Of a stretch of 64,000 nt of DNA, positions 1-64,000 are shown one piece after another. A model generated the notes under the pieces. It was not told where the DNA came from, searched no databases, and saw only the letters and a list, made by a program, of their open reading frames with translations. The stretch is taken from NCBI GenBank assembly GCA_013815775.1, contig JACDFN010000002.1, positions 128,717-192,716 of the forward strand, written 5' to 3'. Source of the stretch: Candidatus Saccharimonadota bacterium. Its GTDB lineage: Bacteria; Patescibacteriota; Saccharimonadia; Saccharimonadales; UBA10212. The position numbers were made by a program, and so were the translations under genes. Positions within the stretch are counted from its first letter, which is position 1; each line of letters begins with the position of its first letter.

Positions 1-2
1 CT

Positions 3-605
3 GCAGTTTTTGGAAAAACAAAAAAAATAGCTAGGTCTGGCAGCCACATTATTTTCCTAGGTCGATTAGTGGAGCGTAAAGGGTGCCTTTTTTTACTAAA
101 GGCTTTTCTGATTATAGCCGCAAAGTATCCAAACGCCCGGTTAACTATTGCTGGGGACGGGCCTGATAGGAATGAATTAGAGGACTTCGTTAAGAAAAAC
201 AATTTACAAAAACAGGTTAGTTTTCTAGGTTTTATTGACGAGAACGACAAACCAAACCTCTTAGGAAGTACCGATATTGCTTGCTTCCCCTCCCTTTACG
301 GTGAAAGCTTTGGGATCGTGCTAATTGAGGCAATGGCTGCCGGAGCAGGCGTAGTGATAGGTGGCAATAACCCTGGCTATAAAACAGTTCTTGAACCCGA
401 GGCTCTTTTTGATCCAAAAAACCCTAACCAACTAGCGTTGCTGCTTGAAAATTTAATGAACAATAAAGAGCTATCAGCAAGAATACACCTTAAACAGCAG
501 CAAGATGTTAAAAAATACGACATAGAAATAGTGGGAGCAAAGCTTGTTGAGATTTACCGCTCGGCTGTTGCTAAAAAAAGACTAAAAAGCCATAATAAAT
601 TCTAA
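3..605 (+). CDS. glycosyltransferase family 4 (group 1, GT-B), C-terminal part; 5' end lies outside the window
   Basis: Frame 3 is open from the window edge (..SHIIFLGRLVERKG..). GDGP and ESFGIVLIEAMAAG (E-x7-E) motifs are typical of GT4 enzymes. Confidence 0.8.
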   Translation, partial: AVFGKTKKIARSGSHIIFLGRLVERKGCLFLLKAFLIIAAKYPNARLTIAGDGPDRNELEDFVKKNNLQKQVSFLGFIDENDKPNLLGSTDIACFPSLYGESFGIVLIEAMAAGAGVVIGGNNPGYKTVLEPEALFDPKNPNQLALLLENLMNNKELSARIHLKQQQDVKKYDIEIVGAKLVEIYRSAVAKKRLKSHNKF

Positions 606-1694
606 ATGAACTCTGATCGTCAGATTACCGTAAACATTACCAATCGCACTATTATTCGAACAATCTTGTTGGTAGCTGGCGCAATTCTCTTTTTTCACTT
701 TATAGATGAGATTTCTCGCCCACTAACTTTAATATTTGTATCCTTCTTTCTAGCCTTAGCCCTTAACCCCGTTGTCAGTTGGATGTCACGCAGGCTGAAA
801 ATTAAAAGCCGCGCTCGGGCTACGGCAGTAGCTTTTCTTACTGTTATTATGTTTTTGGCTGGTTTTTTCGTACTGGTTATTCCACCCTTAGTTCAACAGA
901 CCAGGGATTTTATTATTGAAGTTCCTAGTATTGTTGAAAACTTTCAAGAGCAAGACACAAGCCTGTCCAGGGCCGTAGAGCGGTATAACTTAAACGATAG
1001 ACTGGCCAGTAGCGCAAATGATTTTGCCTCAGAGTATAGTAACTTTGGCGGAGCACTTCTGGATACCGGCAAAAGGGTTGCAGGGGTAGTAATTTCCGTT
1101 TTGGCTGTGCTTGTGATGACCTTTATGATGCTTGTTGAAGGTCCCCGTTGGATTAAATTATGGTGGGCCACAATGCCTGATAAGCGTCGGGAACATCACC
1201 AAAAGCTTGCCTATAAAATGTATAAATCGGTCAGCGGTTTTGTGAACGGTCAGGTACTGCTGGCTGCTCTTGCTGGAACCATGGCGTTTATAGCACTGAC
1301 GGTATCCAGTGCAGTTCTAGACGTGTCCATAAATGCCGCCGCTCTTGCTGGCATAGTGGCTGTTTTTGCGCTAATTCCATTATTCGGTAATTTAATCTCA
1401 ACAGCCCTTGTTGTTTTAGTCTGTCTACTCAATTCATTTACACTCGGGATTGTGGTGCTAGTATTCTTTATTATTTACCAGCAGATAGAAAACCTATCTA
1501 TTCAACCCTATATTCAATCACGCATCAGCGAACTTACCCCACTAATGGTCTTTATATCTGCCTTAATTGGTATAAGTTTTGGCGGTATCTTAGGTGCAAT
1601 TGTAGCAATACCTGCAGCCAGTACAGTAAAAATCTTGCTCGAGGATCAGCTTGAGCGGCGCGGTATAAAAGCTAAGATAGCCGAGACCAAATAG
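606..1694 (+). CDS. AI-2E family transporter (PerM/UPF0118-like permease)
   Basis: 362 aa polytopic membrane protein whose length and TM pattern are typical of AI-2E permeases. The ATG abuts the upstream stop (TAAATG). The 3' end overlaps convergent cysS by 23 nt. Confidence 0.7.
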   Translation: MNSDRQITVNITNRTIIRTILLVAGAILFFHFIDEISRPLTLIFVSFFLALALNPVVSWMSRRLKIKSRARATAVAFLTVIMFLAGFFVLVIPPLVQQTRDFIIEVPSIVENFQEQDTSLSRAVERYNLNDRLASSANDFASEYSNFGGALLDTGKRVAGVVISVLAVLVMTFMMLVEGPRWIKLWWATMPDKRREHHQKLAYKMYKSVSGFVNGQVLLAALAGTMAFIALTVSSAVLDVSINAAALAGIVAVFALIPLFGNLISTALVVLVCLLNSFTLGIVVLVFFIIYQQIENLSIQPYIQSRISELTPLMVFISALIGISFGGILGAIVAIPAASTVKILLEDQLERRGIKAKIAETK

Positions 1695-3108
1695 GTCCAG
1701 CAGCTTTATCCTCTAGCTCCAATCCTAGGTCCAGTAGCTGGGCTCTTATATCATCAGCGCTTTGCCAGTCTTTAGACCCACGAGCTGCTTCACGTTCAAG
1801 AATAAGTTTCTTTGTCTCTTCAGGTATATCGTCCCGGTCCAGTAGTCTAAGACCCAGACCATCATCTAGTTGCTTCAAAAATTCTTCAAATTGACCCAGG
1901 TCTTGTTTGCTCAGGCCTTTTTGTCCTACGTTGTCTATTAAATCGCTTAAAGCTGCTATCGCCAATGGAGTATTTAAATCATCCCGCAAGTGAGCTATAA
2001 ATTTCTGAATAAGAAGACTGAACATGTCGCTGGAATCGTTATTTTGTGACTGGGCTTGAAAACGTAAGTCAGCAAATGCTCTCAAGCTTTTAAGTCGGTT
2101 TTGGGCAGCCTCTAATGATTCCCATGAAAAATTCATATGGCTGCGATAGTGCGACTGCAGATACAACAGCCTTAGTGTTAAAGGATCGTAACCTTTTTTG
2201 ATGATATCGTCTAAGGTGTAATAAGTGCCAAGACTTTTGCTCATTTTTTCTCCATTAACTAAGAGATGTTCGTTGTGTATCCAGAAACGAGAGAGCTGCT
2301 TATCATAGGCCGCTTTTGTTTGGGCTATTTCGTTGGTGTGGTGGGTACCTATATGGTCTACCCCGCCGGTATGTATATCGAGTGGTTCACCCAGAGTTTC
2401 GTGGACTATCGCTGAGCATTCTAGGTGCCACCCTGGAAAACCTTTGCCCCAAGGACTATCCCAGTGCATAGAATGTCCAGCAAACCTACCAACCGTAAAA
2501 AACCAAAGAGCAAAGTCTTGGGGGTGACGCTTATTGCGATCCGTAACAACTTCTTTCCGGGCAGCAACCTCTTTCTCCTCTATTTTTTGCTTAGTCAGTA
2601 TTTCGTAGTCAGGAGCCTGCGAAACGTCGAAATAAATTGCTTCTTCAGTCTGGTAAGCAATTTTTTTATCCATAAGTAACATAATTAATGCAAGTTGAGA
2701 TTCAATGAAATCAGTTGCTCTGGCGTAGTTGTCACTGCGCTTTTTATCGGTGTATCCGTTGGGCGAAAGAATATTTAGTAAATTGCTGTCCCTCTTGAAG
2801 GCTTCTTCGTAAAATTTGGCGACCTCCCAGACAGACTTTCCCTCGCGGTTGGCTCCTTTCTCTAGTTTATCGTCACCTTCATCACCGTCGCTGGACAGGT
2901 GGCCAACATCAGTGATGTTCATCACTTGCTTTACGCTGTGCCCGGATAGCTCTAAAGTTCGTCGAAGGGTGTCGGTGAAAACGTAGGCCCGCAGGTTACC
3001 AATATGCGCAAAGTCATAAACGGTTGGGCCGCAGCTGTAAAGCATCACCTGATCTCCCCGCGGCTCGAAATGCTCAGTCTGCTTAGTAATAGTGTTGTAA
3101 AGCCTCAT
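1672..3108 (-). CDS. cysS: cysteine--tRNA ligase
   Basis: Class I aaRS signatures are present: HIGN (FAHIGNLR), KMSKS, CGPTVYD, GWHLECSA and HHTNEIAQ. Confidence 0.95.
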   Translation of the reverse strand: MRLYNTITKQTEHFEPRGDQVMLYSCGPTVYDFAHIGNLRAYVFTDTLRRTLELSGHSVKQVMNITDVGHLSSDGDEGDDKLEKGANREGKSVWEVAKFYEEAFKRDSNLLNILSPNGYTDKKRSDNYARATDFIESQLALIMLLMDKKIAYQTEEAIYFDVSQAPDYEILTKQKIEEKEVAARKEVVTDRNKRHPQDFALWFFTVGRFAGHSMHWDSPWGKGFPGWHLECSAIVHETLGEPLDIHTGGVDHIGTHHTNEIAQTKAAYDKQLSRFWIHNEHLLVNGEKMSKSLGTYYTLDDIIKKGYDPLTLRLLYLQSHYRSHMNFSWESLEAAQNRLKSLRAFADLRFQAQSQNNDSSDMFSLLIQKFIAHLRDDLNTPLAIAALSDLIDNVGQKGLSKQDLGQFEEFLKQLDDGLGLRLLDRDDIPEETKKLILEREAARGSKDWQSADDIRAQLLDLGLELEDKAAGPIWSRLS

Positions 3109-4121
3109 GCCCCGTGTTCCTCAAGCTCGTCAAGGAGCGATGAAGCGACATTTATTGCTTCTGCTTTAATTTCGTCGAAGCTTTGCCCGGTTTGAACTTT
3201 AAATCCGCTTGCGTATGGATGTCCGCCACCTCCGAAATGTTCAGCTATTTTATCGCTTATACTGCGCCCGTAGTTACTCCGTATCTTCGCAGTTACCTTC
3301 TTGTCTCGGTATACTTTGAAACATATGGCAATGTCTGTACCTTTGCCCAGGCGCATATCATCTATTACTAGCATTGAGGGGTTATAAAGAGGACTAAACT
3401 TCTCAATTTCTTCCCACGGAATGGTTACTGTGGCAATACGATTATTGCTATGAAACTCAACTCTTTGAAGCAATAAGCCCTTGTATCTTATCAGTTCGGG
3501 CTCTCGGCGCATTGTCGCTCGCCGGGCGCTATCAATTTCAGCCAATTTAATACCACCTTCTACAAGCTCGGCGACGGTATGGATTGATTTAGCTGTTGTG
3601 GCTTCGCTCATTAAACCCAAGCTATCACTCAGGATACCTATAGCTAAAAATTCCTTTGCTTGTTTATTCAGCGCCCAACCCAACTGCTTGGCGAGTCCGT
3701 AAATAATCTCTGTAGTGGCCACAGCAGGATGACAACACATAATTGCCGAGAAGCTTATGCTGGGTTTGGTGCTGTGATGATCGATAACAATACTCGGCTT
3801 AGAGGCTAGCCACGCCTTTGCTCCTGTTTTTTCTAGTTGTTCTAAAAGAGTATCGCTACTAGTATCAACAATTATGCTAGCATCAAAGCTTTTGGGGAAT
3901 TCTTTTATTACACGATCTGAACCATCTAGGTACTCTAGATAGGTAGGGAGGTCGACCCCACAGTACAAGGTAACCTTTTTACCTAACTCCTCAAGGATAT
4001 GTTCTAGCGCTAACGAACTAGCCAGGCTATCGGTATCTGGGTTATCGGCTTGTACAACAACAATGTGCTCGGCATCAGCTATAGCATCGGCTATAGCTCC
4101 AGCTTCACTATAATCTTCCAT
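3105..4121 (-). CDS. DHH/DHHA1 family phosphoesterase (NrnA-like), paralog 1
   Basis: DHH motif (VIDHHS) and DHHA1 motif GGGGHPYASG. The stop overlaps the cysS start (ATGA). Confidence 0.8.
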   Translation of the reverse strand: MEDYSEAGAIADAIADAEHIVVVQADNPDTDSLASSLALEHILEELGKKVTLYCGVDLPTYLEYLDGSDRVIKEFPKSFDASIIVDTSSDTLLEQLEKTGAKAWLASKPSIVIDHHSTKPSISFSAIMCCHPAVATTEIIYGLAKQLGWALNKQAKEFLAIGILSDSLGLMSEATTAKSIHTVAELVEGGIKLAEIDSARRATMRREPELIRYKGLLLQRVEFHSNNRIATVTIPWEEIEKFSPLYNPSMLVIDDMRLGKGTDIAICFKVYRDKKVTAKIRSNYGRSISDKIAEHFGGGGHPYASGFKVQTGQSFDEIKAEAINVASSLLDELEEHGA

Positions 4122-4129
4122 TAAACTAC

Positions 4130-4135
4130 ATTATA
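4130..4135 (-). promoter_or_regulatory. -10 box TGtTATAAT, 8 nt upstream of the DHH-1 ATG (candidate leaderless promoter)
   Basis: Minus strand reads ggTGTTATAATgtagtttaATG. There is no SD sequence between the box and the start. Confidence 0.4.
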
Positions 4136-4164
4136 ACACCTTAAGGGTATGCTTTAGAGGCTAG

Positions 4165-4773
4165 CTACATCAACTGACGGCCTTCGAAAGCACGAGTCAG
4201 GGTGATTTGGTCAGCATACTCTAGATCCATACCCACCGATATCCCCCGAGCAAGCCGGGTGATCTTTAAAGGCTTGCCTTCTAACTTCTGCATAATCAGC
4301 AAAGCCGTACTCTCTCCTTCTATGCTTGCGTTGGTGGCCAAAATTAATTCTTCTACCTTGTCGGCATCTACCCTATTAATCAGCTCATTAATATGTAGGT
4401 GCTCAGGTCCTACGTTATCTATTGGTGAGACGAGCCCTCCCAAAACATGGTAGGTGCCACTAAAACTGTTTGTTTTTTCGATTGCAACTATATCAAATGG
4501 ATCGGCTACAACGGCCACAATAGTCTTCTTACGCCGAGGGTTACTATACAGAGGGCTTACGTCTTGCCCGCTCTCTATAAGAGCAAATGTTTTTGGGCAG
4601 TATTTAGTCCCGGAATGTAGTTTTTTAATGGATTCTAGGATACTTTGTGCTTTAGAGCGGTCGCTACGAAGTAAGTAGTACGCATACCGCTCCGACGTAC
4701 GGGGGCCTACTCCAGGTAGTTGACCTAGAGCATCAATTAAATCTTGAAGAGGCCCTGGTATAACCTGCGCCAT
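4165..4773 (-). CDS. recR: recombination protein RecR
   Basis: HhH segment LPGVGPRTSERYAYYLL, NPRR motif and Toprim core LATNASIEGESTA. The zinc-finger cysteines are mostly absent (see findings). Confidence 0.9.
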   Translation of the reverse strand: MAQVIPGPLQDLIDALGQLPGVGPRTSERYAYYLLRSDRSKAQSILESIKKLHSGTKYCPKTFALIESGQDVSPLYSNPRRKKTIVAVVADPFDIVAIEKTNSFSGTYHVLGGLVSPIDNVGPEHLHINELINRVDADKVEELILATNASIEGESTALLIMQKLEGKPLKITRLARGISVGMDLEYADQITLTRAFEGRQLM

Positions 4774-4780
4774 AAAATAT

Positions 4781-5074
4781 TTATAAGCCTAAATTTCCTA
4801 GAGCACCCATGACTGGTTGCATTTTTTCAGCCGCCAAGCGTTGACTTTGGCCGATGGCGTCTTTAATAGCATCCTCTAGCCATCGCTCTAATTGTCCTAC
4901 ATCTTCAAGGTCTACCTGCTCAGGATCAATGCTAATTTTCTTTATTTTTTGCTCACCAGTTATCTCTACTTTAACTGCACCATCGCCTGCCTCTACTACT
5001 ATCACTTCTTTTTGTAATTCTTTTTGAAGTTTACGGGCACGCATCAAAAGCTTGGCTTGATCAAATTTGGTCAA
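4781..5074 (-). CDS. ybaB: YbaB/EbfC family nucleoid-associated protein
   Basis: 97 aa with a YbaB-like core (VEAGDGAVKVEITGEQKIKKISIDPE). TTG start with an AAGGGAG SD 7 nt upstream. It sits in the canonical position just upstream of recR. Confidence 0.85.
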   Translation of the reverse strand: MTKFDQAKLLMRARKLQKELQKEVIVVEAGDGAVKVEITGEQKIKKISIDPEQVDLEDVGQLERWLEDAIKDAIGQSQRLAAEKMQPVMGALGNLGL

Positions 5075-5096
5075 TTTACTACTCCCTTATATAGAG

Positions 5097-6281
5097 TCAT
5101 TTTATCACGTAGGTGCTTCTTGTAGCCAATGTGCTGGGCCAAGCAACCAGACTGTAGCGTGTCCCTATCAAAAGATGAAGGCCAACGACTGTAACCATGA
5201 GAAGTACGGCCAGAGCTTTCGGCAATGGATTTAAAGGAAATACAGTCCTCCACTCCTTGTATAAATAACGAAGTCCGGCAGCGCTTAAGATACAGGCTGC
5301 TGGCAGGCTAAGAATTAAATATAATAAATTATTGAATACCCCAGCTGTTATAATACCGAGTACAAACATTCCTATAAGAAGGTACAACTCTCGGCGGGCA
5401 CGAGTCCACATGGCATAAAGTCCAAACAAACCTAAAACTATCTGCAAAGCGTTAAGCATGGGCAGCCGTCCTATTACTAAGGAGTGGCTATCTCTGGTCA
5501 TCCAAAATAGAGATAAGCCAGCCCATGCGGTGGATTTCATGACTTCAGTTGAATTGGCTAACTCAGAAGGAATAAGCATCAAAGACTTAACAACCGAAGG
5601 ATTCTCGATAGACGCCATCACTATTGGGGCCATAAATAGCAGAGGAATGGCAAACAGACTTATTACCACCCAACTGCGCATTGGGGCCAGTAAGTGAACA
5701 AGCTTCTTTCGAAAGATTAAGGACCCTAATAACACAAAATAAATTGTACCGGGGGTATATAATGCCACGCCAAGAACCACCATTAGCGTAAACCATGCTA
5801 ATGTTTTTTTGTCTGTTTTACTAAACCAAACGTAGGAGGCTAATAGAGCAATAGGTGTAAGAAGTAATATATACGGAGTTGCACTTCTTGCTGAAAGAAT
5901 AATAAACGGAGTCCCGGCAAGCAGCATAGTTCCCAGTAAACTGACAAGCCTACCAAACCATAAACGTAGAAGCGTGTAGAAAAAAAGCAGCAATGCCAAG
6001 GCAAACAATACCGAGCTAAGGCGCATCCAAAAAGCGCCGCTTTGCCCAGCAGATTGAAACCCTAACTGGACCAGCTTATGGGGAGCGAAAGTAGGGTCCG
6101 AAATAATATTATCTAAGCTACTACTGCTTTGCCGAGACGCTGACTCGGCCTGGCTTAATCCTGTTGTTAATGTTCCTAGACGCCAAGTATATAAAAAAAG
6201 TACTACAGAAAGTAAAAAAAGAACTGTTATCAAGCCGCCCTGCCGACTTAAAAAAGGCCACTTATTTGTGACTTTACTCAT
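5097..6281 (-). CDS. polytopic membrane protein, possibly a GT-C type (PMT/ArnT-like) glycosyltransferase
   Basis: 394 aa with about 10-11 hydrophobic helices and a Ser-rich loop after TM1. The family assignment rests only on architecture, not on motifs. Confidence 0.4.
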   Translation of the reverse strand: MSKVTNKWPFLSRQGGLITVLFLLSVVLFLYTWRLGTLTTGLSQAESASRQSSSSLDNIISDPTFAPHKLVQLGFQSAGQSGAFWMRLSSVLFALALLLFFYTLLRLWFGRLVSLLGTMLLAGTPFIILSARSATPYILLLTPIALLASYVWFSKTDKKTLAWFTLMVVLGVALYTPGTIYFVLLGSLIFRKKLVHLLAPMRSWVVISLFAIPLLFMAPIVMASIENPSVVKSLMLIPSELANSTEVMKSTAWAGLSLFWMTRDSHSLVIGRLPMLNALQIVLGLFGLYAMWTRARRELYLLIGMFVLGIITAGVFNNLLYLILSLPAACILSAAGLRYLYKEWRTVFPLNPLPKALAVLLMVTVVGLHLLIGTRYSLVAWPSTLATRSTYVIK

Positions 6282-6299
6282 GTATCCAAGTATAACAAA

Positions 6300-7670
6300 T
6301 TAATCATTAAAGGGTTGATCGTGGCGCTTATCTAAGTCTCTAAACCTTTGTTGCGTTCGATCAAAGAATAACTCCACGTTGCCTACTGGACCGTTACGGT
6401 GTTTTTTTATAAAAATATCCGTAATATTTTGCCTATCAGTATCGGGGTTGTAGTACTCTTCGCGGTACAAGAAGGCTACTATATCGGCATCCTGCTCGAT
6501 TGATCCTGATTCACGCAGGTCCGCTAGCTGAGGTATTTGTGGGCTACGACTTTCGACTGAACGACTTAGCTGACTGGCTGCAACAACCGGAACATTAAGT
6601 TCTCTGGCTAGAATTTTTAGACTTCTACTAATTTCTGATATTTCTTGTACTCGGTTAGCCGCTGATGCAAACCGTGATCCACCGCTCATCAGTTGTAAAT
6701 AATCAACCATAATTACAGCAAGGGGGTGCTGGTGGTGTAAGCGTCGTGCCTTAGTTCGTAGATCGCTTACGGTTATTCCTGGGGTATCATCGAGAAAAAT
6801 TGGAGCTTCAGCTAGTTCCCCCATAGCAGAACTTAACCGCTCAAAATCTTGATCAGTTAATCCTTCACCTGTGCGCAATTTCCAGGCATCTACACCCGCC
6901 TCTGCTGCCAGCAATCGGTCTACCAACTGTTCCTTGCTCATTTCTAAGCTAAAAAATAAAACTGACCCTTGGTTAGCCTTGGTGGCTATATTAAGAGACA
7001 TATTGAGCATAATAGCGGTCTTACCCATAGATGGACGGGCGGCCACAACCAGTAAGTCGGATCTTTGCAAGCCCGCCAGTAACTTATCAATATCCCTTAA
7101 ACCTGTCGGAATTCCCCTCAGACCCCCTTTATGTCTGTGTAGATCATCAAGACGGTCAAAGCTATCCCCTAATATGGACTCTAGGCTGATAATATCTTGG
7201 CGTACGTGTCGTTGACTAACCTGAAATAGTCTTGATTCGGCTTCTTCAATAAGTTCTTGCAAGCTTTTATTTTCATCGTATCCAATGCTGGTGATGTCCT
7301 GTGAAGCACTAATTAAACGGCGTCGGATGGCTTTATCGGCTACAATTTGAGCGTATTGTTCCAAATGGGCTGCAGTTGGCACAAAATTTGTCAGCTCGGT
7401 CAAATAACCTGCTCCCCCCACGGCATCTAGTTGACCCTCAGCTTTTAGCTGTTCGCTCAAGGTAAGAATGTCGACTGGGCTTCGTTTATCATGCAGCATC
7501 CTCATAGAAGCAAATACTCTGCGGTGTTTTTCGTCGTAAAAATCTTCCGGGTTTAATAAGTCGGCAATCTTTACAAAAGATTCACCCTCAATTAGTAAAC
7601 TGCCCAAAACACTGGCCTCGATATCGAGATTCTGAGGTGGTATCGCGAGGTTAGAAGCTATCTTATCCAT
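6300..7670 (-). CDS. dnaB: replicative DNA helicase DnaB
   Basis: N-terminal PPQNLDIEASVLGSLL, Walker A ARPSMGKTA, and VMVDYLQLM / SQLSR motifs. Confidence 0.95.
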   Translation of the reverse strand: MDKIASNLAIPPQNLDIEASVLGSLLIEGESFVKIADLLNPEDFYDEKHRRVFASMRMLHDKRSPVDILTLSEQLKAEGQLDAVGGAGYLTELTNFVPTAAHLEQYAQIVADKAIRRRLISASQDITSIGYDENKSLQELIEEAESRLFQVSQRHVRQDIISLESILGDSFDRLDDLHRHKGGLRGIPTGLRDIDKLLAGLQRSDLLVVAARPSMGKTAIMLNMSLNIATKANQGSVLFFSLEMSKEQLVDRLLAAEAGVDAWKLRTGEGLTDQDFERLSSAMGELAEAPIFLDDTPGITVSDLRTKARRLHHQHPLAVIMVDYLQLMSGGSRFASAANRVQEISEISRSLKILARELNVPVVAASQLSRSVESRSPQIPQLADLRESGSIEQDADIVAFLYREEYYNPDTDRQNITDIFIKKHRNGPVGNVELFFDRTQQRFRDLDKRHDQPFND

Positions 7671-7688
7671 TTCCTATTGCTCATATAA

Positions 7689-9131
7689 TTAAGATTCTAA
7701 CACCTCAGCAGCCCCGAAGATATTGTTAATGGCTTCTACTGAATTAAGTTCTGGTAGAACGTTTGAAGATTTAACGTGGGCAACTTTGCCTTGCATTTTT
7801 TTCTCAAACATTTCTTTATCGACTGTACACTCGATTTTAACCTTTTGGCCGGTTACATCCTCAATAATACTTGCAATAAGATCTATATTCTTGGATTGAC
7901 TAATCTTTTTTTTGTGCAGAGGAAACTCAAATACTAAAGTTAAGTTCTCTGGGGATATCTGTGGTATCGCCAATCGAAGTGCAGTATATAACGAGGCAGC
8001 GTTTTCTTTTGATTTACCTATAACCTGCGGCCACATACTTAGATCGAAGGCTATTTGGTCCTTGGCTTTAGGCTTATTCGGTGCGGTCTCTTTTTTACTC
8101 AGAACATCAATTGCTGGAGCTTTAACTTCATTCTTTGCCTTTATAGAGGATGCTGCTTTAGGGGGCTTTTCTGAAACATTCTTCGCTGTCGCTTCAAGTA
8201 AACATATCTCTAAAAAATCTCTGGGGTTTGAGCTAGAAGAGACTTCGAGTAGTTGTTTCAGGGTTGGAACCAACCACAACGGCGCTGGGTCTTCCTCTAT
8301 TAGCTTAAGCCGTAGCACACGGCCCAAAAACTTGGCTACTAAGACCGGGTTTGCCCCATGGAGCCAAAGGTTCTCAATGTTTTTTATAGTACTGGGGCTT
8401 ATACCCTGTTCAATTGAATTAATTAACGATCTTACAGTGGAGGACGAAGGTAGCCCAAGGTGTGTTTGAACAAGTTCAGCTGTAATGAGCTTGCCACTGC
8501 CGGATAGTTGATCTAACAATCCTATGCTGTCACGAAAACTTCCATCACCATGCTCGGCTAAGATATCTAGTGCTTCGCTATCAATCTTAATGTTCTCTTT
8601 TTTAGCAATTTGGGCAAGGTGCTTGGTCGTTTGGTTGTTAGATATCTTCGTAAAGTTAAATCGTTGAGTTCGACTGATTATAGTTTCCGGAACTTTATGA
8701 GCCTCAGTGGTGGCTAAAATGAATATGCAGTGAGCAGGGGGCTCTTCAAGCGTCTTTAAGAGTGCATTAAAAGCTTCTCTAGTAAGCATATGCACTTCAT
8801 CGATAATATAAACTTTATATTGAGCAGATGTCGGGGTGATGTGTACTTTGTCGCGTAGATCTCTTATCTCATCTATGCGACGGTTGCTTGCAGCGTCAAT
8901 CTCTATGATATCAAGGTGTACAGAGTCGTCCTGGTAGTCTAATTTATTTACAGCGCGGGCAAAAATTCTAGCAACGCTAGTTTTGCCTACTCCTTTAGGG
9001 CCCGCTAACAGATAGGCATGACTAATACGTTTATTTTTTATAGCACTTTTCATAGTTTCGGTGATGTGTTCTTGGCCGATAACATCATCGAACGTCCTCG
9101 AACGGTATTTTCTATATAGTGCCTGACCCAT
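7689..9131 (-). CDS. dnaX: DNA polymerase III subunit gamma/tau
   Basis: LYRKYRSRTFDDVIGQEH, Walker A GPKGVGKT, DEVHML, and SRTQRF sensor motifs. Confidence 0.93.
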   Translation of the reverse strand: MGQALYRKYRSRTFDDVIGQEHITETMKSAIKNKRISHAYLLAGPKGVGKTSVARIFARAVNKLDYQDDSVHLDIIEIDAASNRRIDEIRDLRDKVHITPTSAQYKVYIIDEVHMLTREAFNALLKTLEEPPAHCIFILATTEAHKVPETIISRTQRFNFTKISNNQTTKHLAQIAKKENIKIDSEALDILAEHGDGSFRDSIGLLDQLSGSGKLITAELVQTHLGLPSSSTVRSLINSIEQGISPSTIKNIENLWLHGANPVLVAKFLGRVLRLKLIEEDPAPLWLVPTLKQLLEVSSSSNPRDFLEICLLEATAKNVSEKPPKAASSIKAKNEVKAPAIDVLSKKETAPNKPKAKDQIAFDLSMWPQVIGKSKENAASLYTALRLAIPQISPENLTLVFEFPLHKKKISQSKNIDLIASIIEDVTGQKVKIECTVDKEMFEKKMQGKVAHVKSSNVLPELNSVEAINNIFGAAEVLES

Positions 9132-9140
9132 AGTTAACTA

Positions 9141-9146
9141 ATTATA
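9141..9146 (-). promoter_or_regulatory. -10 box TATAAT, 9 nt upstream of the dnaX ATG (candidate leaderless or near-leaderless promoter)
   Basis: Minus strand reads ttttttttgagTATAATtagttaactATG. No SD is present. Confidence 0.35.
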
Positions 9147-9202
9147 CTCAAAAAAAACGCTACTGGACGTTGTTGATTATTCTTTTACTGGATACTTCTT
9201 AT

Positions 9203-9715
9203 TTAAAGAGCTGCTTCGAGAGCAGCCCATTCAACATCGACTGTCGTGTCTTCGGGGACATTTACGCTAACTTGATCCCCTGGCTTTGCTTTGAAATAGG
9301 TCACGCTTGCAAGTAGCACTCTGTACTGCTTTCCGCCTACGTCCACAAAGTAATGTCCGTCTTTTTGATTCAAGACACCAACAATTTGCTTGCGGGGGAT
9401 GGGGCCGATTTGCTTATACATGAAAGCACCATCATCAGCGATGGTTAATTTTAAAATATCTCCTTGGACAAGCTTAGACTTACTAGCATAATTAGCTGGT
9501 ACCGGATATGTTTTACTGTCGCTTCCGACCATATTTTGACCATCAAATACACCCTCGATCACCTTACCCAGAGCTTGATCCTTTACCCTGTCTGCTAGCA
9601 CTGGATCGTCTCCCACAAGGCTTACTATTAGCTCTTTGGCTGCTGCTAGGCTTGTTTCTGCTTCACCAATTAAAGCTCGCAGCCGTTTAATTTGTTTTTC
9701 GGGTATTTCTGACAT
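9203..9715 (-). CDS. hypothetical protein (170 aa) between rplL and dnaX
   Basis: Long ORF with a GGAGAG SD 10 nt upstream of the ATG. It has an N-terminal helical segment and a beta-rich C-terminus. I recognise no family. Confidence 0.5.
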   Translation of the reverse strand: MSEIPEKQIKRLRALIGEAETSLAAAKELIVSLVGDDPVLADRVKDQALGKVIEGVFDGQNMVGSDSKTYPVPANYASKSKLVQGDILKLTIADDGAFMYKQIGPIPRKQIVGVLNQKDGHYFVDVGGKQYRVLLASVTYFKAKPGDQVSVNVPEDTTVDVEWAALEAAL

Positions 9716-9884
9716 TTTGCTTTTTAACTCTCCAGCCTCTCCCTGATCTTTGTTTGCTTACACTTACCCCAAAACTACCACAGTTTAAGCCTCAAGTCAA
9801 AAGCCATGATTAGGGGTTGTGGATAAACACTCCCAATCAGGACTGCTTGCTGTCTCTGAACGACAAACGCTTAAACGTAAGTAG

Positions 9885-10304
9885 CTATACTAGTTCCACC
9901 GTAGCGCCGGCATCCTCAAGTGCTTTTTTAGCAGCCTCGGCCTCGTCTTTAGTCGCTTTTTCTTTGACCGGCTTAGGCGCGCTGTCTACAATTGCCTTCG
10001 CCTCACCGAGCCCTAAACCGGTTATCTCCTTAACTGCTTTGATAACTGCAACCTTTTGGGCACCGGCGTCTTTAAGAACAACGTCGTATTCGTTCTTTTC
10101 TTCGGCTACTTCAGTACTCTCTCCGCTGCCTGAACCAGTAGCTGCAGCTGCAACTGGTGCAGCGGCGCTTACTCCCCAATATTCTTCTAAGAATTTCACA
10201 AATTTACTTATTTCCAGAGCGCTCATTTTGTCGAGCTTTTCTACGATTGTTGCGAACTCCTTGGGAACTTCTACGGAACTAACTTCATTATTATTTTCTG
10301 CCAT
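9885..10304 (-). CDS. rplL: 50S ribosomal protein L7/L12
   Basis: Ala-rich hinge followed by a C-terminal domain reading [27 protein letters not shown]...[10 protein letters not shown]. Confidence 0.95.
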
Positions 10305-10323
10305 TATATTTTCCTTTCAATTG

Positions 10324-10857
10324 TTATTGACTAATATTAGTTGCTCTTGCGCTTAACACATTCATAACGCCTCTTACGTTTCCAGCTAGAACCCTTACAA
10401 AGCTACTGGCTGGAGCCGCAAAAGTACCAACTAGTTGTGCTCGAAGCTGTAGTTTGCTGGGTAAACTCGCCAAAGTCTTGATTTCATCTGGCTCTAACAT
10501 TCGACCATCAGCGGTAAGTGCTCCTACAAATTCAAGTTGAGGTTCAATCTTAGCGAAATTTGCCAAACTTTGGGCGGGTGCAACCTCATCTTGAGAATTA
10601 AACGCGTACAAAAGTTGACCCTGGATTATCCCAGTATCAAGATCTTTGTAGTTTTCATTTTTACTAATTGCTTTTTTAAATAACCGGTTTTTAATAACTC
10701 GAATTTGCGTTCCGTTATTCCGGCTATCATTGCGCAACTGTTGCATTGATTTAACAGATGTACCAGGGTAACGCGCAAAAACGGTCAATTTTGATTCAGC
10801 CAGCAGATCACTCGCTTCGGCAACTATTTCTTTCTTCTTATCTTTACTTAAAGCCAT
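10324..10857 (-). CDS. rplJ: 50S ribosomal protein L10
   Basis: L10 family sequence directly upstream of rplL. A GGAG SD lies 6 nt from the ATG. Confidence 0.93.
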   Translation of the reverse strand: MALSKDKKKEIVAEASDLLAESKLTVFARYPGTSVKSMQQLRNDSRNNGTQIRVIKNRLFKKAISKNENYKDLDTGIIQGQLLYAFNSQDEVAPAQSLANFAKIEPQLEFVGALTADGRMLEPDEIKTLASLPSKLQLRAQLVGTFAAPASSFVRVLAGNVRGVMNVLSARATNISQ

Positions 10858-11082
10858 TAATTCTCCTTTCTTTTTTAGAGTATTTTTTACTTATTAGACT
10901 TCTTAGAAGTCGTTTACTATCCGCCAAAAATAAAAAAAATCTCTGGCTACTACAAAGATTAATTAGTGATTTATCCTAAAATATTCACAGCCTCGGTAGC
11001 AAAATTAAGTCACGTCACACGTGCCAGCTACTATCTTCGGTAGTTACTTAATAAATTACCATATAAGGGGTTGGGATGCAAG
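10858..11082 (-). promoter_or_regulatory. 225-nt untranslated region upstream of rplJ (possible L10 leader)
   Basis: Long non-coding gap containing small hairpins (GACTT-CTTAG-AAGTC at 10897-10911; CACGT-GTG-ACGTG near 11021-11037). I could not verify a match to a known L10-leader fold by eye. Confidence 0.25.
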
Positions 11083-13092
11083 TTATTTAAGAGGTTTTGC
11101 TGATGATATTTGGCGATAATTTCGTATATTTTTTTGTTTATTTGAGAGAACATCCGATGCCCCAACCGTAACCTTATCAAGTAAGTGTTCAGCGATTAAC
11201 GGGTGGGCTAATGCAAGCTGCTTATTCATTAGAGACATTAAAGACGAGTATGGCTGAGCTGCATTAATCTCTGGCTGCGAAGATTGCAAATCTTTTAGTG
11301 TCATGGAGAAAAGCCATCGCCGTTTATGTCCGAATAACGTGAAATACTCTAATATATCTTCTCTCCCCGCGCTTTGAACAGCGGAAAATAAACTAGAAAA
11401 TAACTCAAAAGACTCCATGAAAATATCATCAACCTTGGCGGCCGCTAGAAAGCCGGGTACATCATAGCCGTAGCGCGCGGTTAAGGGTTGGGACTGTAAG
11501 TCTTTAACATTATGCTGAGAGAAGAAGTGTTTCATGACTCCTTCATCTGCTAAAATGTCCCATCGATAGCGGAACTGGTCCAAGGCTTGATTGCGGGAAT
11601 TATCGAGGACTGACTTAAGGGCCCTTAATTTCTGCTCGTAAGACCATGTTTCAATTTCAGAAATAATCTCTGATCGTGATAAGTTTACTTTCGGGTATAT
11701 GCTATCGGCTAAAACTTCAAACTCATTTCGAGGCCACCAGGAAAGAAGTTGGACCGGTTCTGCAGTGACTATGCTTCGGGCTGTCACTAAGCCATCGATA
11801 AATAAAGATACATAATCATCAGTCTTGCTCGCACCTTTAGCTACCGGTCCGTCTAATAGTTTAAAAACATTCGGTCTTTGGCCATGGGCTGCTTGTCTTA
11901 ACTGTGAACAAAGCCACTTCACTTCATCTCGTGTATTAAATTTTAGGGAGTTGAGCATAGTGGCTATATCTAAACTTGAACCGCTAATTCGTAAAGTTAC
12001 TAGGGCACTCATAGGAGTAATTGAAAGAAGTACTGAGCTTATCGCTTCCTTATCAACTTTGGAATTTTTCAAAAGATGTTTTTTCAGCTCGCTACGTAGG
12101 AATGATAAACGTTCTAGGCTTTCTTTATTTAACCGATTAAGCGAAGAGCTAAGTCGAGGGAGCTTGTAATAACTTAATTCCGAATTATTCTGTTGAAGTT
12201 TTTGAGTCAATTTAATTCCTGGGAATCCTTGCAGTTGGCTTGCTGCGTATAGGCTAATATTGCTAAGTCTAAGCTCCAGGCTTTGCTCGTCTGGTTTACT
12301 GGGTATGTTGTCTTTAGGTGCTGAGATTACATGATCACTAAGCTTATCTAGGCGGATAACAGAGCCCTTACCTGTCTGTAATCGTCTAGGCGGTAGCAGG
12401 GGTTGCACGATTTGCCATATTTTATTGTTAATGTCTGGGACACTAAGAAGTTTATCAGCTTCAACGCAGTCCACAGCGTGAAAGTCTTTAGGAAAAAGTT
12501 GAGTTAAAAGATTATACGTTTTAACAGATTTACGTAGATGTTCAATGTCGGCTTCGTGTTCATCCCTCTTGCTGGTAGTATATTCACGGGTTACTTTCTG
12601 ACCGATTAATTGGTATGAAACTTCGGCAGGAACTTTTAAGAATATGTTTATACTTGGCCGGGGTATGCCCAGAAGGTTGTATTCCAGACTATCTTCCCAC
12701 AGAAAAAAACCTCTCTGCTCTACTTCATCTTGAAACTTAGCTCCTTGGTGAGCCATATTGGATCCGACGTAACGGTTTGACAAAACTACTTTTCCGGAAT
12801 CGATAGCACTACGAATTGCAGGAGCAGCCTCATATCGATCAAGAGCGTAGAACATGGAGGCTGTGTAAGGGCTAACTGAATTGGCTGGCCCGTAAACTCC
12901 GTTTAAGTACTGCTTAACGAAGTGACTAGAAGGCTGGTCATACCTTGGAAAATCAAAAACTTCTACATCATATCCCATAGCCTTCACACGCTCCGCCAGT
13001 AGTCTAAACTGAGTAGTTTTGCCAGAACCGTCCGCCCCTTCTAGAACTATAAACACCCCTTCTCCAGAAAAAATATTTTGTGCGTTGCTCAC
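11083..13092 (-). CDS. tmk: thymidylate kinase (N-terminal ~210 aa) fused to a ~430-aa C-terminal module with ThyX-like segments
   Basis: Tmk P-loop VLEGADGSGKTTQ, FPRY and SNRYVGSNMAHQ motifs. The C-terminal part resembles ThyX by eye, with RHR replaced by SQH. The GTG start overlaps the dcd stop (TAGTG). Confidence 0.75.
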   Translation of the reverse strand: MSNAQNIFSGEGVFIVLEGADGSGKTTQFRLLAERVKAMGYDVEVFDFPRYDQPSSHFVKQYLNGVYGPANSVSPYTASMFYALDRYEAAPAIRSAIDSGKVVLSNRYVGSNMAHQGAKFQDEVEQRGFFLWEDSLEYNLLGIPRPSINIFLKVPAEVSYQLIGQKVTREYTTSKRDEHEADIEHLRKSVKTYNLLTQLFPKDFHAVDCVEADKLLSVPDINNKIWQIVQPLLPPRRLQTGKGSVIRLDKLSDHVISAPKDNIPSKPDEQSLELRLSNISLYAASQLQGFPGIKLTQKLQQNNSELSYYKLPRLSSSLNRLNKESLERLSFLRSELKKHLLKNSKVDKEAISSVLLSITPMSALVTLRISGSSLDIATMLNSLKFNTRDEVKWLCSQLRQAAHGQRPNVFKLLDGPVAKGASKTDDYVSLFIDGLVTARSIVTAEPVQLLSWWPRNEFEVLADSIYPKVNLSRSEIISEIETWSYEQKLRALKSVLDNSRNQALDQFRYRWDILADEGVMKHFFSQHNVKDLQSQPLTARYGYDVPGFLAAAKVDDIFMESFELFSSLFSAVQSAGREDILEYFTLFGHKRRWLFSMTLKDLQSSQPEINAAQPYSSLMSLMNKQLALAHPLIAEHLLDKVTVGASDVLSNKQKNIRNYRQISSAKPLK

Positions 13093-13805
13093 TAATAACC
13101 CTCGATTCCTATAATCGGTTTAGGCATAGAGCGCTTGTCTTTGTAAGCTTTTGGTAGCATATGTTCCGGCCGCCAATTTCTGATTAGGCTATTTAAATTA
13201 GTACCAGTCTGATATTTACCACTGAAGCCTTGGTCCCTACCCTGCCCGTAACTTCCTTCGACTTCGCCTGTTTCATGAAAAATTATTTGAGCGATTCTTT
13301 CGCCGACGGGCAGAAGCATTAACTCGTTTTGATTAAGATTATAAATTTCTAGAGTCAACCTATTGATATATCCAGGATCAATCCATCCAGCATCAAAGCA
13401 CACTGCCAAACCGCTTCTTCCCCAGCTAGAGCGAGACTTGACCTCACATGCGCCAGGGGGTTTTATGCCAAAAAACTCGTGAGTATGCCCTAGGATTCGC
13501 TCTCCTGGTCGAATGGGAATAACCGGGTGATTTGCAGGAATACCGCTTAAAAGTTTGATACCGTTGTCGTCGCACCACTTTTTATGGGGTACAGCCTTAA
13601 GCGCGCCTTCGAAGTATCGTTTTACGTCCTTATTATCAAAGGGGTTATATACTGGATGATCCGCTGACCGCTCGGTTCTATAGTAGTAATGACCCAAAGT
13701 AACATCGAGGCTAGCATGCGACACATGCTTAGGTATAAAAGGCTCACATAATATATGTCCCGAGCTAAGTGCATCTCTTATTTGTTTGTTGCTAAACACT
13801 CCCAT
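13092..13805 (-). CDS. dcd: dCTP deaminase family protein
   Basis: 237 aa. N-terminal ..IRDALSSGHI..EPF....V.HASLDVTLG and the SRSSWGR..L / GW.DPGY pattern are typical of the Dcd/dUTPase-fold family. Confidence 0.8.
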   Translation of the reverse strand: MGVFSNKQIRDALSSGHILCEPFIPKHVSHASLDVTLGHYYYRTERSADHPVYNPFDNKDVKRYFEGALKAVPHKKWCDDNGIKLLSGIPANHPVIPIRPGERILGHTHEFFGIKPPGACEVKSRSSWGRSGLAVCFDAGWIDPGYINRLTLEIYNLNQNELMLLPVGERIAQIIFHETGEVEGSYGQGRDQGFSGKYQTGTNLNSLIRNWRPEHMLPKAYKDKRSMPKPIIGIEGY

Positions 13806-13859
13806 TGGTGACCTACCCCTGTCTATTTAGTCTATTAACAATAATACTTACTAGCAAGC

Positions 13860-14834
13860 TTAAGGGTTTTCAGTTCGTATGCTTGGTCCCATGGTGCTAG
13901 TAATGTAAACGGTCTTAAAGTAGTTACCCTTCAGGCTACTGGGTTTTGCCGACTTTATACTAGAAAGAGCGGCTTGAGCATTTTGAACTAACTTATCGGA
14001 ACCAAAACTTGTCTTACCTATGCCCATATGTACAATGCCGGCGCTGTCAACGCGATACTCAACACGCCCCGCTTTAGCCTGTTTAACTGCCTTTTCAACG
14101 TCAGTAGTCACTGTTCCACTCTTTGGGTTAGGCATTAACCCTCTAGGGCCTAAAAAGCGTGCGTATTTACTAAGCCGAGGCATCATAGCTGGTGTAGCTA
14201 CTAAAATGTCAAAATCTATATCTTCCTTTTCCAGTTTAGCTTGAATTTTATCAGCTCCAGCTAGGTCTGCTCCTGCTTTGATAGCTTTTTGTTCATCGTC
14301 ACCTTCAACGAAAGCAACAATGCGTAGTGTTTTGCCTGTGCCAGCTGGTAAAACCACAATTTCACGAATATTTTGATCTGCTTGCTTAGGATCCACTCCG
14401 AGACTAACATGTAACTCTATTGTCGAATCGAAATTTGTTGTCGTAGTCTTAATTGCTAAGTCTATTGCCTCGGTCAGTGTGTAGGTCTTAGTCTTATCAA
14501 TTAGCTCAGAAGCTATTTTAAATTTTTTACCAGCTCGTTCAACTCGACTACGAGATGGTTGTTTAAATTTTTTAGGATTTTCCTCTTTACCTGTTTTGCG
14601 AGTTTCTTTTGCTAGCTTATCTTCAGTTTCTTTCACGGCTTTAGCGCTGCGCTTGCCCGCTTTAGCGGTGGCTTTGGGAATAGGCGGGTTGTCTTTCATA
14701 ACTTCTTCGGTCTGGAGCACCTCCACTTTATTTTCAGAACCATTTTTTGCGACCGACTTAGTATCAGTGGCCGGTTCCGGGGTTTTTTGTTTAGTAGCTT
14801 GTTCTCTTTTATTCGCTTTTTTGACTTCTGCCAT
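13860..14834 (-). CDS. rplA: 50S ribosomal protein L1 with a ~90-aa Lys/Glu-rich N-terminal extension
   Basis: The L1 core begins around ..RAGKKFKIASELIDKTKTYTLTEAIDL. The ATG at 14834 has a strong GGGAG SD 6 nt upstream. Confidence 0.9.
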   Translation of the reverse strand: MAEVKKANKREQATKQKTPEPATDTKSVAKNGSENKVEVLQTEEVMKDNPPIPKATAKAGKRSAKAVKETEDKLAKETRKTGKEENPKKFKQPSRSRVERAGKKFKIASELIDKTKTYTLTEAIDLAIKTTTTNFDSTIELHVSLGVDPKQADQNIREIVVLPAGTGKTLRIVAFVEGDDEQKAIKAGADLAGADKIQAKLEKEDIDFDILVATPAMMPRLSKYARFLGPRGLMPNPKSGTVTTDVEKAVKQAKAGRVEYRVDSAGIVHMGIGKTSFGSDKLVQNAQAALSSIKSAKPSSLKGNYFKTVYITSTMGPSIRTENP

Positions 14835-14840
14835 AATTTA

Positions 14841-14877
14841 CTCCCTAGTGGTGCTATCGGCTTAGCGCCTCCCACTT
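14841..14877 (-). promoter_or_regulatory. putative L1-binding autoregulatory site (mimic of the 23S rRNA L1 stalk) upstream of rplA
   Basis: Minus strand reads AAGUGGGAGGCgcuaaGCCGAuagcaCCACUAGGGAG. The AGUGG/CCACU stem encloses GGGAGGC..GCCGA, which resembles E. coli 23S GGUGGGAGGC...GCCGACC...ACCACC and the archaeal L1 mRNA site (both from memory). Confidence 0.45.
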
Positions 14878-14923
14878 ATTACTTATCTTTAATTAATTAA
14901 CTCAAGACTTTCCAGAGTAGTTT

Positions 14924-15352
14924 TTACTCGATTTCTATGCCCATACTTCGGGCTGTTCCGGCAACCATTTTTTTCACAGCCTCAATATCATCGGTGTTCA
15001 TGTCGTTGGCTTTAGCTTCTGCTATCTGGGTTAACTGAGTATCAGACAGTTTTTTATCTAATTTCAATTTATTGGGTTCTCCTGAGCCTTTATTAACATT
15101 GAGAGCTGAAAGTATTAACTCGTCCGTAGGGGTGCCAACAACACGCCACTTCATAGTCTTATCTTGATATATCGCTATATGAACAGTAAGCATTTGGCCT
15201 TGACGGTCTTTAGTTTCTTCATTGAATGGGTTCACAAAATCCATCATATTAACACCGTGCTGACCCAAGGTGCTTCCTACAGGCGGCGCCGCGCTGGCTT
15301 GCCCTCCTCGAATTTTCATTTTTAAGTTCGCTTTAACTATTTTTGTTGCCAT
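14924..15352 (-). CDS. rplK: 50S ribosomal protein L11
   Basis: L11 family sequence (..GGQASAAPPVGSTLGQHGVNMMDF..) in the conserved position after nusG. Confidence 0.95.
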   Translation of the reverse strand: MATKIVKANLKMKIRGGQASAAPPVGSTLGQHGVNMMDFVNPFNEETKDRQGQMLTVHIAIYQDKTMKWRVVGTPTDELILSALNVNKGSGEPNKLKLDKKLSDTQLTQIAEAKANDMNTDDIEAVKKMVAGTARSMGIEIE

Positions 15353-15355
15353 AAT

Positions 15356-15898
15356 TTAAACTCTCTTTACCTGTAGACCGTCTAACTCAACTGGAGTTTC
15401 GCGACCAAACATATTAACTAATACCTTTAACTTACCTTTTTGGGCATCAATTTCATTAATAGCTCCATCAAAACCCTTAAAAGGACCATCGATTATGTTA
15501 ACAACTTCGCCGACTCTATAATCAAATTTATGCTTCGGTTCTTCCCTGCCCATACGTTTCAAAATTTTGCCGATCTCATCTTCTGAGATGGGGGTTGGCT
15601 CTGCGCCTGTGCCCACAAAGCCTGTTACATTGGGAGTGTTGCGTACAATATACCAAGCATCTTCAGAAAGCATCATCTCTACTAATACATATCCTTGAAA
15701 AATTCGCTTTTCTACAACCTTGCGTTTACCGTTCTTGATTTCTATCATTTTTTCCTTAGGCACTAAAACTTGAAAAATCTTATCACCCATATCTAAAGAC
15801 TCAGCTCTTTGCCTTATGCTTTCTGCCACTTTTTCTTCATAGCCGCTATATGTGTGAATCGCGTACCATTGTTTGGATGAATCGTATCGTTTGCTCAT
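15356..15898 (-). CDS. nusG: transcription termination/antitermination factor NusG
   Basis: WYAIHTYSGYEEKV NGN domain and a C-terminal KOW motif (GEVVNIIDGPFKGFDGAI). Confidence 0.95.
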   Translation of the reverse strand: MSKRYDSSKQWYAIHTYSGYEEKVAESIRQRAESLDMGDKIFQVLVPKEKMIEIKNGKRKVVEKRIFQGYVLVEMMLSEDAWYIVRNTPNVTGFVGTGAEPTPISEDEIGKILKRMGREEPKHKFDYRVGEVVNIIDGPFKGFDGAINEIDAQKGKLKVLVNMFGRETPVELDGLQVKRV

Positions 15899-15921
15899 AA
15901 AATTTCCTTAGAATTTTCCTT

Positions 15922-16317
15922 TTACTTTAAAATTACGTTCTTAAAAATTGCCCCAAGTGCTTTGTCAACGACAGCTACCATAGATCCAAAAATTATTGCA
16001 AAAATAAACACCGCTCCGGTAAGTCGCCAGGTTTCTCTCCTGTTTGGCCAAGTGACTTGGTTGACTTCACGCCACGAATTAATCAGATAGCTCGGTATTA
16101 ATTTCCTAAGACCTCGACCTATAAAACCAGCAAGACCGTAGAGAGGATTCGTTAAACGATTTCGCGGAAGTTTAAGCCTAAGAAAAGGCCGTTTTACTAA
16201 CCTAGAAGTACGCTTTACCCGACTTTTTTTAGAACTATTCTCTTTACTCCGGGTTATTTCAGCCCTCTCGCGTATGGTTGGGGCACTCTTGCGTAATCGC
16301 GGTTTTTTTTCTGCCAC
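15922..16317 (-). CDS. secE: preprotein translocase subunit SecE
   Basis: C-terminal SWREVNQVTWPNRRETW followed by a TM helix. I prefer the GTG at 16317 (GGAGAG SD 6 nt upstream) over the track's TTG at 16338, which lies in the U-tract of the upstream terminator. Confidence 0.85.
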   Translation of the reverse strand: MAEKKPRLRKSAPTIRERAEITRSKENSSKKSRVKRTSRLVKRPFLRLKLPRNRLTNPLYGLAGFIGRGLRKLIPSYLINSWREVNQVTWPNRRETWRLTGAVFIFAIIFGSMVAVVDKALGAIFKNVILK

Positions 16318-16336
16318 TAAAAACTCTCCCTTATTC

Positions 16337-16363
16337 AAAAAACCTACTCATCGTTAGAGTAGG
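16337..16363 (-). terminator. intrinsic terminator after the DUF45 gene
   Basis: Minus strand reads CCTACTC-taacgat-GAGTAGG followed by TTTTTTG. Confidence 0.55.
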
Positions 16364-16410
16364 TCGTCAATGTCAATAGTACGTTATATCTATTCTTTAA
16401 GCAAGAAGAA

Positions 16411-17115
16411 TTATGAAACTTCAATTCTAGAATTATATATTTTAATTTCTTCCTGAAGATGTCGGGCTTGTGGGAGTGAATTAATTAAGTCGTTCCAGAA
16501 CTCGCGGCTATGATTCATGTGTCGAGTGTGTACTAATTCATGAAGTAAGACGTAGTCAATTAGCGGCCAAGGCAATTGAATTAAGAAGTAGCTTAGGTTA
16601 ATAACTTTAGCGTTAGAGCAGCTGCCCCATCTAGAAGTCAGCTTTCGAATTCTTACACCCCGGTAAGAATACCCTTTTTCTTGGGCCAGCGTTGCTAACC
16701 TTGCCGGCAGAAGGTCCACAGCTTCCTTAAGCAGGGCCCTTTGGCTGGCAGCTCCTGCTGCGCTTTGTACTAACTTATCACCAAAGGGGAGATCAGTATA
16801 TATTCTAACTTCGGTCTGCGTCACACGCGACGAGATCTTGGCTTTCCCTCGAGATGGGTAAAAACATAATCTATGTGCCTTTCCGATCCTAGCGCCATCA
16901 GACAATTGAACAAGAGGTCGTAATGCCTGCTGCTGAATAATCCACGCTTTACGCCTTTTTGCAAATGCGATGCCGGCAGCATATGGTGTCCAGCTGGGTA
17001 GCCCAATCCTCACCTGGCCACTGGGAGTGATGCTTAGGCGTATATATTTTGCACCTCGCCTTTTGGATAGATACACCTCGCCGATGTCGGGTAACATTAC
17101 GCTTCGATAGGCCAT
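16411..17115 (-). CDS. YgjP-like (DUF45, SprT/WLM-like) metal-dependent hydrolase
   Basis: C-terminal HELVHTRHMNHSREFW (HExxH) motif. Length and layout are typical of DUF45. Confidence 0.8.
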   Translation of the reverse strand: MAYRSVMLPDIGEVYLSKRRGAKYIRLSITPSGQVRIGLPSWTPYAAGIAFAKRRKAWIIQQQALRPLVQLSDGARIGKAHRLCFYPSRGKAKISSRVTQTEVRIYTDLPFGDKLVQSAAGAASQRALLKEAVDLLPARLATLAQEKGYSYRGVRIRKLTSRWGSCSNAKVINLSYFLIQLPWPLIDYVLLHELVHTRHMNHSREFWNDLINSLPQARHLQEEIKIYNSRIEVS

Positions 17116-17116
17116 C

Positions 17117-17776
17117 CTATCTAATAGTGATGTTTCGGCGACTCATATCTACCCTACCAGCATGGGGGTTAGGAACTAGGTTGATAAGCCCTGGTTTTGT
17201 AATAGACGATTGAACGTCTCCGCTTTCTATCAACCCAATTTGATAAAAACGATTTATAATAGCACTTTTTTGAGTAGCAAAGGTATGCTTACCGCTTATT
17301 ACTAAATAATCTTCGGACTGTGGGTTTTGCATACCGGCTACCTGTTTATCGAAAGTTTGACGGGTTTGAGGTTCTGCATAGCGGTCATCGTTAGTTCTTC
17401 GGTCCCGGCCCTGAGTTCGGGTAAAAGCACTATCTACATCAACTTGAAGCCATATTAAAACATACTCTGCCCTGTATTTGCGGGCTAACTCGCGCAGCTG
17501 CCTCCGCTGACCAACCCTAAGGGCATTTGTATCATAAACTACGCTTACTCCAGCGCTCATGAATTCTTCGCACATGTAATTCATTAAGTGACTAACGATG
17601 GCATTCTCTTGGGGGTCGTAGCGTGGATTCTCAAACAGTTCGGTTCTAATTCGGTCAGCACTAACATGAACTGATTGGATAACTTCAGCCAAATTGCGAG
17701 CGACGTAACTTTTTCCAGCCCCAGGGTAGCCGTATAAACAAATTAACACCGGTTTGCTCAGAACAATTTTGCTCAT
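17117..17776 (-). CDS. P-loop kinase / AAA_33-like ATP-binding protein
   Basis: Walker A LYGYPGAGKSY near the N-terminus, small kinase-like size (219 aa), and 1 nt from the DUF45 gene. The substrate is unknown. Confidence 0.6.
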   Translation of the reverse strand: MSKIVLSKPVLICLYGYPGAGKSYVARNLAEVIQSVHVSADRIRTELFENPRYDPQENAIVSHLMNYMCEEFMSAGVSVVYDTNALRVGQRRQLRELARKYRAEYVLIWLQVDVDSAFTRTQGRDRRTNDDRYAEPQTRQTFDKQVAGMQNPQSEDYLVISGKHTFATQKSAIINRFYQIGLIESGDVQSSITKPGLINLVPNPHAGRVDMSRRNITIR

Positions 17777-17783
17777 CTATTTG

Positions 17784-17789
17784 ATACTA
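17784..17789 (-). promoter_or_regulatory. -10-like box TAGTAT, 7 nt upstream of the kinase ATG (candidate leaderless promoter)
   Basis: Minus strand reads gtggTAGTATcaaatagATG. No SD is present. Confidence 0.3.
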
Positions 17790-17999
17790 CCACTGTAAAG
17801 CACTAACTTAAAGTGCTTGTGACTTTAACTACACGCTGCGCACTAGTGTTATGATTCCGCAGCCCCATACTATTATTTATCATAGAAGTTCGGTTTATTA
17901 AAAACACCTACCAAAAAATATTTTACAAATATTAAAATGACTTGGATTTAAAAATTGGGCATTTGAACAAAATTACTAAAAATCTAGCTATCTATATAT

Positions 18000-18075
18000 T
18001 GGCAGGGGAGACAGGGCTTGAACCTGCGACCTGCGGTTTTGGAGACCGCCACTCTACCAGCTGAGCTACTCCCCT
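18000..18075 (-). tRNA. tRNA-Trp (anticodon CCA), 3' CCA encoded
   Basis: Hand-folded cloverleaf: AGGGGAG/CTCCCCT acceptor, anticodon loop CTCCAAA, T-loop TTCAAGC, discriminator G followed by CCA. Confidence 0.9.
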
Positions 18076-18134
18076 TCAATAATCTATTATCCCGTTAGGG
18101 ACACTTTCAAAATACCAAAAAAACAGACGAAGTG

Positions 18135-18329
18135 CTATTTGACTACGTTTCGACCCAAGTTTTTTTTAGTTTCAAGTTGCTTGGAATTAACACGCTTTAC
18201 CGGACAATATTTTTTTAATTCGATCTTATCAGGGGTGTTCTGAGAATTTTTAGTACTGTAATAATGCCGCTGCCCGCAAGCATCACACACGAGACCAATT
18301 ATTTTTCGTTTTTCACCTTTTTTAGCCAT
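18135..18329 (-). CDS. rpmG: 50S ribosomal protein L33
   Basis: L33 pattern reading ..[32 protein letters not shown].. Confidence 0.9.
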
Positions 18330-18361
18330 AAAAAATACCCTTCGGGTTTTATCAAGAAGTA

Positions 18362-18390
18362 ATTATAACAGATAAGAAAGGGGTAAGCAA
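18362..18390 (-). promoter_or_regulatory. sigma70-type promoter for rpmG (TTGCTT-17-TATAAT)
   Basis: -35 element at 18385-18390 and -10 element at 18362-18367 with a 17-nt spacer. A ~30-nt leader with a GAAGGG SD follows. Confidence 0.45.
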
Positions 18391-18403
18391 CGCCGTAAAT
18401 AGA

Positions 18404-18437
18404 AGAACTCTGCGTCTTCACACTCCCGCAGAGTTCT
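18404..18437 (-). terminator. 11-bp perfect hairpin (possible terminator or processing site between tRNA-Thr and rpmG)
   Basis: AGAACTCTGCG-12 nt-CGCAGAGTTCT. On the minus strand it is followed by a moderately U-rich TCTATTTAC. Confidence 0.3.
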
Positions 18438-18586
18438 ATACTTGAGGCCTAAAAATCATTCGGGCCACCTCACAAGTACAACCCTATTACACACCATTAT
18501 CATGCAAGTCTCTGTATTTTATCTCACGCGCAAAATGTGAGAAATATCTCTTGATTTTACTTATCTTTATTCTATCGTAATAAAGG

Positions 18587-18661
18587 TGGAGCCGTTGACG
18601 AGGATTGAACTCGTGACCCCCTCCTTACCATGGAGGTGCTCTACCACTGAGCTACAACGGC
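18587..18661 (-). tRNA. tRNA-Thr (anticodon GGT), 3' CCA encoded
   Basis: GCCGTTG/CAACGGC acceptor, anticodon loop ATGGTAA, T-arm ACGAG-TTCAATC-CTCGT, then T-CCA. Confidence 0.9.
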
Positions 18662-18696
18662 ACTCTGGTCATTTTACCAAATAATTAGTGCAGTAC

Positions 18697-19719
18697 TCAT
18701 TCGTCTACTAAGGACGTTACTTGTTTAATTGCGTCCTTTGTAGTCTTAGCTGTTAATTTAGCTCCAGCTGCAGGTTTGTGTCCGCCACCTCCCAATTGCC
18801 TGGCAACCTCCGCGACGTCTTTAACCCCAACGAGTGATCGAAATGAAACTCCGTAATAACCTTCACCGCCGACTGAATCCGGATATACTAAAAACCCCCA
18901 TTTATTATTTTCGAAATTACGGATGAACTGATTACCGAATAATTCACAGGCCTTTTTTAGATCAAGATGGGACTTTTTTGCTTTACGCCATTCCTCAGCA
19001 AACTCATCGGTGATAAAGGTGTAACTGTAGCCCTTACCACTACTTTTCATATTGCTTGCTAGGTGGCTCAGCGCTTCCAGTTCGTTTTTATTGTAGCTTT
19101 CTAATTCATTCTCCAGTTTTTCAATACTGGCTCCAGCATCAAGTAGTTCGCTTACAACTCGGAAGGTCTCCCTATATCCGGGATGATCAAACTTATGTCT
19201 CTGGGTATCGCTGATTATACCGAGTAAAGCAGTCTGGGCGTATCCCTTAGGCTTATTAAGTTTTAAGTCGTCAAAACACAGGACGTAAACCTCTTCGGCT
19301 GTAGCTGGCCTCTTGTTATTAATATAAACGTCTACTATATCCTTCCCTTCAGCTTCGTGATGATCTATAACGATGGTTTTAACATTATGCTGCTGAACGA
19401 AACCTTTAACCTGATCAGAATCGTTGCGGGACACCCTCTTGAAGGCCCCAGCATCTAGTAAGATTAAAAGATCTGGTCTAATTTTTTCTAGACTATCCGT
19501 TAAGGGCTGAAATTTTATTTGCACATATCCAGCTAGAAAGCTAAGATCTTGCGTAGGCTCTTCTTCTAGAATAATTTTAATTACTTTTTCTGGATAATTT
19601 TGCTGAAGAGTTGTAGCCAGTAGTAGGGCCGAACTAACCGCGTCAGGGTCAGGCGAGATATGTGAAGTTATTAAAACAGTCTGAGATGATAGAAGTAATT
19701 TCAAAAATTTTTTTTGCAT
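18697..19719 (-). CDS. DHH/DHHA1 family phosphoesterase (NrnA-like), paralog 2
   Basis: SPDPDAVSS, VIDHHE and GGGGHKPAAGAK motifs. Confidence 0.8.
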   Translation of the reverse strand: MQKKFLKLLLSSQTVLITSHISPDPDAVSSALLLATTLQQNYPEKVIKIILEEEPTQDLSFLAGYVQIKFQPLTDSLEKIRPDLLILLDAGAFKRVSRNDSDQVKGFVQQHNVKTIVIDHHEAEGKDIVDVYINNKRPATAEEVYVLCFDDLKLNKPKGYAQTALLGIISDTQRHKFDHPGYRETFRVVSELLDAGASIEKLENELESYNKNELEALSHLASNMKSSGKGYSYTFITDEFAEEWRKAKKSHLDLKKACELFGNQFIRNFENNKWGFLVYPDSVGGEGYYGVSFRSLVGVKDVAEVARQLGGGGHKPAAGAKLTAKTTKDAIKQVTSLVDE

Positions 19720-19839
19720 AAAGTCTAGATTAGTTTTGGATAAAAATAAAAATTTGACAATCTTAGTGATTAGTTTAGGGATTAAGTTAGCCTAAATCAA
19801 TTAATTTAATCGTTTTAAACAAACGCAAATTATCTAACA

Positions 19840-20901
19840 CTAAGCAGGCACTGCCTCTATTGGGGGAATAAAGATGGAAGAGACAGTGGAATTTTCGGAT
19901 ACCTCCAGGGTAGGCTTGGCGCGTTCAAGCCCTAGCCTTACTATGCTTAGAATCATCTTTTCATAATCCATGCCTAAATTAACGACACAAGCCTTTGGAA
20001 AGGAACCGTAGTCTTCTATAAGGCTTGGTATTAGGTTTGCTTCAAGGAAGTGGGGATTACCCCATTCATCAAATCGAATATCAATTCTACCGTAGTCTCG
20101 AGCACCTAAACATTTAAAAACACCAACTGCCATATTGACTACACTTTCTCGGACTGATACATCCATAACCGGCAGCGTTTTTTCCAAATTCATAGACTTT
20201 ACTTCTTGACTAAGGATACGCTCGCCTCGGTGGTTAGTCTCGGTTACGAGCTCAAGGGGCATTGCTATTAATCTTTTGGAATACTCCTCCTTCAAGATTC
20301 CGACACTAAACTCACGGCCCGGTAAGTACTGCTCTATCAGCCAATCCCCAGAGAAATTTATGGTATGAGAATTAACTTTTCCGTCCAATTGCATCAAGTT
20401 GTGGACTACTGACTCGTCATTTATCCCATCACCACCGCCTCCACGGGAAGGTTTAACGAATAAAGGATAGGACAAAGAAGATTCGGCTACAAGGCCAGTT
20501 TCCGTCCTTTTAATCACTATATACGGAGCCGTTGTAAATCCAGCATCTAAGGCCCGTTGTTTAGCTAGCGGCTTGTTCGACTCTAGGCAAATTGCTTCTC
20601 CAGCCGAACCAGTATGAGCAATATCGCGCTGCTCTAGGTACGTAGATAGCCATATTTTTTTATCTTCAGCAGCACAGTCAGCTATACCGCTAGGCAGGTA
20701 CTTCATACCCATGAATACTAGATCCGGTTGCTTTGAAACAAGATTCCTTAAATCGTTTAGATTATTCACAATGGAAACACCAACAATACAGTAGTGCCTC
20801 TTCAGTAAAGAATAGATTGCATCGCAAGATTCTTGGCTAAGAGAACTAAGACCTTTGTTAGAAGATCGAACTATCTCAATATGCTTTTGAATTTTTTTCA
20901 T
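19840..20901 (-). CDS. ATP-grasp enzyme of the D-alanine--D-alanine ligase family
   Basis: YPLFVKPSRGGGGDGI, EQYLPGREFSVGIL and GRIDIRFDEWGNPHFLEANLIPSL resemble the Ddl-type ATP-grasp core. The substrate is uncertain. Confidence 0.6.
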   Translation of the reverse strand: MKKIQKHIEIVRSSNKGLSSLSQESCDAIYSLLKRHYCIVGVSIVNNLNDLRNLVSKQPDLVFMGMKYLPSGIADCAAEDKKIWLSTYLEQRDIAHTGSAGEAICLESNKPLAKQRALDAGFTTAPYIVIKRTETGLVAESSLSYPLFVKPSRGGGGDGINDESVVHNLMQLDGKVNSHTINFSGDWLIEQYLPGREFSVGILKEEYSKRLIAMPLELVTETNHRGERILSQEVKSMNLEKTLPVMDVSVRESVVNMAVGVFKCLGARDYGRIDIRFDEWGNPHFLEANLIPSLIEDYGSFPKACVVNLGMDYEKMILSIVRLGLERAKPTLEVSENSTVSSIFIPPIEAVPA

Positions 20902-20960
20902 ATTGTTACACTTGCCGGTCCATCGAGAAAAGTTACCCCTCCTATGGATGGACAGATAAT

Positions 20961-21245
20961 CTAGTTTCTCTGGTATCCGCCGCCGGAGCGTCTATCTTCT
21001 TGGGGACGAGCTTGATTAACCACGATAGAACGGCCACTTACTTCTTTGCCGTTAAGTTCTTCAATGGCTTTCTGAGCTTCTTTGTCATCGCTCATTTCAA
21101 CAAAACCAAAGCCTTTCGACTGGCCGCTGTCTCTATCTTTAATTACGGTTGCGCTCGTTACGCCACCTTGTTCTGCAAAAAGAGCTTCTAACTCACTATC
21201 CGTAACGCTGTAGGCTAGACCGCCTATATATAATTTCATTGCCAT
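20961..21245 (-). CDS. RRM-type RNA-binding protein
   Basis: RNP2 LYIGGLAY and RNP1 KGFGFVEM motifs, with a Gly/Arg tail. Confidence 0.85.
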   Translation of the reverse strand: MAMKLYIGGLAYSVTDSELEALFAEQGGVTSATVIKDRDSGQSKGFGFVEMSDDKEAQKAIEELNGKEVSGRSIVVNQARPQEDRRSGGGYQRN

Positions 21246-21267
21246 AATAAATAAACCTTTCTTCTTA

Positions 21268-21313
21268 GCTAATATCGCTAGCGTTTAGTACTGCTAACCG
21301 AGATGATATTAGC
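21268..21313 (-). promoter_or_regulatory. structured element in the 5' UTR of the RRM-protein gene
   Basis: A 9-bp outer stem GCTAATATC/GATATTAGC encloses an inner GTTAG-cagta-CTAAC hairpin and ends about 5 nt before the AAGAAAGG SD. Confidence 0.35.
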
Positions 21314-21369
21314 CTGGTGGGCTTATATTATTACAACGGAGAGATCTTATTAACCACTTGCTTAATTAA

Positions 21370-21378
21370 AGTATAGCA
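21370..21378 (-). promoter_or_regulatory. extended -10 promoter (TGcTATACT) for the RRM-protein gene
   Basis: Minus strand reads aatttgTGCTATACTtt, which implies a leader of roughly 115 nt. Confidence 0.3.
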
Positions 21379-21499
21379 CAAATTGGGTATATATGTTGGA
21401 CTAAGTTATAGTGTTCTCTACTTGATAGGCGTGAAATTTATAATTAGTGCATCGTGATTGCCGACGTTAGGACTATCTTGTATGTCTAAAAGTGATAAC

Positions 21500-21585
21500 T
21501 GGTGCAGGGAGAGGGATTCGAACCCCCGAAGGCGAAAGCCAACAGATTTACAGTCTGCCGTGTTTGACCGCTTCACTACCCCTGC
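21500..21585 (-). tRNA. tRNA-Tyr (anticodon GTA), type II long variable arm, 3' CCA encoded
   Basis: GCAGGGG acceptor, anticodon loop CTGTAAA, long variable arm, T-loop TTCGAAT, then A-CCA. Confidence 0.9.
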
Positions 21586-21687
21586 AAATTAGTATCAGTT
21601 GATGCGCCCAACCATTATTTTACCACCTCTTTAGTCTGAGCTAGCTGGCAATACTTTATGGCTTATTAGGGCGACACTTATAATATT

Positions 21688-21763
21688 TGGAGCCGATGGA
21701 GGGATTCGAACCCACGACCCGCTGTTTACAAAACAGCCGCTCTGGCCACTGAGCTACATCGGC
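21688..21763 (-). tRNA. tRNA-Thr (anticodon TGT), 3' CCA encoded
   Basis: GCCGATG/CATCGGC acceptor, anticodon loop TTTGTAA, T-loop TTCGAAT (one U-U mismatch in the T stem), then T-CCA. Confidence 0.88.
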
Positions 21764-21822
21764 AATAAGTATATTCTATAGCAATTATTTTAACTCGGGG
21801 GGTAGTGTAACAGGTTAAAGAG

Positions 21823-22476
21823 TTATATTACAACTCGTCTAGGGCGAAGAATACGCTTTGGCCTTCCAGAGGGCATAATCAATTTAGCTAACTTTTTTTG
21901 TGTCTGGGTAAGTTCTTCGCTCATTCCTCGAGACTCGTAAGCCTTGCTAAGCAGCGTGTATGTTTCTGGATTGGGTTCAAGCTCTGCAGCTCTTTGAAGT
22001 TCTTGAAGTACTAATTTGTCGTTACCTAATTTTTCCTGCACTTTAGCGTAGGCAATATGCCGGGCTGCTAAAACGTCTTCCAGCTTAAGTGCCTGTTCAA
22101 AAGCGGTTGCAGCTTTCTGGTAGTTTTCAGTTTCATAATATATCAAACCTAAATTATGCAAGCTGGAAGAGCTTGGCTCAATGCTGCTTGCAATTTCGAA
22201 GCAGTCTATTGCGTCACGATATTCGCGCTGCTTTGCGTATAGGATACCCAGGCGATTATATGCTGCCGCATTTTTTTCATCGATTTTTAAAATAGTCAGC
22301 AGTGCCTTCTCGGCCCGTAAAAAACGATTTTCGCGCATTCCATGATAAGCGATTTCCCATAGTCTTGAAAGGCGATCTCCCAATTTTTTTGGTAAAACTG
22401 CCATCTCGCGTTCGTAGTTGCGACCGTGTCTGTATACTAGATAACCAAATATTGTAAGAAGGACTAAGGCGTACAT
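21823..22476 (-). CDS. TPR-repeat protein with an N-terminal membrane anchor
   Basis: N-terminal hydrophobic helix followed by repeated A..Y..LG..Y / A...F..AL..(D/E)P TPR-like units. Confidence 0.7.
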   Translation of the reverse strand: MYALVLLTIFGYLVYRHGRNYEREMAVLPKKLGDRLSRLWEIAYHGMRENRFLRAEKALLTILKIDEKNAAAYNRLGILYAKQREYRDAIDCFEIASSIEPSSSSLHNLGLIYYETENYQKAATAFEQALKLEDVLAARHIAYAKVQEKLGNDKLVLQELQRAAELEPNPETYTLLSKAYESRGMSEELTQTQKKLAKLIMPSGRPKRILRPRRVVI

Positions 22477-22484
22477 ACCAACTC

Positions 22485-22490
22485 AGTATA
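22485..22490 (-). promoter_or_regulatory. -10 box TATACT, 8 nt upstream of the TPR gene ATG (candidate leaderless promoter)
   Basis: Minus strand reads tttgaTATACTgagttggtATG. No SD is present. Confidence 0.35.
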
Positions 22491-22495
22491 TCAAA

Positions 22496-23377
22496 CTAAA
22501 GTCTTAAATTAGCAACCAGCTTTAAGTTGATTAATTTGGGTGCAACGTTTTGCTCAAGTGCTTGCTGTAGCTGGTTTATTAACCTTCTGTTAGACAGCAT
22601 TCTCTCGGCATCTACCATGTTTTCTGCTTGAACTGCTTTATGGTGCAGTGCGATTAAGATTTTATTAAAAGCCTCAAGAAGTAGGCTAAGCTGGGGCTTA
22701 TCTTTGGTTATGCTTTCTAAAGATTGGAGCCTCTGATATTTATTTTGGTTGAGTATTTTCTTAACTTTCTCCACTGCTTGTTTTAAGGAGTGTTGGCTGT
22801 CGTTCTGTAATAAAGCACTCATAAGACCGGGTGATCCTTGACTAAGTATCCAAGAAGCCTCGATGTCACTTTGCGAGTAATTATTAATAAAGTACTGCCG
22901 AGAATCGTTTAGAGACACCTGTCTTACGTAAATTATTTGAGCTCTTGAACTTACAGTTGGTAATAATGATAGTTCAGACGGTGCGGTAAGAATAAACAAA
23001 CTTTCACTACTTGGTTCTTCTAGTATTTTCAAAATAGCATTTTGTGCTTCGTTGCTCATCAGGTTGGCGTTTTCAATAAAAACGACTCTTCTTATCTTGT
23101 TCGAACCAGGTGTTCTTAGTCGAAAATTGTAAATTAATTTCCTAACTTGCTCAATGGTAATTTCGCTTTTATCAGTAGGTGTCAGATGGTAATAAAACGG
23201 ATAAGTTTCCAGAGCGCTGCCTGTATTGATTCTCAGTGTTTCTGAGGCAATAGTTTTTGCAATTGTTTTTTTACCACTGCCTGGAGAGCCAACCAATAGT
23301 AGAGCATGTCCTGGTTTATCAAGGAAGTACTCAATTTGCTTTTTAGTACATAAATTTAATAGTAAACTGTTTAACAT
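22496..23377 (-). CDS. holB: DNA polymerase III subunit delta-prime
   Basis: AAA+ clamp-loader fold: LLVGSPGSGKKT, NAILKILEEP, SRAQ. Confidence 0.8.
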   Translation of the reverse strand: MLNSLLLNLCTKKQIEYFLDKPGHALLLVGSPGSGKKTIAKTIASETLRINTGSALETYPFYYHLTPTDKSEITIEQVRKLIYNFRLRTPGSNKIRRVVFIENANLMSNEAQNAILKILEEPSSESLFILTAPSELSLLPTVSSRAQIIYVRQVSLNDSRQYFINNYSQSDIEASWILSQGSPGLMSALLQNDSQHSLKQAVEKVKKILNQNKYQRLQSLESITKDKPQLSLLLEAFNKILIALHHKAVQAENMVDAERMLSNRRLINQLQQALEQNVAPKLINLKLVANLRL

Positions 23378-23390
23378 ACATTAATTTCCC

Positions 23391-24263
23391 TTAAGTATAG
23401 GGTTTAAAAGTGTCAGGAAGAGGCGCTACGAAAGACTTAATAGTTCCATCCAGCAATGTTAGCTCCAGAAACTTCGCGTGAAGAAGCATTGCTTGGCTTC
23501 CTCCATGGCCGTAAACAGGATCACCAACAATTGGATGTCCCAAGTGTGCCATATGAATTCTAAGTTGATGGGTACGGCCTGTCGCAGGCGACAGTTCTAC
23601 CAGACTGTAGTCTTTTCCCATAACTTTAAAGTGTCTCTCCACCTTATACCTTGTCTGCGATGGTTTACCCCCTAAGCCGGTTCTGAAAGTTTGGGGATGC
23701 TTAGGGTTGCGTTCAATTGGAACATCTACTATAGCCTCGGCAGGCGATAGTTTACCTTCTACGATTGCTGTGTATATTTTTTTAGTCCTACGCTCCGCAA
23801 ACTGTTTTTGAAGCCACTTTAAGGATGCCTGGTTTTTAGCGCCAATGATTACACCGCTAGTTAACCGATCTAGCCGGTGCACTATACCCGCCCTATTACC
23901 GAAAAGATTCTTGTCGGTAATTTTATTTTTTAAAAAACTGGCAACTGTAGACTCATAATTAACAGCGCCTTTACTGTGAGTCAGCATGCCGGCCGGCTTG
24001 TTAACGACTACTGCATTTTTATCTTCATAAATTACTTCTAAGTTAACATCCGGCGGCTCCATATCAACTAGCGTGGTATCAATAGAGACTGAGTCATCCT
24101 TACGAAGTTTATGACCAGGCTTAGTCGGTAGCTTATCCAGCAACACCTGATTGTTTACAAATAAAGACTTTAATGACGCACGTGTATAGTTGGTCAATTT
24201 TTCACTTACGAAGACATCCAGCCTTTTCCCTTTATTGGATTCACCAGCCTTAAAGTTCAACAT
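23391..24263 (-). CDS. RluA-family pseudouridine synthase (RluD-like, with an S4 domain)
   Basis: N-terminal S4-like segment and the catalytic HRLDRLTSGVII motif, plus THQLRIH. Confidence 0.88.
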   Translation of the reverse strand: MLNFKAGESNKGKRLDVFVSEKLTNYTRASLKSLFVNNQVLLDKLPTKPGHKLRKDDSVSIDTTLVDMEPPDVNLEVIYEDKNAVVVNKPAGMLTHSKGAVNYESTVASFLKNKITDKNLFGNRAGIVHRLDRLTSGVIIGAKNQASLKWLQKQFAERRTKKIYTAIVEGKLSPAEAIVDVPIERNPKHPQTFRTGLGGKPSQTRYKVERHFKVMGKDYSLVELSPATGRTHQLRIHMAHLGHPIVGDPVYGHGGSQAMLLHAKFLELTLLDGTIKSFVAPLPDTFKPYT

Positions 24264-24264
24264 A

Positions 24265-25401
24265 CTAGTTTTTAAGGCGGAGACCTAGGGCTTGTTGCAC
24301 TCTAAGAAGAGTCGTATTTGCCGCTGTAGACATAGCTTCTTCGTCTGCTTCCAGTTTTTGCAGTAGCTTTTTATCATCAACGGAAGCTAGCCGACTTTGA
24401 AATTTACTCAAAAAGTTATTGACAGCTTCTGCCACTGTCGTTTTAAGCTCCCCATAGCTAGATTTACCGTCCCATTGCTTAATTACTTCGGATTGGGGGC
24501 GATTAGTTAGTAGTTGAAGTATTTGAAGTAAATTAGAAATTCCGGGCTGCTTATCCCAATCGTATCTTACCGTACCCAGTGAGTCAGTCGTAGCACTCAT
24601 AACTTTTTGTGCTGCTTCTTCTGGCTTATCACTAAGTAAAATAGTTCCTGCTGGATCTTCTACGCTCTTGCTCATTTTCTTTTCGGGGTTTCGTAAACTG
24701 CGAATTCTTATTGGTTCCGTGCGTCTTGTAAATTCTGCTTGTTTAACGTTATCTTCGGGTACAACGAATAAATCACCAAACTTATTGTTCATTCTCAATG
24801 CTAAATTTCGAGTAAATTCTACGTGTTGCCTCTGATCATCTCCTACTGGTATCCATTTACCCCCGTAAAGCAGAATGTCAGCCGCCATTAGTACCGGGTA
24901 GAGATATAGTCCCGCAGTGATAACATCTCTCACTGGCTCGTCCTGGCTGGGGGAATTCATAATATCTGAATTCGAATCAGGTTCAGGTCTTTGACTGACC
25001 GGGGTGCTAACCGATTCCTCGGTCCGTTGAATTGGTGCATGACCTTTTTCTTTGAATTGAGTCATTCGTCTTAGCTCACCGTAGTACGAAAAGCAGCTAA
25101 GTAACCACGTCATTTCAGAATGGGCTGGAATGTAGCTTTGGCGGTAGATAAAAGTATACTGGTCTTCAATATTCAGACCGGCGGCTACAAAAACTTTAAG
25201 ATTTTTAAGGGTCTGTTCATATAAGTTGTTATGATCGATAGGTGTTGTAAAGCTGTGTAAATCAGGAATGAACATATTTAGCTGGTATTGGCCAGCATAC
25301 TTCTTTTGAAGATCCACCATGGGTAAGATAGCACCTAGGTAATTTCCAAGATGAAATTCACTATTGGACCGCAGACCAGTTAAAATGACCTCTTTGTTCA
25401 T
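24265..25401 (-). CDS. trpS: tryptophan--tRNA ligase (with a ~35-aa low-complexity insertion)
   Basis: HLGNYLGA (HIGH-like), KMSKS, and QFKEK...YPVLMAADILLY. Confidence 0.93.
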   Translation of the reverse strand: MNKEVILTGLRSNSEFHLGNYLGAILPMVDLQKKYAGQYQLNMFIPDLHSFTTPIDHNNLYEQTLKNLKVFVAAGLNIEDQYTFIYRQSYIPAHSEMTWLLSCFSYYGELRRMTQFKEKGHAPIQRTEESVSTPVSQRPEPDSNSDIMNSPSQDEPVRDVITAGLYLYPVLMAADILLYGGKWIPVGDDQRQHVEFTRNLALRMNNKFGDLFVVPEDNVKQAEFTRRTEPIRIRSLRNPEKKMSKSVEDPAGTILLSDKPEEAAQKVMSATTDSLGTVRYDWDKQPGISNLLQILQLLTNRPQSEVIKQWDGKSSYGELKTTVAEAVNNFLSKFQSRLASVDDKKLLQKLEADEEAMSTAANTTLLRVQQALGLRLKN

Positions 25402-25409
25402 TAAGAATA

Positions 25410-25439
25410 ATTATAGCTTAATTGTTGCGAGCCATTGAA
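25410..25439 (-). promoter_or_regulatory. promoter TTCAAT-18-TATAAT, with the -10 box 8 nt upstream of the trpS ATG (candidate leaderless)
   Basis: Minus strand reads agTTCAATggctcgcaacaattaagcTATAATtattcttaATG. No SD is present. Confidence 0.45.
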
Positions 25440-25441
25440 CT

Positions 25442-25840
25442 TTATCGCTTGGTAAACTGACGCTTTTTACGTGCACTTCGTAGACCAAATTTTTTTCGTT
25501 CTTTTTCGCGTGGATCACGGCCGAGCAGTTCAGCTTTGCGCAGAGTGCCACGGTAATCTTCATTTAGTTCGACTAATGCTTTGGCAACGCCAAGGCGTAT
25601 GGCGTCAACTTGGCTAGCATGGCCTCCGCCACTGACCTTGACGCTTAGCGTATAGTTTTCCGGGTTTAACTCTAGAACATTGAACGGTATAGCAAGTTCA
25701 GACAGGAGAGATTTACTCTCAGCAAAATAAGCAGCTGAATCTGTGTTATTTATAGTAATTTTACCCTTGCTATTTATGAGGCGTATCCGGGCAGTTGCTC
25801 GCTTTCGCCTCCCTAATGCATAAAAATAATTTGCAGCCAT
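25442..25840 (-). CDS. rpsI: 30S ribosomal protein S9
   Basis: S9 family with GGGHASQVDAIRLGVAKAL and a C-terminal ..RKKRQFTKR. Confidence 0.95.
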   Translation of the reverse strand: MAANYFYALGRRKRATARIRLINSKGKITINNTDSAAYFAESKSLLSELAIPFNVLELNPENYTLSVKVSGGGHASQVDAIRLGVAKALVELNEDYRGTLRKAELLGRDPREKERKKFGLRSARKKRQFTKR

Positions 25841-26286
25841 TATTTAGGTTCACCTTTCTTTAGAGATACAGTTTTTGGCTTTTGAGCAAAGTGCTGATGC
25901 TCGGCATTAGAATAAATCTTAAGCCTCTTTAGTCTACCATCTCGTAATTTATTAACTGGGAGCATACCTCTTATGGCGTGATTAATAATCTTTGTAGGGT
26001 CAATTTCCATTTGTTCCCCCAAAGTTCTTCTGTATAAACCTCCTGGAAAACCGCTATGGCGGTAGTAAAGTTTATCTTTAACCTTATTGCCAGTAACTAC
26101 TAATTTTGCCGCATTTATTATTACCACAAAATCACCCCCGTCTATATGAGGGGTGAGAGTGGGTTTATCTTTACCTATAAGAAGTCGTGCAGAAACCGTA
26201 GCTAGCCTACCAAGGGGGACCTCAGAAGCATCCAACACATACCATTGCCTCTTTATGTTTTTAGGTCTGAGACTATATGTTTTCAT
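25840..26286 (-). CDS. rplM: 50S ribosomal protein L13
   Basis: L13 family: RQWYVLDASEVPLGRLAT, GGDFVVIINA. Confidence 0.95.
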   Translation of the reverse strand: MKTYSLRPKNIKRQWYVLDASEVPLGRLATVSARLLIGKDKPTLTPHIDGGDFVVIINAAKLVVTGNKVKDKLYYRHSGFPGGLYRRTLGEQMEIDPTKIINHAIRGMLPVNKLRDGRLKRLKIYSNAEHQHFAQKPKTVSLKKGEPK

Positions 26287-26771
26287 TGTTTCTTGACCCC
26301 TGTTTTCTTAGCTGCAGGTGTTGGTTTAGTTGCTTTATTTTCAATCGGTTTCTTAGTCGGTTGCTTGACTTCGTTATTTTTAGAATCGGCCTTTTTGATC
26401 TCGGTCTTCTTAATTTCATCCACAAACAATACTTTGGCCATTTGAACATTATCGCCACGTCTAACGGTAGTTCTTTGTATTCGCAAGTGGCCACTGTTGC
26501 GGCCACTAAGCTGAGGGGCTATTTGATCGATCAGTTTATGAGCAGCCTCGAGAGTCATTAACCCATTTATTACCAGGCGACGGTTGTGAAGATCGCCCAC
26601 CTTGGCTTTAGTTATTAATTTTTCGGTATAGCTGGATAATGTTTTGGCTTTTGGCAAGGTAGTTTCGATTGATTCATTCAGCACCAAAGCATCTGCTAGA
26701 CCTTTTATAAGGGCTTGTCTAGGGTCTCTTTCTCTTCCGAATTTTCTACCTTTATAACCGTGGCGGTGCAT
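26283..26771 (-). CDS. rplQ: 50S ribosomal protein L17 with a Lys-rich C-terminal tail
   Basis: L17 core (MHRHGYKGRKFGR..RQALIKGLA..). It overlaps rplM by 4 nt. Confidence 0.93.
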   Translation of the reverse strand: MHRHGYKGRKFGRERDPRQALIKGLADALVLNESIETTLPKAKTLSSYTEKLITKAKVGDLHNRRLVINGLMTLEAAHKLIDQIAPQLSGRNSGHLRIQRTTVRRGDNVQMAKVLFVDEIKKTEIKKADSKNNEVKQPTKKPIENKATKPTPAAKKTGVKKQ

Positions 26772-26781
26772 TTCTGTTCCC

Positions 26782-27723
26782 CTAAAGTTCCAATTCTGCT
26801 ATTTTTTCTTTAACTTCGTCTAAAGCCTTGTTACCAAAGCCTTTTAGGTCTCTCAACTCTGCTTCACTTAGTGATAGTAAGTCTTTTATTGTGTGGATGT
26901 CATTGTTCACCAACGCATTTGTTGTCCTTGCGCTTAAGTTCAGACCCTCTATTGAAGTCATTAACTCTGCCGGTTCTTCGCCACCGTCGCCCAAAGCACT
27001 ACCTTCAGCAGTAATGGGGAGCGAAGCCTCTACGCGGGTCTGTCCGGCAAGTGCGGTGTACTGGTTAACTAATATGGCGGCTGCTTCTTCAAAAGCGTCC
27101 CTTGGCGACAATGAACCATCTGTATCGATAGTGATGAGTAAACGATCTAAATCTGTCATACGGCCCACTCGAGTATTCTCTACTTTGTAGCGAACCCGTA
27201 GTACGGGGGTAAACAAGGCATCTAACATAATCATATCGCTAATCTTTTTACCAGCGCCAGTTTCGTCTAACGCTCGGTAACCACGACCGGTTTCAACGGT
27301 GATATCCATGGTCAGCGATGCCTTGTCGTCGTCTATATTGCAGATTACATGATCTGGATTAACCAGTTCCACATCCGCACTGAGCTGTAAATCCTTAGCC
27401 TTAACAGGTCCCTTACCCTTTTTGGAAAGTCGTAAAGTTTGAGGTTCGTCACTATATAGTTTGAAACGAATACCCTTCAGATTAAGCAAGACTGCTACGA
27501 TATCTTGCTTAACACCCTTGACGGTAGTAAATTCATGACTTGCACCTTCTATTTTAAATGCAGTAACAGTGGCTCCAGCAATGCTAGATAAAAGAACTCT
27601 GCGAAGGCTGTTACCAAGCGTCATACCATATCCGGGTTGAAGTGGCTCAATAATAAATGTAGCAGTAGTTGGACCGTGATCCGTAACCGATGCCAGTGTG
27701 GGGGTGTGAATTAGTTTACTCAT
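26782..27723 (-). CDS. rpoA: DNA-directed RNA polymerase subunit alpha
   Basis: N-terminal domain GYGMTLGNSLRRVLLSSI and a C-terminal domain with LNLSARTTNAL....I.DL. Confidence 0.95.
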   Translation of the reverse strand: MSKLIHTPTLASVTDHGPTTATFIIEPLQPGYGMTLGNSLRRVLLSSIAGATVTAFKIEGASHEFTTVKGVKQDIVAVLLNLKGIRFKLYSDEPQTLRLSKKGKGPVKAKDLQLSADVELVNPDHVICNIDDDKASLTMDITVETGRGYRALDETGAGKKISDMIMLDALFTPVLRVRYKVENTRVGRMTDLDRLLITIDTDGSLSPRDAFEEAAAILVNQYTALAGQTRVEASLPITAEGSALGDGGEEPAELMTSIEGLNLSARTTNALVNNDIHTIKDLLSLSEAELRDLKGFGNKALDEVKEKIAELEL

Positions 27724-27744
27724 AATTATATTTCTCCGCCTCCT

Positions 27745-28362
27745 TTAGCGAGAGTAGTATTCTACGATTAATTGTTCTTTGATATCAGGTTCTGCGTCTT
27801 CTCTAGTGGGTAGCCCGGTGATTGTAATTTCAACTTTCTTGCGGTTTGCCTTTAGCCAGCCGGGGATATCGGCTGGGGCAGGGCTAAGCTCATCAAGGTG
27901 TTTAAAATAATCACTTTTAGCACTAGCACCTCTAAGGACGAAAACATCGCCTGGCTTGACCCTTAAGGATGGAACGTCTACTCGACGCCCGTTCAAGGTA
28001 AAATGTCCATGTGTAGCAAGTTGGCGTGAAGCCCTTCTAGATACTGCAAAACCGGCTCTGTATAGGACGTTGTCAAGTCGCCTTTCTAGATTTTGCAGAA
28101 GTATGGCTCCGGTTTGGCCGGGAGTATTCACGGCTTCTTCCATAAGTTTTGCAAACTGTCTTTCAAGGAGCCCATAAAGTCTTTTTACTTTTTGCTTCTC
28201 CCTAAGCTGCAGTGAATATTGACTAGGTTTATTACGGTAGCCACGGGTTTTTTGTTGCCCAGGTGGTGTCGAGCGCTTAACCAAAGCCTTATGAGCCTTA
28301 GGATGTAGAGCATAACCCTCTCTTCGACTCATTTTTACTATAGATTGCGTGTCTCTGGCCAT
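27745..28362 (-). CDS. rpsD: 30S ribosomal protein S4
   Basis: S4 family: SQYSLQLREKQKVKRLYG, with S4 domain RLDNVLYRAGFA. Confidence 0.95.
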   Translation of the reverse strand: MARDTQSIVKMSRREGYALHPKAHKALVKRSTPPGQQKTRGYRNKPSQYSLQLREKQKVKRLYGLLERQFAKLMEEAVNTPGQTGAILLQNLERRLDNVLYRAGFAVSRRASRQLATHGHFTLNGRRVDVPSLRVKPGDVFVLRGASAKSDYFKHLDELSPAPADIPGWLKANRKKVEITITGLPTREDAEPDIKEQLIVEYYSR

Positions 28363-28377
28363 AATTATTGCTTCCTG

Positions 28378-28830
28378 TTAGTTCCTCTTTGCTTTACGAG
28401 GCCTTGTGCCACCATGGGGCACACCAGTTATATCTTTTAAACTATCAATCTGGACTCTTTGGCCTGATAAAGTTCGGATTGCTGCTTCCCTGCCCATTCC
28501 AATGCCTTTAACGAATACATCAACCTTCTCGAGTCCGTATAATTGTCTTGCAGAGCTAATAGCCTTTTCGGCCGCTATTTGGGCTGCATAAGCTGTTCCT
28601 TTTTTAGAGCCACGAAAGCCGGAGCCTCCTGCACTACCACTTGATAAAGCGTTACCCTTGGTGTCCGTCACAGTTACGATGGTGTTATTGAAGGTAGCTA
28701 GAATATGAATTTGCCCCTGTGGTACGGCACGCCGTTTAGATTTCTTTTTACGAGCAGGTGCTACTACCTCTGCCGCATCTTTAGGAGAGTTTTCATTGTT
28801 TTCTAACTTATCTACTTCTTTATCTGCCAT
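28378..28830 (-). CDS. rpsK: 30S ribosomal protein S11 (short N-terminal extension)
   Basis: S11 core: GQIHILATFNNTIVTVTD..G...SSGSAG..GFRGSKK.T.YAAQ. Confidence 0.95.
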   Translation of the reverse strand: MADKEVDKLENNENSPKDAAEVVAPARKKKSKRRAVPQGQIHILATFNNTIVTVTDTKGNALSSGSAGGSGFRGSKKGTAYAAQIAAEKAISSARQLYGLEKVDVFVKGIGMGREAAIRTLSGQRVQIDSLKDITGVPHGGTRPRKAKRN

Positions 28831-28848
28831 ATAATTTATTCTCCTAAA

Positions 28849-29235
28849 CTATGTCTTAGAAGGTGCCTTTCTAGCGGTTCCCCCGACAGTAATCTTTTTT
28901 CCTCTTCGGGTTCTGGCGTTAGTTCTTGTTCGCTGGCCTCTAGATGGTAAACCAGCCTTGTGCCGAAGCCCTCTATAAGATCCAATATCAGTAAGACGCT
29001 TAATATTACCCATTACCACACGCTGTAGCTCACCCTCAACAGTGTGTTGAGAGGTAATAACTTCTTGGATACGTGATATTTCACTGCCAGTTAAGTCTTT
29101 CACTCGTACTGTACGGTCAATATTGGTAGAGCTTAAAATATCTGAGCTTGCCTTTGGACCGATTCCATAAATATAAGTTAAGGCCACACCAACTTGCTTA
29201 TTGTCCGGAATGCTCACTCCTGAAATTCTAGCCAC
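28849..29235 (-). CDS. rpsM: 30S ribosomal protein S13
   Basis: MARISGVSIP...YIYGIG motif. GTG start. Confidence 0.95.
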   Translation of the reverse strand: MARISGVSIPDNKQVGVALTYIYGIGPKASSDILSSTNIDRTVRVKDLTGSEISRIQEVITSQHTVEGELQRVVMGNIKRLTDIGSYRGLRHKAGLPSRGQRTRTNARTRRGKKITVGGTARKAPSKT

Positions 29236-29243
29236 TTTAAAAC

Positions 29244-29360
29244 TTACCCCTGCCTCTGCTTGTGCTTTGGCTTTAGTTTATTAATTACATAGACTCGGCC
29301 TTTTCGGCGTACAATCTTATCGTCTGGACTAATTTTCTTTACGCTGGCACGCACCTTCAT
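29244..29360 (-). CDS. rpmJ: 50S ribosomal protein L36 (Cys-less form)
   Basis: Hand-translated 38-aa ORF that is too short for the ORF track: [38 protein letters not shown]. It sits in the canonical position between infA and rpsM. Confidence 0.9.
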
Positions 29361-29410
29361 GCGGATCATCTCCTTTATTTCGTTGATGACACACTGCTCT
29401 CTAGTAAAAA

Positions 29411-29632
29411 CTAGTTTTTGCGATAGGTTATCCGACCCTTCGTAAGATCGTAAGGTGTCAACTCAACCGTAACGCTGTCACCTGGTACTAAGCGGATGTA
29501 ATGTTTCCGCATTTTACCTGCGACATGAGCTATGATTCTATGACCATTTTCAAGTTCTACCCGAAACTGCGTTCCGGGCAATGCTTCGACTACCGTCCCA
29601 GCCAGTTCAATAACTTCCTTGTCTTTGGCCAT
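29411..29632 (-). CDS. infA: translation initiation factor IF-1
   Basis: IF-1 S1-fold sequence ([36 protein letters not shown]). Confidence 0.95.
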
Positions 29633-29647
29633 AAATACAACCTGACA

Positions 29648-29676
29648 ATTGTATCAAACAAACCAAGGTGTTGTAA
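29648..29676 (-). promoter_or_regulatory. possible internal promoter for infA (TTACAA-17-TACAAT)
   Basis: Hexamers with a 17-nt spacer in the 60-nt secY-infA gap. Confidence 0.3.
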
Positions 29677-29692
29677 AGTGTTTTTCCGGTTA

Positions 29693-31222
29693 CTATTTTC
29701 TCCTGGGAATCCCGAGCCTCTTAGTCAGGCGTTTCTTTCCGGTAGTTGTTTGTGAAGACTTTAATCCTGGTTCACTGAAGTAGTCTGGCTGCTCGTATTG
29801 ATCATATGTGATCATTAGAGCCCTGGATTCAACTTGGCGCATAGTTTCAAGCGAAACGGCTACAAGAATAAGGACGCTTGTGCCTCCTAGACCTAGAGCT
29901 ATACTCTGGTCTACATAAACTTGAGCAATAATAGGTGTTACAGCTAAAATACCAAGCGCCAAGGCGCCAAAAAAAGTCAGCCTATTGACCGTCCTGCCTA
30001 AATATTTCTCGGTTTGCTTTCCGCTTCGAACATTAGCTATAAACCCACCCTGCTTTTGAAGATTTTCGGCTATCTCCTTTGAATTAAAGGTAATACTGGT
30101 GTAAAAATATGTAAACATGAACACAAGAGCAAAATAAGTTAGTGGGTATACCCAAGGTTTCCAGCCCCCAACTGAAAATGTTTGAGCGGTTGGGTTTTGG
30201 AAGAGGGACGATAGTTGGACTCCTATTTTCTCCCAACGGGTATCAGCGGCTGTAAAAGCAGCACCTTGGCCCTCAGTTAGTAACTGTCCAACAAAGCTCG
30301 GTACGCTCAAAAAAGCCACCGCAAAAATAATGGGTATTACTCCGGCAGTTATTAATTTTACCGGTAAGGTGGTTGTCACGCCTCCGTAGGTACGATTGCC
30401 CTGAACCCTTTTGGCATAATTTACTGTTAATCTGCGAGAAGCTTCGTTAAGCTTCACAACCGCCCAGGTCATAAATATTACAGCCAATATTATTGATACC
30501 ACTGTAATGAAGCCCCGTTGGCTAAAGTCGTAGCTTAAAATTGTTAACTTATCTCCCGGTACTTCTTTTGCCCAAGCTAAACTATTTTTAAGCTGAGATA
30601 TCAACGAGGGCAAACTGCTGACAATGCCGACGGTTATCAGGAGTGAAATACCATTTCCAATCGAACGTTCAGTGATTAATTCTCCAAGCCACATTAACAC
30701 CATAGCTCCACCGGTAAGGGCTCCTATCATCAGGACCCACTGCATAGCTGATGTGTTGGCGGTAATGTCTCCTAACCCTCCTATACTGGATGCTGCCTGA
30801 CGGATGAGATAAATAGTACCTATGGACTGAACTATGGCTAGTGGAAACGTCAGCATGCGCGTGTACTGATTGATGCGCTTGCGACCAAACTCTCCTTCTT
30901 TGTTCATTGCTTCGAGCTTTGGTATAGCCTTAGTCAAAAGCTGCATTATAATTGACGCATTGATGTACGGGCCAAGACCGACAAGCATAATTGAGAAGTT
31001 AGCCAAAGCACCGCCCGATAACACGTTCAAGAAGCCCAAGAGCTGATTAGAGCTTGTTTGAGCCAGTAAATTTTCCAAGACTTGTTTAAGTGTCTGCGGG
31101 TCACTGAGGGGAACTGGTACGAAGGACAGAATACGAAAAACCAGAAGCATCCCTAGAACTGCCAGAATGCGCTTGCGCATTTCGGCGTGACCAAGCGAAG
31201 TAAGTATTATTTTCCAATTCAA
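29693..31222 (-). CDS. secY: preprotein translocase subunit SecY (509 aa, with a C-terminal extension)
   Basis: 10-TM SecY pattern (..RILFTL-like N-terminus, GISLLI, LNEASRRL..). TTG start with a GAGG SD 8 nt upstream. Confidence 0.93.
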   Translation of the reverse strand: MNWKIILTSLGHAEMRKRILAVLGMLLVFRILSFVPVPLSDPQTLKQVLENLLAQTSSNQLLGFLNVLSGGALANFSIMLVGLGPYINASIIMQLLTKAIPKLEAMNKEGEFGRKRINQYTRMLTFPLAIVQSIGTIYLIRQAASSIGGLGDITANTSAMQWVLMIGALTGGAMVLMWLGELITERSIGNGISLLITVGIVSSLPSLISQLKNSLAWAKEVPGDKLTILSYDFSQRGFITVVSIILAVIFMTWAVVKLNEASRRLTVNYAKRVQGNRTYGGVTTTLPVKLITAGVIPIIFAVAFLSVPSFVGQLLTEGQGAAFTAADTRWEKIGVQLSSLFQNPTAQTFSVGGWKPWVYPLTYFALVFMFTYFYTSITFNSKEIAENLQKQGGFIANVRSGKQTEKYLGRTVNRLTFFGALALGILAVTPIIAQVYVDQSIALGLGGTSVLILVAVSLETMRQVESRALMITYDQYEQPDYFSEPGLKSSQTTTGKKRLTKRLGIPRRK

Positions 31223-31279
31223 TCGTTTAGCCTCTACTTTTAATTAAGTATACACGAGGCAGTATAGATTGCAGATGTA

Positions 31280-31756
31280 CTATTCTTTACTCTCAGGTGA
31301 TTTTTTTACTCGACCTTGGCGCTCGGTAATCTTAAAACTGCCGCCAGCTTTTTCTATAGCTGCTACAGCGCCCTGACTGGCCGCTGGCAAACGGACGTCT
31401 TTTTTTACAGTTAACTCTTCGCCGTTGAGTAATAATTTGACATCTGCGTATGGGCTGGATATTAGTTTAGCTTTAGCCAGCTCTTCAACCGTTATTGTAG
31501 TTTTTTTAAATACGGCCAACTGGCCAGTATAAATAACTTCGATCTTGGGGCGTGAACTTTTAAATCCCCGTAGCTTTGGCAACCGCATATATAGAGGCAT
31601 CTGACCACCTTCAAAACCCGGTCGTACGCCGCCACTTTTACGCGCACCTTGTCCTTTAGTTCCACGTCCAGCGGTTTTCCCGCGACCAGCACTTATGCCT
31701 CTTCCCGCCCTAATGGGTTGCTTGTTTTTTTGCAGGGTAAGTTCGTTGTACTTCAT
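31280..31756 (-). CDS. rplO: 50S ribosomal protein L15
   Basis: G/R-rich N-terminus GRGISAGRGKTAGRGTKGQ. It starts 2 nt after the rpsE stop. Confidence 0.95.
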   Translation of the reverse strand: MKYNELTLQKNKQPIRAGRGISAGRGKTAGRGTKGQGARKSGGVRPGFEGGQMPLYMRLPKLRGFKSSRPKIEVIYTGQLAVFKKTTITVEELAKAKLISSPYADVKLLLNGEELTVKKDVRLPAASQGAVAAIEKAGGSFKITERQGRVKKSPESKE

Positions 31757-31758
31757 GC

Positions 31759-32301
31759 TTAATCCGCCTCTTTTTCCTTCGGTTTCTTATTAGCGCTAGA
31801 TGATCTTGTGCTTGTTGTCCATTCGTGTGATGCTTTCATGCTACTAAGGGCGGCCAGCGTAGCGTAGGCTGTGTTTATTCTATTAGAAGAACCTAGGGAC
31901 TTCGATAATGCGTTTTCAATTCCAGATACTTCTAAAACAGTTCGCACAACGCCTCCAGCTATTAAGCCTGTGCCAGGAGATGCCGGGAGAATTAATATAC
32001 GAGCTCCACCTACCTTGCCTTCCACGTCGTGCGTTAGAGTCCCTTTGTATAAAGGTAATTTAACTAGATGTTTCTTAGCAACACTAGTGGCTTTGGTCAC
32101 AGCTGCAGCTACATCCGCTCCCTTGCTAACGCCGACTCCGACCTTGCCCTTATGATCTCCCAAAACAACTAAGGCCTGGAACCGAAATCTTCGGCCTCCT
32201 TTAACCACCCTGGCTACTCTGTTTACATAGACTACCCGTTCATCAAACATCTTTTCCTCGGCTAGGGGCATGCCCCCCCTTGATCTTTGTGAGACAACCA
32301 T
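31759..32301 (-). CDS. rpsE: 30S ribosomal protein S5
   Basis: VNRVARVVKGGRRFRF.ALVV.GD..G.VG.G. Confidence 0.95.
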   Translation of the reverse strand: MVVSQRSRGGMPLAEEKMFDERVVYVNRVARVVKGGRRFRFQALVVLGDHKGKVGVGVSKGADVAAAVTKATSVAKKHLVKLPLYKGTLTHDVEGKVGGARILILPASPGTGLIAGGVVRTVLEVSGIENALSKSLGSSNRINTAYATLAALSSMKASHEWTTSTRSSSANKKPKEKEAD

Positions 32302-32303
32302 AA

Positions 32304-32657
32304 TTAAAACTCCAATCCTTCAGAGCGTGCGGCCTCTGCCAACGCTTTTATTCGCCCATGAAATTTACGGCTTCCGCGATCAAAAACCACTTTTGAAATT
32401 TTTGCTTTAGCTGCTTTTTTGGCTACTTCACTGCCGACCCAAATAGCTTTCTCTGTCAAGGTGCCGCTAACTTTCTGGCCCACAGTGGTCGCATAGACTA
32501 GGCTTTGACTTTTAGTGTCGTCGATAATCTGGGCCGTAACATGTGCGTTACTGATGTTTATCGTCATACGCGGTCGTGTGGCTGTGCCAACTACAACCGC
32601 TCTAACACGGTTAGCTCTGCGAGCTCGGTTTAATTTCTTATGTTTTAAGTAATCCAT
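32304..32657 (-). CDS. rplR: 50S ribosomal protein L18
   Basis: L18 family in the spc-operon position. Confidence 0.93.
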   Translation of the reverse strand: MDYLKHKKLNRARRANRVRAVVVGTATRPRMTINISNAHVTAQIIDDTKSQSLVYATTVGQKVSGTLTEKAIWVGSEVAKKAAKAKISKVVFDRGSRKFHGRIKALAEAARSEGLEF

Positions 32658-32665
32658 TTTTTATC

Positions 32666-33202
32666 CTATTCTTTACCGCTTTTACCGCTTTTACGAAGAA
32701 CCCGCTCATCCGAATAACGGATACCCTTGCCTTTATATGGTTCTGGTTTCTTTAAAGCCCTTATTTCTGCCGCTACCTGACCCACTTGCTGCTTACTAAT
32801 CCCACGGACCGTCAATATGTTTTGCTCAATTGATACCTGTATACCAGTTGGTAGTTTATATAACACATCGTGAGAAAAACCAAGGTTAAATTTCAAAGTC
32901 TCGTCCGCTAGTTGGACGCGGTACCCAACTCCTTGTATCTCAAGTTTTTTTTCAAAACCATTACTAACCCCTTCAACCATGTTGCTCAAAAGAGTTCTCA
33001 TAAGTCCATGCTTTGCTCGAGTACCAGCCTCATCATTTTCCTTAGCAACTAGTAACTTGCTGTCTTCAAGTACAACCTTTAACCCAGGCATCTTAAACTG
33101 CTTTAACGTTCCCTTGGGACCCTTTATTTCTACACCGGCGTTATCTACATTGACTTCTACACTGGCCGGCAATGTGATTGGAAGTTTTCCTATTCTACTC
33201 AT
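32666..33202 (-). CDS. rplF: 50S ribosomal protein L6
   Basis: MSRIGKLPI.LP..V motif; L6 family. Confidence 0.95.
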   Translation of the reverse strand: MSRIGKLPITLPASVEVNVDNAGVEIKGPKGTLKQFKMPGLKVVLEDSKLLVAKENDEAGTRAKHGLMRTLLSNMVEGVSNGFEKKLEIQGVGYRVQLADETLKFNLGFSHDVLYKLPTGIQVSIEQNILTVRGISKQQVGQVAAEIRALKKPEPYKGKGIRYSDERVLRKSGKSGKE

Positions 33203-33212
33203 ATCATCAATC

Positions 33213-33608
33213 CTAGTAAACCTTGGCGATTAACTCACCGCCCAGCCGCTTAGTCATGGCATCGGTGCCGGTCATCACACCTTGAGAGGTAGATACAATC
33301 ACAATGCCGCGACCACGCTTCACAACGGGTATTTTATCGGATTTAACATATAGCCGACGGCCCGGTGTGCTCAGTCGCGCAATTTCAGTAATAGATGCAT
33401 TAGATCCTTCTGGGTTAATACTAATCTGTAGACTTTTACGGTGATTATCTACTTGGACCGACAATGACATTAAAAACCCGCTGTCAACTAAAATTTTGGC
33501 AACTGTTTCTTTAACATTTGAGTGCGGCAGTATTATTTCTGCTTTATTTACCATTATTGCATTACGAATTCTTGTAAACATATCTGATATTGGGTCAGTT
33601 GATACCAT
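33213..33608 (-). CDS. rpsH: 30S ribosomal protein S8
   Basis: DPISDMFTRIRNA motif; S8 family. Confidence 0.95.
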   Translation of the reverse strand: MVSTDPISDMFTRIRNAIMVNKAEIILPHSNVKETVAKILVDSGFLMSLSVQVDNHRKSLQISINPEGSNASITEIARLSTPGRRLYVKSDKIPVVKRGRGIVIVSTSQGVMTGTDAMTKRLGGELIAKVY

Positions 33609-33617
33609 AATTACTCC

Positions 33618-33887
33618 TTACCAACTACTCTTTGTTACTCCAGGAATTTCCCCCCGAGAGGCGTGTTCCCTGAATGCTATTCGGGATAGCCCAAACTGTC
33701 TCATGTAACTGCGTGATCGACCAGATTCACTACATCGATTATTATGGCGGCTAGGGCTCGAATTACGGGGCAGACCAGCTAGGCCTTCATAATCTCCAGC
33801 AGCTTTCATCTCGGCTCGTTTCTCAGCATACTTTTCTATCATTTTTATACGTTTAGCATCTCTGGCAATTATTGATTTCTTGGCCAT
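33618..33887 (-). CDS. rpsN: 30S ribosomal protein S14 (long, Cys-less type)
   Basis: 89 aa, C-terminal [11 protein letters not shown], and no CxxC pairs. Confidence 0.93.
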
Positions 33888-34466
33888 TTATCTGTCCTCC
33901 TTTTCAAAGGGTAATCCTATTTTTTCAAGTAATAAACGACTGTAGGTTGGGCTTTTTGAACGAAGTACAAAAACTATTTGTAAGCCATGAGCTGTGGCTG
34001 TATCTTCGTATGCTAGCTCAGGAAACACTGATTGATCGGTGAAACCAAGGTTATAATTACCCTGTCGATCGAAGCTTTTGCCACTTACCCCATGAAAGTC
34101 CCGGAGCCGTGGCAGCACTATATTTATAACTCTGTCAGTAAACTCATACATCCTCTCTCCGCGAAGTGTAACTTTAAGACCTATTTTGCTTCCTTCCCGT
34201 AATTTAAAGCTCGCAATGGATTTTTTAGCAATTGTTTCAACGGGCTGCTGCCCGGTTATTTTTCTAAGAGTATTGGCGCCTACCTCTATCAACCGTTTCT
34301 CATCTTTGGCTCGTCCTAGCCCAATATTTACTACTATTTTTTCCAGCCGGGGGGCGTCATGAATATTCTTTAACTTAAGTTCCTTTTGAAGCTCACCGGC
34401 AATCTTTTCGAAGTACTCTTTTTTTAAACGAGCCTCGTAGCTTACTTTAGTCTTAGGAGATGCCAT
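33888..34466 (-). CDS. rplE: 50S ribosomal protein L5
   Basis: L5 family (..PRLEKIVVNIGLG.., FDRQGNYNLG). Confidence 0.95.
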   Translation of the reverse strand: MASPKTKVSYEARLKKEYFEKIAGELQKELKLKNIHDAPRLEKIVVNIGLGRAKDEKRLIEVGANTLRKITGQQPVETIAKKSIASFKLREGSKIGLKVTLRGERMYEFTDRVINIVLPRLRDFHGVSGKSFDRQGNYNLGFTDQSVFPELAYEDTATAHGLQIVFVLRSKSPTYSRLLLEKIGLPFEKEDR

Positions 34467-34798
34467 TACTTTATCTCCTTGCCAGTAGTTTTCATTATTC
34501 GCGTTTTAACTCCGTCTTTGCTTATCTTATAGCCAATCCTCGATGCTTTTTTTGCTACTGCGTCCAGTAATCCTACCTTGCTTACCCAAATAGGTTTTGT
34601 TAGTTCGATGATCCCTCCTTGTGGGTGGGCAGCAGTCGGTTTACGATGTCGTTTTACAACATTAATTCCTTCCACCGTGACTTTATTGAGCTGAGGCTGG
34701 ACTGAAAGAACTTTACCAGTACGGCCTCTATACTTCCCGGAGCGGACTATTACTTTGTCGCCTTTATTGATGCGGATTTTATGTATTTGACGTGTCAT
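34466..34798 (-). CDS. rplX: 50S ribosomal protein L24
   Basis: KOW motif: I.KGDKVIVRSGKYRGRTGKV. Confidence 0.93.
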   Translation of the reverse strand: MTRQIHKIRINKGDKVIVRSGKYRGRTGKVLSVQPQLNKVTVEGINVVKRHRKPTAAHPQGGIIELTKPIWVSKVGLLDAVAKKASRIGYKISKDGVKTRIMKTTGKEIK

Positions 34799-35169
34799 TA
34801 TAGTACCTCCGGAGCCAAAGAAATAATTCGACTATAGCCCTTTTCACGTAGCTCCCTAGGCACAGGTCCGAATATCCGGCTACCTCTGGGTGTTTTGTTG
34901 TCCTCAGCGAGAACAACTGCTGCGTTATCGTCAAACCGAACAGTTGAACCGTCCGCACGCTTTATAGGGCTTCGTGTTCTTACAATCACTGCTTTGACAA
35001 TGCTTTTCCTCTTTACTCCGCCTGCCGGATTTGCCGTTTTTACGCTAGCAACAATAATATCGCCAACTCGAGCGTATCTTCGTCGACTACCCCCAAGTAC
35101 TCGTATACAAAGTAATTGCTTAGCACCGCTGTTGTCAGCAGTCATTAAACGACTTTCTTGCTGAATCAC
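34798..35169 (-). CDS. rplN: 50S ribosomal protein L14
   Basis: MIQQESRL..ADNSGAK motif. Confidence 0.96.
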
Positions 35170-35477
35170 TTAGACCCCTCCGGTTTTGGTTCGTTATCAA
35201 GAACATCGGCGGTGGCGTCTGTTTCTTCAAATCGCACACCCCCACGTTCTAAAATTTTAGATAGTTTAAAGTGCTTTCTGGCACTGATAGGGCGAGTCTC
35301 AGAGATTATGACTCTATCTCCAATTTTTGCATCGTTTTTTTCATCATGAGCCATAAATCTGGTGTTTTTAGTGTATTGTTTCCTGTAGAGTGGGTGTGTC
35401 TTACGGGTGGCCACCGTTATTACGATAGTCTTATCTACTTTGTCGCTTGAAACAACTCCAGTCATAGTCTTTGGCAT
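35166..35477 (-). CDS. rpsQ: 30S ribosomal protein S17
   Basis: G.VVSDK.DKTIV..V......HPLY.K motif. Confidence 0.93.
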
Positions 35478-35678
35478 TTACATATCCTCCTTAGATAATT
35501 GCTCGCCTAAAACGGTTAACACACGAGCAAGATCTTTGCGCTTAGTCCTAATTACTCTAACATTCTGAACTTCACCACTATAAAGGCGCCGACGTAGTTC
35601 TACAATCTCATCTCGCAAACTAGAACTTTGCTTGGTAAGTTGGTCAGTGCTCAGTTTACGTACTTCAACAATTTTCAT
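35478..35678 (-). CDS. rpmC: 50S ribosomal protein L29
   Basis: 66 aa L29 pattern between rplP and rpsQ. Confidence 0.9.
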   Translation of the reverse strand: MKIVEVRKLSTDQLTKQSSSLRDEIVELRRRLYSGEVQNVRVIRTKRKDLARVLTVLGEQLSKEDM

Positions 35679-36094
35679 TATTGATCTTCCTTTAGGGTGA
35701 AAAGTGTTTTAACGGGTAATTTGTGAGCAGCAAGCCGCATTGCTTCCCGGGCTACATCTTCTGCTACTCCATCCATTTCGAATAAAACGGTTCCAGGTTT
35801 AACCTTGGCAACAAAAAACTCCGGGTTCCCTTTACCGCTTCCCATCTTTACGTCTTGTGGTTTTCTAGTAACTGGAGTGTGTGGGAATATTCTTATCCAA
35901 ATTTGCCCTCCGCGCTTAACGTGTCGTGTCATGGCTTGACGAGCTGCCTCTATCTGGCGGCTAGTAATACGCTCGCTCTGCTGACTCACAAGAGCAAAAC
36001 GTCCGTAAGCTAACTGATTGAGAGAGCTGGCCGTACCGCCGTGAATACGACCCTTTCGCACTTTTCGGTATTTGGTACGCGAAGGCATTAACAT
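35678..36094 (-). CDS. rplP: 50S ribosomal protein L16
   Basis: [14 protein letters not shown] motif. Confidence 0.96.
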
Positions 36095-36095
36095 T

Positions 36096-36728
36096 TTAGT
36101 CTACCTCTCCCCTGTAAATCCAAACTTTTACACCTATAACTCCAGCTCCCGGATACAGTGCCCTTGCACTTCCGTAATCAATATCTGCACGCAAGGTATG
36201 CAACGGTACGCTTCCTTGGACCTCTTTTTCTCGTCGGGACATTTCATTACCGCCCAATCGTCCGGCAACTTCTACCCTGACACCCTTTGCGCCTGCTCTC
36301 ATCGTTGCGGCAGCGGATTGCTTAATGGCACGCCTAAAAGTAATCCGTCTTTCTAGTTGGTGGGCAATATTCTCTGCAACTAATTTAGCTTGAAGTTCGG
36401 GTCGTTTTATCTCCTCGATATTGACTCTTACTGGTACACCGTACAATTTCTCTATATCGGTCTTTAATTCTTGAGCTCCCGCACCGCCCCGTCCAATAAC
36501 TACACCGGCTTTTGCTGTTTGAATCGTAACAGTGACCAAGTTTGGCGAACGCTCAATGTCAACTTTGTTGATTGCCGCTCTAGAACCCAGTTTAGTAGTT
36601 ATGTGGCGACGAACGGCTAGGTCCTGCTTGAGGTATGCTGCGTAATCTTTCTTACCGGCAAACCACTTGCTGCGCCAATCCTTATTGACTTGTAACCTCA
36701 TGGATATAGGATTAACTTTTTGACCCAT
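36096..36728 (-). CDS. rpsC: 30S ribosomal protein S3
   Basis: MGQKVNP...RL motif and a KH domain. Confidence 0.96.
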
Positions 36729-37111
36729 TATTTTTCCTCCTTGGCGGTAGCTTCAGTAATCTTTTTCTTAGTGGCTCGTTTTTCACCGTCAACAGTAACT
36801 TTGATATGACTAGTTTTCCTTGCAAAAGGCAAGGCTCGCCCACGGGCAGCAGGTCGGTAGCGTTTTAATCTCGGCCCAGCAGTAACAGTAATTTCAACTA
36901 TATGAAGGCTGTCAGGTTTATAGTTGTGATTATGTTCGGCGTTTGCTCGTGCACTTACAACAACGCCTTTGACTGCTCCTGCGGCACGTCTGGGAGTATG
37001 ATCAAGAATTGTTACAGCATCAGCTATCGTTCGACCTCTAATTAAAGCAGCTACCTCGCTGACTTTACGAGGACTCATCCTGACTCCTTTTGAGTTGGCA
37101 TAGGCTGGCAT
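36728..37111 (-). CDS. rplV: 50S ribosomal protein L22
   Basis: L22 family (.RMSPRKV..VA..IRG). Confidence 0.94.
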   Translation of the reverse strand: MPAYANSKGVRMSPRKVSEVAALIRGRTIADAVTILDHTPRRAAGAVKGVVVSARANAEHNHNYKPDSLHIVEITVTAGPRLKRYRPAARGRALPFARKTSHIKVTVDGEKRATKKKITEATAKEEK

Positions 37112-37114
37112 AGT

Positions 37115-37399
37115 TTACCTCTTAGCTCCTTGACTCTTGGCAAGTTTACCACCATGGCTACGGAATTTGCGGGTTGGCGAAAACTCGCCCAGTTTATGGC
37201 CTACCATATTCTCGGTTATAAATACTGGAACATGTACTTTACCGTTGTGAACCGCCACAGTACGACCTACGAACTCCGGAGCTATAGTACAAGCACGGGC
37301 CCATGTTTTTATTACTGTACGGTCTTGAGGGGTTAGTGCTGCCAGTTTTTTTGATAGCTTTGGGTCAATGTACGGTCCTTTCTTAAGTGATCTGCTCAT
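37115..37399 (-). CDS. rpsS: 30S ribosomal protein S19
   Basis: [11 protein letters not shown] motif and HNGK.....I...MVGHKLGEF. Confidence 0.96.
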
Positions 37400-38238
37400 C
37401 CTTGTCTCCTCTTCGCCTGATGACGACTTCTAACTATAAATTTAGTACTGGCCTTACGGCTCCGAGTTTTATATCCCAAAGTTTTTTGACCCCAAGGCGT
37501 AGTGGGGGGCCTGGCCATCCGGTGCTTACCGCCATCTCCGCCTCCATGTGGGTGATCGGCTGCTGCCATAACCACACCACGAACGGACGGCCTAAAGCCC
37601 ATATGCCTTTTTCGTCCAGCTTTTCCAACCTTTATATTCTGATGTTGTTCATTGCCCACGCTACCAATAGATGCGGTAGCTTCGATGGATATCATTCTTA
37701 CTTCACCCGAAGGGAGGCGGACTTGTGCATACTTCTCTTCCTTGGCAATTAATTGTGCTCCTGCACCGGCGGTTCTAGCTATTTGAGCACCTTTGCCCGG
37801 CTGTAGTTCAATGGCGTGGATCACCGTTCCCGTGGGTATATTTTTTAGCGGTAGTCGGTTTCCAACTTCTATAGAAGCTTCCTCCTCCGCACTTATTCTG
37901 GCGCCGACTTCTATTCCTTTAGGAGCTAAAATATAGTGATACTTTCCGCTATGATCCTTAATTCGGGCTATTCTGGCACTGCGGTTAGGGTCGTACTCAA
38001 TTTGCTCTACTATAGCCGTAGTCCCTGTTTCCAGCCGGTAATTTAATAATCTGTAGTAACGACGCGCTCCGCCACCTCGGTGCCGGGTGGTTATCCGCCC
38101 TTGATTATTTCGTGCAACTGGGCCTTTTTTTATTTTTATTAACCCTCTTAGAGGTTTTTTGGTAGTGATCGTGTCAAAGTCTTGAGTGGTCATGCCCCGC
38201 TGAGCTGGTGTAGTAGGGTTATAGAGTTTGATAGGCAT
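37396..38238 (-). CDS. rplB: 50S ribosomal protein L2
   Basis: L2 family (GGG..R.YR..D, HPHGGG.G). Confidence 0.96.
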
Positions 38239-38582
38239 TATTTACTCTCCTTTACCGGCTTTTTAGTTGCCGGTTCTTCAACTGCTGCAAAGATTGGCAG
38301 CTTGTCTCCGTCTTTGAGGGTTACGTATGCTTTACGAATATTAGCTCGTTGAAAATGTCTCACAGAACGGCCACCCCGTCGTAGGCTGCGCTGACTTTTT
38401 CCTCTACTACTGGCCACTCTCACGCTTTTTATGCCAACCTCGTACTGATTTTTAACTGCCTCGGCGATATCATGCTTATTGGCGTCACGGGAAACGTCGA
38501 ATACATATGTATTTTGAGTTTGCGATAGACCATATACTTTCTCGCTTAGCCTAGGTTTCAAAATAACCGCCAATCTTTTCAT
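38238..38582 (-). CDS. rplW: 50S ribosomal protein L23
   Basis: L23 family in the S10-operon position. Confidence 0.92.
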   Translation of the reverse strand: MKRLAVILKPRLSEKVYGLSQTQNTYVFDVSRDANKHDIAEAVKNQYEVGIKSVRVASSRGKSQRSLRRGGRSVRHFQRANIRKAYVTLKDGDKLPIFAAVEEPATKKPVKESK

Positions 38583-39217
38583 TATTTAGCCTCCATCAAT
38601 GCATCAATTGCTAGTAATGCACTGGTACTAAAAACAATCTTATCAGCGTTCAGAACACCATAAACATTAAGATATCGAGCTTGTATTAGCTGGGTACCGG
38701 GAAGATTGCGGATAGGCCTAGAGGTTTCAGGTGTTTTTGATTCTAGAACTATTAGTGTTTTACCAGATGCTCCAATTTTTATTAACAAGTTTAAAGCATC
38801 CTTCGTCTTACCACTTGCTAAAACAAAATCATCTATGACAATAATTTTTTCAGATTTAGCCGCCAAACTAAGAGCCTGCCGTAGAGCCAGCCGCCTAGAC
38901 CGAGTATTCAGTTTAATAAAGTAGTTCTCGCTACCAGTTGGTCCGAAGGTTACTCCTCCCCCGGTTTGCAATGGATTTCGACTAGAACCAGCCCTAGCCC
39001 TGCCGGTACCTTTTTGAGGGTGAGGCTTGCGTCCACCACCGCGCACTTCGCCACGTTTTTTAGTCTTGGCAAGGTTAACCCGACCATTGGCAAGATAGGC
39101 TTGGTAAGCAATTTTTAATAGTCCGTGGTCTTTAACTTCAACTCCAAAAACTTTTTTATCGAGTTTAACGGACGTAGTCGCTTTAGCTCCAGACTTCGTA
39201 AAAGTAGAAACACTCAC
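38582..39217 (-). CDS. rplD: 50S ribosomal protein L4
   Basis: L4 family (RGGGRKP..QKGTGRAR.GS). Confidence 0.95.
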   Translation of the reverse strand: MSVSTFTKSGAKATTSVKLDKKVFGVEVKDHGLLKIAYQAYLANGRVNLAKTKKRGEVRGGGRKPHPQKGTGRARAGSSRNPLQTGGGVTFGPTGSENYFIKLNTRSRRLALRQALSLAAKSEKIIVIDDFVLASGKTKDALNLLIKIGASGKTLIVLESKTPETSRPIRNLPGTQLIQARYLNVYGVLNADKIVFSTSALLAIDALMEAK

Positions 39218-39828
39218 TACTTAGACTCCTTTAGAATCACTAGTCCTTTACGTGGTCCGGGAACGGCTCCACTTACCCCTATTACGCCTAATTCTTTATC
39301 TACTAAAGCCACCTTTAATCCCTTGGTTGTCACCCGTTCATGACCCATATGTCCAGCCATTTTCTTACCTGGAAAAATACGCTGTGGGTACATAGAGCCA
39401 ATGGAGCCGGGACGTCGATAGCTACGCCCACCGTGGGTCTTTCGGCCGCGGTGAAAGTTATGACGCTTAATGGTTCCGGCAAAGCCCTTACCTTTGCTAG
39501 TTCCCGATACATCAACGGAGTCGCCAATATTAAAAATGTCGGCGTTCAATTTGTCGCCGACTTTTGTTGTTTCTTCAATTTCATCAATCCGAAACTCACG
39601 TGTAATTTTTGGAGTCTGTCCGGAAGCTTTTAAATGTCCTTTTCGAGACTTACCGGCTTTTTTGTCTTCTTCTGCACCTATTTGAACAGCCTGGTATCCG
39701 TCAATCTCTAGAGTTTTAATTTGTGTTATGACGTTATCTACAGCGGATAATAAAGTAACAGCAATCGAAGAGCCGTCCTCAGTAATGAGGCTAGTCATGC
39801 CGATTTTACGAGTTAGTAGTGCTTTCAC
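39217..39828 (-). CDS. rplC: 50S ribosomal protein L3
   Basis: L3 family (KGKGFAG..KRHNF, GS.G....P.RV..G.KM.G). GTG start with an AAGGA SD 5 nt upstream. Confidence 0.95.
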   Translation of the reverse strand: MKALLTRKIGMTSLITEDGSSIAVTLLSAVDNVITQIKTLEIDGYQAVQIGAEEDKKAGKSRKGHLKASGQTPKITREFRIDEIEETTKVGDKLNADIFNIGDSVDVSGTSKGKGFAGTIKRHNFHRGRKTHGGRSYRRPGSIGSMYPQRIFPGKKMAGHMGHERVTTKGLKVALVDKELGVIGVSGAVPGPRKGLVILKESK

Positions 39829-39935
39829 TCTTATCCTTATTTTTGCTTAATAAATGCATAAACCTCGATTTTACGAGGCGTACAAAAAAATGACCTTGCT
39901 CTAGCAGTATCTACTCCTTTGCAGCAATAGACTTA

Positions 39936-39963
39936 CAAAAAAGAGCCAAGTACTGAACTCTCT
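39936..39963 (-). terminator. weak intrinsic terminator downstream of the 88-aa membrane-protein gene
   Basis: Minus strand reads AGAGAG-ttcagtacttgg-CTCTTT followed by TTTG (T6 run in total). Confidence 0.35.
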
Positions 39964-39968
39964 ATGTC

Positions 39969-40009
39969 CAACAGATTAACATGCAAAAGACTCATCTGTC
40001 AATCTGTTG
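39969..40009 (-). other. 9-bp inverted repeat (CAACAGATT..23 nt..AATCTGTTG) just downstream of the 88-aa gene
   Basis: Perfect 9-bp arms. The loop contains TTGACA. The function is unknown; it may be an RNA hairpin or an operator. Confidence 0.3.
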
Positions 40010-40031
40010 CGAAAATTACAAAGATAATTCT

Positions 40032-40298
40032 TTAATTAAAGGTTAATTCTAGACCCATAGGTAACCAAAAACCAACAAACATAGCCATTAGTAGCACGGC
40101 ATATTCAACTTTACGATCTATTTTAAAATGGTCGTGTGCGATAAATAAAAGACCAATTAGGGCTCCAACTGGAATAGGAAGTTCTGTATCCCCCTTGGTG
40201 ATTATTCGAAGCCATTGCGACCCTAGAACTAAATAAAGCACAATTTTTAACACATAGACGCTGTCTAGCTCTTGATTCTGGTCAGTTTTTTTTGCCAT
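40032..40298 (-). CDS. small hypothetical membrane protein (88 aa)
   Basis: Two or three hydrophobic helices. It follows the aminopeptidase gene on the same strand. Confidence 0.5.
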   Translation of the reverse strand: MAKKTDQNQELDSVYVLKIVLYLVLGSQWLRIITKGDTELPIPVGALIGLLFIAHDHFKIDRKVEYAVLLMAMFVGFWLPMGLELTFN

Positions 40299-40336
40299 AA
40301 ACGTATTTAACCATAAGGTTATTGTCCAGGCAAAGC

Positions 40337-41548
40337 CTAAACCTCAAACTGCCCATTTTTATATATAATTCTTCGTTCACCGCCAGGCAGTATCGCCGTA
40401 ACCACTCTGTCTGACGTTGAAATTAAGTCATTATGAACTGCGGATTCATTAAAGCCTAGTTTCTCTAAAGTTTTAGCAGATACGTTCCTTACGTTACCCG
40501 AAAATGTGTCGTGATACGATTTGCCAACTGCAATATGGGTATTGCCGAATGGCCCGCCAATATTTTCGTCAAAGAGGGTATTTGCCATAAACTTGTCAAT
40601 TCTGGATAGTCTCTTATCGGTAAGCGAGTACTCACCTAACTGGGAAGCTCCCTCATCGGTGGTTAGCATTTCTTTAAGTAGTTTTTCGTTTTGCTTAGCT
40701 GAAGCTGAAGTTACTCGACCTTCCTTAAAATGTAACTCAATGCCTTTCACTACACTGCCATAGCTATACCAAGGTTGATTAAACCGTATCCAGCCATCCG
40801 TACCGCGCCAGTCCGGAGAAGTAAAAATTTCAAAGCTTGGTATATTCCGACCACTTCCACCAAGCCACTCGCGGTCCGGGCCCAGGCGTACATGCAGGTC
40901 AACGTCATTGCCTTTCATGTGAAGTTCTTCTATTTTCAAGGATGTTAGCTTTGTAGAAACTCTAGTAATTTCATCGCTGGCTTTACGCCACTGCTCAAGT
41001 GGGTCCTCGTAATCCAAATAGCAGGCGTGAATAATCTGCTGCCAGTACTCTTTAAGACTAAGGTCCGCCTCTTTTGCTTGTGACTGCGTTGCATAGAGAG
41101 CTAGCGTCCATGTATAGCGACCAGAATTTTCCTTCTCATCAAACCATTTCATCAGTGGTTTCATAGCTTTTTGACTTGTCAATATTCGCCTCGGATTCAC
41201 TCCGTCCAACTCATGAATATCGTAATTCGAAATCAAGGCAATTCTATGATCAACTTGGTCGACCAAACCACGAGCGTATTTTTCTAAAAAACCATTCAGC
41301 TGTTCATCCGTTGCATTTTCATAAAAATAACGTGCTCCACCACTCATATCGTCACTCAAATTACTAATTATATGGCCGCCAGAGTCGATTATTACCTTTC
41401 GGAGCGTCCTATATAAGGGCAGAGCCGATAAAGGAGAATGCAGATAAATTACATCATCTGGCTTAATGCCTTTTCCACTGTCTAAGGCAAAATTAACTAA
41501 GACTTTAGCATACTTCTCAAGAATATTATTAGACGGCACATAACTCAT
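40337..41548 (-). CDS. aminopeptidase, M29 family (AmpS/PepS-like)
   Basis: 403 aa. The N-terminal LEKYAKVLVNFAL....GIKPDDVIYL and overall pattern are typical of the thermophilic metalloprotease M29 family. Confidence 0.8.
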   Translation of the reverse strand: MSYVPSNNILEKYAKVLVNFALDSGKGIKPDDVIYLHSPLSALPLYRTLRKVIIDSGGHIISNLSDDMSGGARYFYENATDEQLNGFLEKYARGLVDQVDHRIALISNYDIHELDGVNPRRILTSQKAMKPLMKWFDEKENSGRYTWTLALYATQSQAKEADLSLKEYWQQIIHACYLDYEDPLEQWRKASDEITRVSTKLTSLKIEELHMKGNDVDLHVRLGPDREWLGGSGRNIPSFEIFTSPDWRGTDGWIRFNQPWYSYGSVVKGIELHFKEGRVTSASAKQNEKLLKEMLTTDEGASQLGEYSLTDKRLSRIDKFMANTLFDENIGGPFGNTHIAVGKSYHDTFSGNVRNVSAKTLEKLGFNESAVHNDLISTSDRVVTAILPGGERRIIYKNGQFEV

Positions 41549-41555
41549 CAGATTA

Positions 41556-41561
41556 ATTATA
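41556..41561 (-). promoter_or_regulatory. -10 box TATAAT, 7 nt upstream of the M29 aminopeptidase ATG (candidate leaderless promoter)
   Basis: Minus strand reads cttctgTATAATtaatctgATG. No SD is present. Confidence 0.45.
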
Positions 41562-41668
41562 CAGAAGATGAACCAGTACTCTTAATGAGATGTCTAACCT
41601 TCGCTTCTATTAAATTAAATTCCCAACCGGGCATTTCTTATATCTTTCTTTCAGACTAGGGTTATGAA

Positions 41669-41839
41669 TTATTCTTTTTCTTCAAATGCTTCGGGTAGAT
41701 AAAGTATTTCCGTGAATAATCCAACGGGGTAACGACCAATTGGAGTCATCACGTAGCTTATTATTCGATCCCTTTCCGGAGAGAAGTCTTCTTCAGTTGG
41801 TGGTGTTTCGTCGTTCTTGAAAGTCATTTCTGGAACCAT
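41669..41839 (-). CDS. possible small acidic protein (56 aa) immediately after rpsJ
   Basis: Hand-translated: [56 protein letters not shown]. The ATG lies 3 nt after the rpsJ stop (TAAATTATG). It is below the ORF-track cutoff. Confidence 0.3.
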
Positions 41840-41842
41840 AAT

Positions 41843-42190
41843 TTACATCTTAATTTCGGCGTCACAACCAGCTGGTAAATTTAGATTCATCAGTGAATCA
41901 ATCGTCTTGGGGGTCGGGTCGGTTATGTCTATAAGTCGTTTATGAATCCGCATCTCGAACTGTTCTCGGCCCTTTTTGTAAACGTGAGGGCTTTTTACTA
42001 CAGTAAATGTGCTTCTCCTCGTTGGCAGCGGAATTGGGCCGGCTATGTTAGCCCCAGTTCTAAGCGCTGTTTCTACAATTTGCTTAGCCGATTGGTCTAT
42101 TACCTTGTGGTCGTAAGCTTTTAGACGAATACGAATCCTTTGTTTTATCTCAGGAGTCGCAGGTTTAGTGGTTTTTTTAGGTTCTGCCAT
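41843..42190 (-). CDS. rpsJ: 30S ribosomal protein S10
   Basis: S10 family ([26 protein letters not shown]). I prefer the ATG at 42190, which overlaps the orf97 stop (TGATG). Confidence 0.94.
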
Positions 42191-42483
42191 CAATCTCTAA
42201 TCTTTCGAAGTTTGGGTAATTCGATACGTGCACCACTACTTCTAATGTGCTTAATAGCGCCCAATGCCAAAGCTTCCTCAGTAACTGCACGCTGTGCTTC
42301 ATTTAATGTATTTTTTTCTACAGACAACCCTAGGCCGTGGTCATCATCCGACCGTAAAAAAACTCTTTTGCTGCCTGAAAACGCGTACAAACTTCCTTCA
42401 ACCAATTCGTCAGAATCGGTGAACCTTCTCCATACTGAATTGTCTGCGTGTCGCTCTACGTCTCCAATTTCTATAGGGCTCAT
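42190..42483 (-). CDS. hypothetical protein (97 aa) between tuf and rpsJ
   Basis: An AAGGA SD lies 9 nt upstream of the ATG, the start is 12 nt after the tuf stop, and the stop overlaps the rpsJ ATG. I recognise no family. Confidence 0.55.
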
Positions 42484-42495
42484 GTAAGTTTTTCC

Positions 42496-43680
42496 TTATT
42501 TAGTAACTTTAGTTACTACACCGGCTCCGACTGTTCGCCCGCCTTCGCGAATAGCAAACCGTAAGCCCTGTTCCATAGCTATTGGCGACATCAGTTTAAC
42601 TTTAAATGTAACGGTATCACCGGGCATGACCATCTCCTTGTCAGCTGGCAGTTCTACCTCTCCGGTAACGTCCGTAGTACGAAAGTAAAATTGAGGCTTG
42701 TAGCCTTTAAAGAAAGGTGTATGTCGGCCTCCCTCTTCTTTGGTCAGGATATAGACTTCGCTATCAAATTCGGTATGCGGTGTAATGGTGCCTGGTTTTG
42801 TGAGTACTTGTCCGCGTTCAATATCATCTCTCTCTATGCCTCTTAGCAAGATGCCCACGTTGTCGCCTGCTTGACCTTGGTCCAGATTCTTTTTAAACAT
42901 CTCCACCCCAGTAACAACTGTTTTCTTTGTGGGTCTTATTCCTACAATCTCAATTTCCTCATTAACTTTAACAACCCCTGTTTCGACACGCCCAGTAGCA
43001 ACTGTGCCTCGGCCTTTAATTGAAAAAACATCTTCAATAGCCATCATAAAAGGTTTTTCAAGATCGCGTTTAGGCTCTGGAATATACTCATCCATTGCTT
43101 TGACTAGTTCCATTATGGCGTCTTCGCTGCTTGCATCTCCTTCAAGAGCCTTGGTTGCAGAACCTTTTATGATAGGTGCTTCACGGTCAAATTCGTACTT
43201 AGCAAGAAGGTCACGCACGTCCTCTTCAACTAACTCAACCAGCTCGGGGTCGGCTAAGTCCATTTTATTTAGGAACACTAAAATAGAAGGTACACCGACC
43301 TGCTTAGCCAGTAGCACGTGCTCACGAGTTTGGGGCATAGGCCCATCGGCTGCCGAAACAACCAATATAGCTCCATCAATTTGAGCAGCGCCGGTTATCA
43401 TGTTTTTTATGTAGTCGGCGTGCCCGGGCATATCTACGTGAGCGTAATGTCGGTTTTCTGATTCATACTCTTGATGCGAAGTAGCAATAGTAATCCCGCG
43501 AGCTTTTTCTTCAGGTGCATTGTCGATTTGGTCATAGGCAACCGGTTTATTGATAGAGCTAGGTAGTTTTTTGGCTAGAACAGCAGTAATAGCCGCTGTT
43601 AAAGAAGTTTTACCATGATCAACGTGACCCATTGTACCTACGTTAACGTGCGGCTTACTTCTGTCGAAATTTTCTGCCAT
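42496..43680 (-). CDS. tuf: elongation factor Tu
   Basis: [22 protein letters not shown](T)KAL; 394 aa. Confidence 0.98.
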
Positions 43681-43754
43681 TTAATATCTCCCTTTAGTTG
43701 CTACTTATTATTTAGCATGAGAAAGCAATCACTCCCTCACACGAGAATAATGTA

Positions 43755-43783
43755 ATTATAGGTAAACTTATGCCTTTTGTAAA
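43755..43783 (-). promoter_or_regulatory. sigma70-type promoter for tuf (TTTACA-17-TATAAT)
   Basis: -35 element at 43778-43783 and -10 element at 43755-43760. A leader of roughly 65 nt ends in an AAAGGGAG SD. Confidence 0.5.
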
Positions 43784-43886
43784 GGGTTTTTGGGTCTTAT
43801 TCGCTTGCTTAAGACAAAGGTTAGGTTTAGTCCGGTTGGTCCTGGTTTTTTTGCGTTCTTTTTCATTAATCATGTTGTTTGCTTTT

Positions 43887-43915
43887 TTGTTGATCTTTGT
43901 TTGGTAAAATAATAT
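43887..43915 (+). promoter_or_regulatory. possible promoter for the alpha-glucosidase gene (TTGTTG-17-TAATAT)
   Basis: Hexamers with a 17-nt spacer about 40 nt upstream of the GTG start (AAGGA SD). Confidence 0.3.
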
Positions 43916-43954
43916 AACTTACTAAACAAGTAATGCTAATCGACAAGGATATGA

Positions 43955-45577
43955 GTGTTTTTAGAGACTAAGGGTACGAGTGACTGGTGGGACGGTGCAT
44001 GTGTGTACCAAATTTATCCTCGAAGTTTTTATGATTCGGATAGTGATGGTGTAGGCGACCTCCGGGGCATTATAAAAAAACTTGACTATCTAGCAGGAAA
44101 ACCGGAGTCGCTTGGCATAAATGCAATATGGATATCCCCTTTTTACCCCTCACCTTTAGCTGATTTTGGTTATGATGTTTCCGATTACAGAGGAATCGAT
44201 CCTTTGTTTGGAAGTATGGTCGATTTTGACAGACTAGTCCAAGAAGCTCATCTCAGAGGCGTTCGTGTAATTATAGATTTCGTTCCTAATCATAGCTCTA
44301 ACCAACACACTTGGTTTAAGGAATCTTTATCTGGCCGAGAAAGTCCAAAGCGTAATTGGTACGTTTGGAAAGACCCCAAGCCCGATGGCTCACCACCAAA
44401 TAATTGGATGAGTGTTTTTGGAGGATCAGCGTGGGAGTTTGAAGAATCGTCACAGCAATACTATTTGCATACTTTCTTAAAACAGCAACCTGACCTTAAT
44501 TGGGATAATCAAGATCTACGAAAAGAAATGAAGGAAATTATGAAATTCTGGCTTGAAAAAGGTGTTGATGGGTTAAGGATTGATGCAGTTAGTTGGTTAT
44601 CGAAAGACCTGCAATTTCGCGACGATCCTGTTAATCCACGCTACCGCGAGAACATTGATGACTCTTACCACAAGCTTCTTCACACCTGCAGCAGTCAAGG
44701 GTCAAAGCTTTTCGACTATCTCAACGAGATGATTGATGTTTGCAGGGGTTATGAAAATAAATTTATGATTACGGAGGCATATCCCGATGTTCAGGGTGAA
44801 ATTAGCCACTATCTTAAATATTACCAAAGGCTGAACCACAACATCTGCATACCTTTTAATTTCGAGTGTATTTCATTCCCGTGGGACGCGGGTACCTACA
44901 AAAACTTTGTAGATTTGTTTCAAGAAGCATTACTGCCAGGGCAACCCGCAATTTACAATATGGGTAATCATGACAAGTCGCGTTTAGCATCAAGATTAGG
45001 CCGTGATTCGGCAAAAACAGCGGCAATGCTACTTTTGAGCCTGCCTGGAATCCCCTTTATCTACTATGGTGACGAAATAGGTATGCAAGATGTATATATT
45101 CCGAAAAATAAAGCTAAGGATCCTTTTACGACGCCTGAAGGAGTGGGCCGTGACCCATCAAGGACACCAATGCAGTGGAACGAATATATGAACGCAGGTT
45201 TTAGCACCACCGAACCCTGGCTGCCACTATCAACAGATTACAAACAGTGCAATGTTGAATCTGAGTCGCGGTACAACGAGTCGTTCCTCAATCTCTATAA
45301 AGATTTAATTGCTTTCAGGAAGCAGTCGACAGTACTTCGAGTCGGTGCATATCAATCTTTAGAGCTTGGTAAGAATATATATGGGTTTGTACGAGAAAAT
45401 TTAACAGATAAAGTAACAGTGGTGCTTAATTTCTCAAATGAAACTGAAATAATTGACTCAAAAGCTTTAAAGGGCAGAGTAGTGCTTTCAACATATAGAG
45501 ATATTGGGTCGAACTTTAACCTTAACGGCCACTTAAAATTGCGGCCTCATGAAGGTGTATTTATTGCGCCTTCTTAG
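43955..45577 (+). CDS. GH13 alpha-glucosidase (oligo-1,6-glucosidase / trehalose-6-P hydrolase-like)
   Basis: WW..A..YQIYPRSF.DS..DG.GDL.GI, DFVPNHSS, GVDGLRIDAV, ITEAY and NHD motifs of the alpha-amylase superfamily. Confidence 0.88.
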   Translation: MFLETKGTSDWWDGACVYQIYPRSFYDSDSDGVGDLRGIIKKLDYLAGKPESLGINAIWISPFYPSPLADFGYDVSDYRGIDPLFGSMVDFDRLVQEAHLRGVRVIIDFVPNHSSNQHTWFKESLSGRESPKRNWYVWKDPKPDGSPPNNWMSVFGGSAWEFEESSQQYYLHTFLKQQPDLNWDNQDLRKEMKEIMKFWLEKGVDGLRIDAVSWLSKDLQFRDDPVNPRYRENIDDSYHKLLHTCSSQGSKLFDYLNEMIDVCRGYENKFMITEAYPDVQGEISHYLKYYQRLNHNICIPFNFECISFPWDAGTYKNFVDLFQEALLPGQPAIYNMGNHDKSRLASRLGRDSAKTAAMLLLSLPGIPFIYYGDEIGMQDVYIPKNKAKDPFTTPEGVGRDPSRTPMQWNEYMNAGFSTTEPWLPLSTDYKQCNVESESRYNESFLNLYKDLIAFRKQSTVLRVGAYQSLELGKNIYGFVRENLTDKVTVVLNFSNETEIIDSKALKGRVVLSTYRDIGSNFNLNGHLKLRPHEGVFIAPS

Positions 45578-46763
45578 CTATTTTATTCATTTTTTTATGA
45601 TGGCGTTTTTGAGTGGATCCTCTAAGTTTCTGGGGAACCTTGGTAATTTTAGTTCTTACGAATTGCCTAGATAATTTTTTTCGATCTCGCAGTACCTGTT
45701 CAAAAGTTGTTTCATAGCCGTCTACCATCTTCTCAATAGAAAAGTTCTCAGTTGCGTGTTTGCGGCAGGCCTTCCGCTTTATATCTGATATTTTTTGAAC
45801 TGACTCAATCATCTCGGCTATACTCTCTACCACGTAGCCTGTCTTTCCATTAATTATAAGCTCGGAAGCGGCTCCTTTCTTTAAAGAAATTACAGGAGTG
45901 CCGCTTGCCATTGCTTCAATTGTAGCCAGGCCGAAAGGTTCCTCCCACTGAACTGGCGTCAGAAGAGCCTTGGCCTTTTTATAATACTTAGAGAGTTGGT
46001 CACGCTCGATGTACCCCAGGTACAATATTTGGTCATCGAGATGAGGCTTAATGTGTTGATCGAAGTAGGTTTGATTGTCGGGAGTTATCGAACCTATTAT
46101 GAGTAAGCGGTGTTTTAATTTTTTAGCAATCTGGACTGCTTCTTTCACTCCTTTCTCCGGAATAATTCTCCCGCTAAACAATAAATAGTCCTCAGCCTCC
46201 TCAGAAAATGGATAGTCATCAGGATCGATCCCGTTATAGACTGTGGCGGCATATGGAAGATCCGGTGCGTCCCTCCGCTGGTTATTGGAAATTGATATAA
46301 AATGCTGGTTCGATGTTTGGTAAAGGTCATACAGCTCTTTAAACCAGTCATAGGTTGGATCATGCAGGGTGTATATAACTGGAACGTCCCCGTTTATACG
46401 GGCATGTGGCAAGGCCGATTCGGGGTGATGAAAATGAAGTAAATCGTACTTGCCGGCGTTAGCACGCACAAACATTTCATCAGCCATGTAGCTATCCCAC
46501 ATGGCTGGAATGTAATGCGTCATTAAGGCTGGGTTAGATATTAGATTCTGAAATTCTTCTTGATTGGTAGCCAGCGGTCTCAGATTACAGGTCCTAATAT
46601 TCGCACCTTCTACACTGCTTCCTAGGGGCGCATAAAAATCAATTTTATGTCCGCGTTCTGAGAGCCCTTTTGCCAGAGCATAGGCTAGGTCTATGGGTGC
46701 GTAAATCATATCGGGGGGTCTTGGCACGAGGATAAAACCCCGAACCATCATTGCAATATTCAT
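45561..46763 (-). CDS. GT4/GT5-type glycosyltransferase (group 1) with a basic C-terminal tail
   Basis: GT-B layout. The C-terminal domain reads EPFGLATIEAMASGTPVI (E-x7-E). The 3' end overlaps the convergent glucosidase gene by 17 nt. Confidence 0.75.
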   Translation of the reverse strand: MNIAMMVRGFILVPRPPDMIYAPIDLAYALAKGLSERGHKIDFYAPLGSSVEGANIRTCNLRPLATNQEEFQNLISNPALMTHYIPAMWDSYMADEMFVRANAGKYDLLHFHHPESALPHARINGDVPVIYTLHDPTYDWFKELYDLYQTSNQHFISISNNQRRDAPDLPYAATVYNGIDPDDYPFSEEAEDYLLFSGRIIPEKGVKEAVQIAKKLKHRLLIIGSITPDNQTYFDQHIKPHLDDQILYLGYIERDQLSKYYKKAKALLTPVQWEEPFGLATIEAMASGTPVISLKKGAASELIINGKTGYVVESIAEMIESVQKISDIKRKACRKHATENFSIEKMVDGYETTFEQVLRDRKKLSRQFVRTKITKVPQKLRGSTQKRHHKKMNKIAKKAQ

Positions 46764-46804
46764 GTATACATCCCTGAATAATAAAAGGTCCTCGAGTACA
46801 CTAT

Positions 46805-46833
46805 ATTATATGATGATAAGTAACTATTCATAA
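46805..46833 (-). promoter_or_regulatory. possible promoter for the GT4 gene (TTATGA-17-TATAAT)
   Basis: Hexamers in the 83-nt fusA-GT4 gap. An AGGGA SD lies 7 nt upstream of the ATG. Confidence 0.3.
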
Positions 46834-46852
46834 AAATAAGACGTGCTTATTT
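46834..46852 (-). terminator. weak AT-rich hairpin plus U-rich tract at the fusA stop
   Basis: Minus strand reads AAATAAG-cacgt-CTTATTT followed by TTATG. The stem includes the fusA TAA. Confidence 0.3.
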
Positions 46853-48934
46853 TGCACTTTTGGAAATTATTTCTTGGGTAACATTCCCCGGAACATCGGC
46901 GTAATGATCTAATTCCATACTAGAACTAGCTCGGCCTTGAGTTGAACTTCTTAGATTAGTTGTGTATCCGAACATCTCACCGAGCGGAACATAAGCTGTT
47001 ATTTCTTTGATTCCAGGTGTGAGATCCTCCATTGACTCGATGCGGCCTCGCTTAGAATTTAAATCACCAATAACATCTCCCATGAAACTCTCGGGAGTGA
47101 CCACAACCACCTTCATTACCGGCTCCAATAGTACCGGAGAAGCGTTTTTTACACCATTTTGAAGCGCCATACTTCCAGCTATTTTAAAGGCCATTTCAGA
47201 AGAGTCTACGTCATGATAGCTTCCATCGTAAATCTCAGTCTTAACATCAACCACAGGGTAGCCTGCTATAACTCCGTTACTCATTGCTTCCTCGATTCCA
47301 GCCTTGATGGCTGGTATATACTCACTGGGTATTGTTCCGCCTTTAATGCTGTTGATAAATTCAAAGCCTTTCCCGGCTTCGTTTTGGGATAGCCGAACCC
47401 ACACGTGTCCATACTGGCCACGACCGCCACTTTGACGTATAAATTTTCCTTCCGATTCGACGTTATCTTTTCGAATAGTTTCGCGGTAAGCGACCTGTGG
47501 TTGGCCAATGTTGGCTTCTACAGTAAATTCACGCTTCATACGGTCTACGATGATCTCTAGGTGTAGTTCGCCCATACCCGATATAATAGTTTGGCCCGTT
47601 TCGTGATCAACTTTTATGCGAAAAGTAGGGTCCTCCTCTGCGAGACGCTGCAATGCTAGACCCATTTTTTCTTGGTCGGCTTTGGTTTTTGGTTCAATAG
47701 CGATGCTTACAGGTGGGTCTGGAAATGTTATGCTTTCTAAAATAATTGGGTGACTGGTCTCGCAAAGGGTATTGCCGGTGGTTGTGCCTTTTAGTCCCAC
47801 TATGGCCGCAATGTCTCCAGCTTCGACTTCCGTAACGTCTTCTCGTTTATCGGCCTGCATACGGACAATTCTGCCGACGCGTTCTTTCTCCCCGGTTGAG
47901 CTGTTCAGGATATAGCTTCCAGCGGTAACTTTCCCTGAGTAAACTCTAAAAAATGCCAGTTTGCCCACAAAGGGATCGGTAGCAATCTTAAAAGCCAAAG
48001 CCGCGAAAGGTTCGGCAGAATCGGGCTTTCTCTCTACTTCGTCGCCTGTTTTAGGGTTAGTCCCCCAAGTTGAACCCCGATCCTCTGGACTGGGGAGGAA
48101 ATCAGATACGGCATCAAGCAGTTTTTCAACAATCACACCACGGCCATCACCGCCTGACACAGCGAAGAATTGACCGGAAAGGACAGCTTTACGGATTGCC
48201 GAGCGAATTTCGTTCTCCGACAATGCGTTTTCGCCTTCTTCCAAGTACTTCATCATAGTGTCATCATCGGCTTCGACGGCTGCCTCAACCAGTAAGCTAC
48301 GATATCGTAATGCCTTTTCCTTCATATCTTCAGGTACTTCGCCTTCCGTAAGATTTTTATCTGTAAAGTTTTTGTAGGTGTAGGACTTCATATTAATGAG
48401 GTCAACAACTCCGCTAACGGATTGCTCGAAGCCAATCGGTAGATGAATAGGAAGAGCGCGGCGTGACAGTCTATGGTGAATACTGTCCAAACTTTTATAA
48501 AAATCACCCCCGGTTTGGTTAATTTTATTTATAAAGCAAATTCTAGGAACGTTGTACTTATCGGCTTGCCGCCAAACTGTCTCTGACTGACTTTCAACCC
48601 CCATTTTTCCGTCAAAAACGACTACCGCACCGTCCAAAACACGCAATGAGCGTTCTACCTCAACCGTAAAGTCAATGTGGCCGGGGGTATCGATAATGTT
48701 AATCTTGTGATCTTTCCAGAAGCAGGAAACAGCTGCAGCGGTAATAGTGATACCCCTCTCTTTCTCCTGAGCCATCCAGTCGGTGGTTGTTTGGCCTTCG
48801 TGAACAGCGCCAATTTTATGCTTCAGACCAGTCCTGTATAAGATACCCTCTGTTGTAGTAGTCTTACCAGCATCGATGTGTGCAATAATTCCAATATTCC
48901 TAAGCTTGTTCAGCGGGTATCTCTTGTCAGCCAT
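46847..48934 (-). CDS. fusA: elongation factor G
   Basis: Start moved to the ATG at 48934 ([26 protein letters not shown]). The track's longer ORF would overlap rpsG. DTPGHIDF and NKID-like motifs are present. Confidence 0.96.
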
Positions 48935-48938
48935 TCTT

Positions 48939-49418
48939 TTAGGTCCTGCCGAAGTGCGCAAAAGCTCTGTTGGCCTCGGCCATGCGGTGGGTTTCTTCGC
49001 GTTTTTTAACAGCTGCGCCAGTACTGTTATAGGCATCCATTAACTCCGCGGCCAATCTATCCTGCATGCCCATTCCCTTTCGATCGCGCGCCGCAGCAAC
49101 GAACCACATAATAGTTAAGTGCTGTTGGCGCTGGCCACGGACCTCGAAAGGAATCTGATAATTTGCTCCGCCAACACGCCTAGACCTGGTCTCCATGTGA
49201 GGTTGTATATTTTTCATAGCTTGCTCAAATACATCGAGTGGGTTTTGCACTTTAAGCTTATCGGCTGCTTTTTGCATGCCTCCATAAACCAAACTTTCGG
49301 CCATTTGTTTTTTTCCGTCGCGCATTACCCGGTTTATAACTTTCGATACTCTTGCACTATTGTAAATGCGATCGGGCGAAACTTCACGAACTAAACTTTT
49401 AGTTGTTTTTCGAGGCAT
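48939..49418 (-). CDS. rpsG: 30S ribosomal protein S7
   Basis: S7 family (..PD..Y.S..V.K.IN..M.DGKK..AE). Confidence 0.95.
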
Positions 49419-49831
49419 TATTTAGTGTCCTTTTTAGCGCCATATTTACTGCGCCCTTGCTTACGATTCGCAACACCTTGTAGGTCCAGCGTACCTCTTA
49501 CTATGTGATACCGAACTCCCGGAAGATCTTTTACTCTTCCTCCCCGTACTAAAACAACGGCGTGCTCCTGAAGATTGTGCCCCTCGCCACCAATATAGGC
49601 CCATACTTCATCGCCGTTTGTTAACCGAACTCTTGCAACTTTACGCAAGGCGGAGTTAGGTTTCTTAGGCGTTTTGGTGGTAACCCTCACACAAACGCCA
49701 CGCTTAAATGGCGAAGGCTTCTCATAGTTTTTTGTTTTTAAGTTATTTACAACTCGAGAAAGAGCCGGTGACTTAGTCTTGACGGCGGCGCTTCTTCTAG
49801 GCTTACGGATTAATTGATTAATCGTGGGCAT
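49418..49831 (-). CDS. rpsL: 30S ribosomal protein S12
   Basis: [26 protein letters not shown]; 1-nt overlap with rpsG. Confidence 0.97.
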
Positions 49832-49835
49832 TGTA

Positions 49836-49883
49836 CTATCTACTTACAAGTTTATATGACAGCTGGGTTAGCCCTGCTGTCAT
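49836..49883 (-). promoter_or_regulatory. candidate 15-codon upstream ORF ([15 protein letters not shown]) ending 4 nt before the rpsL ATG
   Basis: An AAAGGAG SD (49891-49897) lies 7 nt upstream of its ATG, while rpsL itself has no recognisable SD. Confidence 0.3.
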
Positions 49884-49884
49884 A
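49855..49884 (-). promoter_or_regulatory. 13-bp hairpin (one A-A mismatch, CTAA loop) in the rpoC-rpsL spacer
   Basis: Minus strand reads TATGACAGCAGGG-CTAA-CCCAGCTGTCATA. The stem contains the uORF AUG. Confidence 0.5.
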
Positions 49885-49923
49885 CTCTTTCTCCTTTAGT
49901 TTCAGTAGTTAATTCTAGCAAAA

Positions 49924-52900
49924 TTACACCTCTTCAGCAACCTGTGGATCTTGAGCTGAGCTCTTAATTGCCCTAGCGCCTGTTCCTACAGGTATTCTTC
50001 GTCCAAGAATTACGTTCTCTTTGAGGCCGTATAAATAGTCTACTTTACCGCTGGTGGCTGCTGCTATAAGCACCCGAGTGGTGTCCTGGAAGGAAGCTGC
50101 CGACAAGAAGGAGTCAGTGCTAAGTGATGCCTTAGTAATGCCTAGGAGTAGCTGATTATACTTAACTAGGTTTTTGTTATCTTTTGCCAAACGCTCGTTA
50201 GACTCAACAACAGCCAGTTTGCTAACAACATCACCAGTTATGAACTCGCTGTCACCGGCTTCTTCGATCTGAACTCGACTAAACATTTGTTTAACTATCA
50301 CTTCAAGATGTTTATCTGCAATAGTTTGCCCCTGGCTGGCAAATATATAGAGAATCTCGTTCATTATGTAGCGCTGAGTTGCTTCAATGCCCTGTAAAAG
50401 CATGAGCTCATGGAGGTTTATTGAACCATTGGACAACCTCTGTCCGGCAGATACTTCCTCACCGTCTTTAACTAAAATTTGCTTATATCCCGGTATCTCG
50501 TAACGTACCACGCTTTTGGCTGTTGGCTTGATGGTGATGGCAGTTTCGGTAATGTGTACCTTTCCTGTTATAGGCGATGTAATTGCTTCACTGCCGTCTT
50601 CGTGGGCCGCTACTGTGTCTCCTGCACTTACTTCGTCACTCTCGGACAATGTAGTCACGCGACCAGCTAGAGAAAGCTTGATAGATTTTTGTTCCTTCGC
50701 CGTTACTTGAACTACGTAATGGTCGCCTTCTTCCCAAACACTGGCATCACCGGCTATGTCTGTTAGATAGGCTTGACCCTTAGGAGTTCGTACCTCTAGA
50801 AGTTCTTCGACGCGTGTTAGACCTTGGGTAACATCGTCTCCAGCCGTTACAGCCCCCGCTCGGTGTTTAGAGTCAAGAGACAACTGAGTGCCCGGTTCAC
50901 CAATTGATTGCGCGGCAATAACCCCTATTGGGTAGTCGCTAGCTACGAGCTCTCCAGTAGCCAGGTCAATCCCGTAACATTCCCGACTTACTCCCCGTAC
51001 ATTAGTGCACGAAAGAACACTCATTATCCTAACTTTATCAATACTTGAATCTTCTTGTATGAGTTTAGCCGCCTCTGGTGTTATTAACTGGCCGCTTTTT
51101 ATATATTTTTTAACATTTTCAGCCGCGAAACGACCAATTAATCTATCTCCCAATCCTATACCTATAAGAGTGGCGTCTGAGCGAAAGATTGGAAAACCTG
51201 GATCTTCGGTTTCATAGCCCACTGTGAATACGTCTTGAGCAACGTCTACTAATCGTCTAGTTAAGTACCCTGAGTCGGCAGTACGAAGCGCTATATCGAT
51301 GAGAGACTTACGTGTTCCGCGGGTAGCCGTGAAGTACTCTAGCGGGGTCAAACCATATTTGTAATTTGATCGAACTGGAAGTTCGATTGCTCGGCCAGTG
51401 GTATCAGCAAACATACCCAACATTCCAACGCTTTTTTTCATCTGACTAATGTTTCCGCGCGCACCTGAAGCTACGGCTATTGACATGGTATTATCTTCGG
51501 TAGCAAACTGCTCTGAAAGTGATTTCTCAACTTGCTCATCAACATCTGTCCAAGTTTCTACAGTTAGTCTGTACCGTTCGTCGTCAGTGATGAATCCTGA
51601 ATTGTATTGCTTACTAATCTCTGTTGCTCTGCTTTCGCCTTCTTCAACAATTTTAGGCAATTGTTTCAAGTCTGAGAAATCATCCATGCCAATGGATATT
51701 CCCGATAGGGTAGCGACCTTAAACCCAAGGTCTTTAAGTTCATCGGCAATCTGAGCCGTTACATCCTGACCATACTTCTGATAAGTCATGGTCATTACAG
51801 CACCAAGTTTTTTATTTGTCATAGCTTCGTTTTGGAAGGGGAAGTCGTCTGGGAAGATCTCATTGAAAAACAGTCGTCCTACAGTAGTCTTTTGCAGTTC
51901 TCCTCTGAAGGGAACCTGTACTCGAGTTTGAAGACTGACGTTTCCGTCGTCAAATGCAATTACAATTTCTTCTATACGAGAAAAAGTTTTAACCTCTTTT
52001 TGAGCTCCAGGTCTCTCGTAAGTCAAGTAATAACAACCCAGAACAATGTCTTGTTCAACGTGGAGAATCGGCGAACCGTCTGCAGGCTTTAGTAAGTTTT
52101 TGTTAGCGGCCATTATATCTCTCGCTTCGGCCTGTGCAGCATCTGATAAAGGCAGGTGCACAGCCATTTGGTCTCCGTCAAAGTCCGCATTAAAGCCTTT
52201 ACAGACGAGAGGGTGAAGCTGAATAGCCTTACCTTCAATGAGGGTAGGTTGAAAAGCTTGAATGCTCAATCGGTGAAGGCTGGGAGCGCGGTTAAGCAGA
52301 ACATATTTTCCTTTAATGACTTCGTCTAGGGCGTCCCAAACAGCTGAGTCGCTGGATTCAATCATTCTGGTTGCACTGCGAATGTTATGTGCTAACTCTT
52401 GCTCAATCAGTCTGCCGATGACAAATGGTTTAAATAGTTCCAAAGCCATCATTTTAGGTAAGCCACATTGATGCATTTTTAGTTCAGGGCCAGCTACAAT
52501 TACGCTCCGGCCTGAATAGTCAACGCGTTTTCCCAGTAGGTTTTGGCGGAATCTTCCTTGTTTACCCTTAAGCATGTCAGATAAGCTCTTTAGACGGCGG
52601 CGCTGGCCTGTGGCAGCTACTGCTCGCCCAGATCGGGCATTGTTGTTATCAATTAACGCATCCACTGCTTCCTGCAACATGCGCTGTTCGTTACGCCGAA
52701 TAACTTCAGGAGCATTAAGTTCTATTAATTTCTTTAAACGATTATTACGATTAATAACTCGTCGGTACAAATCGTTTAAGTCGGATGTTGCAAAACGACC
52801 ACCAGTAAGCTGAACCATAGGTCTGAGGTCGGGTGGAATAACTGGTAGCGTGCTAACGCACAAACTGGAGGGCTTTATTCCGGCCCTTTGCATACTTTCA

Positions 52901-53739
52901 ATAAGTCGCAGTCGTTTCATTATTTTCTTTTTGCGTTGTCCTTTAGCGTCCTCGGCTTCTTTAGACAATGCTTTGATAAGCTTATCTAGGTCAACTGCCT
53001 CGAGCAGTTCTCTTAGTGCTGAACCCCCCATGCCTACACTTATTAAAGGCTGAAGGTCCTCGGGTAAATTGCGGTAGTCGGTTTCACTAAGTAAATTAAA
53101 TTTTACAAGGCTTGAAACCTGATTTTTAAATATCTCATGCTCACGAGCCAGTTCATCCAACTCTTTAGTACGAGCAGCAGCCAATTCTCGGATATTAGCA
53201 TCCTTCTTGTCGGCTTCTTTTTCATAGCGTGCACTAATAGCAGCCGTCGCGGCTACCAGCTGAGCATCGCGATCAGATTTGATCTTGTCGCGCTTAGATT
53301 CTTCAACCGTCTTAATGATGTAGCTAGCAAAATAAGCCACCCTCTCGAGATTTTTTACCGTTAAACCAAGTAGTAGACCTATGGCGCTGGGGGTTCCTCG
53401 CAAAAACCAGATGTGGGCTACCGGTGAGGCAAGACTAATGTGCCCCATTCGTTCGCGGCGAACTATGCTTCTGGTAACTATTTCTCCGTTTTTATCTACG
53501 GCAACCTCCCTTGATCTAATTCCCTTGTACTTGGCATCATGGGGATTGATATCTTTCACAGGACCAAAGATTCGTTCGCAAAAAAGACCGTCTCTTTCGG
53601 GTTTCTGTGTTCGATAATTGATGGTTTCAGGTTTGGTTACCTCCCCGTAACTCCAAGCCATAATATCGTCCGGACTAGCTATAGCCAGGCGAACTGCATC
53701 GAAGTCAGCAATATCGGTTCCCGAATTGTAATGTCGCAT
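49924..53739 (-). CDS. rpoC: DNA-directed RNA polymerase subunit beta-prime
   Basis: NADFDGD, RRERMGHI and GKRVDYSGRSVI motifs; 1271 aa. The start overlaps the rpoB stop (TAATG). Confidence 0.98.
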   Translation of the reverse strand: MRHYNSGTDIADFDAVRLAIASPDDIMAWSYGEVTKPETINYRTQKPERDGLFCERIFGPVKDINPHDAKYKGIRSREVAVDKNGEIVTRSIVRRERMGHISLASPVAHIWFLRGTPSAIGLLLGLTVKNLERVAYFASYIIKTVEESKRDKIKSDRDAQLVAATAAISARYEKEADKKDANIRELAAARTKELDELAREHEIFKNQVSSLVKFNLLSETDYRNLPEDLQPLISVGMGGSALRELLEAVDLDKLIKALSKEAEDAKGQRKKKIMKRLRLIESMQRAGIKPSSLCVSTLPVIPPDLRPMVQLTGGRFATSDLNDLYRRVINRNNRLKKLIELNAPEVIRRNEQRMLQEAVDALIDNNNARSGRAVAATGQRRRLKSLSDMLKGKQGRFRQNLLGKRVDYSGRSVIVAGPELKMHQCGLPKMMALELFKPFVIGRLIEQELAHNIRSATRMIESSDSAVWDALDEVIKGKYVLLNRAPSLHRLSIQAFQPTLIEGKAIQLHPLVCKGFNADFDGDQMAVHLPLSDAAQAEARDIMAANKNLLKPADGSPILHVEQDIVLGCYYLTYERPGAQKEVKTFSRIEEIVIAFDDGNVSLQTRVQVPFRGELQKTTVGRLFFNEIFPDDFPFQNEAMTNKKLGAVMTMTYQKYGQDVTAQIADELKDLGFKVATLSGISIGMDDFSDLKQLPKIVEEGESRATEISKQYNSGFITDDERYRLTVETWTDVDEQVEKSLSEQFATEDNTMSIAVASGARGNISQMKKSVGMLGMFADTTGRAIELPVRSNYKYGLTPLEYFTATRGTRKSLIDIALRTADSGYLTRRLVDVAQDVFTVGYETEDPGFPIFRSDATLIGIGLGDRLIGRFAAENVKKYIKSGQLITPEAAKLIQEDSSIDKVRIMSVLSCTNVRGVSRECYGIDLATGELVASDYPIGVIAAQSIGEPGTQLSLDSKHRAGAVTAGDDVTQGLTRVEELLEVRTPKGQAYLTDIAGDASVWEEGDHYVVQVTAKEQKSIKLSLAGRVTTLSESDEVSAGDTVAAHEDGSEAITSPITGKVHITETAITIKPTAKSVVRYEIPGYKQILVKDGEEVSAGQRLSNGSINLHELMLLQGIEATQRYIMNEILYIFASQGQTIADKHLEVIVKQMFSRVQIEEAGDSEFITGDVVSKLAVVESNERLAKDNKNLVKYNQLLLGITKASLSTDSFLSAASFQDTTRVLIAAATSGKVDYLYGLKENVILGRRIPVGTGARAIKSSAQDPQVAEEV

Positions 53740-56700
53740 TATTTAGACTCCTCTTCTTGGTTAGGCGCAATGTTTACTGTGTCATCAGTAGCTAGCTCAA
53801 CATCCCCCGAGATCGACAACCCTTCGTCCTCGCTAATACCAAATTCTTTAGCGACTTGCTCTACACTATCAGCGCCTACGTTAATAGGCTCAAGCGGGCT
53901 GATGGTGGGTATGTGCGCTGCTTCATTTTTAATGTTTTCAGCTAAAACTTTCTCTGCGTCAATTATCTGATTGTTCGCAAGTAAATCAACTTTGAGTCCG
54001 AGACCTTGAAGTTCTTTAACGAGTACGTTAAAGCTTTCTGGAATTTTAGGACCTTGAATTTCAGTACCCTTGATAATACTTTCATAGGCCTTGGCTCGAC
54101 CGTAAACATCATCTGATTTAATTGTCAGCATTTCCTGTAGGGTGTTAGCGGCACCATACGCTTCTAGCGCCCAAACCTCCATTTCTCCAAATCGCTGACC
54201 ACCGTTTTGGGCCTTTCCGCCCAACGGTTGCTGGGTAACCATTGTGTATGGTCCAGTAGAGCGGGCGTGGATTTTGTCAGATACCATGTGGTTTAGTTTG
54301 ATAATATACATACTGCCAACGGTAGTTCTCTCGGCAAAGGCTTCACCGGTACGTCCATCGTAAAGTTGTTGTTTGCCATCTTTGGGCAAACCGGCTTCTC
54401 CAAGAAGATCTTGTATTTTTTCGATTGGTATTCCGTTGAAAGCTGGACTTGCAACTTTAATACCAAGAGCCCTGGCTGCCATTCCAAGATGCGTTTCAAA
54501 CAGCTGTCCAATATTCATTCGGGACGGTACTCCCAGAGGGTTCAAAATAATGTCAACTGGTGTTCCATCTTCATTAAAGGGCATGTCCTCTACGGGTAGG
54601 ATTCTTGCAATCACACCTTTGTTACCGTGTCGGCCGCCTAATTTATCACCGACTGAAATCTTACGCATCTGGGCCACAAAAACCTGTATTTGCATAATCA
54701 CACCTGCCTTGAGTTCATGTCCTGAGGCTCTAGAAAATACTTTGACGCCCACTACCTTTCCGTGCCGGCCTGTACTCATTCGTTGAGAAGTATCGCGAAC
54801 TTCCTTAGCTTTTTCACCAAATATAGCTCGAAGAAGTCGTTCTTCGCTAGATAACTCTTGCTCGCCTTTTGGTGTTATTTTTCCTACTAGAATATCACCT
54901 GGATGAACCTCGGCACCTATGCGAACGATGCCATCTTCGTCAAGGTGTCTTAGAGCCTCTTCACTAACATTAGGAATATCTCTTGTTACAATTTCGGGAC
55001 CAAGTTTAGTCTCACGAACTTCAGTCATGTAGTCCACTATATGAATGGACGTTAGAGTATCGTCTTCCACCAACTCGCGAGAAATAATTATGGCATCCTC
55101 GAAGTTATAGCCAGCCCAAGGCATAAAAGCTGTTAGGAGGTCTTTCCCAAGAGCAAGCTCACCTCCGGCTATGCTCATACCTTCAATTAATGGATCACCC
55201 TCTTTGACTTTATCGCCTCGGTTAACCACTACAACTTGATTTATAGAGCTTCCTTCGTTGCTACGATTAAAGTGAATAGGTTCGTATTTAATAGACTTGC
55301 CATTAGAATACTTAACCATCACTTCGTCGGCATCCGCTTTAATAACTTCGCCGCTGCCGCTGGCAACAATAAGCTGCCCTGTATTTTGGGCTACTATACT
55401 TTCAAAACCGGTACCTACAATTGGTGCTTCTGGTTTAATCAACGGTACGGCTTGACGCTGTTGATTACTACCCATTAATGATCTAAGAACATAATTCTTC
55501 TCAATAAATGGAATCAGGCTAGCACTACTGCCGATAGTTTGACTCCGACTAGAGTCCATATTGGTCACAATATTGGCGTCTACCTCACCCGGTTCAAGCT
55601 TGTTACGAACGCTGACACGAGGGTCAATAAAATAACCATTCTCATCAAGGGCATTACCTGCTCCAGCTATAATCGCTCGCTCCTCCTCGGATGAATCAAG
55701 GTATACAATTTCATTTGTCACTTTGGCTTTAACGGGCCAGGTAATGCGTTCCTTAACGGTTGCCAGAGTCTTGGCGGCAGCTTCAGAAATTACAGCTCCC
55801 GATTTAACTATTACCTTGCCTTTTTCATTCTCTAGATCACTAGCTGCAATATGGCCAGCCGCTTGCTTGGCTGGAACGGCATTAATGACCCTCCTGTATG
55901 GAGTTTCTATAAAGCCATACTCATTTACTCTTGCGTAGCTAGCTAAATTAAGTACTAAACCGATGTTGGCTCCTTCGGGAGTTTCAACAGGACAGATGCG
56001 GCCGTAATGAGTTGCGTGGGCGTCACGAACTTCAAAACCAGCTCGTTCACGAGATAATCCTCCGGGTCCCATGGAACTTAGACGGCGCTTATGGGCAAGT
56101 TCAGAGAGAGGATTAATTTGATCCATAAACTGTGAAAGCTGACTGGATGCAAAAAACTCTCTCACTGCTGCAACTACCGGTCGCGCGTTGATTAACTGAG
56201 CGGGTGTAACGGTTTCAATCTCGCTCATGGACATACGGTCTTTGGCATTTCGTTCCATACGCAGCAGACCAATGCGAAATTGACGTTGAACCAGCTCTCC
56301 GACCAGCTTTACTCGCCTGTTAGAAAGCGAGTCAATTTCGTCCCCGGGTTCCTGGGTAACATTTAAACGAATAACTTCAGCAATTATGGCGCTTATGTCC
56401 TCAATGCGCATGATCCTGTTTTCGATTGTGTTATCCACGTCAAGGTTCAGTCGCTTGTTTAGCTTGTACCTGCCCACCTTGCCAAAGTCAAAGCGTTTGA
56501 AGTTATAGAACATGTTTTCGATTAAGCTACGGGCATTATCAACAGTGGCTAGATCTCCCGGACGTAGACGCCGATATACTTCAATTAATGCCTCATTCGT
56601 ACTCTTGCTGGGATCTTTCTCGAGTGTAGCTTCAATGTGCTTAACCTCACCTTGGTCTACGTGCTTAAAGGTATCCTTAATTTGTTCTTCACTCAAACCA

Positions 56701-57287
56701 AAGGCTTTTAGGAGTGTTGTGACAGCGAGTTTTCGCTTTCGGTCAATTTTGACGAATAGGGCTCCGGCTGCGGATGTTTCAAACTCCAGCCATGCTCCTC
56801 GAACAGGGATTACCTTAGCTCCGTAGAGATTGTGGGCACCGTGGGGTTCAGCAGTGAAGAATACTCCGGATGATCTTATCAACTGACTTACCACTACCCT
56901 CTCGGCACCATTTATTACAAAGGTTCCTCGACTTGTCATCCAGGGATAATCCCCCAAATAAATTTCTGATTCTTTAACTTCTCCAGTTACCTTATTTGTT
57001 AACTCGACTGTAGCTTTTAAAGGGGCGTCGAAACTGACATTATTCTCACGAGCCTCTGATTCGCTCATTTTGGGGTCTTCAAAGTGATAATCTTTAAAAC
57101 TAATACTTAGTTTTTGGCCGGTGTAGTCGTCAATTGGGCTAATTTCCGCCAATAGCTCTCCTAGACCTTCTTCTACAAACCATTGAAACGAGGAATTTTG
57201 GTGGTTTACAAGGTTCGGAGGACTAATTACGTCATCAGATTTTGTGTAGTGTGTTCGTTTTTGAGTAATATCGCTTTTTTTGGCCAT
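53739..57287 (-). CDS. rpoB: DNA-directed RNA polymerase subunit beta
   Basis: Conserved beta motifs are present (..GDKLGGRHGNKGV.., ..MNIGQLFETHLG..). I prefer the ATG at 57287 (MAKKSD..); TTG starts at 57290 and 57296 remain possible. A GGGAG SD lies at 57299-57303. Confidence 0.97.
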   Translation of the reverse strand: MAKKSDITQKRTHYTKSDDVISPPNLVNHQNSSFQWFVEEGLGELLAEISPIDDYTGQKLSISFKDYHFEDPKMSESEARENNVSFDAPLKATVELTNKVTGEVKESEIYLGDYPWMTSRGTFVINGAERVVVSQLIRSSGVFFTAEPHGAHNLYGAKVIPVRGAWLEFETSAAGALFVKIDRKRKLAVTTLLKAFGLSEEQIKDTFKHVDQGEVKHIEATLEKDPSKSTNEALIEVYRRLRPGDLATVDNARSLIENMFYNFKRFDFGKVGRYKLNKRLNLDVDNTIENRIMRIEDISAIIAEVIRLNVTQEPGDEIDSLSNRRVKLVGELVQRQFRIGLLRMERNAKDRMSMSEIETVTPAQLINARPVVAAVREFFASSQLSQFMDQINPLSELAHKRRLSSMGPGGLSRERAGFEVRDAHATHYGRICPVETPEGANIGLVLNLASYARVNEYGFIETPYRRVINAVPAKQAAGHIAASDLENEKGKVIVKSGAVISEAAAKTLATVKERITWPVKAKVTNEIVYLDSSEEERAIIAGAGNALDENGYFIDPRVSVRNKLEPGEVDANIVTNMDSSRSQTIGSSASLIPFIEKNYVLRSLMGSNQQRQAVPLIKPEAPIVGTGFESIVAQNTGQLIVASGSGEVIKADADEVMVKYSNGKSIKYEPIHFNRSNEGSSINQVVVVNRGDKVKEGDPLIEGMSIAGGELALGKDLLTAFMPWAGYNFEDAIIISRELVEDDTLTSIHIVDYMTEVRETKLGPEIVTRDIPNVSEEALRHLDEDGIVRIGAEVHPGDILVGKITPKGEQELSSEERLLRAIFGEKAKEVRDTSQRMSTGRHGKVVGVKVFSRASGHELKAGVIMQIQVFVAQMRKISVGDKLGGRHGNKGVIARILPVEDMPFNEDGTPVDIILNPLGVPSRMNIGQLFETHLGMAARALGIKVASPAFNGIPIEKIQDLLGEAGLPKDGKQQLYDGRTGEAFAERTTVGSMYIIKLNHMVSDKIHARSTGPYTMVTQQPLGGKAQNGGQRFGEMEVWALEAYGAANTLQEMLTIKSDDVYGRAKAYESIIKGTEIQGPKIPESFNVLVKELQGLGLKVDLLANNQIIDAEKVLAENIKNEAAHIPTISPLEPINVGADSVEQVAKEFGISEDEGLSISGDVELATDDTVNIAPNQEEESK

Positions 57288-57409
57288 CAACAGCAAGGCT
57301 CCCTTCCCATACGTTGTTATAAATTATGCGCTTTCGCGAAGACACTACGTTCGGCGTGCAAATATTTCCCCCATAGCAAGCACCAAAGTACACTACTTCT
57401 TAACATACC

Positions 57410-57438
57410 ATTATGAATTAGTCTGTGTTGTGAGTCAA
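57410..57438 (-). promoter_or_regulatory. sigma70-type promoter for rpoB (TTGACT-17-CATAAT)
   Basis: -35 element at 57433-57438 and -10 element at 57410-57415, giving a leader of roughly 115 nt. Confidence 0.45.
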
Positions 57439-57522
57439 CAACCATTTATATAGCTGCGTTTTAACCTGACTATAGCTCTTTAAATTAAAATTAAAGGACT
57501 AATTATGAAAGGCCTAATTTTT

Positions 57523-58161
57523 CTAGGCTTGTTTTTGAACAGTCTCGGCGAGTTTTCGACTATCAATTACCTTATCTACTAGGCCGTATTTCTTAGCCTC
57601 ATCGGCACTCATCCAATAGTCGCGTTCCATGTCGTGTTCTATTTTTTTCATGGTTTGGCCAGTGTTTCTAGCCATAATTTCGTTTAACAGTTTTTTCATT
57701 CTGAGACCTTCCCGAAGATCAATCTCCATGTCGGTAACCTTGCCTCTAGTGCCGGCAGATGGTTGATGGACCATAACTGTGGCGTGAGGTAGAATCAAAC
57801 GCTTACCCTTTGCTCCAGAACTTAATAAAAAGGCTGCTGCACTGGCCTGAACGCCTATGCCCACTGTTTGGATATCGCACTTCACGAACTGCATAGTGTC
57901 GTATATAGCGAAAGCGTCGTAGACAGCTCCACCGGGACTATTAATGTAAAATATTATGTCCTTATCGGGATCTTGGTTTTCTAAAAAAAGCATTTGAGCA
58001 ACGACTAGATTGGCAGTGTGCTCATTGACGTCATCACCTAAAAAGATTATCCGGTCCTTCAGAAGTCGGCTGTAAATATCATAGGCTCTCTCAACTCGAC
58101 CTTCCTGCTCGATGACAGTCGGGACTAGCACTTGGTTCTGCGGTTTACCAGATGAATTCAT
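57523..58161 (-). CDS. clpP: ATP-dependent Clp protease proteolytic subunit
   Basis: [30 protein letters not shown] and the catalytic-Ser region SAAAFLL. I prefer the ATG at 58161, because the track's GTG at 58188 lies inside the predicted promoter. Confidence 0.94.
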
Positions 58162-58170
58162 ACTGTATCT

Positions 58171-58199
58171 ATAGTAAGAAATTAGCACTCTCGTGTCAA
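58171..58199 (-). promoter_or_regulatory. promoter TTGACA-17-TACTAT, with the -10 box 9 nt upstream of the clpP ATG (candidate near-leaderless)
   Basis: Minus strand reads cTTGACAcgagagtgctaatttctTACTATagatacagtATG. No SD is present. Confidence 0.45.
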
Positions 58200-58207
58200 G
58201 AGTGCTA
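58183..58207 (-). other. 9-bp hairpin overlapping the clpP -35 box (possible tig terminator or operator)
   Basis: TAGCACTCT-7 nt-AGAGTGCTA, followed on the minus strand by ATTTCTT. Confidence 0.35.
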
Positions 58208-58233
58208 GTTATTCTTCAAGGAACCGTTTAAGT

Positions 58234-59508
58234 TTATTTGTTATAGTCAACGAGTTTACTGATAGTTTTTTCGGTTAAGAGCCTAGCCTCAATATCTTGA
58301 CGGTTTTCAGGCTTATCTAGTTCAGCCTGCATTTTTGGATCTTGATACTGTCCTTTTAAGATCTGGAGTCGAACTTCTAACTCTTCGGAAGTTACTTTTA
58401 AGTGCTCCGTCTTGGCTATCTCGCTAAGCACAAGTCCAGCCTTGACACGATCTTCAGCTGTCGGGCGCTGTCTGTCTCGGTGTTGTTGCTCGCTTACACC
58501 CTCAGCGGATAAGTGTTCCTGCCAGGTCTGCCCACGATAAACTAAATTACGCTTTTCTTCACCCTCCATCTCCATTAGCTGTTGTTCTACGATGCTATCG
58601 GGTGCTTGTACCTTACTTTGTTTGGTAATCTCTTCAATCAGTCTTGACTCGTGCTCTCTGTCTGCTTTCTGCTGTTTCTCTTGCATTAACTGTCGCTTCA
58701 CATCGTTCTTCAGATCTGTTAATTGCTTGAAGGGACCAATCTTAGTAGCAAATAAGTCATCTATTTTAAGTTTTTCAACTTCGTTTACTTTTTTTACTTC
58801 CACCGTAAACGTAATTTCTCTACTTCTCATCGACTCTACGCCATAATCACTAGGAAAGATTGCGTCAAACTCTTTTGTTCCACCGGCTTGTGTACCAATA
58901 ATATTCTCCTCAAATCCTGGGATGAAATTACCGCTCCCAATTAGAAGTGGATAGTCTTTACCATCGGTACCAGCTACTGGACCTTTTTTATCTTTGCCCG
59001 AAAAGTCTATAATAACCTCATCCCCGGTTTTAGCTGGCCGATCCACTTTCGAACGATTGGCAGAACGTTTTGCTATGTTTTCTACAACTTCATTTATCTC
59101 CACGGTGCTGACCGTAACCTTTGGTTTGGTCAGTTTTATCTGCTTATAGCCACCGAGGATTATTTCACCTAGAGTTTCTACTTCTGCGTCAAATTCCAAA
59201 TTTGAAAAGGGGACAAACTTTTTTAATTTAACATTAGGCATGGAAACCGGACGGATATTTTCGTGGTCTAAAGCTTTTTTATATATATCGTTAATAGCGT
59301 GCTCAATGAAATCATCTAAAAACACCTTCCGGTCTATGTTTTTTTCAATAAGATTAAGTGGTGCTTTCCCTGGTCTAAAGCCAGGCACACTCACACGCTT
59401 CCTAAAGTGTCCCAATACATGCTTCTTTACCAGCTCCAACTCGTCCGGTGCTGCAGTTATTGTTAGGGTGACTTTAGTCGGAGTCTTGAATTTACTGATT
59501 ACTTGCAT
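58234..59508 (-). CDS. tig: trigger factor
   Basis: N-terminal ribosome-binding region (..VPGFRPGKAP..) and an FKBP-like middle domain; 424 aa. Confidence 0.93.
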   Translation of the reverse strand: MQVISKFKTPTKVTLTITAAPDELELVKKHVLGHFRKRVSVPGFRPGKAPLNLIEKNIDRKVFLDDFIEHAINDIYKKALDHENIRPVSMPNVKLKKFVPFSNLEFDAEVETLGEIILGGYKQIKLTKPKVTVSTVEINEVVENIAKRSANRSKVDRPAKTGDEVIIDFSGKDKKGPVAGTDGKDYPLLIGSGNFIPGFEENIIGTQAGGTKEFDAIFPSDYGVESMRSREITFTVEVKKVNEVEKLKIDDLFATKIGPFKQLTDLKNDVKRQLMQEKQQKADREHESRLIEEITKQSKVQAPDSIVEQQLMEMEGEEKRNLVYRGQTWQEHLSAEGVSEQQHRDRQRPTAEDRVKAGLVLSEIAKTEHLKVTSEELEVRLQILKGQYQDPKMQAELDKPENRQDIEARLLTEKTISKLVDYNK

Positions 59509-59516
59509 ACCCGCCG

Positions 59517-59522
59517 ATTATA
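59517..59522 (-). promoter_or_regulatory. -10 box TATAAT, 8 nt upstream of the tig ATG (candidate leaderless promoter)
   Basis: Minus strand reads gtctgTATAATcggcgggtATG. No SD is present. Confidence 0.4.
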
Positions 59523-59539
59523 CAGACATTCGTAAGATA

Positions 59540-60859
59540 CTATAAATCTTCTTGACGAACATGTCGGGAGTTAAGGATGCTTACTATTCGCTCAAAACTA
59601 TGCTCGTGTTCTTCGCCGTTAACTAAATTTTTAAGTTTATACCGCTTGCTTATTAATTCTTGTTCGCCAATGAACAGGGCGAAGGAAAGTCCGCCTTTAA
59701 CGGCACCCCGTATTTGGGCGTCTAATTTACGGCCAGTAGTATCTACGGCCAGCCGTACACCTTCGGCGCGGAAGGAACTTAAAGCTTCTTGCGAGGCTTC
59801 ATAAACATTCCCGATCAGAATGACTACTGCATCCGTTTCAGGTCTTATGGTTGGCAGCAATTTATGAGTCTCAAGAAAGTTTTGAAGAGTAACATCTCCC
59901 ATTCCAAAGCCAACTGTAGGCAAAGGTTGAACTCCAAATTCCCCCACTAAACCGTCGTATCGGCCACCTCCGAACATTGATCTATTATTGCCTGTTTCCT
60001 TATCAAATACCTCAAAAACTATACCGGTGTAGTAATCGAAGCCCCTCATAAGAGTAGGGTCAAATACGGCGTTGTCTATTCGGTTATTTTTTAGCATTTT
60101 CATTAATTTAATAAGTTCGCTTGTAGCCGGATGTTGTTGTGTCACCAAGGGTAAATCCGTGACCTCTTTGGCTTTCAAAACGACCAGCAATTGTCTAAGC
60201 GTGCCGCTTTCTCGCTGAGAAGGTGTAAGCAGAGCCTCTCCCGCAACCAAGAACTCCTCTTCTGATATTTTGTGTAGCCGATCCACCAGGCGAATCATGG
60301 CCGTAGCTTGTGAATGATCAAGCTTTAAGTATTCAAGCAATAGCCAGTTCACGAAGGCCCGGCTACTCACTCTTATCTCATAAGTGCTGCGTTTAGCTCC
60401 ATATGCCTGCATAATAGTGTCTGCCACCACCATAATCTCGTGATCAGCCTCTATGCCCGACACACCAAAAAGATCGACATTAAGCTGAAAGTGTTCTCTT
60501 AAACGACCGTGCTGTGGCCGCTCATAACGCCACAAGTTAGGGATGCTATACCAACGTGCCGGGTAGCTAAGTTCTTGGCGACGAGCAGCTACCATGCGAC
60601 TAACGGTAGGGGTCATCTCAGGCCTAAGCGTTACATGTCGACCACCCCTATCAAGAAAATTATATGTTTGTTCGGTAACTATTTCATCGCTTGTTTTTGC
60701 TAGATAAAGTTCGATAGGTTCGATTATTGGTGCATCATATTCTAGGTAGCCAAAGGTTTCCACCACCTTTCGTAGCACACTAAACATGTACTTCTGGATA
60801 CGCTTATCTTCCGGAAAAAAATCACGAGCACCCTTATAGGATTGAGTAGTTAGAGACAT
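59540..60859 (-). CDS. hisS: histidine--tRNA ligase
   Basis: Class II motifs are present (..KGARDFFPED.., LRPEMTP, GGGRYD). Confidence 0.94.
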   Translation of the reverse strand: MSLTTQSYKGARDFFPEDKRIQKYMFSVLRKVVETFGYLEYDAPIIEPIELYLAKTSDEIVTEQTYNFLDRGGRHVTLRPEMTPTVSRMVAARRQELSYPARWYSIPNLWRYERPQHGRLREHFQLNVDLFGVSGIEADHEIMVVADTIMQAYGAKRSTYEIRVSSRAFVNWLLLEYLKLDHSQATAMIRLVDRLHKISEEEFLVAGEALLTPSQRESGTLRQLLVVLKAKEVTDLPLVTQQHPATSELIKLMKMLKNNRIDNAVFDPTLMRGFDYYTGIVFEVFDKETGNNRSMFGGGRYDGLVGEFGVQPLPTVGFGMGDVTLQNFLETHKLLPTIRPETDAVVILIGNVYEASQEALSSFRAEGVRLAVDTTGRKLDAQIRGAVKGGLSFALFIGEQELISKRYKLKNLVNGEEHEHSFERIVSILNSRHVRQEDL

Positions 60860-60866
60860 TACCGTA

Positions 60867-60872
60867 ATTATA
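60867..60872 (-). promoter_or_regulatory. -10 box TATAAT, 7 nt upstream of the hisS ATG (candidate leaderless promoter)
   Basis: Minus strand reads tatcgTATAATtacggtaATG. No SD is present. Confidence 0.45.
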
Positions 60873-60946
60873 CGATAAAAATATTGCCATAGAAATTAGT
60901 GCCTTTAGGTGACATTATGTAGTTAACTAAACAAGAGGAATTAAAA

Positions 60947-61663
60947 ATGCAAGATAAAATTAAACATCAACCAGCGTTAGCTGGAGCTTTTGAGCTACTC
61001 CCCAAGAGTTACGAACTAATTAAGAAAAATTTTGAAGTGTTTATGGTTCTTTTTGCGATAGGCGGACTAATGGCACTTTGGGAAACATTCGCCAGGTTTG
61101 ATGACGAGAAAGAACAGGGGCGTGGTTGGGACAATTTGTTAGCCAATGGAGTATTTGGACCTGATGTTAGCTCAGGAATTTTTGCAGTTGGCGGGATAAT
61201 GTTAATCGTATTAGTTTTGTACGTAGTATCATACCTGCTGTTAGTGATCGCTAGCCTTCGAACTGCTCAAGGAAAAAAGCCGACAATCAAATCACTTTGG
61301 GGGGAACTAACCCACGCTTGGCTCTGGTTAAAGATGATAGGAGGCTTCATATCGCTGGTAATTGCAGTTGTTATAGGACTGATAATGCTAATTGTTCCAG
61401 GTGTCGTTTTAGTATGGAGGCTATTTTTTGTTCCTTATGTTCTGGTGGATCAAAAAACGTCAATCAAGAAGGCATTTAAGCGAAGCTGGGATATGACTAG
61501 CGGGCAAGCCTGGCCAGTTTACAGCGTGATATTAGTATCAATACTACTTAGTCTCGCAAGCGTTCTACCAATAGTCGGTGCCATTGCGGCCTTTCTACTT
61601 AGTTCCGCCTATGCCGTCGCCCCCGCACTGCGCTACCAGGAAATCAAAAAACACGTAAAATAA
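60947..61663 (+). CDS. hypothetical membrane protein (238 aa, about 5-6 TM helices)
   Basis: An AGAGGAA SD lies 6 nt upstream of the ATG. Hydrophobic helices are spread throughout the protein. I am not confident of any family. Confidence 0.55.
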   Translation: MQDKIKHQPALAGAFELLPKSYELIKKNFEVFMVLFAIGGLMALWETFARFDDEKEQGRGWDNLLANGVFGPDVSSGIFAVGGIMLIVLVLYVVSYLLLVIASLRTAQGKKPTIKSLWGELTHAWLWLKMIGGFISLVIAVVIGLIMLIVPGVVLVWRLFFVPYVLVDQKTSIKKAFKRSWDMTSGQAWPVYSVILVSILLSLASVLPIVGAIAAFLLSSAYAVAPALRYQEIKKHVK

Positions 61664-61910
61664 CCGATTTTTATTTTTTGTTGCCGGGTACAAAGAGTAG
61701 AACTAGAGCTAGTATGCTGTTTATGGGCGGGGCGAACACTAGGAGGCTCTACTAAAGAGAACGTCCAATATCTCTAAGCCTCTTGCTCATTGCTACTATC
61801 GCAACCGCCAAGATAAGAAATATACTCGACAGTTCTAAATTTGATAAAGCTGCAACAGAACCAGAATCATTATCCATTTTTTCGAAAAGAGCAGCATTAG
61901 TTTTTGTTGG

Positions 61911-61936
61911 AAACAAAAAGCCGGGTTCACTCCGGC
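61911..61936 (-). terminator. intrinsic terminator downstream of tRNA-Leu
   Basis: Minus strand reads GCCGG-agtgaac-CCGGC followed by TTTTTGTTT. Confidence 0.6.
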
Positions 61937-61976
61937 CGATGCGTTAAGAAAAACCAATGGGGTTGTCCCGTTGTTA

Positions 61977-62061
61977 TGGTGGGGATGATAGGACTCGAAC
62001 CTACACGCCTTGCGGCACTAGTTCCTAAAACTAGCGTGTATACCAATTTCACCACATCCCC
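61977..62061 (-). tRNA. tRNA-Leu (anticodon TAG), type II, 3' CCA encoded
   Basis: GGGGATG/CATCCCC acceptor, anticodon loop TTTAGGA, long variable arm, T-loop TTCGAGT, then A-CCA. Confidence 0.9.
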
Positions 62062-62084
62062 GTAACTCTACCGATGTTATTTTA

Positions 62085-62618
62085 CTATTTTTTATTGTAA
62101 AAGACTAGTTGGGCGTCACCGTAAGTCTTATTTGAGGCAACCTTCATACCATCAAATTCGGGGGGCTCAATTTTAGTCGGCCAATCAAGTACTACGAGTC
62201 CATCTGGCTTAGTGTGTCTTTTGGTTAAGGTATGAAGTAAACTTTCCTGTAAATTATCATAAGGTGGGGCCAGTAAAACGACGTCGAATTTTTTTTCCAT
62301 ATTATGTATGCTCCACCCGCCGCAGTTGGCTCTAATGGTATCCACTTCTTTGCCTAACTTCAATTCTTTGGCGTTTCGTTCAATTACCCCATATGCTGGT
62401 CGGTCTTTTTCTATGGCTACTGCGCTTGCTGCACCACGAGAAATGGCCTCAAAGATAAGAGCGCCGCTTCCTGCAAATGCATCTAAGAAACTTAGTCCCT
62501 GTATGTCACCGAGAACGTTAAACAAAGCACCACGGATCTTTTCGCCCATGGGATGGGTTTTATAGCCATGCGGTTCGTGTAGTACGCGGCCCTTTAATTT
62601 TCCGGCAATTATTCTCAT
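62085..62618 (-). CDS. rsmD: 16S rRNA (guanine966-N2)-methyltransferase RsmD
   Basis: MRIIAGKLKGR, the SAM site LDAFAGSGALIFEAISRGA, and an (A)PPY motif. Confidence 0.88.
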   Translation of the reverse strand: MRIIAGKLKGRVLHEPHGYKTHPMGEKIRGALFNVLGDIQGLSFLDAFAGSGALIFEAISRGAASAVAIEKDRPAYGVIERNAKELKLGKEVDTIRANCGGWSIHNMEKKFDVVLLAPPYDNLQESLLHTLTKRHTKPDGLVVLDWPTKIEPPEFDGMKVASNKTYGDAQLVFYNKK

Positions 62619-62619
62619 A

Positions 62620-64000
62620 TTAATTTAGGTTGGTTACTGCTCGGAGCTTAGATACTCTGCGGTGCAGGTGTGAGTATTTTTCTATATCTTCATTCTTATC
62701 TATAAAATTTTGAGCTGCTTCTCTTGCTGCCGCTATAAGTTTTGTATCACTAAGGCTTGCCACTCGCAAGTCTAGTGCGCCATGTTGGAAATTACCGTAA
62801 ATAGCACCGGGACCGCGGAGACGCAAATCTAGCTCTGCTAATTTAAAGCCGTTAGTTGTGTTTTCTAATGCCTGCAACCGCACGGAGGGTGCTTTACTAT
62901 CACTTAGCATCAGGAATGCAAAGCTTTGACGATTCCCCCGGCCTACCCTTCCCCTGAGCTGGTGTAGTTGGGCAAGTCCAAATTTTTCAGCTCCTTCGAT
63001 AAGCATGATAGTTGCATTTGGGACATCAACTCCAACTTCTATAACTGTAGTGCATACTAAAATATCGAATTCACGTTCTAAATACTTTTTCATGACAACG
63101 TCTTTTTCGGCTGAGCTCATTCGTCCGTGCAGCTGGCCAATTCGTCTATGTTTGAATTCGTGCTCAGATAATTGCTTGTATACCTCCTCTACAGACACGC
63201 CTCCGCTAGCTTCGGTGTCGTTAATAAGCGGAGTAACAACAAACATTTGCCGGCCGGCTTCCAATTCTTTGTCAATTAGGGCATAAAGTTGTTTTCTAGA
63301 GTTTGGCGAACATATTTTAGTTTTTATTTCTTGTCGGCCTGGTGGTAGCTCATCGATAATGGAAATATCTAGTTCACCGTAAAGTGTCAGCGCCAAGCTT
63401 CTGGGAATTGGCGTTGCTGTCATGTGTAGCACGTGAGGCATGTGGCCCGCTTTGGCTTGTAGTTTTTTGCGCTGCTGCACCCCAAAACGGTGTTGCTCAT
63501 CTATAACGATTAAGCCCAACCGGTGCATGCCAACTTTTTCGGCAATTAAAGCGTGAGTTCCTATCATTAATCCAGTGTCCCCATTTGCAATGCGTTGATG
63601 TGCAATTTTCTTCTGAGATGCGCTTAAACCACCAATGAGAAGTCCAACCTTATCACCATAGCCTACGTTTCCCAGTAGAGTCTGTAAGGTCTCAGTGTGT
63701 TGGCGTGCAAGAATTTCTGTAGGCGCCATAAGGGCCACTTGAAACTTTTGCTCCATAGCCATCACAGCTGCCATAGCCGCAACCACTGTTTTTCCAGAAC
63801 CTACATCACCTTCCACAAGACGGTTCATGGGCATTGTCCTGCTCATATCTTGGTAAACCTGCCAAACAGTCTTGCGCTGGGCGTCAGTTAACTTAAATGG
63901 TAGTTCGCCGACAAAATCTTTAGCCAGTTTTTCATTAAACGGTATGGCCAGCGCAGCCTCTTTAGTGAACTCGTACTTATTTAATAGAGCAGCTAAAGTC
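62620..64000 (-). CDS. recG: ATP-dependent DNA helicase RecG (C-terminal ~460 aa; the N-terminus lies outside the window)
   Basis: Hand translation upstream of the track's Met stays open to the window edge (..LPFKLTDAQRKTVWQVYQDM..). GDVGSGKT, DEQHRFG and QLHQLRGRVGRG motifs are present. Confidence 0.93.
   Translation of the reverse strand, partial: TLAALLNKYEFTKEAALAIPFNEKLAKDFVGELPFKLTDAQRKTVWQVYQDMSRTMPMNRLVEGDVGSGKTVVAAMAAVMAMEQKFQVALMAPTEILARQHTETLQTLLGNVGYGDKVGLLIGGLSASQKKIAHQRIANGDTGLMIGTHALIAEKVGMHRLGLIVIDEQHRFGVQQRKKLQAKAGHMPHVLHMTATPIPRSLALTLYGELDISIIDELPPGRQEIKTKICSPNSRKQLYALIDKELEAGRQMFVVTPLINDTEASGGVSVEEVYKQLSEHEFKHRRIGQLHGRMSSAEKDVVMKKYLEREFDILVCTTVIEVGVDVPNATIMLIEGAEKFGLAQLHQLRGRVGRGNRQSFAFLMLSDSKAPSVRLQALENTTNGFKLAELDLRLRGPGAIYGNFQHGALDLRVASLSDTKLIAAAREAAQNFIDKNEDIEKYSHLHRRVSKLRAVTNLN

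Follow-up and report, generated by a model that had tools for sequence, protein, structure and literature searches.

A thymidylate kinase with a putatively non-catalytic, decayed tandem ThyX tail in the ribosomal protein gene cluster of Saccharimonadia

Introduction

On the minus strand of the 64,000-nucleotide stretch of Candidatus Saccharimonadota DNA analyzed here (the window; contig JACDFN010000002.1), a dcd gene and a long open reading frame, tmkX, lie between the ribosomal protein genes rplA and rplJ. The current database name of the 669-aa tmkX product is "thymidylate kinase" only, an annotation that very probably conceals the 437-aa remnant of another enzyme, and metabolic reconstructions would err either by transferring "ThyX" from intact relatives or by ignoring the tail. 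A preliminary description, made from the DNA letters alone, had proposed that dcd is followed by a Tmk fused to a degenerate, possibly tandem, ThyX-like module, and had read the tail as part of a fused thymidylate metabolon, as a ThyX-derived pseudoenzyme or regulatory domain on Tmk, or as a pyrimidine-modifying activity. What is this tail, and what might it still do? For Saccharibacteria or CPR bacteria, our literature searches returned no paper on a Tmk–ThyX fusion, on tandem ThyX or on its decay.

Results and Discussion

The dcd-tmkX pair occupies a conserved locus

The features of the locus, in coordinates of the window, are as follows.

13860..14834, minus strand: rplA, upstream neighbour (324 aa, with a Lys-rich N-terminal extension; from the ORF and its translation)
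13092..13805, minus strand: dcd (237 aa, ATG start), DCD family, dCTP deaminase of the dUTPase superfamily
11083..13092, minus strand: tmkX ORF (669 aa, GTG start), Tmk plus tandem ThyX-like tail
12448..13059, minus strand: Tmk domain, tmkX residues ~12-215, mycobacterial-type dTMP kinase
12283..12447, minus strand: linker, tmkX residues ~216-270, variable and of low AF2 confidence
11851..12282, minus strand: ThyX-like module 1, tmkX residues ~271-414, N-terminally truncated, predicted catalytically dead
11128..11754, minus strand: ThyX-like module 2, tmkX residues ~447-655, full-length ThyX fold, predicted catalytically dead
10923..11058, minus strand: ribosomal protein L10 leader (Rfam RF00557), between tmkX and rplJ
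10324..10857, minus strand: rplJ, downstream neighbour (177 aa; from the ORF and synteny)

The open reading frames and their Pfam matches give a minus-strand order of secE-nusG-rplK-rplA-dcd-tmkX-rplJ-rplL-orf170-dnaX, and the positions and strand first assigned to dcd and the 669-aa ORF were correct. The GTG start of tmkX overlaps the dcd stop codon by one base (...TAT TAGTG AGC...), the overlap from which translational coupling had been proposed. The L10 leader, which ends 65 nt before the rplJ start, matches its model over the full length (model positions 1-138; 54.8 bits, gathering score 44, E 6.7e-7), and because it lies between tmkX and rplJ, the dcd-tmkX pair is inserted ahead of the rplJL control region, which is intact. 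Promoter and terminator scans returned counts no higher than those in shuffled sequence.

The order rplK-rplA-dcd-fusion-rplJ-rplL-orf170-dnaX was found in most of 80 metagenome loci carrying an intact Tmk–ThyX–ThyX fusion, where the contig reaches far enough, and also in six Saccharimonadia MAG loci with a decayed fusion. In all related loci rplA lies upstream, and the rplJ orthologue of one of them (L001) matches Pfam Ribosomal_L10. The window locus, L10 leader included, matches this Saccharimonadia fusion locus, and the gene in the window is, by synteny, an orthologous and decayed version of the intact fusion. The survey of synteny and architecture that the preliminary description had called for thus returned the same locus and the same architecture across Saccharimonadia relatives. 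Its view that the pair splits the rplKA/rplJL cluster holds for the position between rplA and rplJ, but the arrangement is conserved across the class and is not a local insertion. One intact locus without dcd (L006) had prompted the idea that dcd is limited to loci with a decayed fusion; this was rejected, since dcd is present in most of the 80 intact loci extending upstream. The fusion itself is common in Saccharibacteria, where thousands of Saccharimonadia proteins with the intact architecture already carry the automatic annotation "thymidylate kinase/thymidylate synthase ThyX", and the decayed form is a variant of it.

The kinase and the deaminase retain their motifs

As had been recognized, the ORF begins as a dTMP kinase: residues 17-208 match Pfam PF02223 Thymidylate_kin (78.9 bits, cut-off 27, E 5e-22), and the domain also matches NCBIfam PRK07933 dTMP kinase (E 4.9e-35). 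The best PDB chains, 4unn and 1g3u, are deposited as thymidylate kinase (E 3e-19); in agreement with the PRK07933 match, we take 1g3u to be of the mycobacterial type. The motifs EGxDGxGK(T/R)T, FPRY, ALDR and (D/N)RYVxSN are common to the domain and these chains, and in the alignment with 4unn the window protein reads EGADGSGKTT, FPRY, ALDRY and NRYVGSN, with both the P-loop and D-R-(Y/H) present. With these motifs intact, the kinase looks like a working one and is probably active.

Residues 4-178 of Dcd match Pfam PF22769 DCD (111 bits, cut-off 27, E 7.6e-32), and the score against NCBIfam TIGR02274, 92.5 bits, falls 0.3 below the cut-off of 92.8. Its best PDB relatives are 4xjc and 2qxx/4a6a/2qlp, with 4xjc and 2qxx at E 7e-14 to 1e-12, followed by 1ogh at E 5.5e-10, whereas the E. 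coli-type chain 1xs1 is reached only at E 7.6e-4. The entries 1ogh and 3gf0 are deposited as dUMP-forming dCTP deaminase or bifunctional deaminase/diphosphatase, and 2qxx is presumably the M. tuberculosis bifunctional dCTP deaminase:dUTPase. Dcd therefore appears closest to the dUMP-forming bifunctional types, 2qxx and the M. jannaschii enzyme (1ogh), although similarity alone does not fix its product. With these it shares the catalytic core KSRSSWGR...DPGY.NRLTLEIYN, which aligns with the PDB dCTP deaminases; it differs from them in being a 237-aa protein with insertions, and its predicted bifunctionality stands on similarity only. Between decayed and intact lineages the core SRSSWGR...DPGY.NRLTLE(I/V) is identical, and dcd is at least as conserved in the former (identity 0.79-0.82) as in the latter (0.64-0.76). 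Because dcd is both coupled and strongly conserved in decayed lineages, dUMP is apparently still wanted there.

The tail is homologous to ThyX through its relatives

The kinase domain is followed by a tail of 437 aa (residues 233-669) without Tmk counterpart, as had been reported. Taken alone, this tail matched no Pfam or NCBIfam model, and neither Thy1 nor TIGR02170 was reached even at E<=1. Word-indexed homologue searches of the tail returned only two and four proteins, so an exhaustive search of representatives was required, and with a tail profile this search returned 644 representatives at E<=1e-3. Among 70 homologues, 58 matched Pfam Thymidylate_kin and 39 matched Pfam PF02511 Thy1 (best E 4.9e-40), the Thy1 match falling in module 2, in module 1 or in both (P0088), depending on the protein, while TIGR02170 thyX matched twice in each of P0081, P0114 and P0119. 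The family profile matched M. tuberculosis ThyX (3gwc, residues 74-255) over module 1 with E 1.5e-9. Since the window sequence itself lies below the Thy1 and TIGR02170 thresholds, its homology to ThyX is visible only through its relatives and the family profile; the profile check proposed at the outset accordingly failed for the tail itself and succeeded for its family. The original by-eye alignment to T. maritima ThyX agrees with the family alignment, and what had been described as a weaker second copy is a real first ThyX module, truncated at its N terminus.

A two-sequence tail profile found only chance matches among PDB sequences, and a phmmer search of 152 family members with a T. maritima ThyX query had no match. 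The alignment of module 1 with module 2 by hhalign (E 5e-4, probability 13%) is weak support taken alone.

AlphaFold2 (AF2) models were built for the tail and for residues 268-447 alone, and compared with the PDB by Foldseek. The tail model had a pLDDT of 84.6 and a pTM of 0.78, with values of 40-60 across tail residues 1-38, the linker region, and the model of module 1 alone had a pLDDT of 83.9. The best 50 of 134 Foldseek matches of the tail (E<=1e-3) were all ThyX, with 1o26_A first (E 5e-6, TMt 0.65, 212 columns), a match that we assign to module 2 from its length. The matches listed for module 1 were likewise all ThyX, including 2af6_A (E 3.7e-5, probability 1.00, TMq 0.64). Both modules are confidently predicted to have the ThyX fold, as the preliminary description had anticipated; its other outcome, a tail matching no ThyX structure, was not what we observed. 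Profile, structure and synteny evidence together bear out the proposal of a degenerate tandem ThyX fused to Tmk between rplA and rplJ, and the tail is almost certainly a decayed tandem ThyX.

Catalytic residues are lost from both modules

Intact fusions split the catalytic set, module 1 carrying R, E-S-x-R-Y and R172 and module 2 carrying R..RHR, N.R and R199 (M. tuberculosis numbering for R172 and R199). In module 1 of the window protein, the R, E-S-x-R-Y and R172 kept by intact relatives are all replaced or deleted, both parts of the ThyX motif RHR...S-x-R-Y are replaced or deleted, and N.R, R199 and R172 are all absent. In module 2, S525-Q526-H527 stand at the R-H-R of relatives and T598 and K600 at their N.R, a gap or I falls at R199, and E occupies the R172 column, where nearly all members of the fused family have Q. 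Q535, T538, R540, Y541, G542, H589, R592, H630 and P631 are retained there, so that T538-x-R540-Y541 is kept and R540-Y541 correspond to the R-Y of the S-x-R-Y loop, presumably the dUMP-phosphate loop of the T. maritima ThyX structures. A score over 12 catalytic-type positions was bimodal, with 12 in 72 sequences, at most 3 in 112 and values between in 16; the window scored 0 of 12. The early doubt about catalysis, raised because RHR reads SQH and N.R reads T.K, was well placed, and the tail is very likely not a thymidylate synthase, judging from these residues. A further property of the ThyX family is set out in PMC3498832.

The tails decay under relaxed constraint

At a Tmk identity of 0.6-0.7, pairs of intact forms are 0.72 and 0.70 identical in modules 1 and 2, compared with 0.23 and 0.35 for pairs of decayed forms. 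Module lengths are fixed at 198 and 202 in intact forms and are eroded and variable in decayed ones, and the linker plus the N-terminal part of module 1 measures ~46 aa in decayed forms versus ~130 aa in intact ones, i.e., ~85 aa are missing. The window tail is ~20% identical to intact tails, whereas the closest intact Tmk domains are 62-63% identical. Intact and decayed forms occur together in each of the two Tmk clades, and for 34 of 108 decayed forms the nearest neighbour by Tmk domain is intact; by these comparisons, the ThyX modules have decayed repeatedly.

Constraint on the tail is relaxed but not absent. Among decayed forms, 73 tail positions are conserved at 60% or more, and those conserved at 95-100% include P454, E457, K488, Y509, Q535 (99%), R540 (95%), G542 (100%), H589, R592 and H630. 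Decayed and intact forms share their most frequent residue at 69 of the 73 positions and differ by conservative swaps at the other four, and none of the 73 is newly conserved in decayed forms. In a spot check of four motifs, WPRNE, W.Y..K, GHK.RW and TPRYGY were kept in the fused family and not in stand-alone tandem ThyX, suggesting that the residues persisting in decayed tails are largely specific to the fused family.

These patterns bear on whether the tail could still be an enzyme, either a non-canonical thymidylate synthase or a new pyrimidine-modifying activity of the kind first proposed. The predicted ThyX fold is preserved, dcd, a source of dU nucleotide, is retained and coupled, and ThyX paralogues of altered specificity such as PolB are known (PMC5954106). 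Furthermore, no replacement thymidylate synthase, thymidine kinase or dUTPase was found among the other window ORFs scanned with Pfam or in the 10 kb beyond each window end (~84 kb in total). Against this, all FAD ligands (the RHR, N.R and R199 equivalents) are gone from both modules, the bimodal score is the pattern expected once selection on the site is off, constraint is relaxed with indels, and decayed forms conserve only part of the intact set of residues, with nothing new to mark a changed activity. We consider a surviving enzyme very improbable.

The opposite view, that the tail is functionless debris heading for deletion and persists since a clean removal sparing Tmk is rare, would account for the strongly accelerated divergence, most marked in module 1, for the shrinking and variable module lengths, and for the lack of newly conserved residues. 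It is harder to reconcile with more than 100 decayed clusters at 50% identity, of independent origins, all carrying a ~400-aa tail in very small genomes, with a fold predicted at high confidence, and with many positions 90-100% conserved among decayed forms. It thus seems improbable, if less so than a surviving enzyme.

A putative scaffold for the kinase

The reading that we prefer, to which we give a probability of about 0.7, is that an active Tmk is borne on a decayed, non-catalytic tandem-ThyX scaffold, with dTMP coming from another source. An ancestral cassette, dcd plus tmk-thyX-thyX between rplA and the L10 leader, would have encoded a short route from dCTP through dUMP and dTMP to dTDP. 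In the window lineage, synthase function would have been lost along with the FAD- and dUMP-binding residues; both modules would have kept the ThyX fold while drifting far faster than their intact relatives, module 1 losing its N-terminal third. The ThyX tetramer suggests, by analogy, that the scaffold may dimerize into a pseudo-tetramer that keeps two Tmk domains together and/or docks a partner. This role draws on analogy and conservation patterns, and we put scaffolding or docking as what the tail may still do at roughly even odds. Counting against the preferred reading is the coupled, well-conserved dcd, which suggests a continuing demand for dUMP, together with the lack of a replacement synthase among the window ORFs scanned and within 10 kb of either end. 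Of the readings first offered, the ThyX-derived pseudoenzyme or regulatory domain is favoured by the absence of catalytic-type residues, the relaxed constraint and the deletions; the fused thymidylate metabolon suits the intact orthologues that relatives carry at this locus, where the cassette within a ribosomal-protein cluster would form a compact dCTP-to-dTDP route, but not the window copy.

Beyond holding the protein together, the tail might act as a ligand-sensing or partner-docking regulatory module that binds dUMP, dTMP, dTTP or a Dcd oligomer via the TPRYGY loop, GHK.RW and HP, and so tunes Tmk (or Dcd). R540, G542, Q535, H589, R592 and H630 have stayed near-invariant after catalysis was apparently lost, these residues characterize the Tmk-fused family and are absent from stand-alone tandem ThyX, and dcd is translationally coupled and co-conserved. 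However, a domain interface accounts equally for the same conservation, and the equivalents of R172, R199 and R87/H91, which complete the dUMP phosphate/uracil site, are lost in both modules. Such a sensor is unlikely, though less so than debris.

On the scaffold reading, dTMP would be supplied by a non-orthologous synthase encoded elsewhere or by salvage. Since ThyX catalysis would be lost while dcd stays strongly conserved, dTMP presumably must come from elsewhere, and the repeated decay raises a testable question about the thymidylate source of these epibionts. To our knowledge, Saccharimonadia have no de novo nucleotide synthesis. It is possible, though rather unlikely, that decayed-tail lineages are without any thymidylate synthase and rely on host thymidine or dTMP, the tail having been kept as a structural or regulatory partner that Tmk, and perhaps Dcd, cannot do without. 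If so, a repeatedly evolved pseudoenzyme would mark one step by which Saccharibacteria came to depend metabolically on their hosts.

Comparison with known ThyX systems

The closest known system is the intact Saccharimonadia fusion (~770-800 aa; P0119, P0081, P0173), which has the same architecture, the same rplA-dcd-[gene]-rplJ locus, a mycobacterial-type Tmk and the motifs WPRNE, W.Y..K, TPRYGY.VP, GHK.RW and HP. It carries 12 of 12 catalytic-type residues in modules of fixed length, compared with none in the window protein, which is short of ~85 aa in the linker and the N-terminal part of module 1. Intact, intermediate and dead forms provide a natural series for the dismantling of a multi-subunit active site with the fold kept.

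Canonical homotetrameric ThyX/FDTS (T. maritima TM0449, 1o26; M. tuberculosis, 2af6/3gwc) has the fold predicted for each window module, with colinear order and secondary structure. By contrast, the window protein holds two modules in a single polypeptide fused to Tmk, is only ~9-15% identical, and has neither the RHR...S.RY motif nor N.R and R174 as flavin ligands.

Stand-alone tandem ThyX (~530-550 aa; P0153 and the Acidimicrobiia MAG loci L015/L016), similar in length to Chlamydia ThyX, also has two modules per chain and shows the complementary motif retention of intact fused forms. Unlike the window protein it is without Tmk, keeps catalytic residues and lacks the fusion-specific conserved residues; a phmmer search with it had no match in the PDB. 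The P0153 contig carries nuo genes; aligned over 516 aa, P0153 and the P0119 tail share 35% identity.

The atypical ThyX of Corynebacterium glutamicum (3fnn/3ge9) has a ThyX fold and scores among the best matches to module 1 in both sequence and structure; it differs from the tandem tail in being a single, stand-alone module. The depositors' entry titles state that thymidylate biosynthesis there is independent of ThyX and that ThyA suffices, so this protein offers a precedent for a dispensable ThyX.

Gene order around the dcd–tmkX pair

The preliminary description had located dcd and the downstream 669-aa ORF (tmkX) exactly. The features of this part of the window that are referred to in the text are:

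9203-9715, minus strand, 170-aa ORF (orf170) between rplL and dnaX
9885-10857, minus strand, rplJ-rplL
10923-11058, minus strand, full-length L10 leader (RF00557, 54.8 bits against a gathering score of 44)
11083-13092, minus strand, 669-aa ORF, GTG start
13092-13805, minus strand, dcd, 237 aa
13860-14834, minus strand, rplA, 324 aa
15922-16338, minus strand, ORF at the secE position, 138 aa

The stop codon of dcd and the GTG of the 669-aa ORF have one base in common (TAT TAGTG AGC), which is the TAGTG overlap noted earlier. The order on the minus strand is secE, nusG, rplK, rplA, dcd, the 669-aa gene, rplJ, rplL, the 170-aa ORF and dnaX. Because the RF00557 leader is placed between the 669-aa gene and rplJ, the pair has rplA on one side and an intact rplJL control region on the other, in agreement with the proposed insertion between rplA and rplJ.

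Several other features of this region were observed. The 170-aa ORF, for which Pfam gives no match, shows strong conservation (phmmer E about 1e-86 to 1e-102) and is syntenic in most of the examined Saccharimonadia loci that extend that far. RplA carries a Lys/Glu-rich N-terminal extension of ~95 aa ahead of the L1 domain; in related loci, too, the stop-to-stop ORFs matching RplA are long, at about 300-376 aa when complete. The ORF at 15922-16338 has a long basic N-terminal extension; its assignment as secE is based only on its position and a C-terminal hydrophobic segment. Unlike in most bacteria, rpoB-rpoC (49924-57296, minus strand) does not follow rplJ-rplL, which is followed by orf170-dnaX-dnaB; judged by ORF sizes and positions, rpoB-rpoC apparently lies ~40 kb away, ahead of rpsL-rpsG-fusA.

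Homology and predicted structure of the tail

Pfam Thymidylate_kin matched residues 17-208 of the 669-aa ORF (E 5e-22) and Pfam DCD matched the protein encoded upstream (E 7.6e-32). The tail (residues 233-669) had no match in Pfam and NCBIfam scans even at E≤1, so that the proposed Pfam check failed on the tail's own sequence but succeeded on many of its relatives. Apart from the 669-aa protein, a word-indexed protein search returned a single relative, of 655 aa and with identical synteny. HMMER, run exhaustively with the tails of these two proteins, retrieved 644 representatives at E≤1e-3, mostly of 600-800 aa, 220 of them at E≤1e-30. Among 70 tail homologues, 58 matched Thymidylate_kin and 39 matched Thy1 (best E 4.9e-40), the Thy1 match falling in the C-terminal module in some homologues, in the upstream module in others and in both in homologue P0088. 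TIGR02170 (thyX) matched twice in each of the homologues P0081, P0114 and P0119, and a 36-tail profile aligned through its first module with residues 74-255 of M. tuberculosis ThyX (3gwc; E 1.5e-9).

An AlphaFold2 model of the tail, built with the 36-tail alignment (mean pLDDT 84.6, pTM 0.78), consisted of two compact modules with a linker of low confidence between them. Foldseek gave 134 PDB matches to this model at E≤1e-3, and all 50 listed were ThyX; the best of those listed, 1o26_A (E 5e-6, probability 1.00, target-normalised TM 0.65), spanned 212 columns, a length that would fit a full-length second module. When module 1 was modelled alone (residues 268-447, pLDDT 83.9), all 50 listed matches were again ThyX, led by M. 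tuberculosis ThyX 2af6_A (E 3.7e-5, TMq 0.64, 152 columns). Since the listed matches of both models were all ThyX, both halves of the tail are predicted to be ThyX folds, the first without the N-terminal part of the fold. The weaker earlier copy suspected by eye is thus recovered by the AlphaFold and Foldseek comparison that the preliminary description had suggested.

Intact relatives

The 669-aa gene is orthologous to a widespread Saccharimonadia Tmk–ThyX–ThyX fusion that is intact. In the homologues P0081, P0098, P0114 and P0119 (729-781 aa) the ThyX signatures are kept and divided complementarily between the modules: module 1 has EWGR, EQSTRY and an arginine ahead of LPVA (R172, M. tuberculosis numbering), and module 2 has FRDLQRHR, N-A-R and a following arginine (R199), with Q replacing R172. 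This arrangement resembles, we infer, a pseudo-dimer with half of its sites retained. The stand-alone tandem ThyX P0153 (533 aa; locus L005, 8001-9602), whose contig also carries nuo genes, shares 35% identity with the tail of P0119 and has the same complementary pattern. Complementary halves (E-S-x-R-Y and R172 in module 1; R..RHR, N.R and R199 in module 2) are common to intact tandem ThyX, whether stand-alone or Tmk-fused (loci L017-L096, e.g. L019 5001-6638; P0081/P0114/P0119), which suggests that these proteins form a pseudo-tetramer retaining only half the canonical sites; neither a solved structure nor a publication was found for such a half-site tandem ThyX.

A metagenome scan with intact tails yielded 359 relatives. 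Wherever the contig extends far enough, most of the 80 loci kept show (nusG)-rplK-rplA-dcd-[fusion]-rplJ-rplL-orf170-dnaX, with fusion ORFs of about 780-860 aa. This is the order of the window's locus, and decayed forms in Saccharimonadia MAGs have it too, so the synteny survey bore out the preliminary description. Judged from its gene content, the intact fusion together with dcd would form, between rplA and the L10 leader, a cassette leading from dCTP to dTDP.

The intact fusion has thousands of close relatives, named 'thymidylate kinase/thymidylate synthase ThyX' by JGI and either so or 'FAD-dependent thymidylate synthase [Candidatus Saccharibacteria bacterium]' by NCBI; the fusion as such is therefore already known to annotation pipelines and annotated in databases. 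A literature search for a Tmk–ThyX fusion found no paper. What appears to be new is the recognition of a decayed yet still-folded form, the recurrence of this decay and the question of where the decayed lineages get thymidylate.

Some loci depart from the common pattern. In L030 and L092, both with the intact fusion, rplA and dcd are separated by an additional stand-alone Tmk-like ORF of 226-233 aa. At L006 (2104-4293; P0114) the intact fusion directly follows rplA with no intervening dcd, and the N-terminal region of P0114 falls short of Tmk profiles, making this a cassette variant. The complete Saccharimonadia-type nusG-rplK-rplA-dcd-tmkX-rplJ-rplL-orf170-dnaX is present on contig L011 (DATIIZ010000029.1), whose label 'Candidatus Babeliales bacterium' is probably a binning or labelling error.

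Recurrent decay of the ThyX modules

We scored 200 aligned family members at 12 catalytic-type positions, six in module 1 (R, E, S, R, Y, R172) and six in module 2 (R-H-R, N, R, R199). Scores were sharply divided, with 72 members at 12/12, 112 at 3 or fewer and only 16 between. The window's copy has 0/12: S525-Q526-H527 stands in place of RHR and T598.K600 in place of N.R, exactly as first read, and in module 1 the signatures have been substituted or deleted. With ThyX folds in both modules, the earlier proposal of a Tmk fused to a degenerate tandem ThyX was essentially right, and the protein is best described as an apparently functional Tmk joined to a predicted catalytically dead tandem ThyX relic.

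Decay has affected both sequence and length. At a Tmk-domain identity of 60-70%, module 1 identity is 72% in intact pairs and 23% in decayed pairs, and module 2 identity is 70% and 35%, respectively. The window's Tmk domain is 62-63% identical to those of its closest intact relatives, and its tail only about 20% identical to intact tails.

Lengths of tail segments in intact and decayed forms
Linker plus module 1 N-part: intact, about 130 aa; decayed, about 46 aa
Module 1 core: intact, 198 aa (fixed); decayed, median 168 aa (range 122-191)
Module 2: intact, 202 aa (fixed); decayed, median 193.5 aa (range 190-202)

Intact and decayed forms occur in each of the two deep Tmk clades, and 34 of 108 decayed proteins have an intact form as nearest neighbour by Tmk domain, indicating that decay occurred several times. 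In many decayed fusions (homologues P0002, P0004, P0006, P0016) the C-terminus is a short stretch rich in Lys and Arg (e.g. ...KKRRKK); that of the window's copy (11083-11127, minus strand) has a weaker Lys/Arg-rich end, …NYRQISSAKPLK.

Residual conservation in decayed tails

Across the decayed forms, 73 tail positions reach a conservation of 60% or more, those at 95-100% including P454, E457, K488, Y509, Q535, R540, G542, H589, R592 and H630. The most frequent residue agrees with the one conserved in intact forms at 69 of these positions, and the other four show only conservative swaps; no residue was conserved specifically in decayed forms. In a spot check of four of the motifs, WPRNE, W.Y..K, TPRYGY.VP and GHK.RW proved typical of fusions with Tmk, whereas stand-alone tandem ThyX lacks them. 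This pattern suggests selection on the fold and on surfaces important to the fused protein rather than on ThyX chemistry; such surfaces may form contacts between domains or subunits, or a surviving site for a ligand or partner.

Tmk, Dcd and the source of thymidylate

The Tmk domain aligns with the thymidylate kinase chains 4unn and 1g3u (E about 3e-19), which we take to be the mycobacterial enzyme, consistent with the NCBIfam PRK07933 match. Its P-loop, FPRY, ALDR(Y) and (D/N)RYVxSN motifs are conserved, and it is probably active. The closest PDB chains to Dcd are 1ogh/3gf0 (deposited as dUMP-forming or bifunctional dCTP deaminases), 4xjc and 2qxx, and it is far from 1xs1. The Dcd core is the same in decayed lineages, and at comparable Tmk identity Dcd identity is 0.79-0.82 in these, against 0.64-0.76 in intact ones; by this comparison Dcd is at least as conserved in decayed lineages.

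Conservation of Dcd implies that a dU nucleotide, or the removal of dUTP, is still needed, which suggests that other parts of the genome encode a further thymidylate synthase or a salvage route. Another synthase was found neither among the remaining window ORFs scanned with Pfam nor within 10 kb past either window end. According to a published analysis, groundwater Patescibacteria have acquired thyA horizontally (PMC12455944), which makes replacement of the lost synthase plausible. The window also encodes two DHH/DHHA1 (NrnA-like phosphoesterase) paralogues (3105-4121 and 18697-19719, both minus strand), which may be relevant to nucleotide scavenging.

Follow-up and report, generated by a model that had tools for sequence, protein, structure and literature searches.

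Loss of zinc-ligand cysteines from both zinc sites of the RNA polymerase beta-prime subunit across a clade of Saccharibacteria

Makarova and colleagues are said to have described, in 2001, C-minus forms of the zinc-ribbon ribosomal proteins L31, L33, L36 and S14. In E. coli RNA polymerase, the second zinc site (Zn2) of the beta-prime subunit clamps two distant segments of the chain during assembly, and both beta-prime zinc ions are regarded as invariable parts of the bacterial enzyme. According to Markov et al. (1999, Genes Dev 13:2439), as far as that paper is relayed in a recent review (PMC12632275), the canonical ligands are C70, C72, C85 and C88 at the first site (Zn1) and C814, C888, C895 and C898 at Zn2. 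The same review counts RpoC among the important zinc-dependent proteins and reports that deletion of zupT, a zinc importer gene, in Cupriavidus disturbed RpoC synthesis and left RpoC in inclusion bodies (PMC12632275). In the zinc-binding domain (ZBD) of E. coli beta-prime, K74 and K87 contact the non-template strand of the promoter spacer; a mutant with all four cysteines changed to serine is defective in sigma-28-dependent transcription, and deletion of the domain was impossible (10.1101/2020.01.02.893370). Zinc-independent forms have been described for mycobacterial ribosomal proteins, the AltRPs (PMC5912738), and the RNA-polymerase-binding protein DksA has a zinc-free paralog, DksA2 (PMC9213440, PMC4850274).

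Against this background, we analysed the rpoC gene of a Saccharibacteria genome. The window, that is, the whole 64-kb stretch of DNA that was analysed, holds one visible copy of rpoC, located in a canonical rpoB-rpoC operon (Table 1). The stop codon of rpoB and the start codon of rpoC overlap in TAATG, and rpsL, rpsG and fusA follow downstream of rpoC. A database protein identical to the translation (100%) is annotated as the beta-prime subunit of Candidatus Saccharibacteria and carries the Pfam Rpb1 domains 1-5 (PF04997, PF00623, PF04983, PF05000 and PF04998). Furthermore, residues 1-156 matched solved beta-prime chains from E. coli, Xanthomonas, Clostridioides and others with an E-value of ~5e-51 (phmmer). 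Residues were mapped by pairwise MAFFT alignment onto E. coli K-12 RpoC from NC_000913, which equated D519, D521 and D523 of the window protein with E. coli D460, D462 and D464. Because the catalytic motif NADFDGD is intact, this rpoC encodes a working polymerase subunit and is not a decaying copy.

Table 1. Features of the rpoB-rpoC region, in window positions and ordered along the direction of transcription.
Feature	Positions	Strand	Basis
rpoB (beta subunit)	53739-57296	minus	adjoins rpoC, canonical operon context
rpoC (RNA polymerase beta-prime, 1271 aa)	49924-53739	minus	ORF, translation, homology
C54, non-ligand Cys kept (E. coli C58)	53578-53580	minus	MAFFT mapping
Zn1 ribbon equivalent, RpoC residues 63-88, Cys-free	53476-53553	minus	phmmer and MAFFT
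Former Zn1 ligand positions P66; D68; V81; N84	53542-53544; 53536-53538; 53497-53499; 53488-53490	minus	
C425, non-ligand Cys kept	52465-52467	minus	MAFFT mapping
C513, non-ligand Cys kept	52201-52203	minus	MAFFT mapping
Catalytic motif NADFDGD, N517-D523, intact	52171-52191	minus	translation, E. coli mapping
Zn2 remnant P847; C911; S918; C921	50977-51201 (51199-51201; 51007-51009; 50986-50988; 50977-50979)	minus	

The segment equivalent to the Zn1 ribbon reads DINPHDAKYKGIRSREVAVDKNGEIV. The original prediction had placed the four Zn1 ligands on P, D, V and N, and phmmer and MAFFT returned the same register, with C70 falling on P66, C72 on D68, C85 on V81 and C88 on N84. The phmmer alignments to E. 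coli, Xanthomonas and other beta-prime structures run ungapped across residues 63-88, and the flanks RIFGPVK and VRRERMGHI match the solved chains, confirming both the location of the segment and the near-identity of its borders that had been claimed for it; a wrong register was thereby discounted, and no alternative Cys/His set came to light. Residues 55-293 contain no cysteine at all. The canonical CxC...CxxC pattern is absent, and ribbon length, register and contact residues are all present: K70, Y71, K72, R77, K83 and G85 are kept as the counterparts of E. coli K74, Y75, K76, R81, K87 and G89, so that both DNA-contacting lysines of E. coli (K74 and K87) persist as K70 and K83. In the clade delineated below, the first zinc knuckle has changed from CxC to N-P-H-D and the second from CxxC-G to D-K-x-G (D-K-N-G in the window), and the former ligand positions are occupied by rigid Pro, Asp, hydrophobic Val or Ile, and then a variable polar residue (N/K/E/D/Q/R).

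At Zn2, the expectation that two of the four cysteines survive, with C895 turned into Ser and the C814 region devoid of Cys, was borne out by the MAFFT mapping: C814 corresponds to P847, C888 to C911, C895 to S918 and C898 to C921. A complete set of four Zn2 cysteines is thus lacking both in the window (2/4) and in its clade relatives (0-2), and a new conserved motif, (E/D)DPG(F/Y/L)P, stands where E. coli has DDCG. Because the equivalent of C898 is Ser in 116 of the 120 closest homologs, in which mostly the C888 equivalent alone remains, and because a large subclade has no Cys left at this site, C911 and C921 of the window are best read as evolutionary leftovers. Loss of Zn2 with retention of Zn1 was also observed elsewhere, in some Dehalococcoidia MAGs and in four other cluster representatives, indicating that Zn2 loss alone is not unique to the clade.

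The Cys-less state recurred in ~250 relatives, in which Zn1 is devoid of Cys (P-D-V-x) and Zn2 has 0-2 Cys, and which come from ~250 independent assemblies in NCBI, ENA, JGI and Logan. All 120 closest homologs (79-100% identical) are Cys-less at Zn1, reading PDVN in 115 cases, PDVR in three, and PDVH and PDIN in one each. In a second subclade, the relatives of P0121, Zn1 reads PDV(E/D) in 119 members and Zn2 reads T-P-A, with no zinc cysteines. A cluster search spanned 1.84 billion representatives at 50% identity; among the best 150 of its 27,104 matches, from which our figures are taken, the Cys-less state is restricted to the four nearest clusters, which are 53-57% identical and read PDVE, PDVK, PSVS and PDVQ, and 139 of the other 146 carry CCCC at Zn1. 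The remaining seven were considered as possible exceptions and set aside: P0227, which had appeared as 'CCCE', proved on inspection to have four cysteines with different spacing, and the six representatives with a gap at Zn1 are N-terminally truncated fragments with alignment scores of at most 37. Likewise, a GTDB scan with one genome per species gave more than 600 genomic matches, and among the best 80 of them 14 loci are Cys-less and 66 are CCCC. Taken over the ~330 nearest sequences outside the clade, four Zn1 cysteines are present in 326 of 326 complete beta-prime proteins (140 representatives, 66 GTDB loci and 120 sister-lineage proteins). The worry that Cys-less ZBDs might be common and documented elsewhere was therefore not substantiated in this census, and no description of a Cys-less beta-prime was found in the open full-text literature, including a 2024 review of bacterial metalloproteome remodelling.

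In a neighbour-joining (NJ) tree of 86 full-length beta-prime sequences, every Cys-less sequence fell into one clade with L016 as its sister branch, and both the monophyly of the clade and the position of the sister were recovered in 100 of 100 NJ bootstraps after removal of the zinc-site columns. L016 and its 120 closest relatives retain CCCC/CCCC at the two zinc sites in 121 of 121 sequences, and their lineage has the gene order Tig-ClpP-rpoB-rpoC-rpsL-rpsG in common with the window; some of these relatives bear the submitter labels Candidatus Saccharimonadia or Saccharibacteria. The zinc cysteines are also present in Peribacteria, the next nearest named group. The sister lineage, with all eight cysteines, brackets the loss to one internal branch and, together with Peribacteria, identifies it as a single event inside Saccharibacteria and not as a CPR-wide trait. 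The substitutions are fixed clade-wide and have a single origin, and the Cys-less clade matches the group deposited under the names Saccharimonadales or Saccharibacteria. Five CCCC MAGs named 'uncultured Candidatus Saccharibacteria' (L035, L063, L064, L075 and L082) were examined as potential exceptions; the tree groups them with Parcubacteria-like sequences, and we treated them as mislabelled. NCBI taxonomy is inconsistent for the Saccharibacteria groups concerned. The picture that emerges is a clade-fixed beta-prime that is Cys-less at Zn1, keeps 0-2 Cys at Zn2 and is most likely metal-independent.

We then considered whether the remodelled domain is maintained. The 26-residue segment is free of gaps across 18 diverse clade members, and its identity to the window within the clade (58-92%) always exceeds that of the whole protein (49-73%), whereas relative to outgroups the segment reaches only 35-42% as against 46-52% for the whole protein; such a pattern is consistent with rapid remodelling and strong constraint thereafter. 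Moreover, comparison of the 26 codons of the window with those of each of 13 other species yielded 11-19 synonymous-only differences against 2-7 amino acid changes, demonstrating that purifying selection acts on the new Zn1 segment. The segment therefore has the hallmarks of a C-minus form, being the homolog of a Cys4 ribbon with its ligands replaced and its sequence under purifying selection. The absence of indels, the high conservation and the retained contact residues together suggest that the domain still performs the same type of function and that its means of stabilisation alone would have changed. Given how strongly the affected domain is conserved, the polymerase most probably functions with no structural zinc.

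Several other accounts of these observations have to be weighed. That the loss reflects a faulty register, a sequencing or assembly error, a pseudogene or a second copy has a negligible probability, in view of the ungapped alignment between near-identical flanks, an intact ORF with its catalytic motif in a canonical rpoB-rpoC operon, and the same state in ~250 independent assemblies. Metal might still be bound through a new His/carboxylate set composed of H67, D68, D82 and E/D84, in which case the site would have been re-ligated; H67, D68 and D82 are nearly invariant in the 120 homologs, and all 119 sequences of the P0121 subclade have Glu or Asp at the last of the four former ligand positions. 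However, Pro and Val/Ile, both incapable of metal binding, now occupy two of the four former ligand positions, other subclades have N, K, R, H, Q or S at position 84, P0123 has F-S instead of H-D, and Zn2 has no candidate ligand set left (TPA). No single ligand set is conserved clade-wide. With position 84 this variable and Pro and Val unable to bind, a replacement metal site conserved across the clade is unlikely, though less so in the subclade with an acidic residue 84, and re-ligation as a whole appears quite improbable. The zinc-less ribbon might instead be an unfolded or non-functional relic, tolerated since the termination or antitermination partners that use the ZBD were lost in genome reduction. 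The genomes are indeed highly reduced, and AlphaFold2 confidence is low at residues 60-115; nevertheless, in models of beta-prime alone, without partner subunits and with alignment rows at least 79% identical, mean pLDDT was 56.8 for residues 1-480 (39 sequences) and 58.2 for residues 1-1200 (120 sequences), and the ZBD and the catalytic core both scored below 50. The low confidence is thus not specific to the ZBD and carries no information on it. A segment conserved above the protein average, with zero indels, overwhelmingly synonymous codon differences and its nucleic-acid-contacting Lys, Tyr and Arg in place, is difficult to reconcile with decay, and we regard a relic as very doubtful.

With respect to the driving force, cysteine might have been avoided in general, owing to Cys auxotrophy or thiol-oxidation stress, and the zinc sites lost merely because they are made of Cys. 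Such avoidance would agree with the Cys-poor proteome of the window, in which 71 of 19,850 residues are Cys (0.36%), yet the conserved non-ligand cysteines of beta-prime are kept: C54, C425 and C513 are present in the window, and the equivalents of E. coli C58, C366 and C454 occur in 114-119 of the 120 closest homologs, which makes the loss specific to the metal sites. Beta-prime contains 2-8 Cys in the clade compared with a mean of 14 elsewhere, a gap of about eight ligands, so that the non-ligand count is roughly equal inside and outside. Nor does the zinc-keeping sister differ in this respect, since Cys content in the syntenic Tig, ClpP, RpoB, S12, S7 and EF-G is 0.21% vs 0.36% between the window and sister lineages, which are about equally Cys-poor. 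In addition, CysRS in the window retains its catalytic zinc-ligand cysteines, and DnaX has shed its entire zinc module through a 14-residue deletion, which goes beyond mere de-cysteinylation. Cysteine avoidance is accordingly an unlikely cause. The original prediction had also proposed a wider loss of structural zinc sites in the window, naming RecR, DnaX, L36 and L33; this stood for RecR, in which one of four finger cysteines is left, for DnaX and for L36, which lacks Cys and has its best score as type B, but only in part for L33, in which three Cys are still present. S14 in the window is of the long, non-zinc form. In the 10-kb flanks of the sister-lineage rpoC, no zinc-ribbon proteins were found. 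The site-specific loss in beta-prime, the equally Cys-poor sister that keeps its zinc sites and the zinc-site losses in other proteins favour organism-level sparing of structural zinc over general cysteine avoidance, a motive read from five proteins in one 64-kb window.

Collectively, our findings support the idea, to which we assign a probability of about 0.7, that the common ancestor of a large Saccharibacteria clade exchanged both structural Zn(Cys)4 sites of a working rpoC for residues that bind no metal; the description 'Zn-free', the term used in the original prediction, is one that we infer from sequence. On this metal-free reading, the N-terminal zinc ribbon would have been remodelled and not lost, with its length and register preserved, as well as the basic and aromatic residues by which the E. 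coli domain touches promoter-spacer DNA and nascent RNA. Pro, Asn/Asp and Gly are residues typical of turns, and the N-P-H-D and D-K-x-G turns, together with side-chain packing or hydrogen bonds, may hold the two hairpins instead of zinc. Pro66 and Val81 would pack where two thiolates once stood, and Asp68 could form a salt bridge or hydrogen bond with residue 84 (N, K, R, Q, E or D). The fold so retained would still form its share of the RNA-exit and upstream-DNA surface, and Zn2 would likewise have been replaced in the clade. Organism-level selection to spare structural zinc is the likely driver, drift in a reduced genome being the second choice, and a change of mechanism specific to RNA polymerase is probably not involved. 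More tentatively, the crown Saccharibacteria clade may have purged Zn(Cys)4 sites from its whole core information machinery (both sites of RNA polymerase, DnaX, RecR and ribosomal proteins) on one datable branch, with a syntenic sister keeping the sites; such a cell would be obligately zinc-sparing and would possess a zinc-free, possibly oxidation-insensitive RNA polymerase.

If the metal-free reading holds, a large and abundant lineage has long done without both of the beta-prime zinc sites. The clade would then show, by natural example, whether ZBD function and beta-prime assembly depend on zinc itself or only on the shape that zinc imposes; its segments could serve as a ready-made sequence solution for grafting into model enzymes, and the sister lineage provides the matched zinc-containing comparison. 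The substitutions may also shed light on metal and thiol physiology in the episymbiotic Saccharibacteria. In practical terms, the Cys-less Zn1 is a simple sequence marker for the clade, and annotation rules or site features that presume the zinc cysteines will fail for its members.

Compared with canonical bacterial beta-prime, the clade protein is alike in domain position, length, flanks, the contact residues K74, Y75, K76, R81, K87 and G89 (E. coli numbering), catalytic core and operon. It differs in having 0/4 Zn1 Cys and 0-2/4 Zn2 Cys, with NPHD and DKxG in place of the zinc knuckles and (E/D)DPGxP in place of DDCG. The beta-prime of the sister Saccharimonadia (L016, P0296-P0415) is closer, at ~52% identity, 1260 vs 1271 aa, conserved synteny and a common ZBD core, KYKGIR, but has all eight zinc-ligand Cys in 121 of 121 sequences. 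The C-minus ribosomal proteins resemble the clade subunit in that a homolog devoid of Cys, from the same fold family, took the place of a Cys4 zinc ribbon, a change tied to zinc economy, and the window itself encodes such proteins in its Cys-free L36 and long-form S14. These ribosomal forms are, however, usually paralog pairs switched by Zur, whereas the rpoC of the clade is the sole visible copy of an essential single-copy subunit and has undergone a permanent conversion. DksA2 offers a parallel from the transcription machinery, where a structural Cys4 zinc finger likewise proved dispensable and a metal-free fold took over; DksA2, however, is a paralog expressed only under certain conditions and acts as an accessory factor, whereas RpoC is a subunit of the catalytic core.

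The original prediction listed RecR, DnaX and ribosomal proteins L36 and L33 as further structural zinc losses in the window, and for the first two the sequences agreed with it. The zinc finger of RecR retains one of its four cysteines, the equivalent of E. coli C57, with the remaining positions replaced (C60 by T, C69 by S and C72 by Y, in E. coli numbering), and the clamp-loader subunit DnaX has lost 14 residues compared with its E. coli counterpart, among them the equivalents of C64, C73, C76 and C79. The loss in L36 was likewise confirmed by its composition and top family match, but L33, implied to be cysteine-free, proved to have kept cysteines.

Across the whole window, cysteine made up 0.36% of the residues encoded by the 76 main ORFs (71/19,850), a value that may overstate the genome-wide depletion because ribosomal proteins are numerous in this stretch; 44 of the 76 products contained no cysteine. 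The organism still uses both cysteine and catalytic zinc, since cysteinyl-tRNA synthetase is present and retains its catalytic zinc-site cysteines. NCBIfam searches returned no match for the long C-terminal extension of the 669-aa ORF or for the 394-aa ORF, the latter carrying a hydrophobic segment at its N-terminus.

Features of the window bearing on zinc use, with other features
Feature	Position	Strand	Observation
Cysteinyl-tRNA synthetase	1672-3108	minus	catalytic zinc-site cysteines kept (YSCGP, HLECS)
RecR	4165-4773	minus	TIGR00615, 206 bits
394-aa ORF	5097-6281	minus	between ybaB/recR and dnaB
DnaX (gamma/tau)	7689-9131	minus	without zinc module
669-aa ORF	11083-13092	minus	dTMP kinase match limited to first ~210 residues
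L33	18135-18329	minus	3 Cys (CDAC...C)
L36	29244-29369	minus	no Cys; top NCBIfam match type B (zinc-independent)
S14	33618-33887	minus	long, non-type-Z form; 89 aa; single Cys
RpoC residues ~147-290	52870-53300	minus	extra residues; predicted long helices

The zinc-free clade has a sister lineage (rpoC loci L016, L085 and L086 and database proteins P0296-P0415) that has the Tig-ClpP-rpoB-rpoC-rpsL-rpsG synteny in common with the window. This lineage retains all eight zinc cysteines in 121/121 beta-prime sequences and is a natural group for comparison with the clade. Relative to E. coli, the window beta-prime carries ~59 additional residues ahead of the catalytic motif (DFDGD at 519 versus 460), and AlphaFold2 predicted the long helices of residues ~147-290 as the sole N-terminal part with pLDDT >80. 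These extra residues are unconnected with zinc loss, because sister-lineage proteins, with their zinc cysteines kept, are similar in length. Five further beta-prime sequences (L035, L063, L064, L075 and L082), from MAGs deposited as 'uncultured Candidatus Saccharibacteria bacterium', clustered in the tree with Parcubacteria-type sequences (Taylorbacteria, Ryanbacteria), and these MAGs were probably mislabelled when deposited.

Outside Saccharibacteria, the distribution of cysteines indicates that the second, 'assembly' site (Zn2) has been lost alone, and repeatedly. Beta-prime from three Dehalococcoidia/Chloroflexota MAGs (L024, L026 and L067) and four database proteins (P0167, P0176, P0184 and P0221) possesses all four cysteines of the N-terminal site (Zn1) and lacks most or all of those of Zn2, whose states include D/SSC, L/CSA and ASSD.
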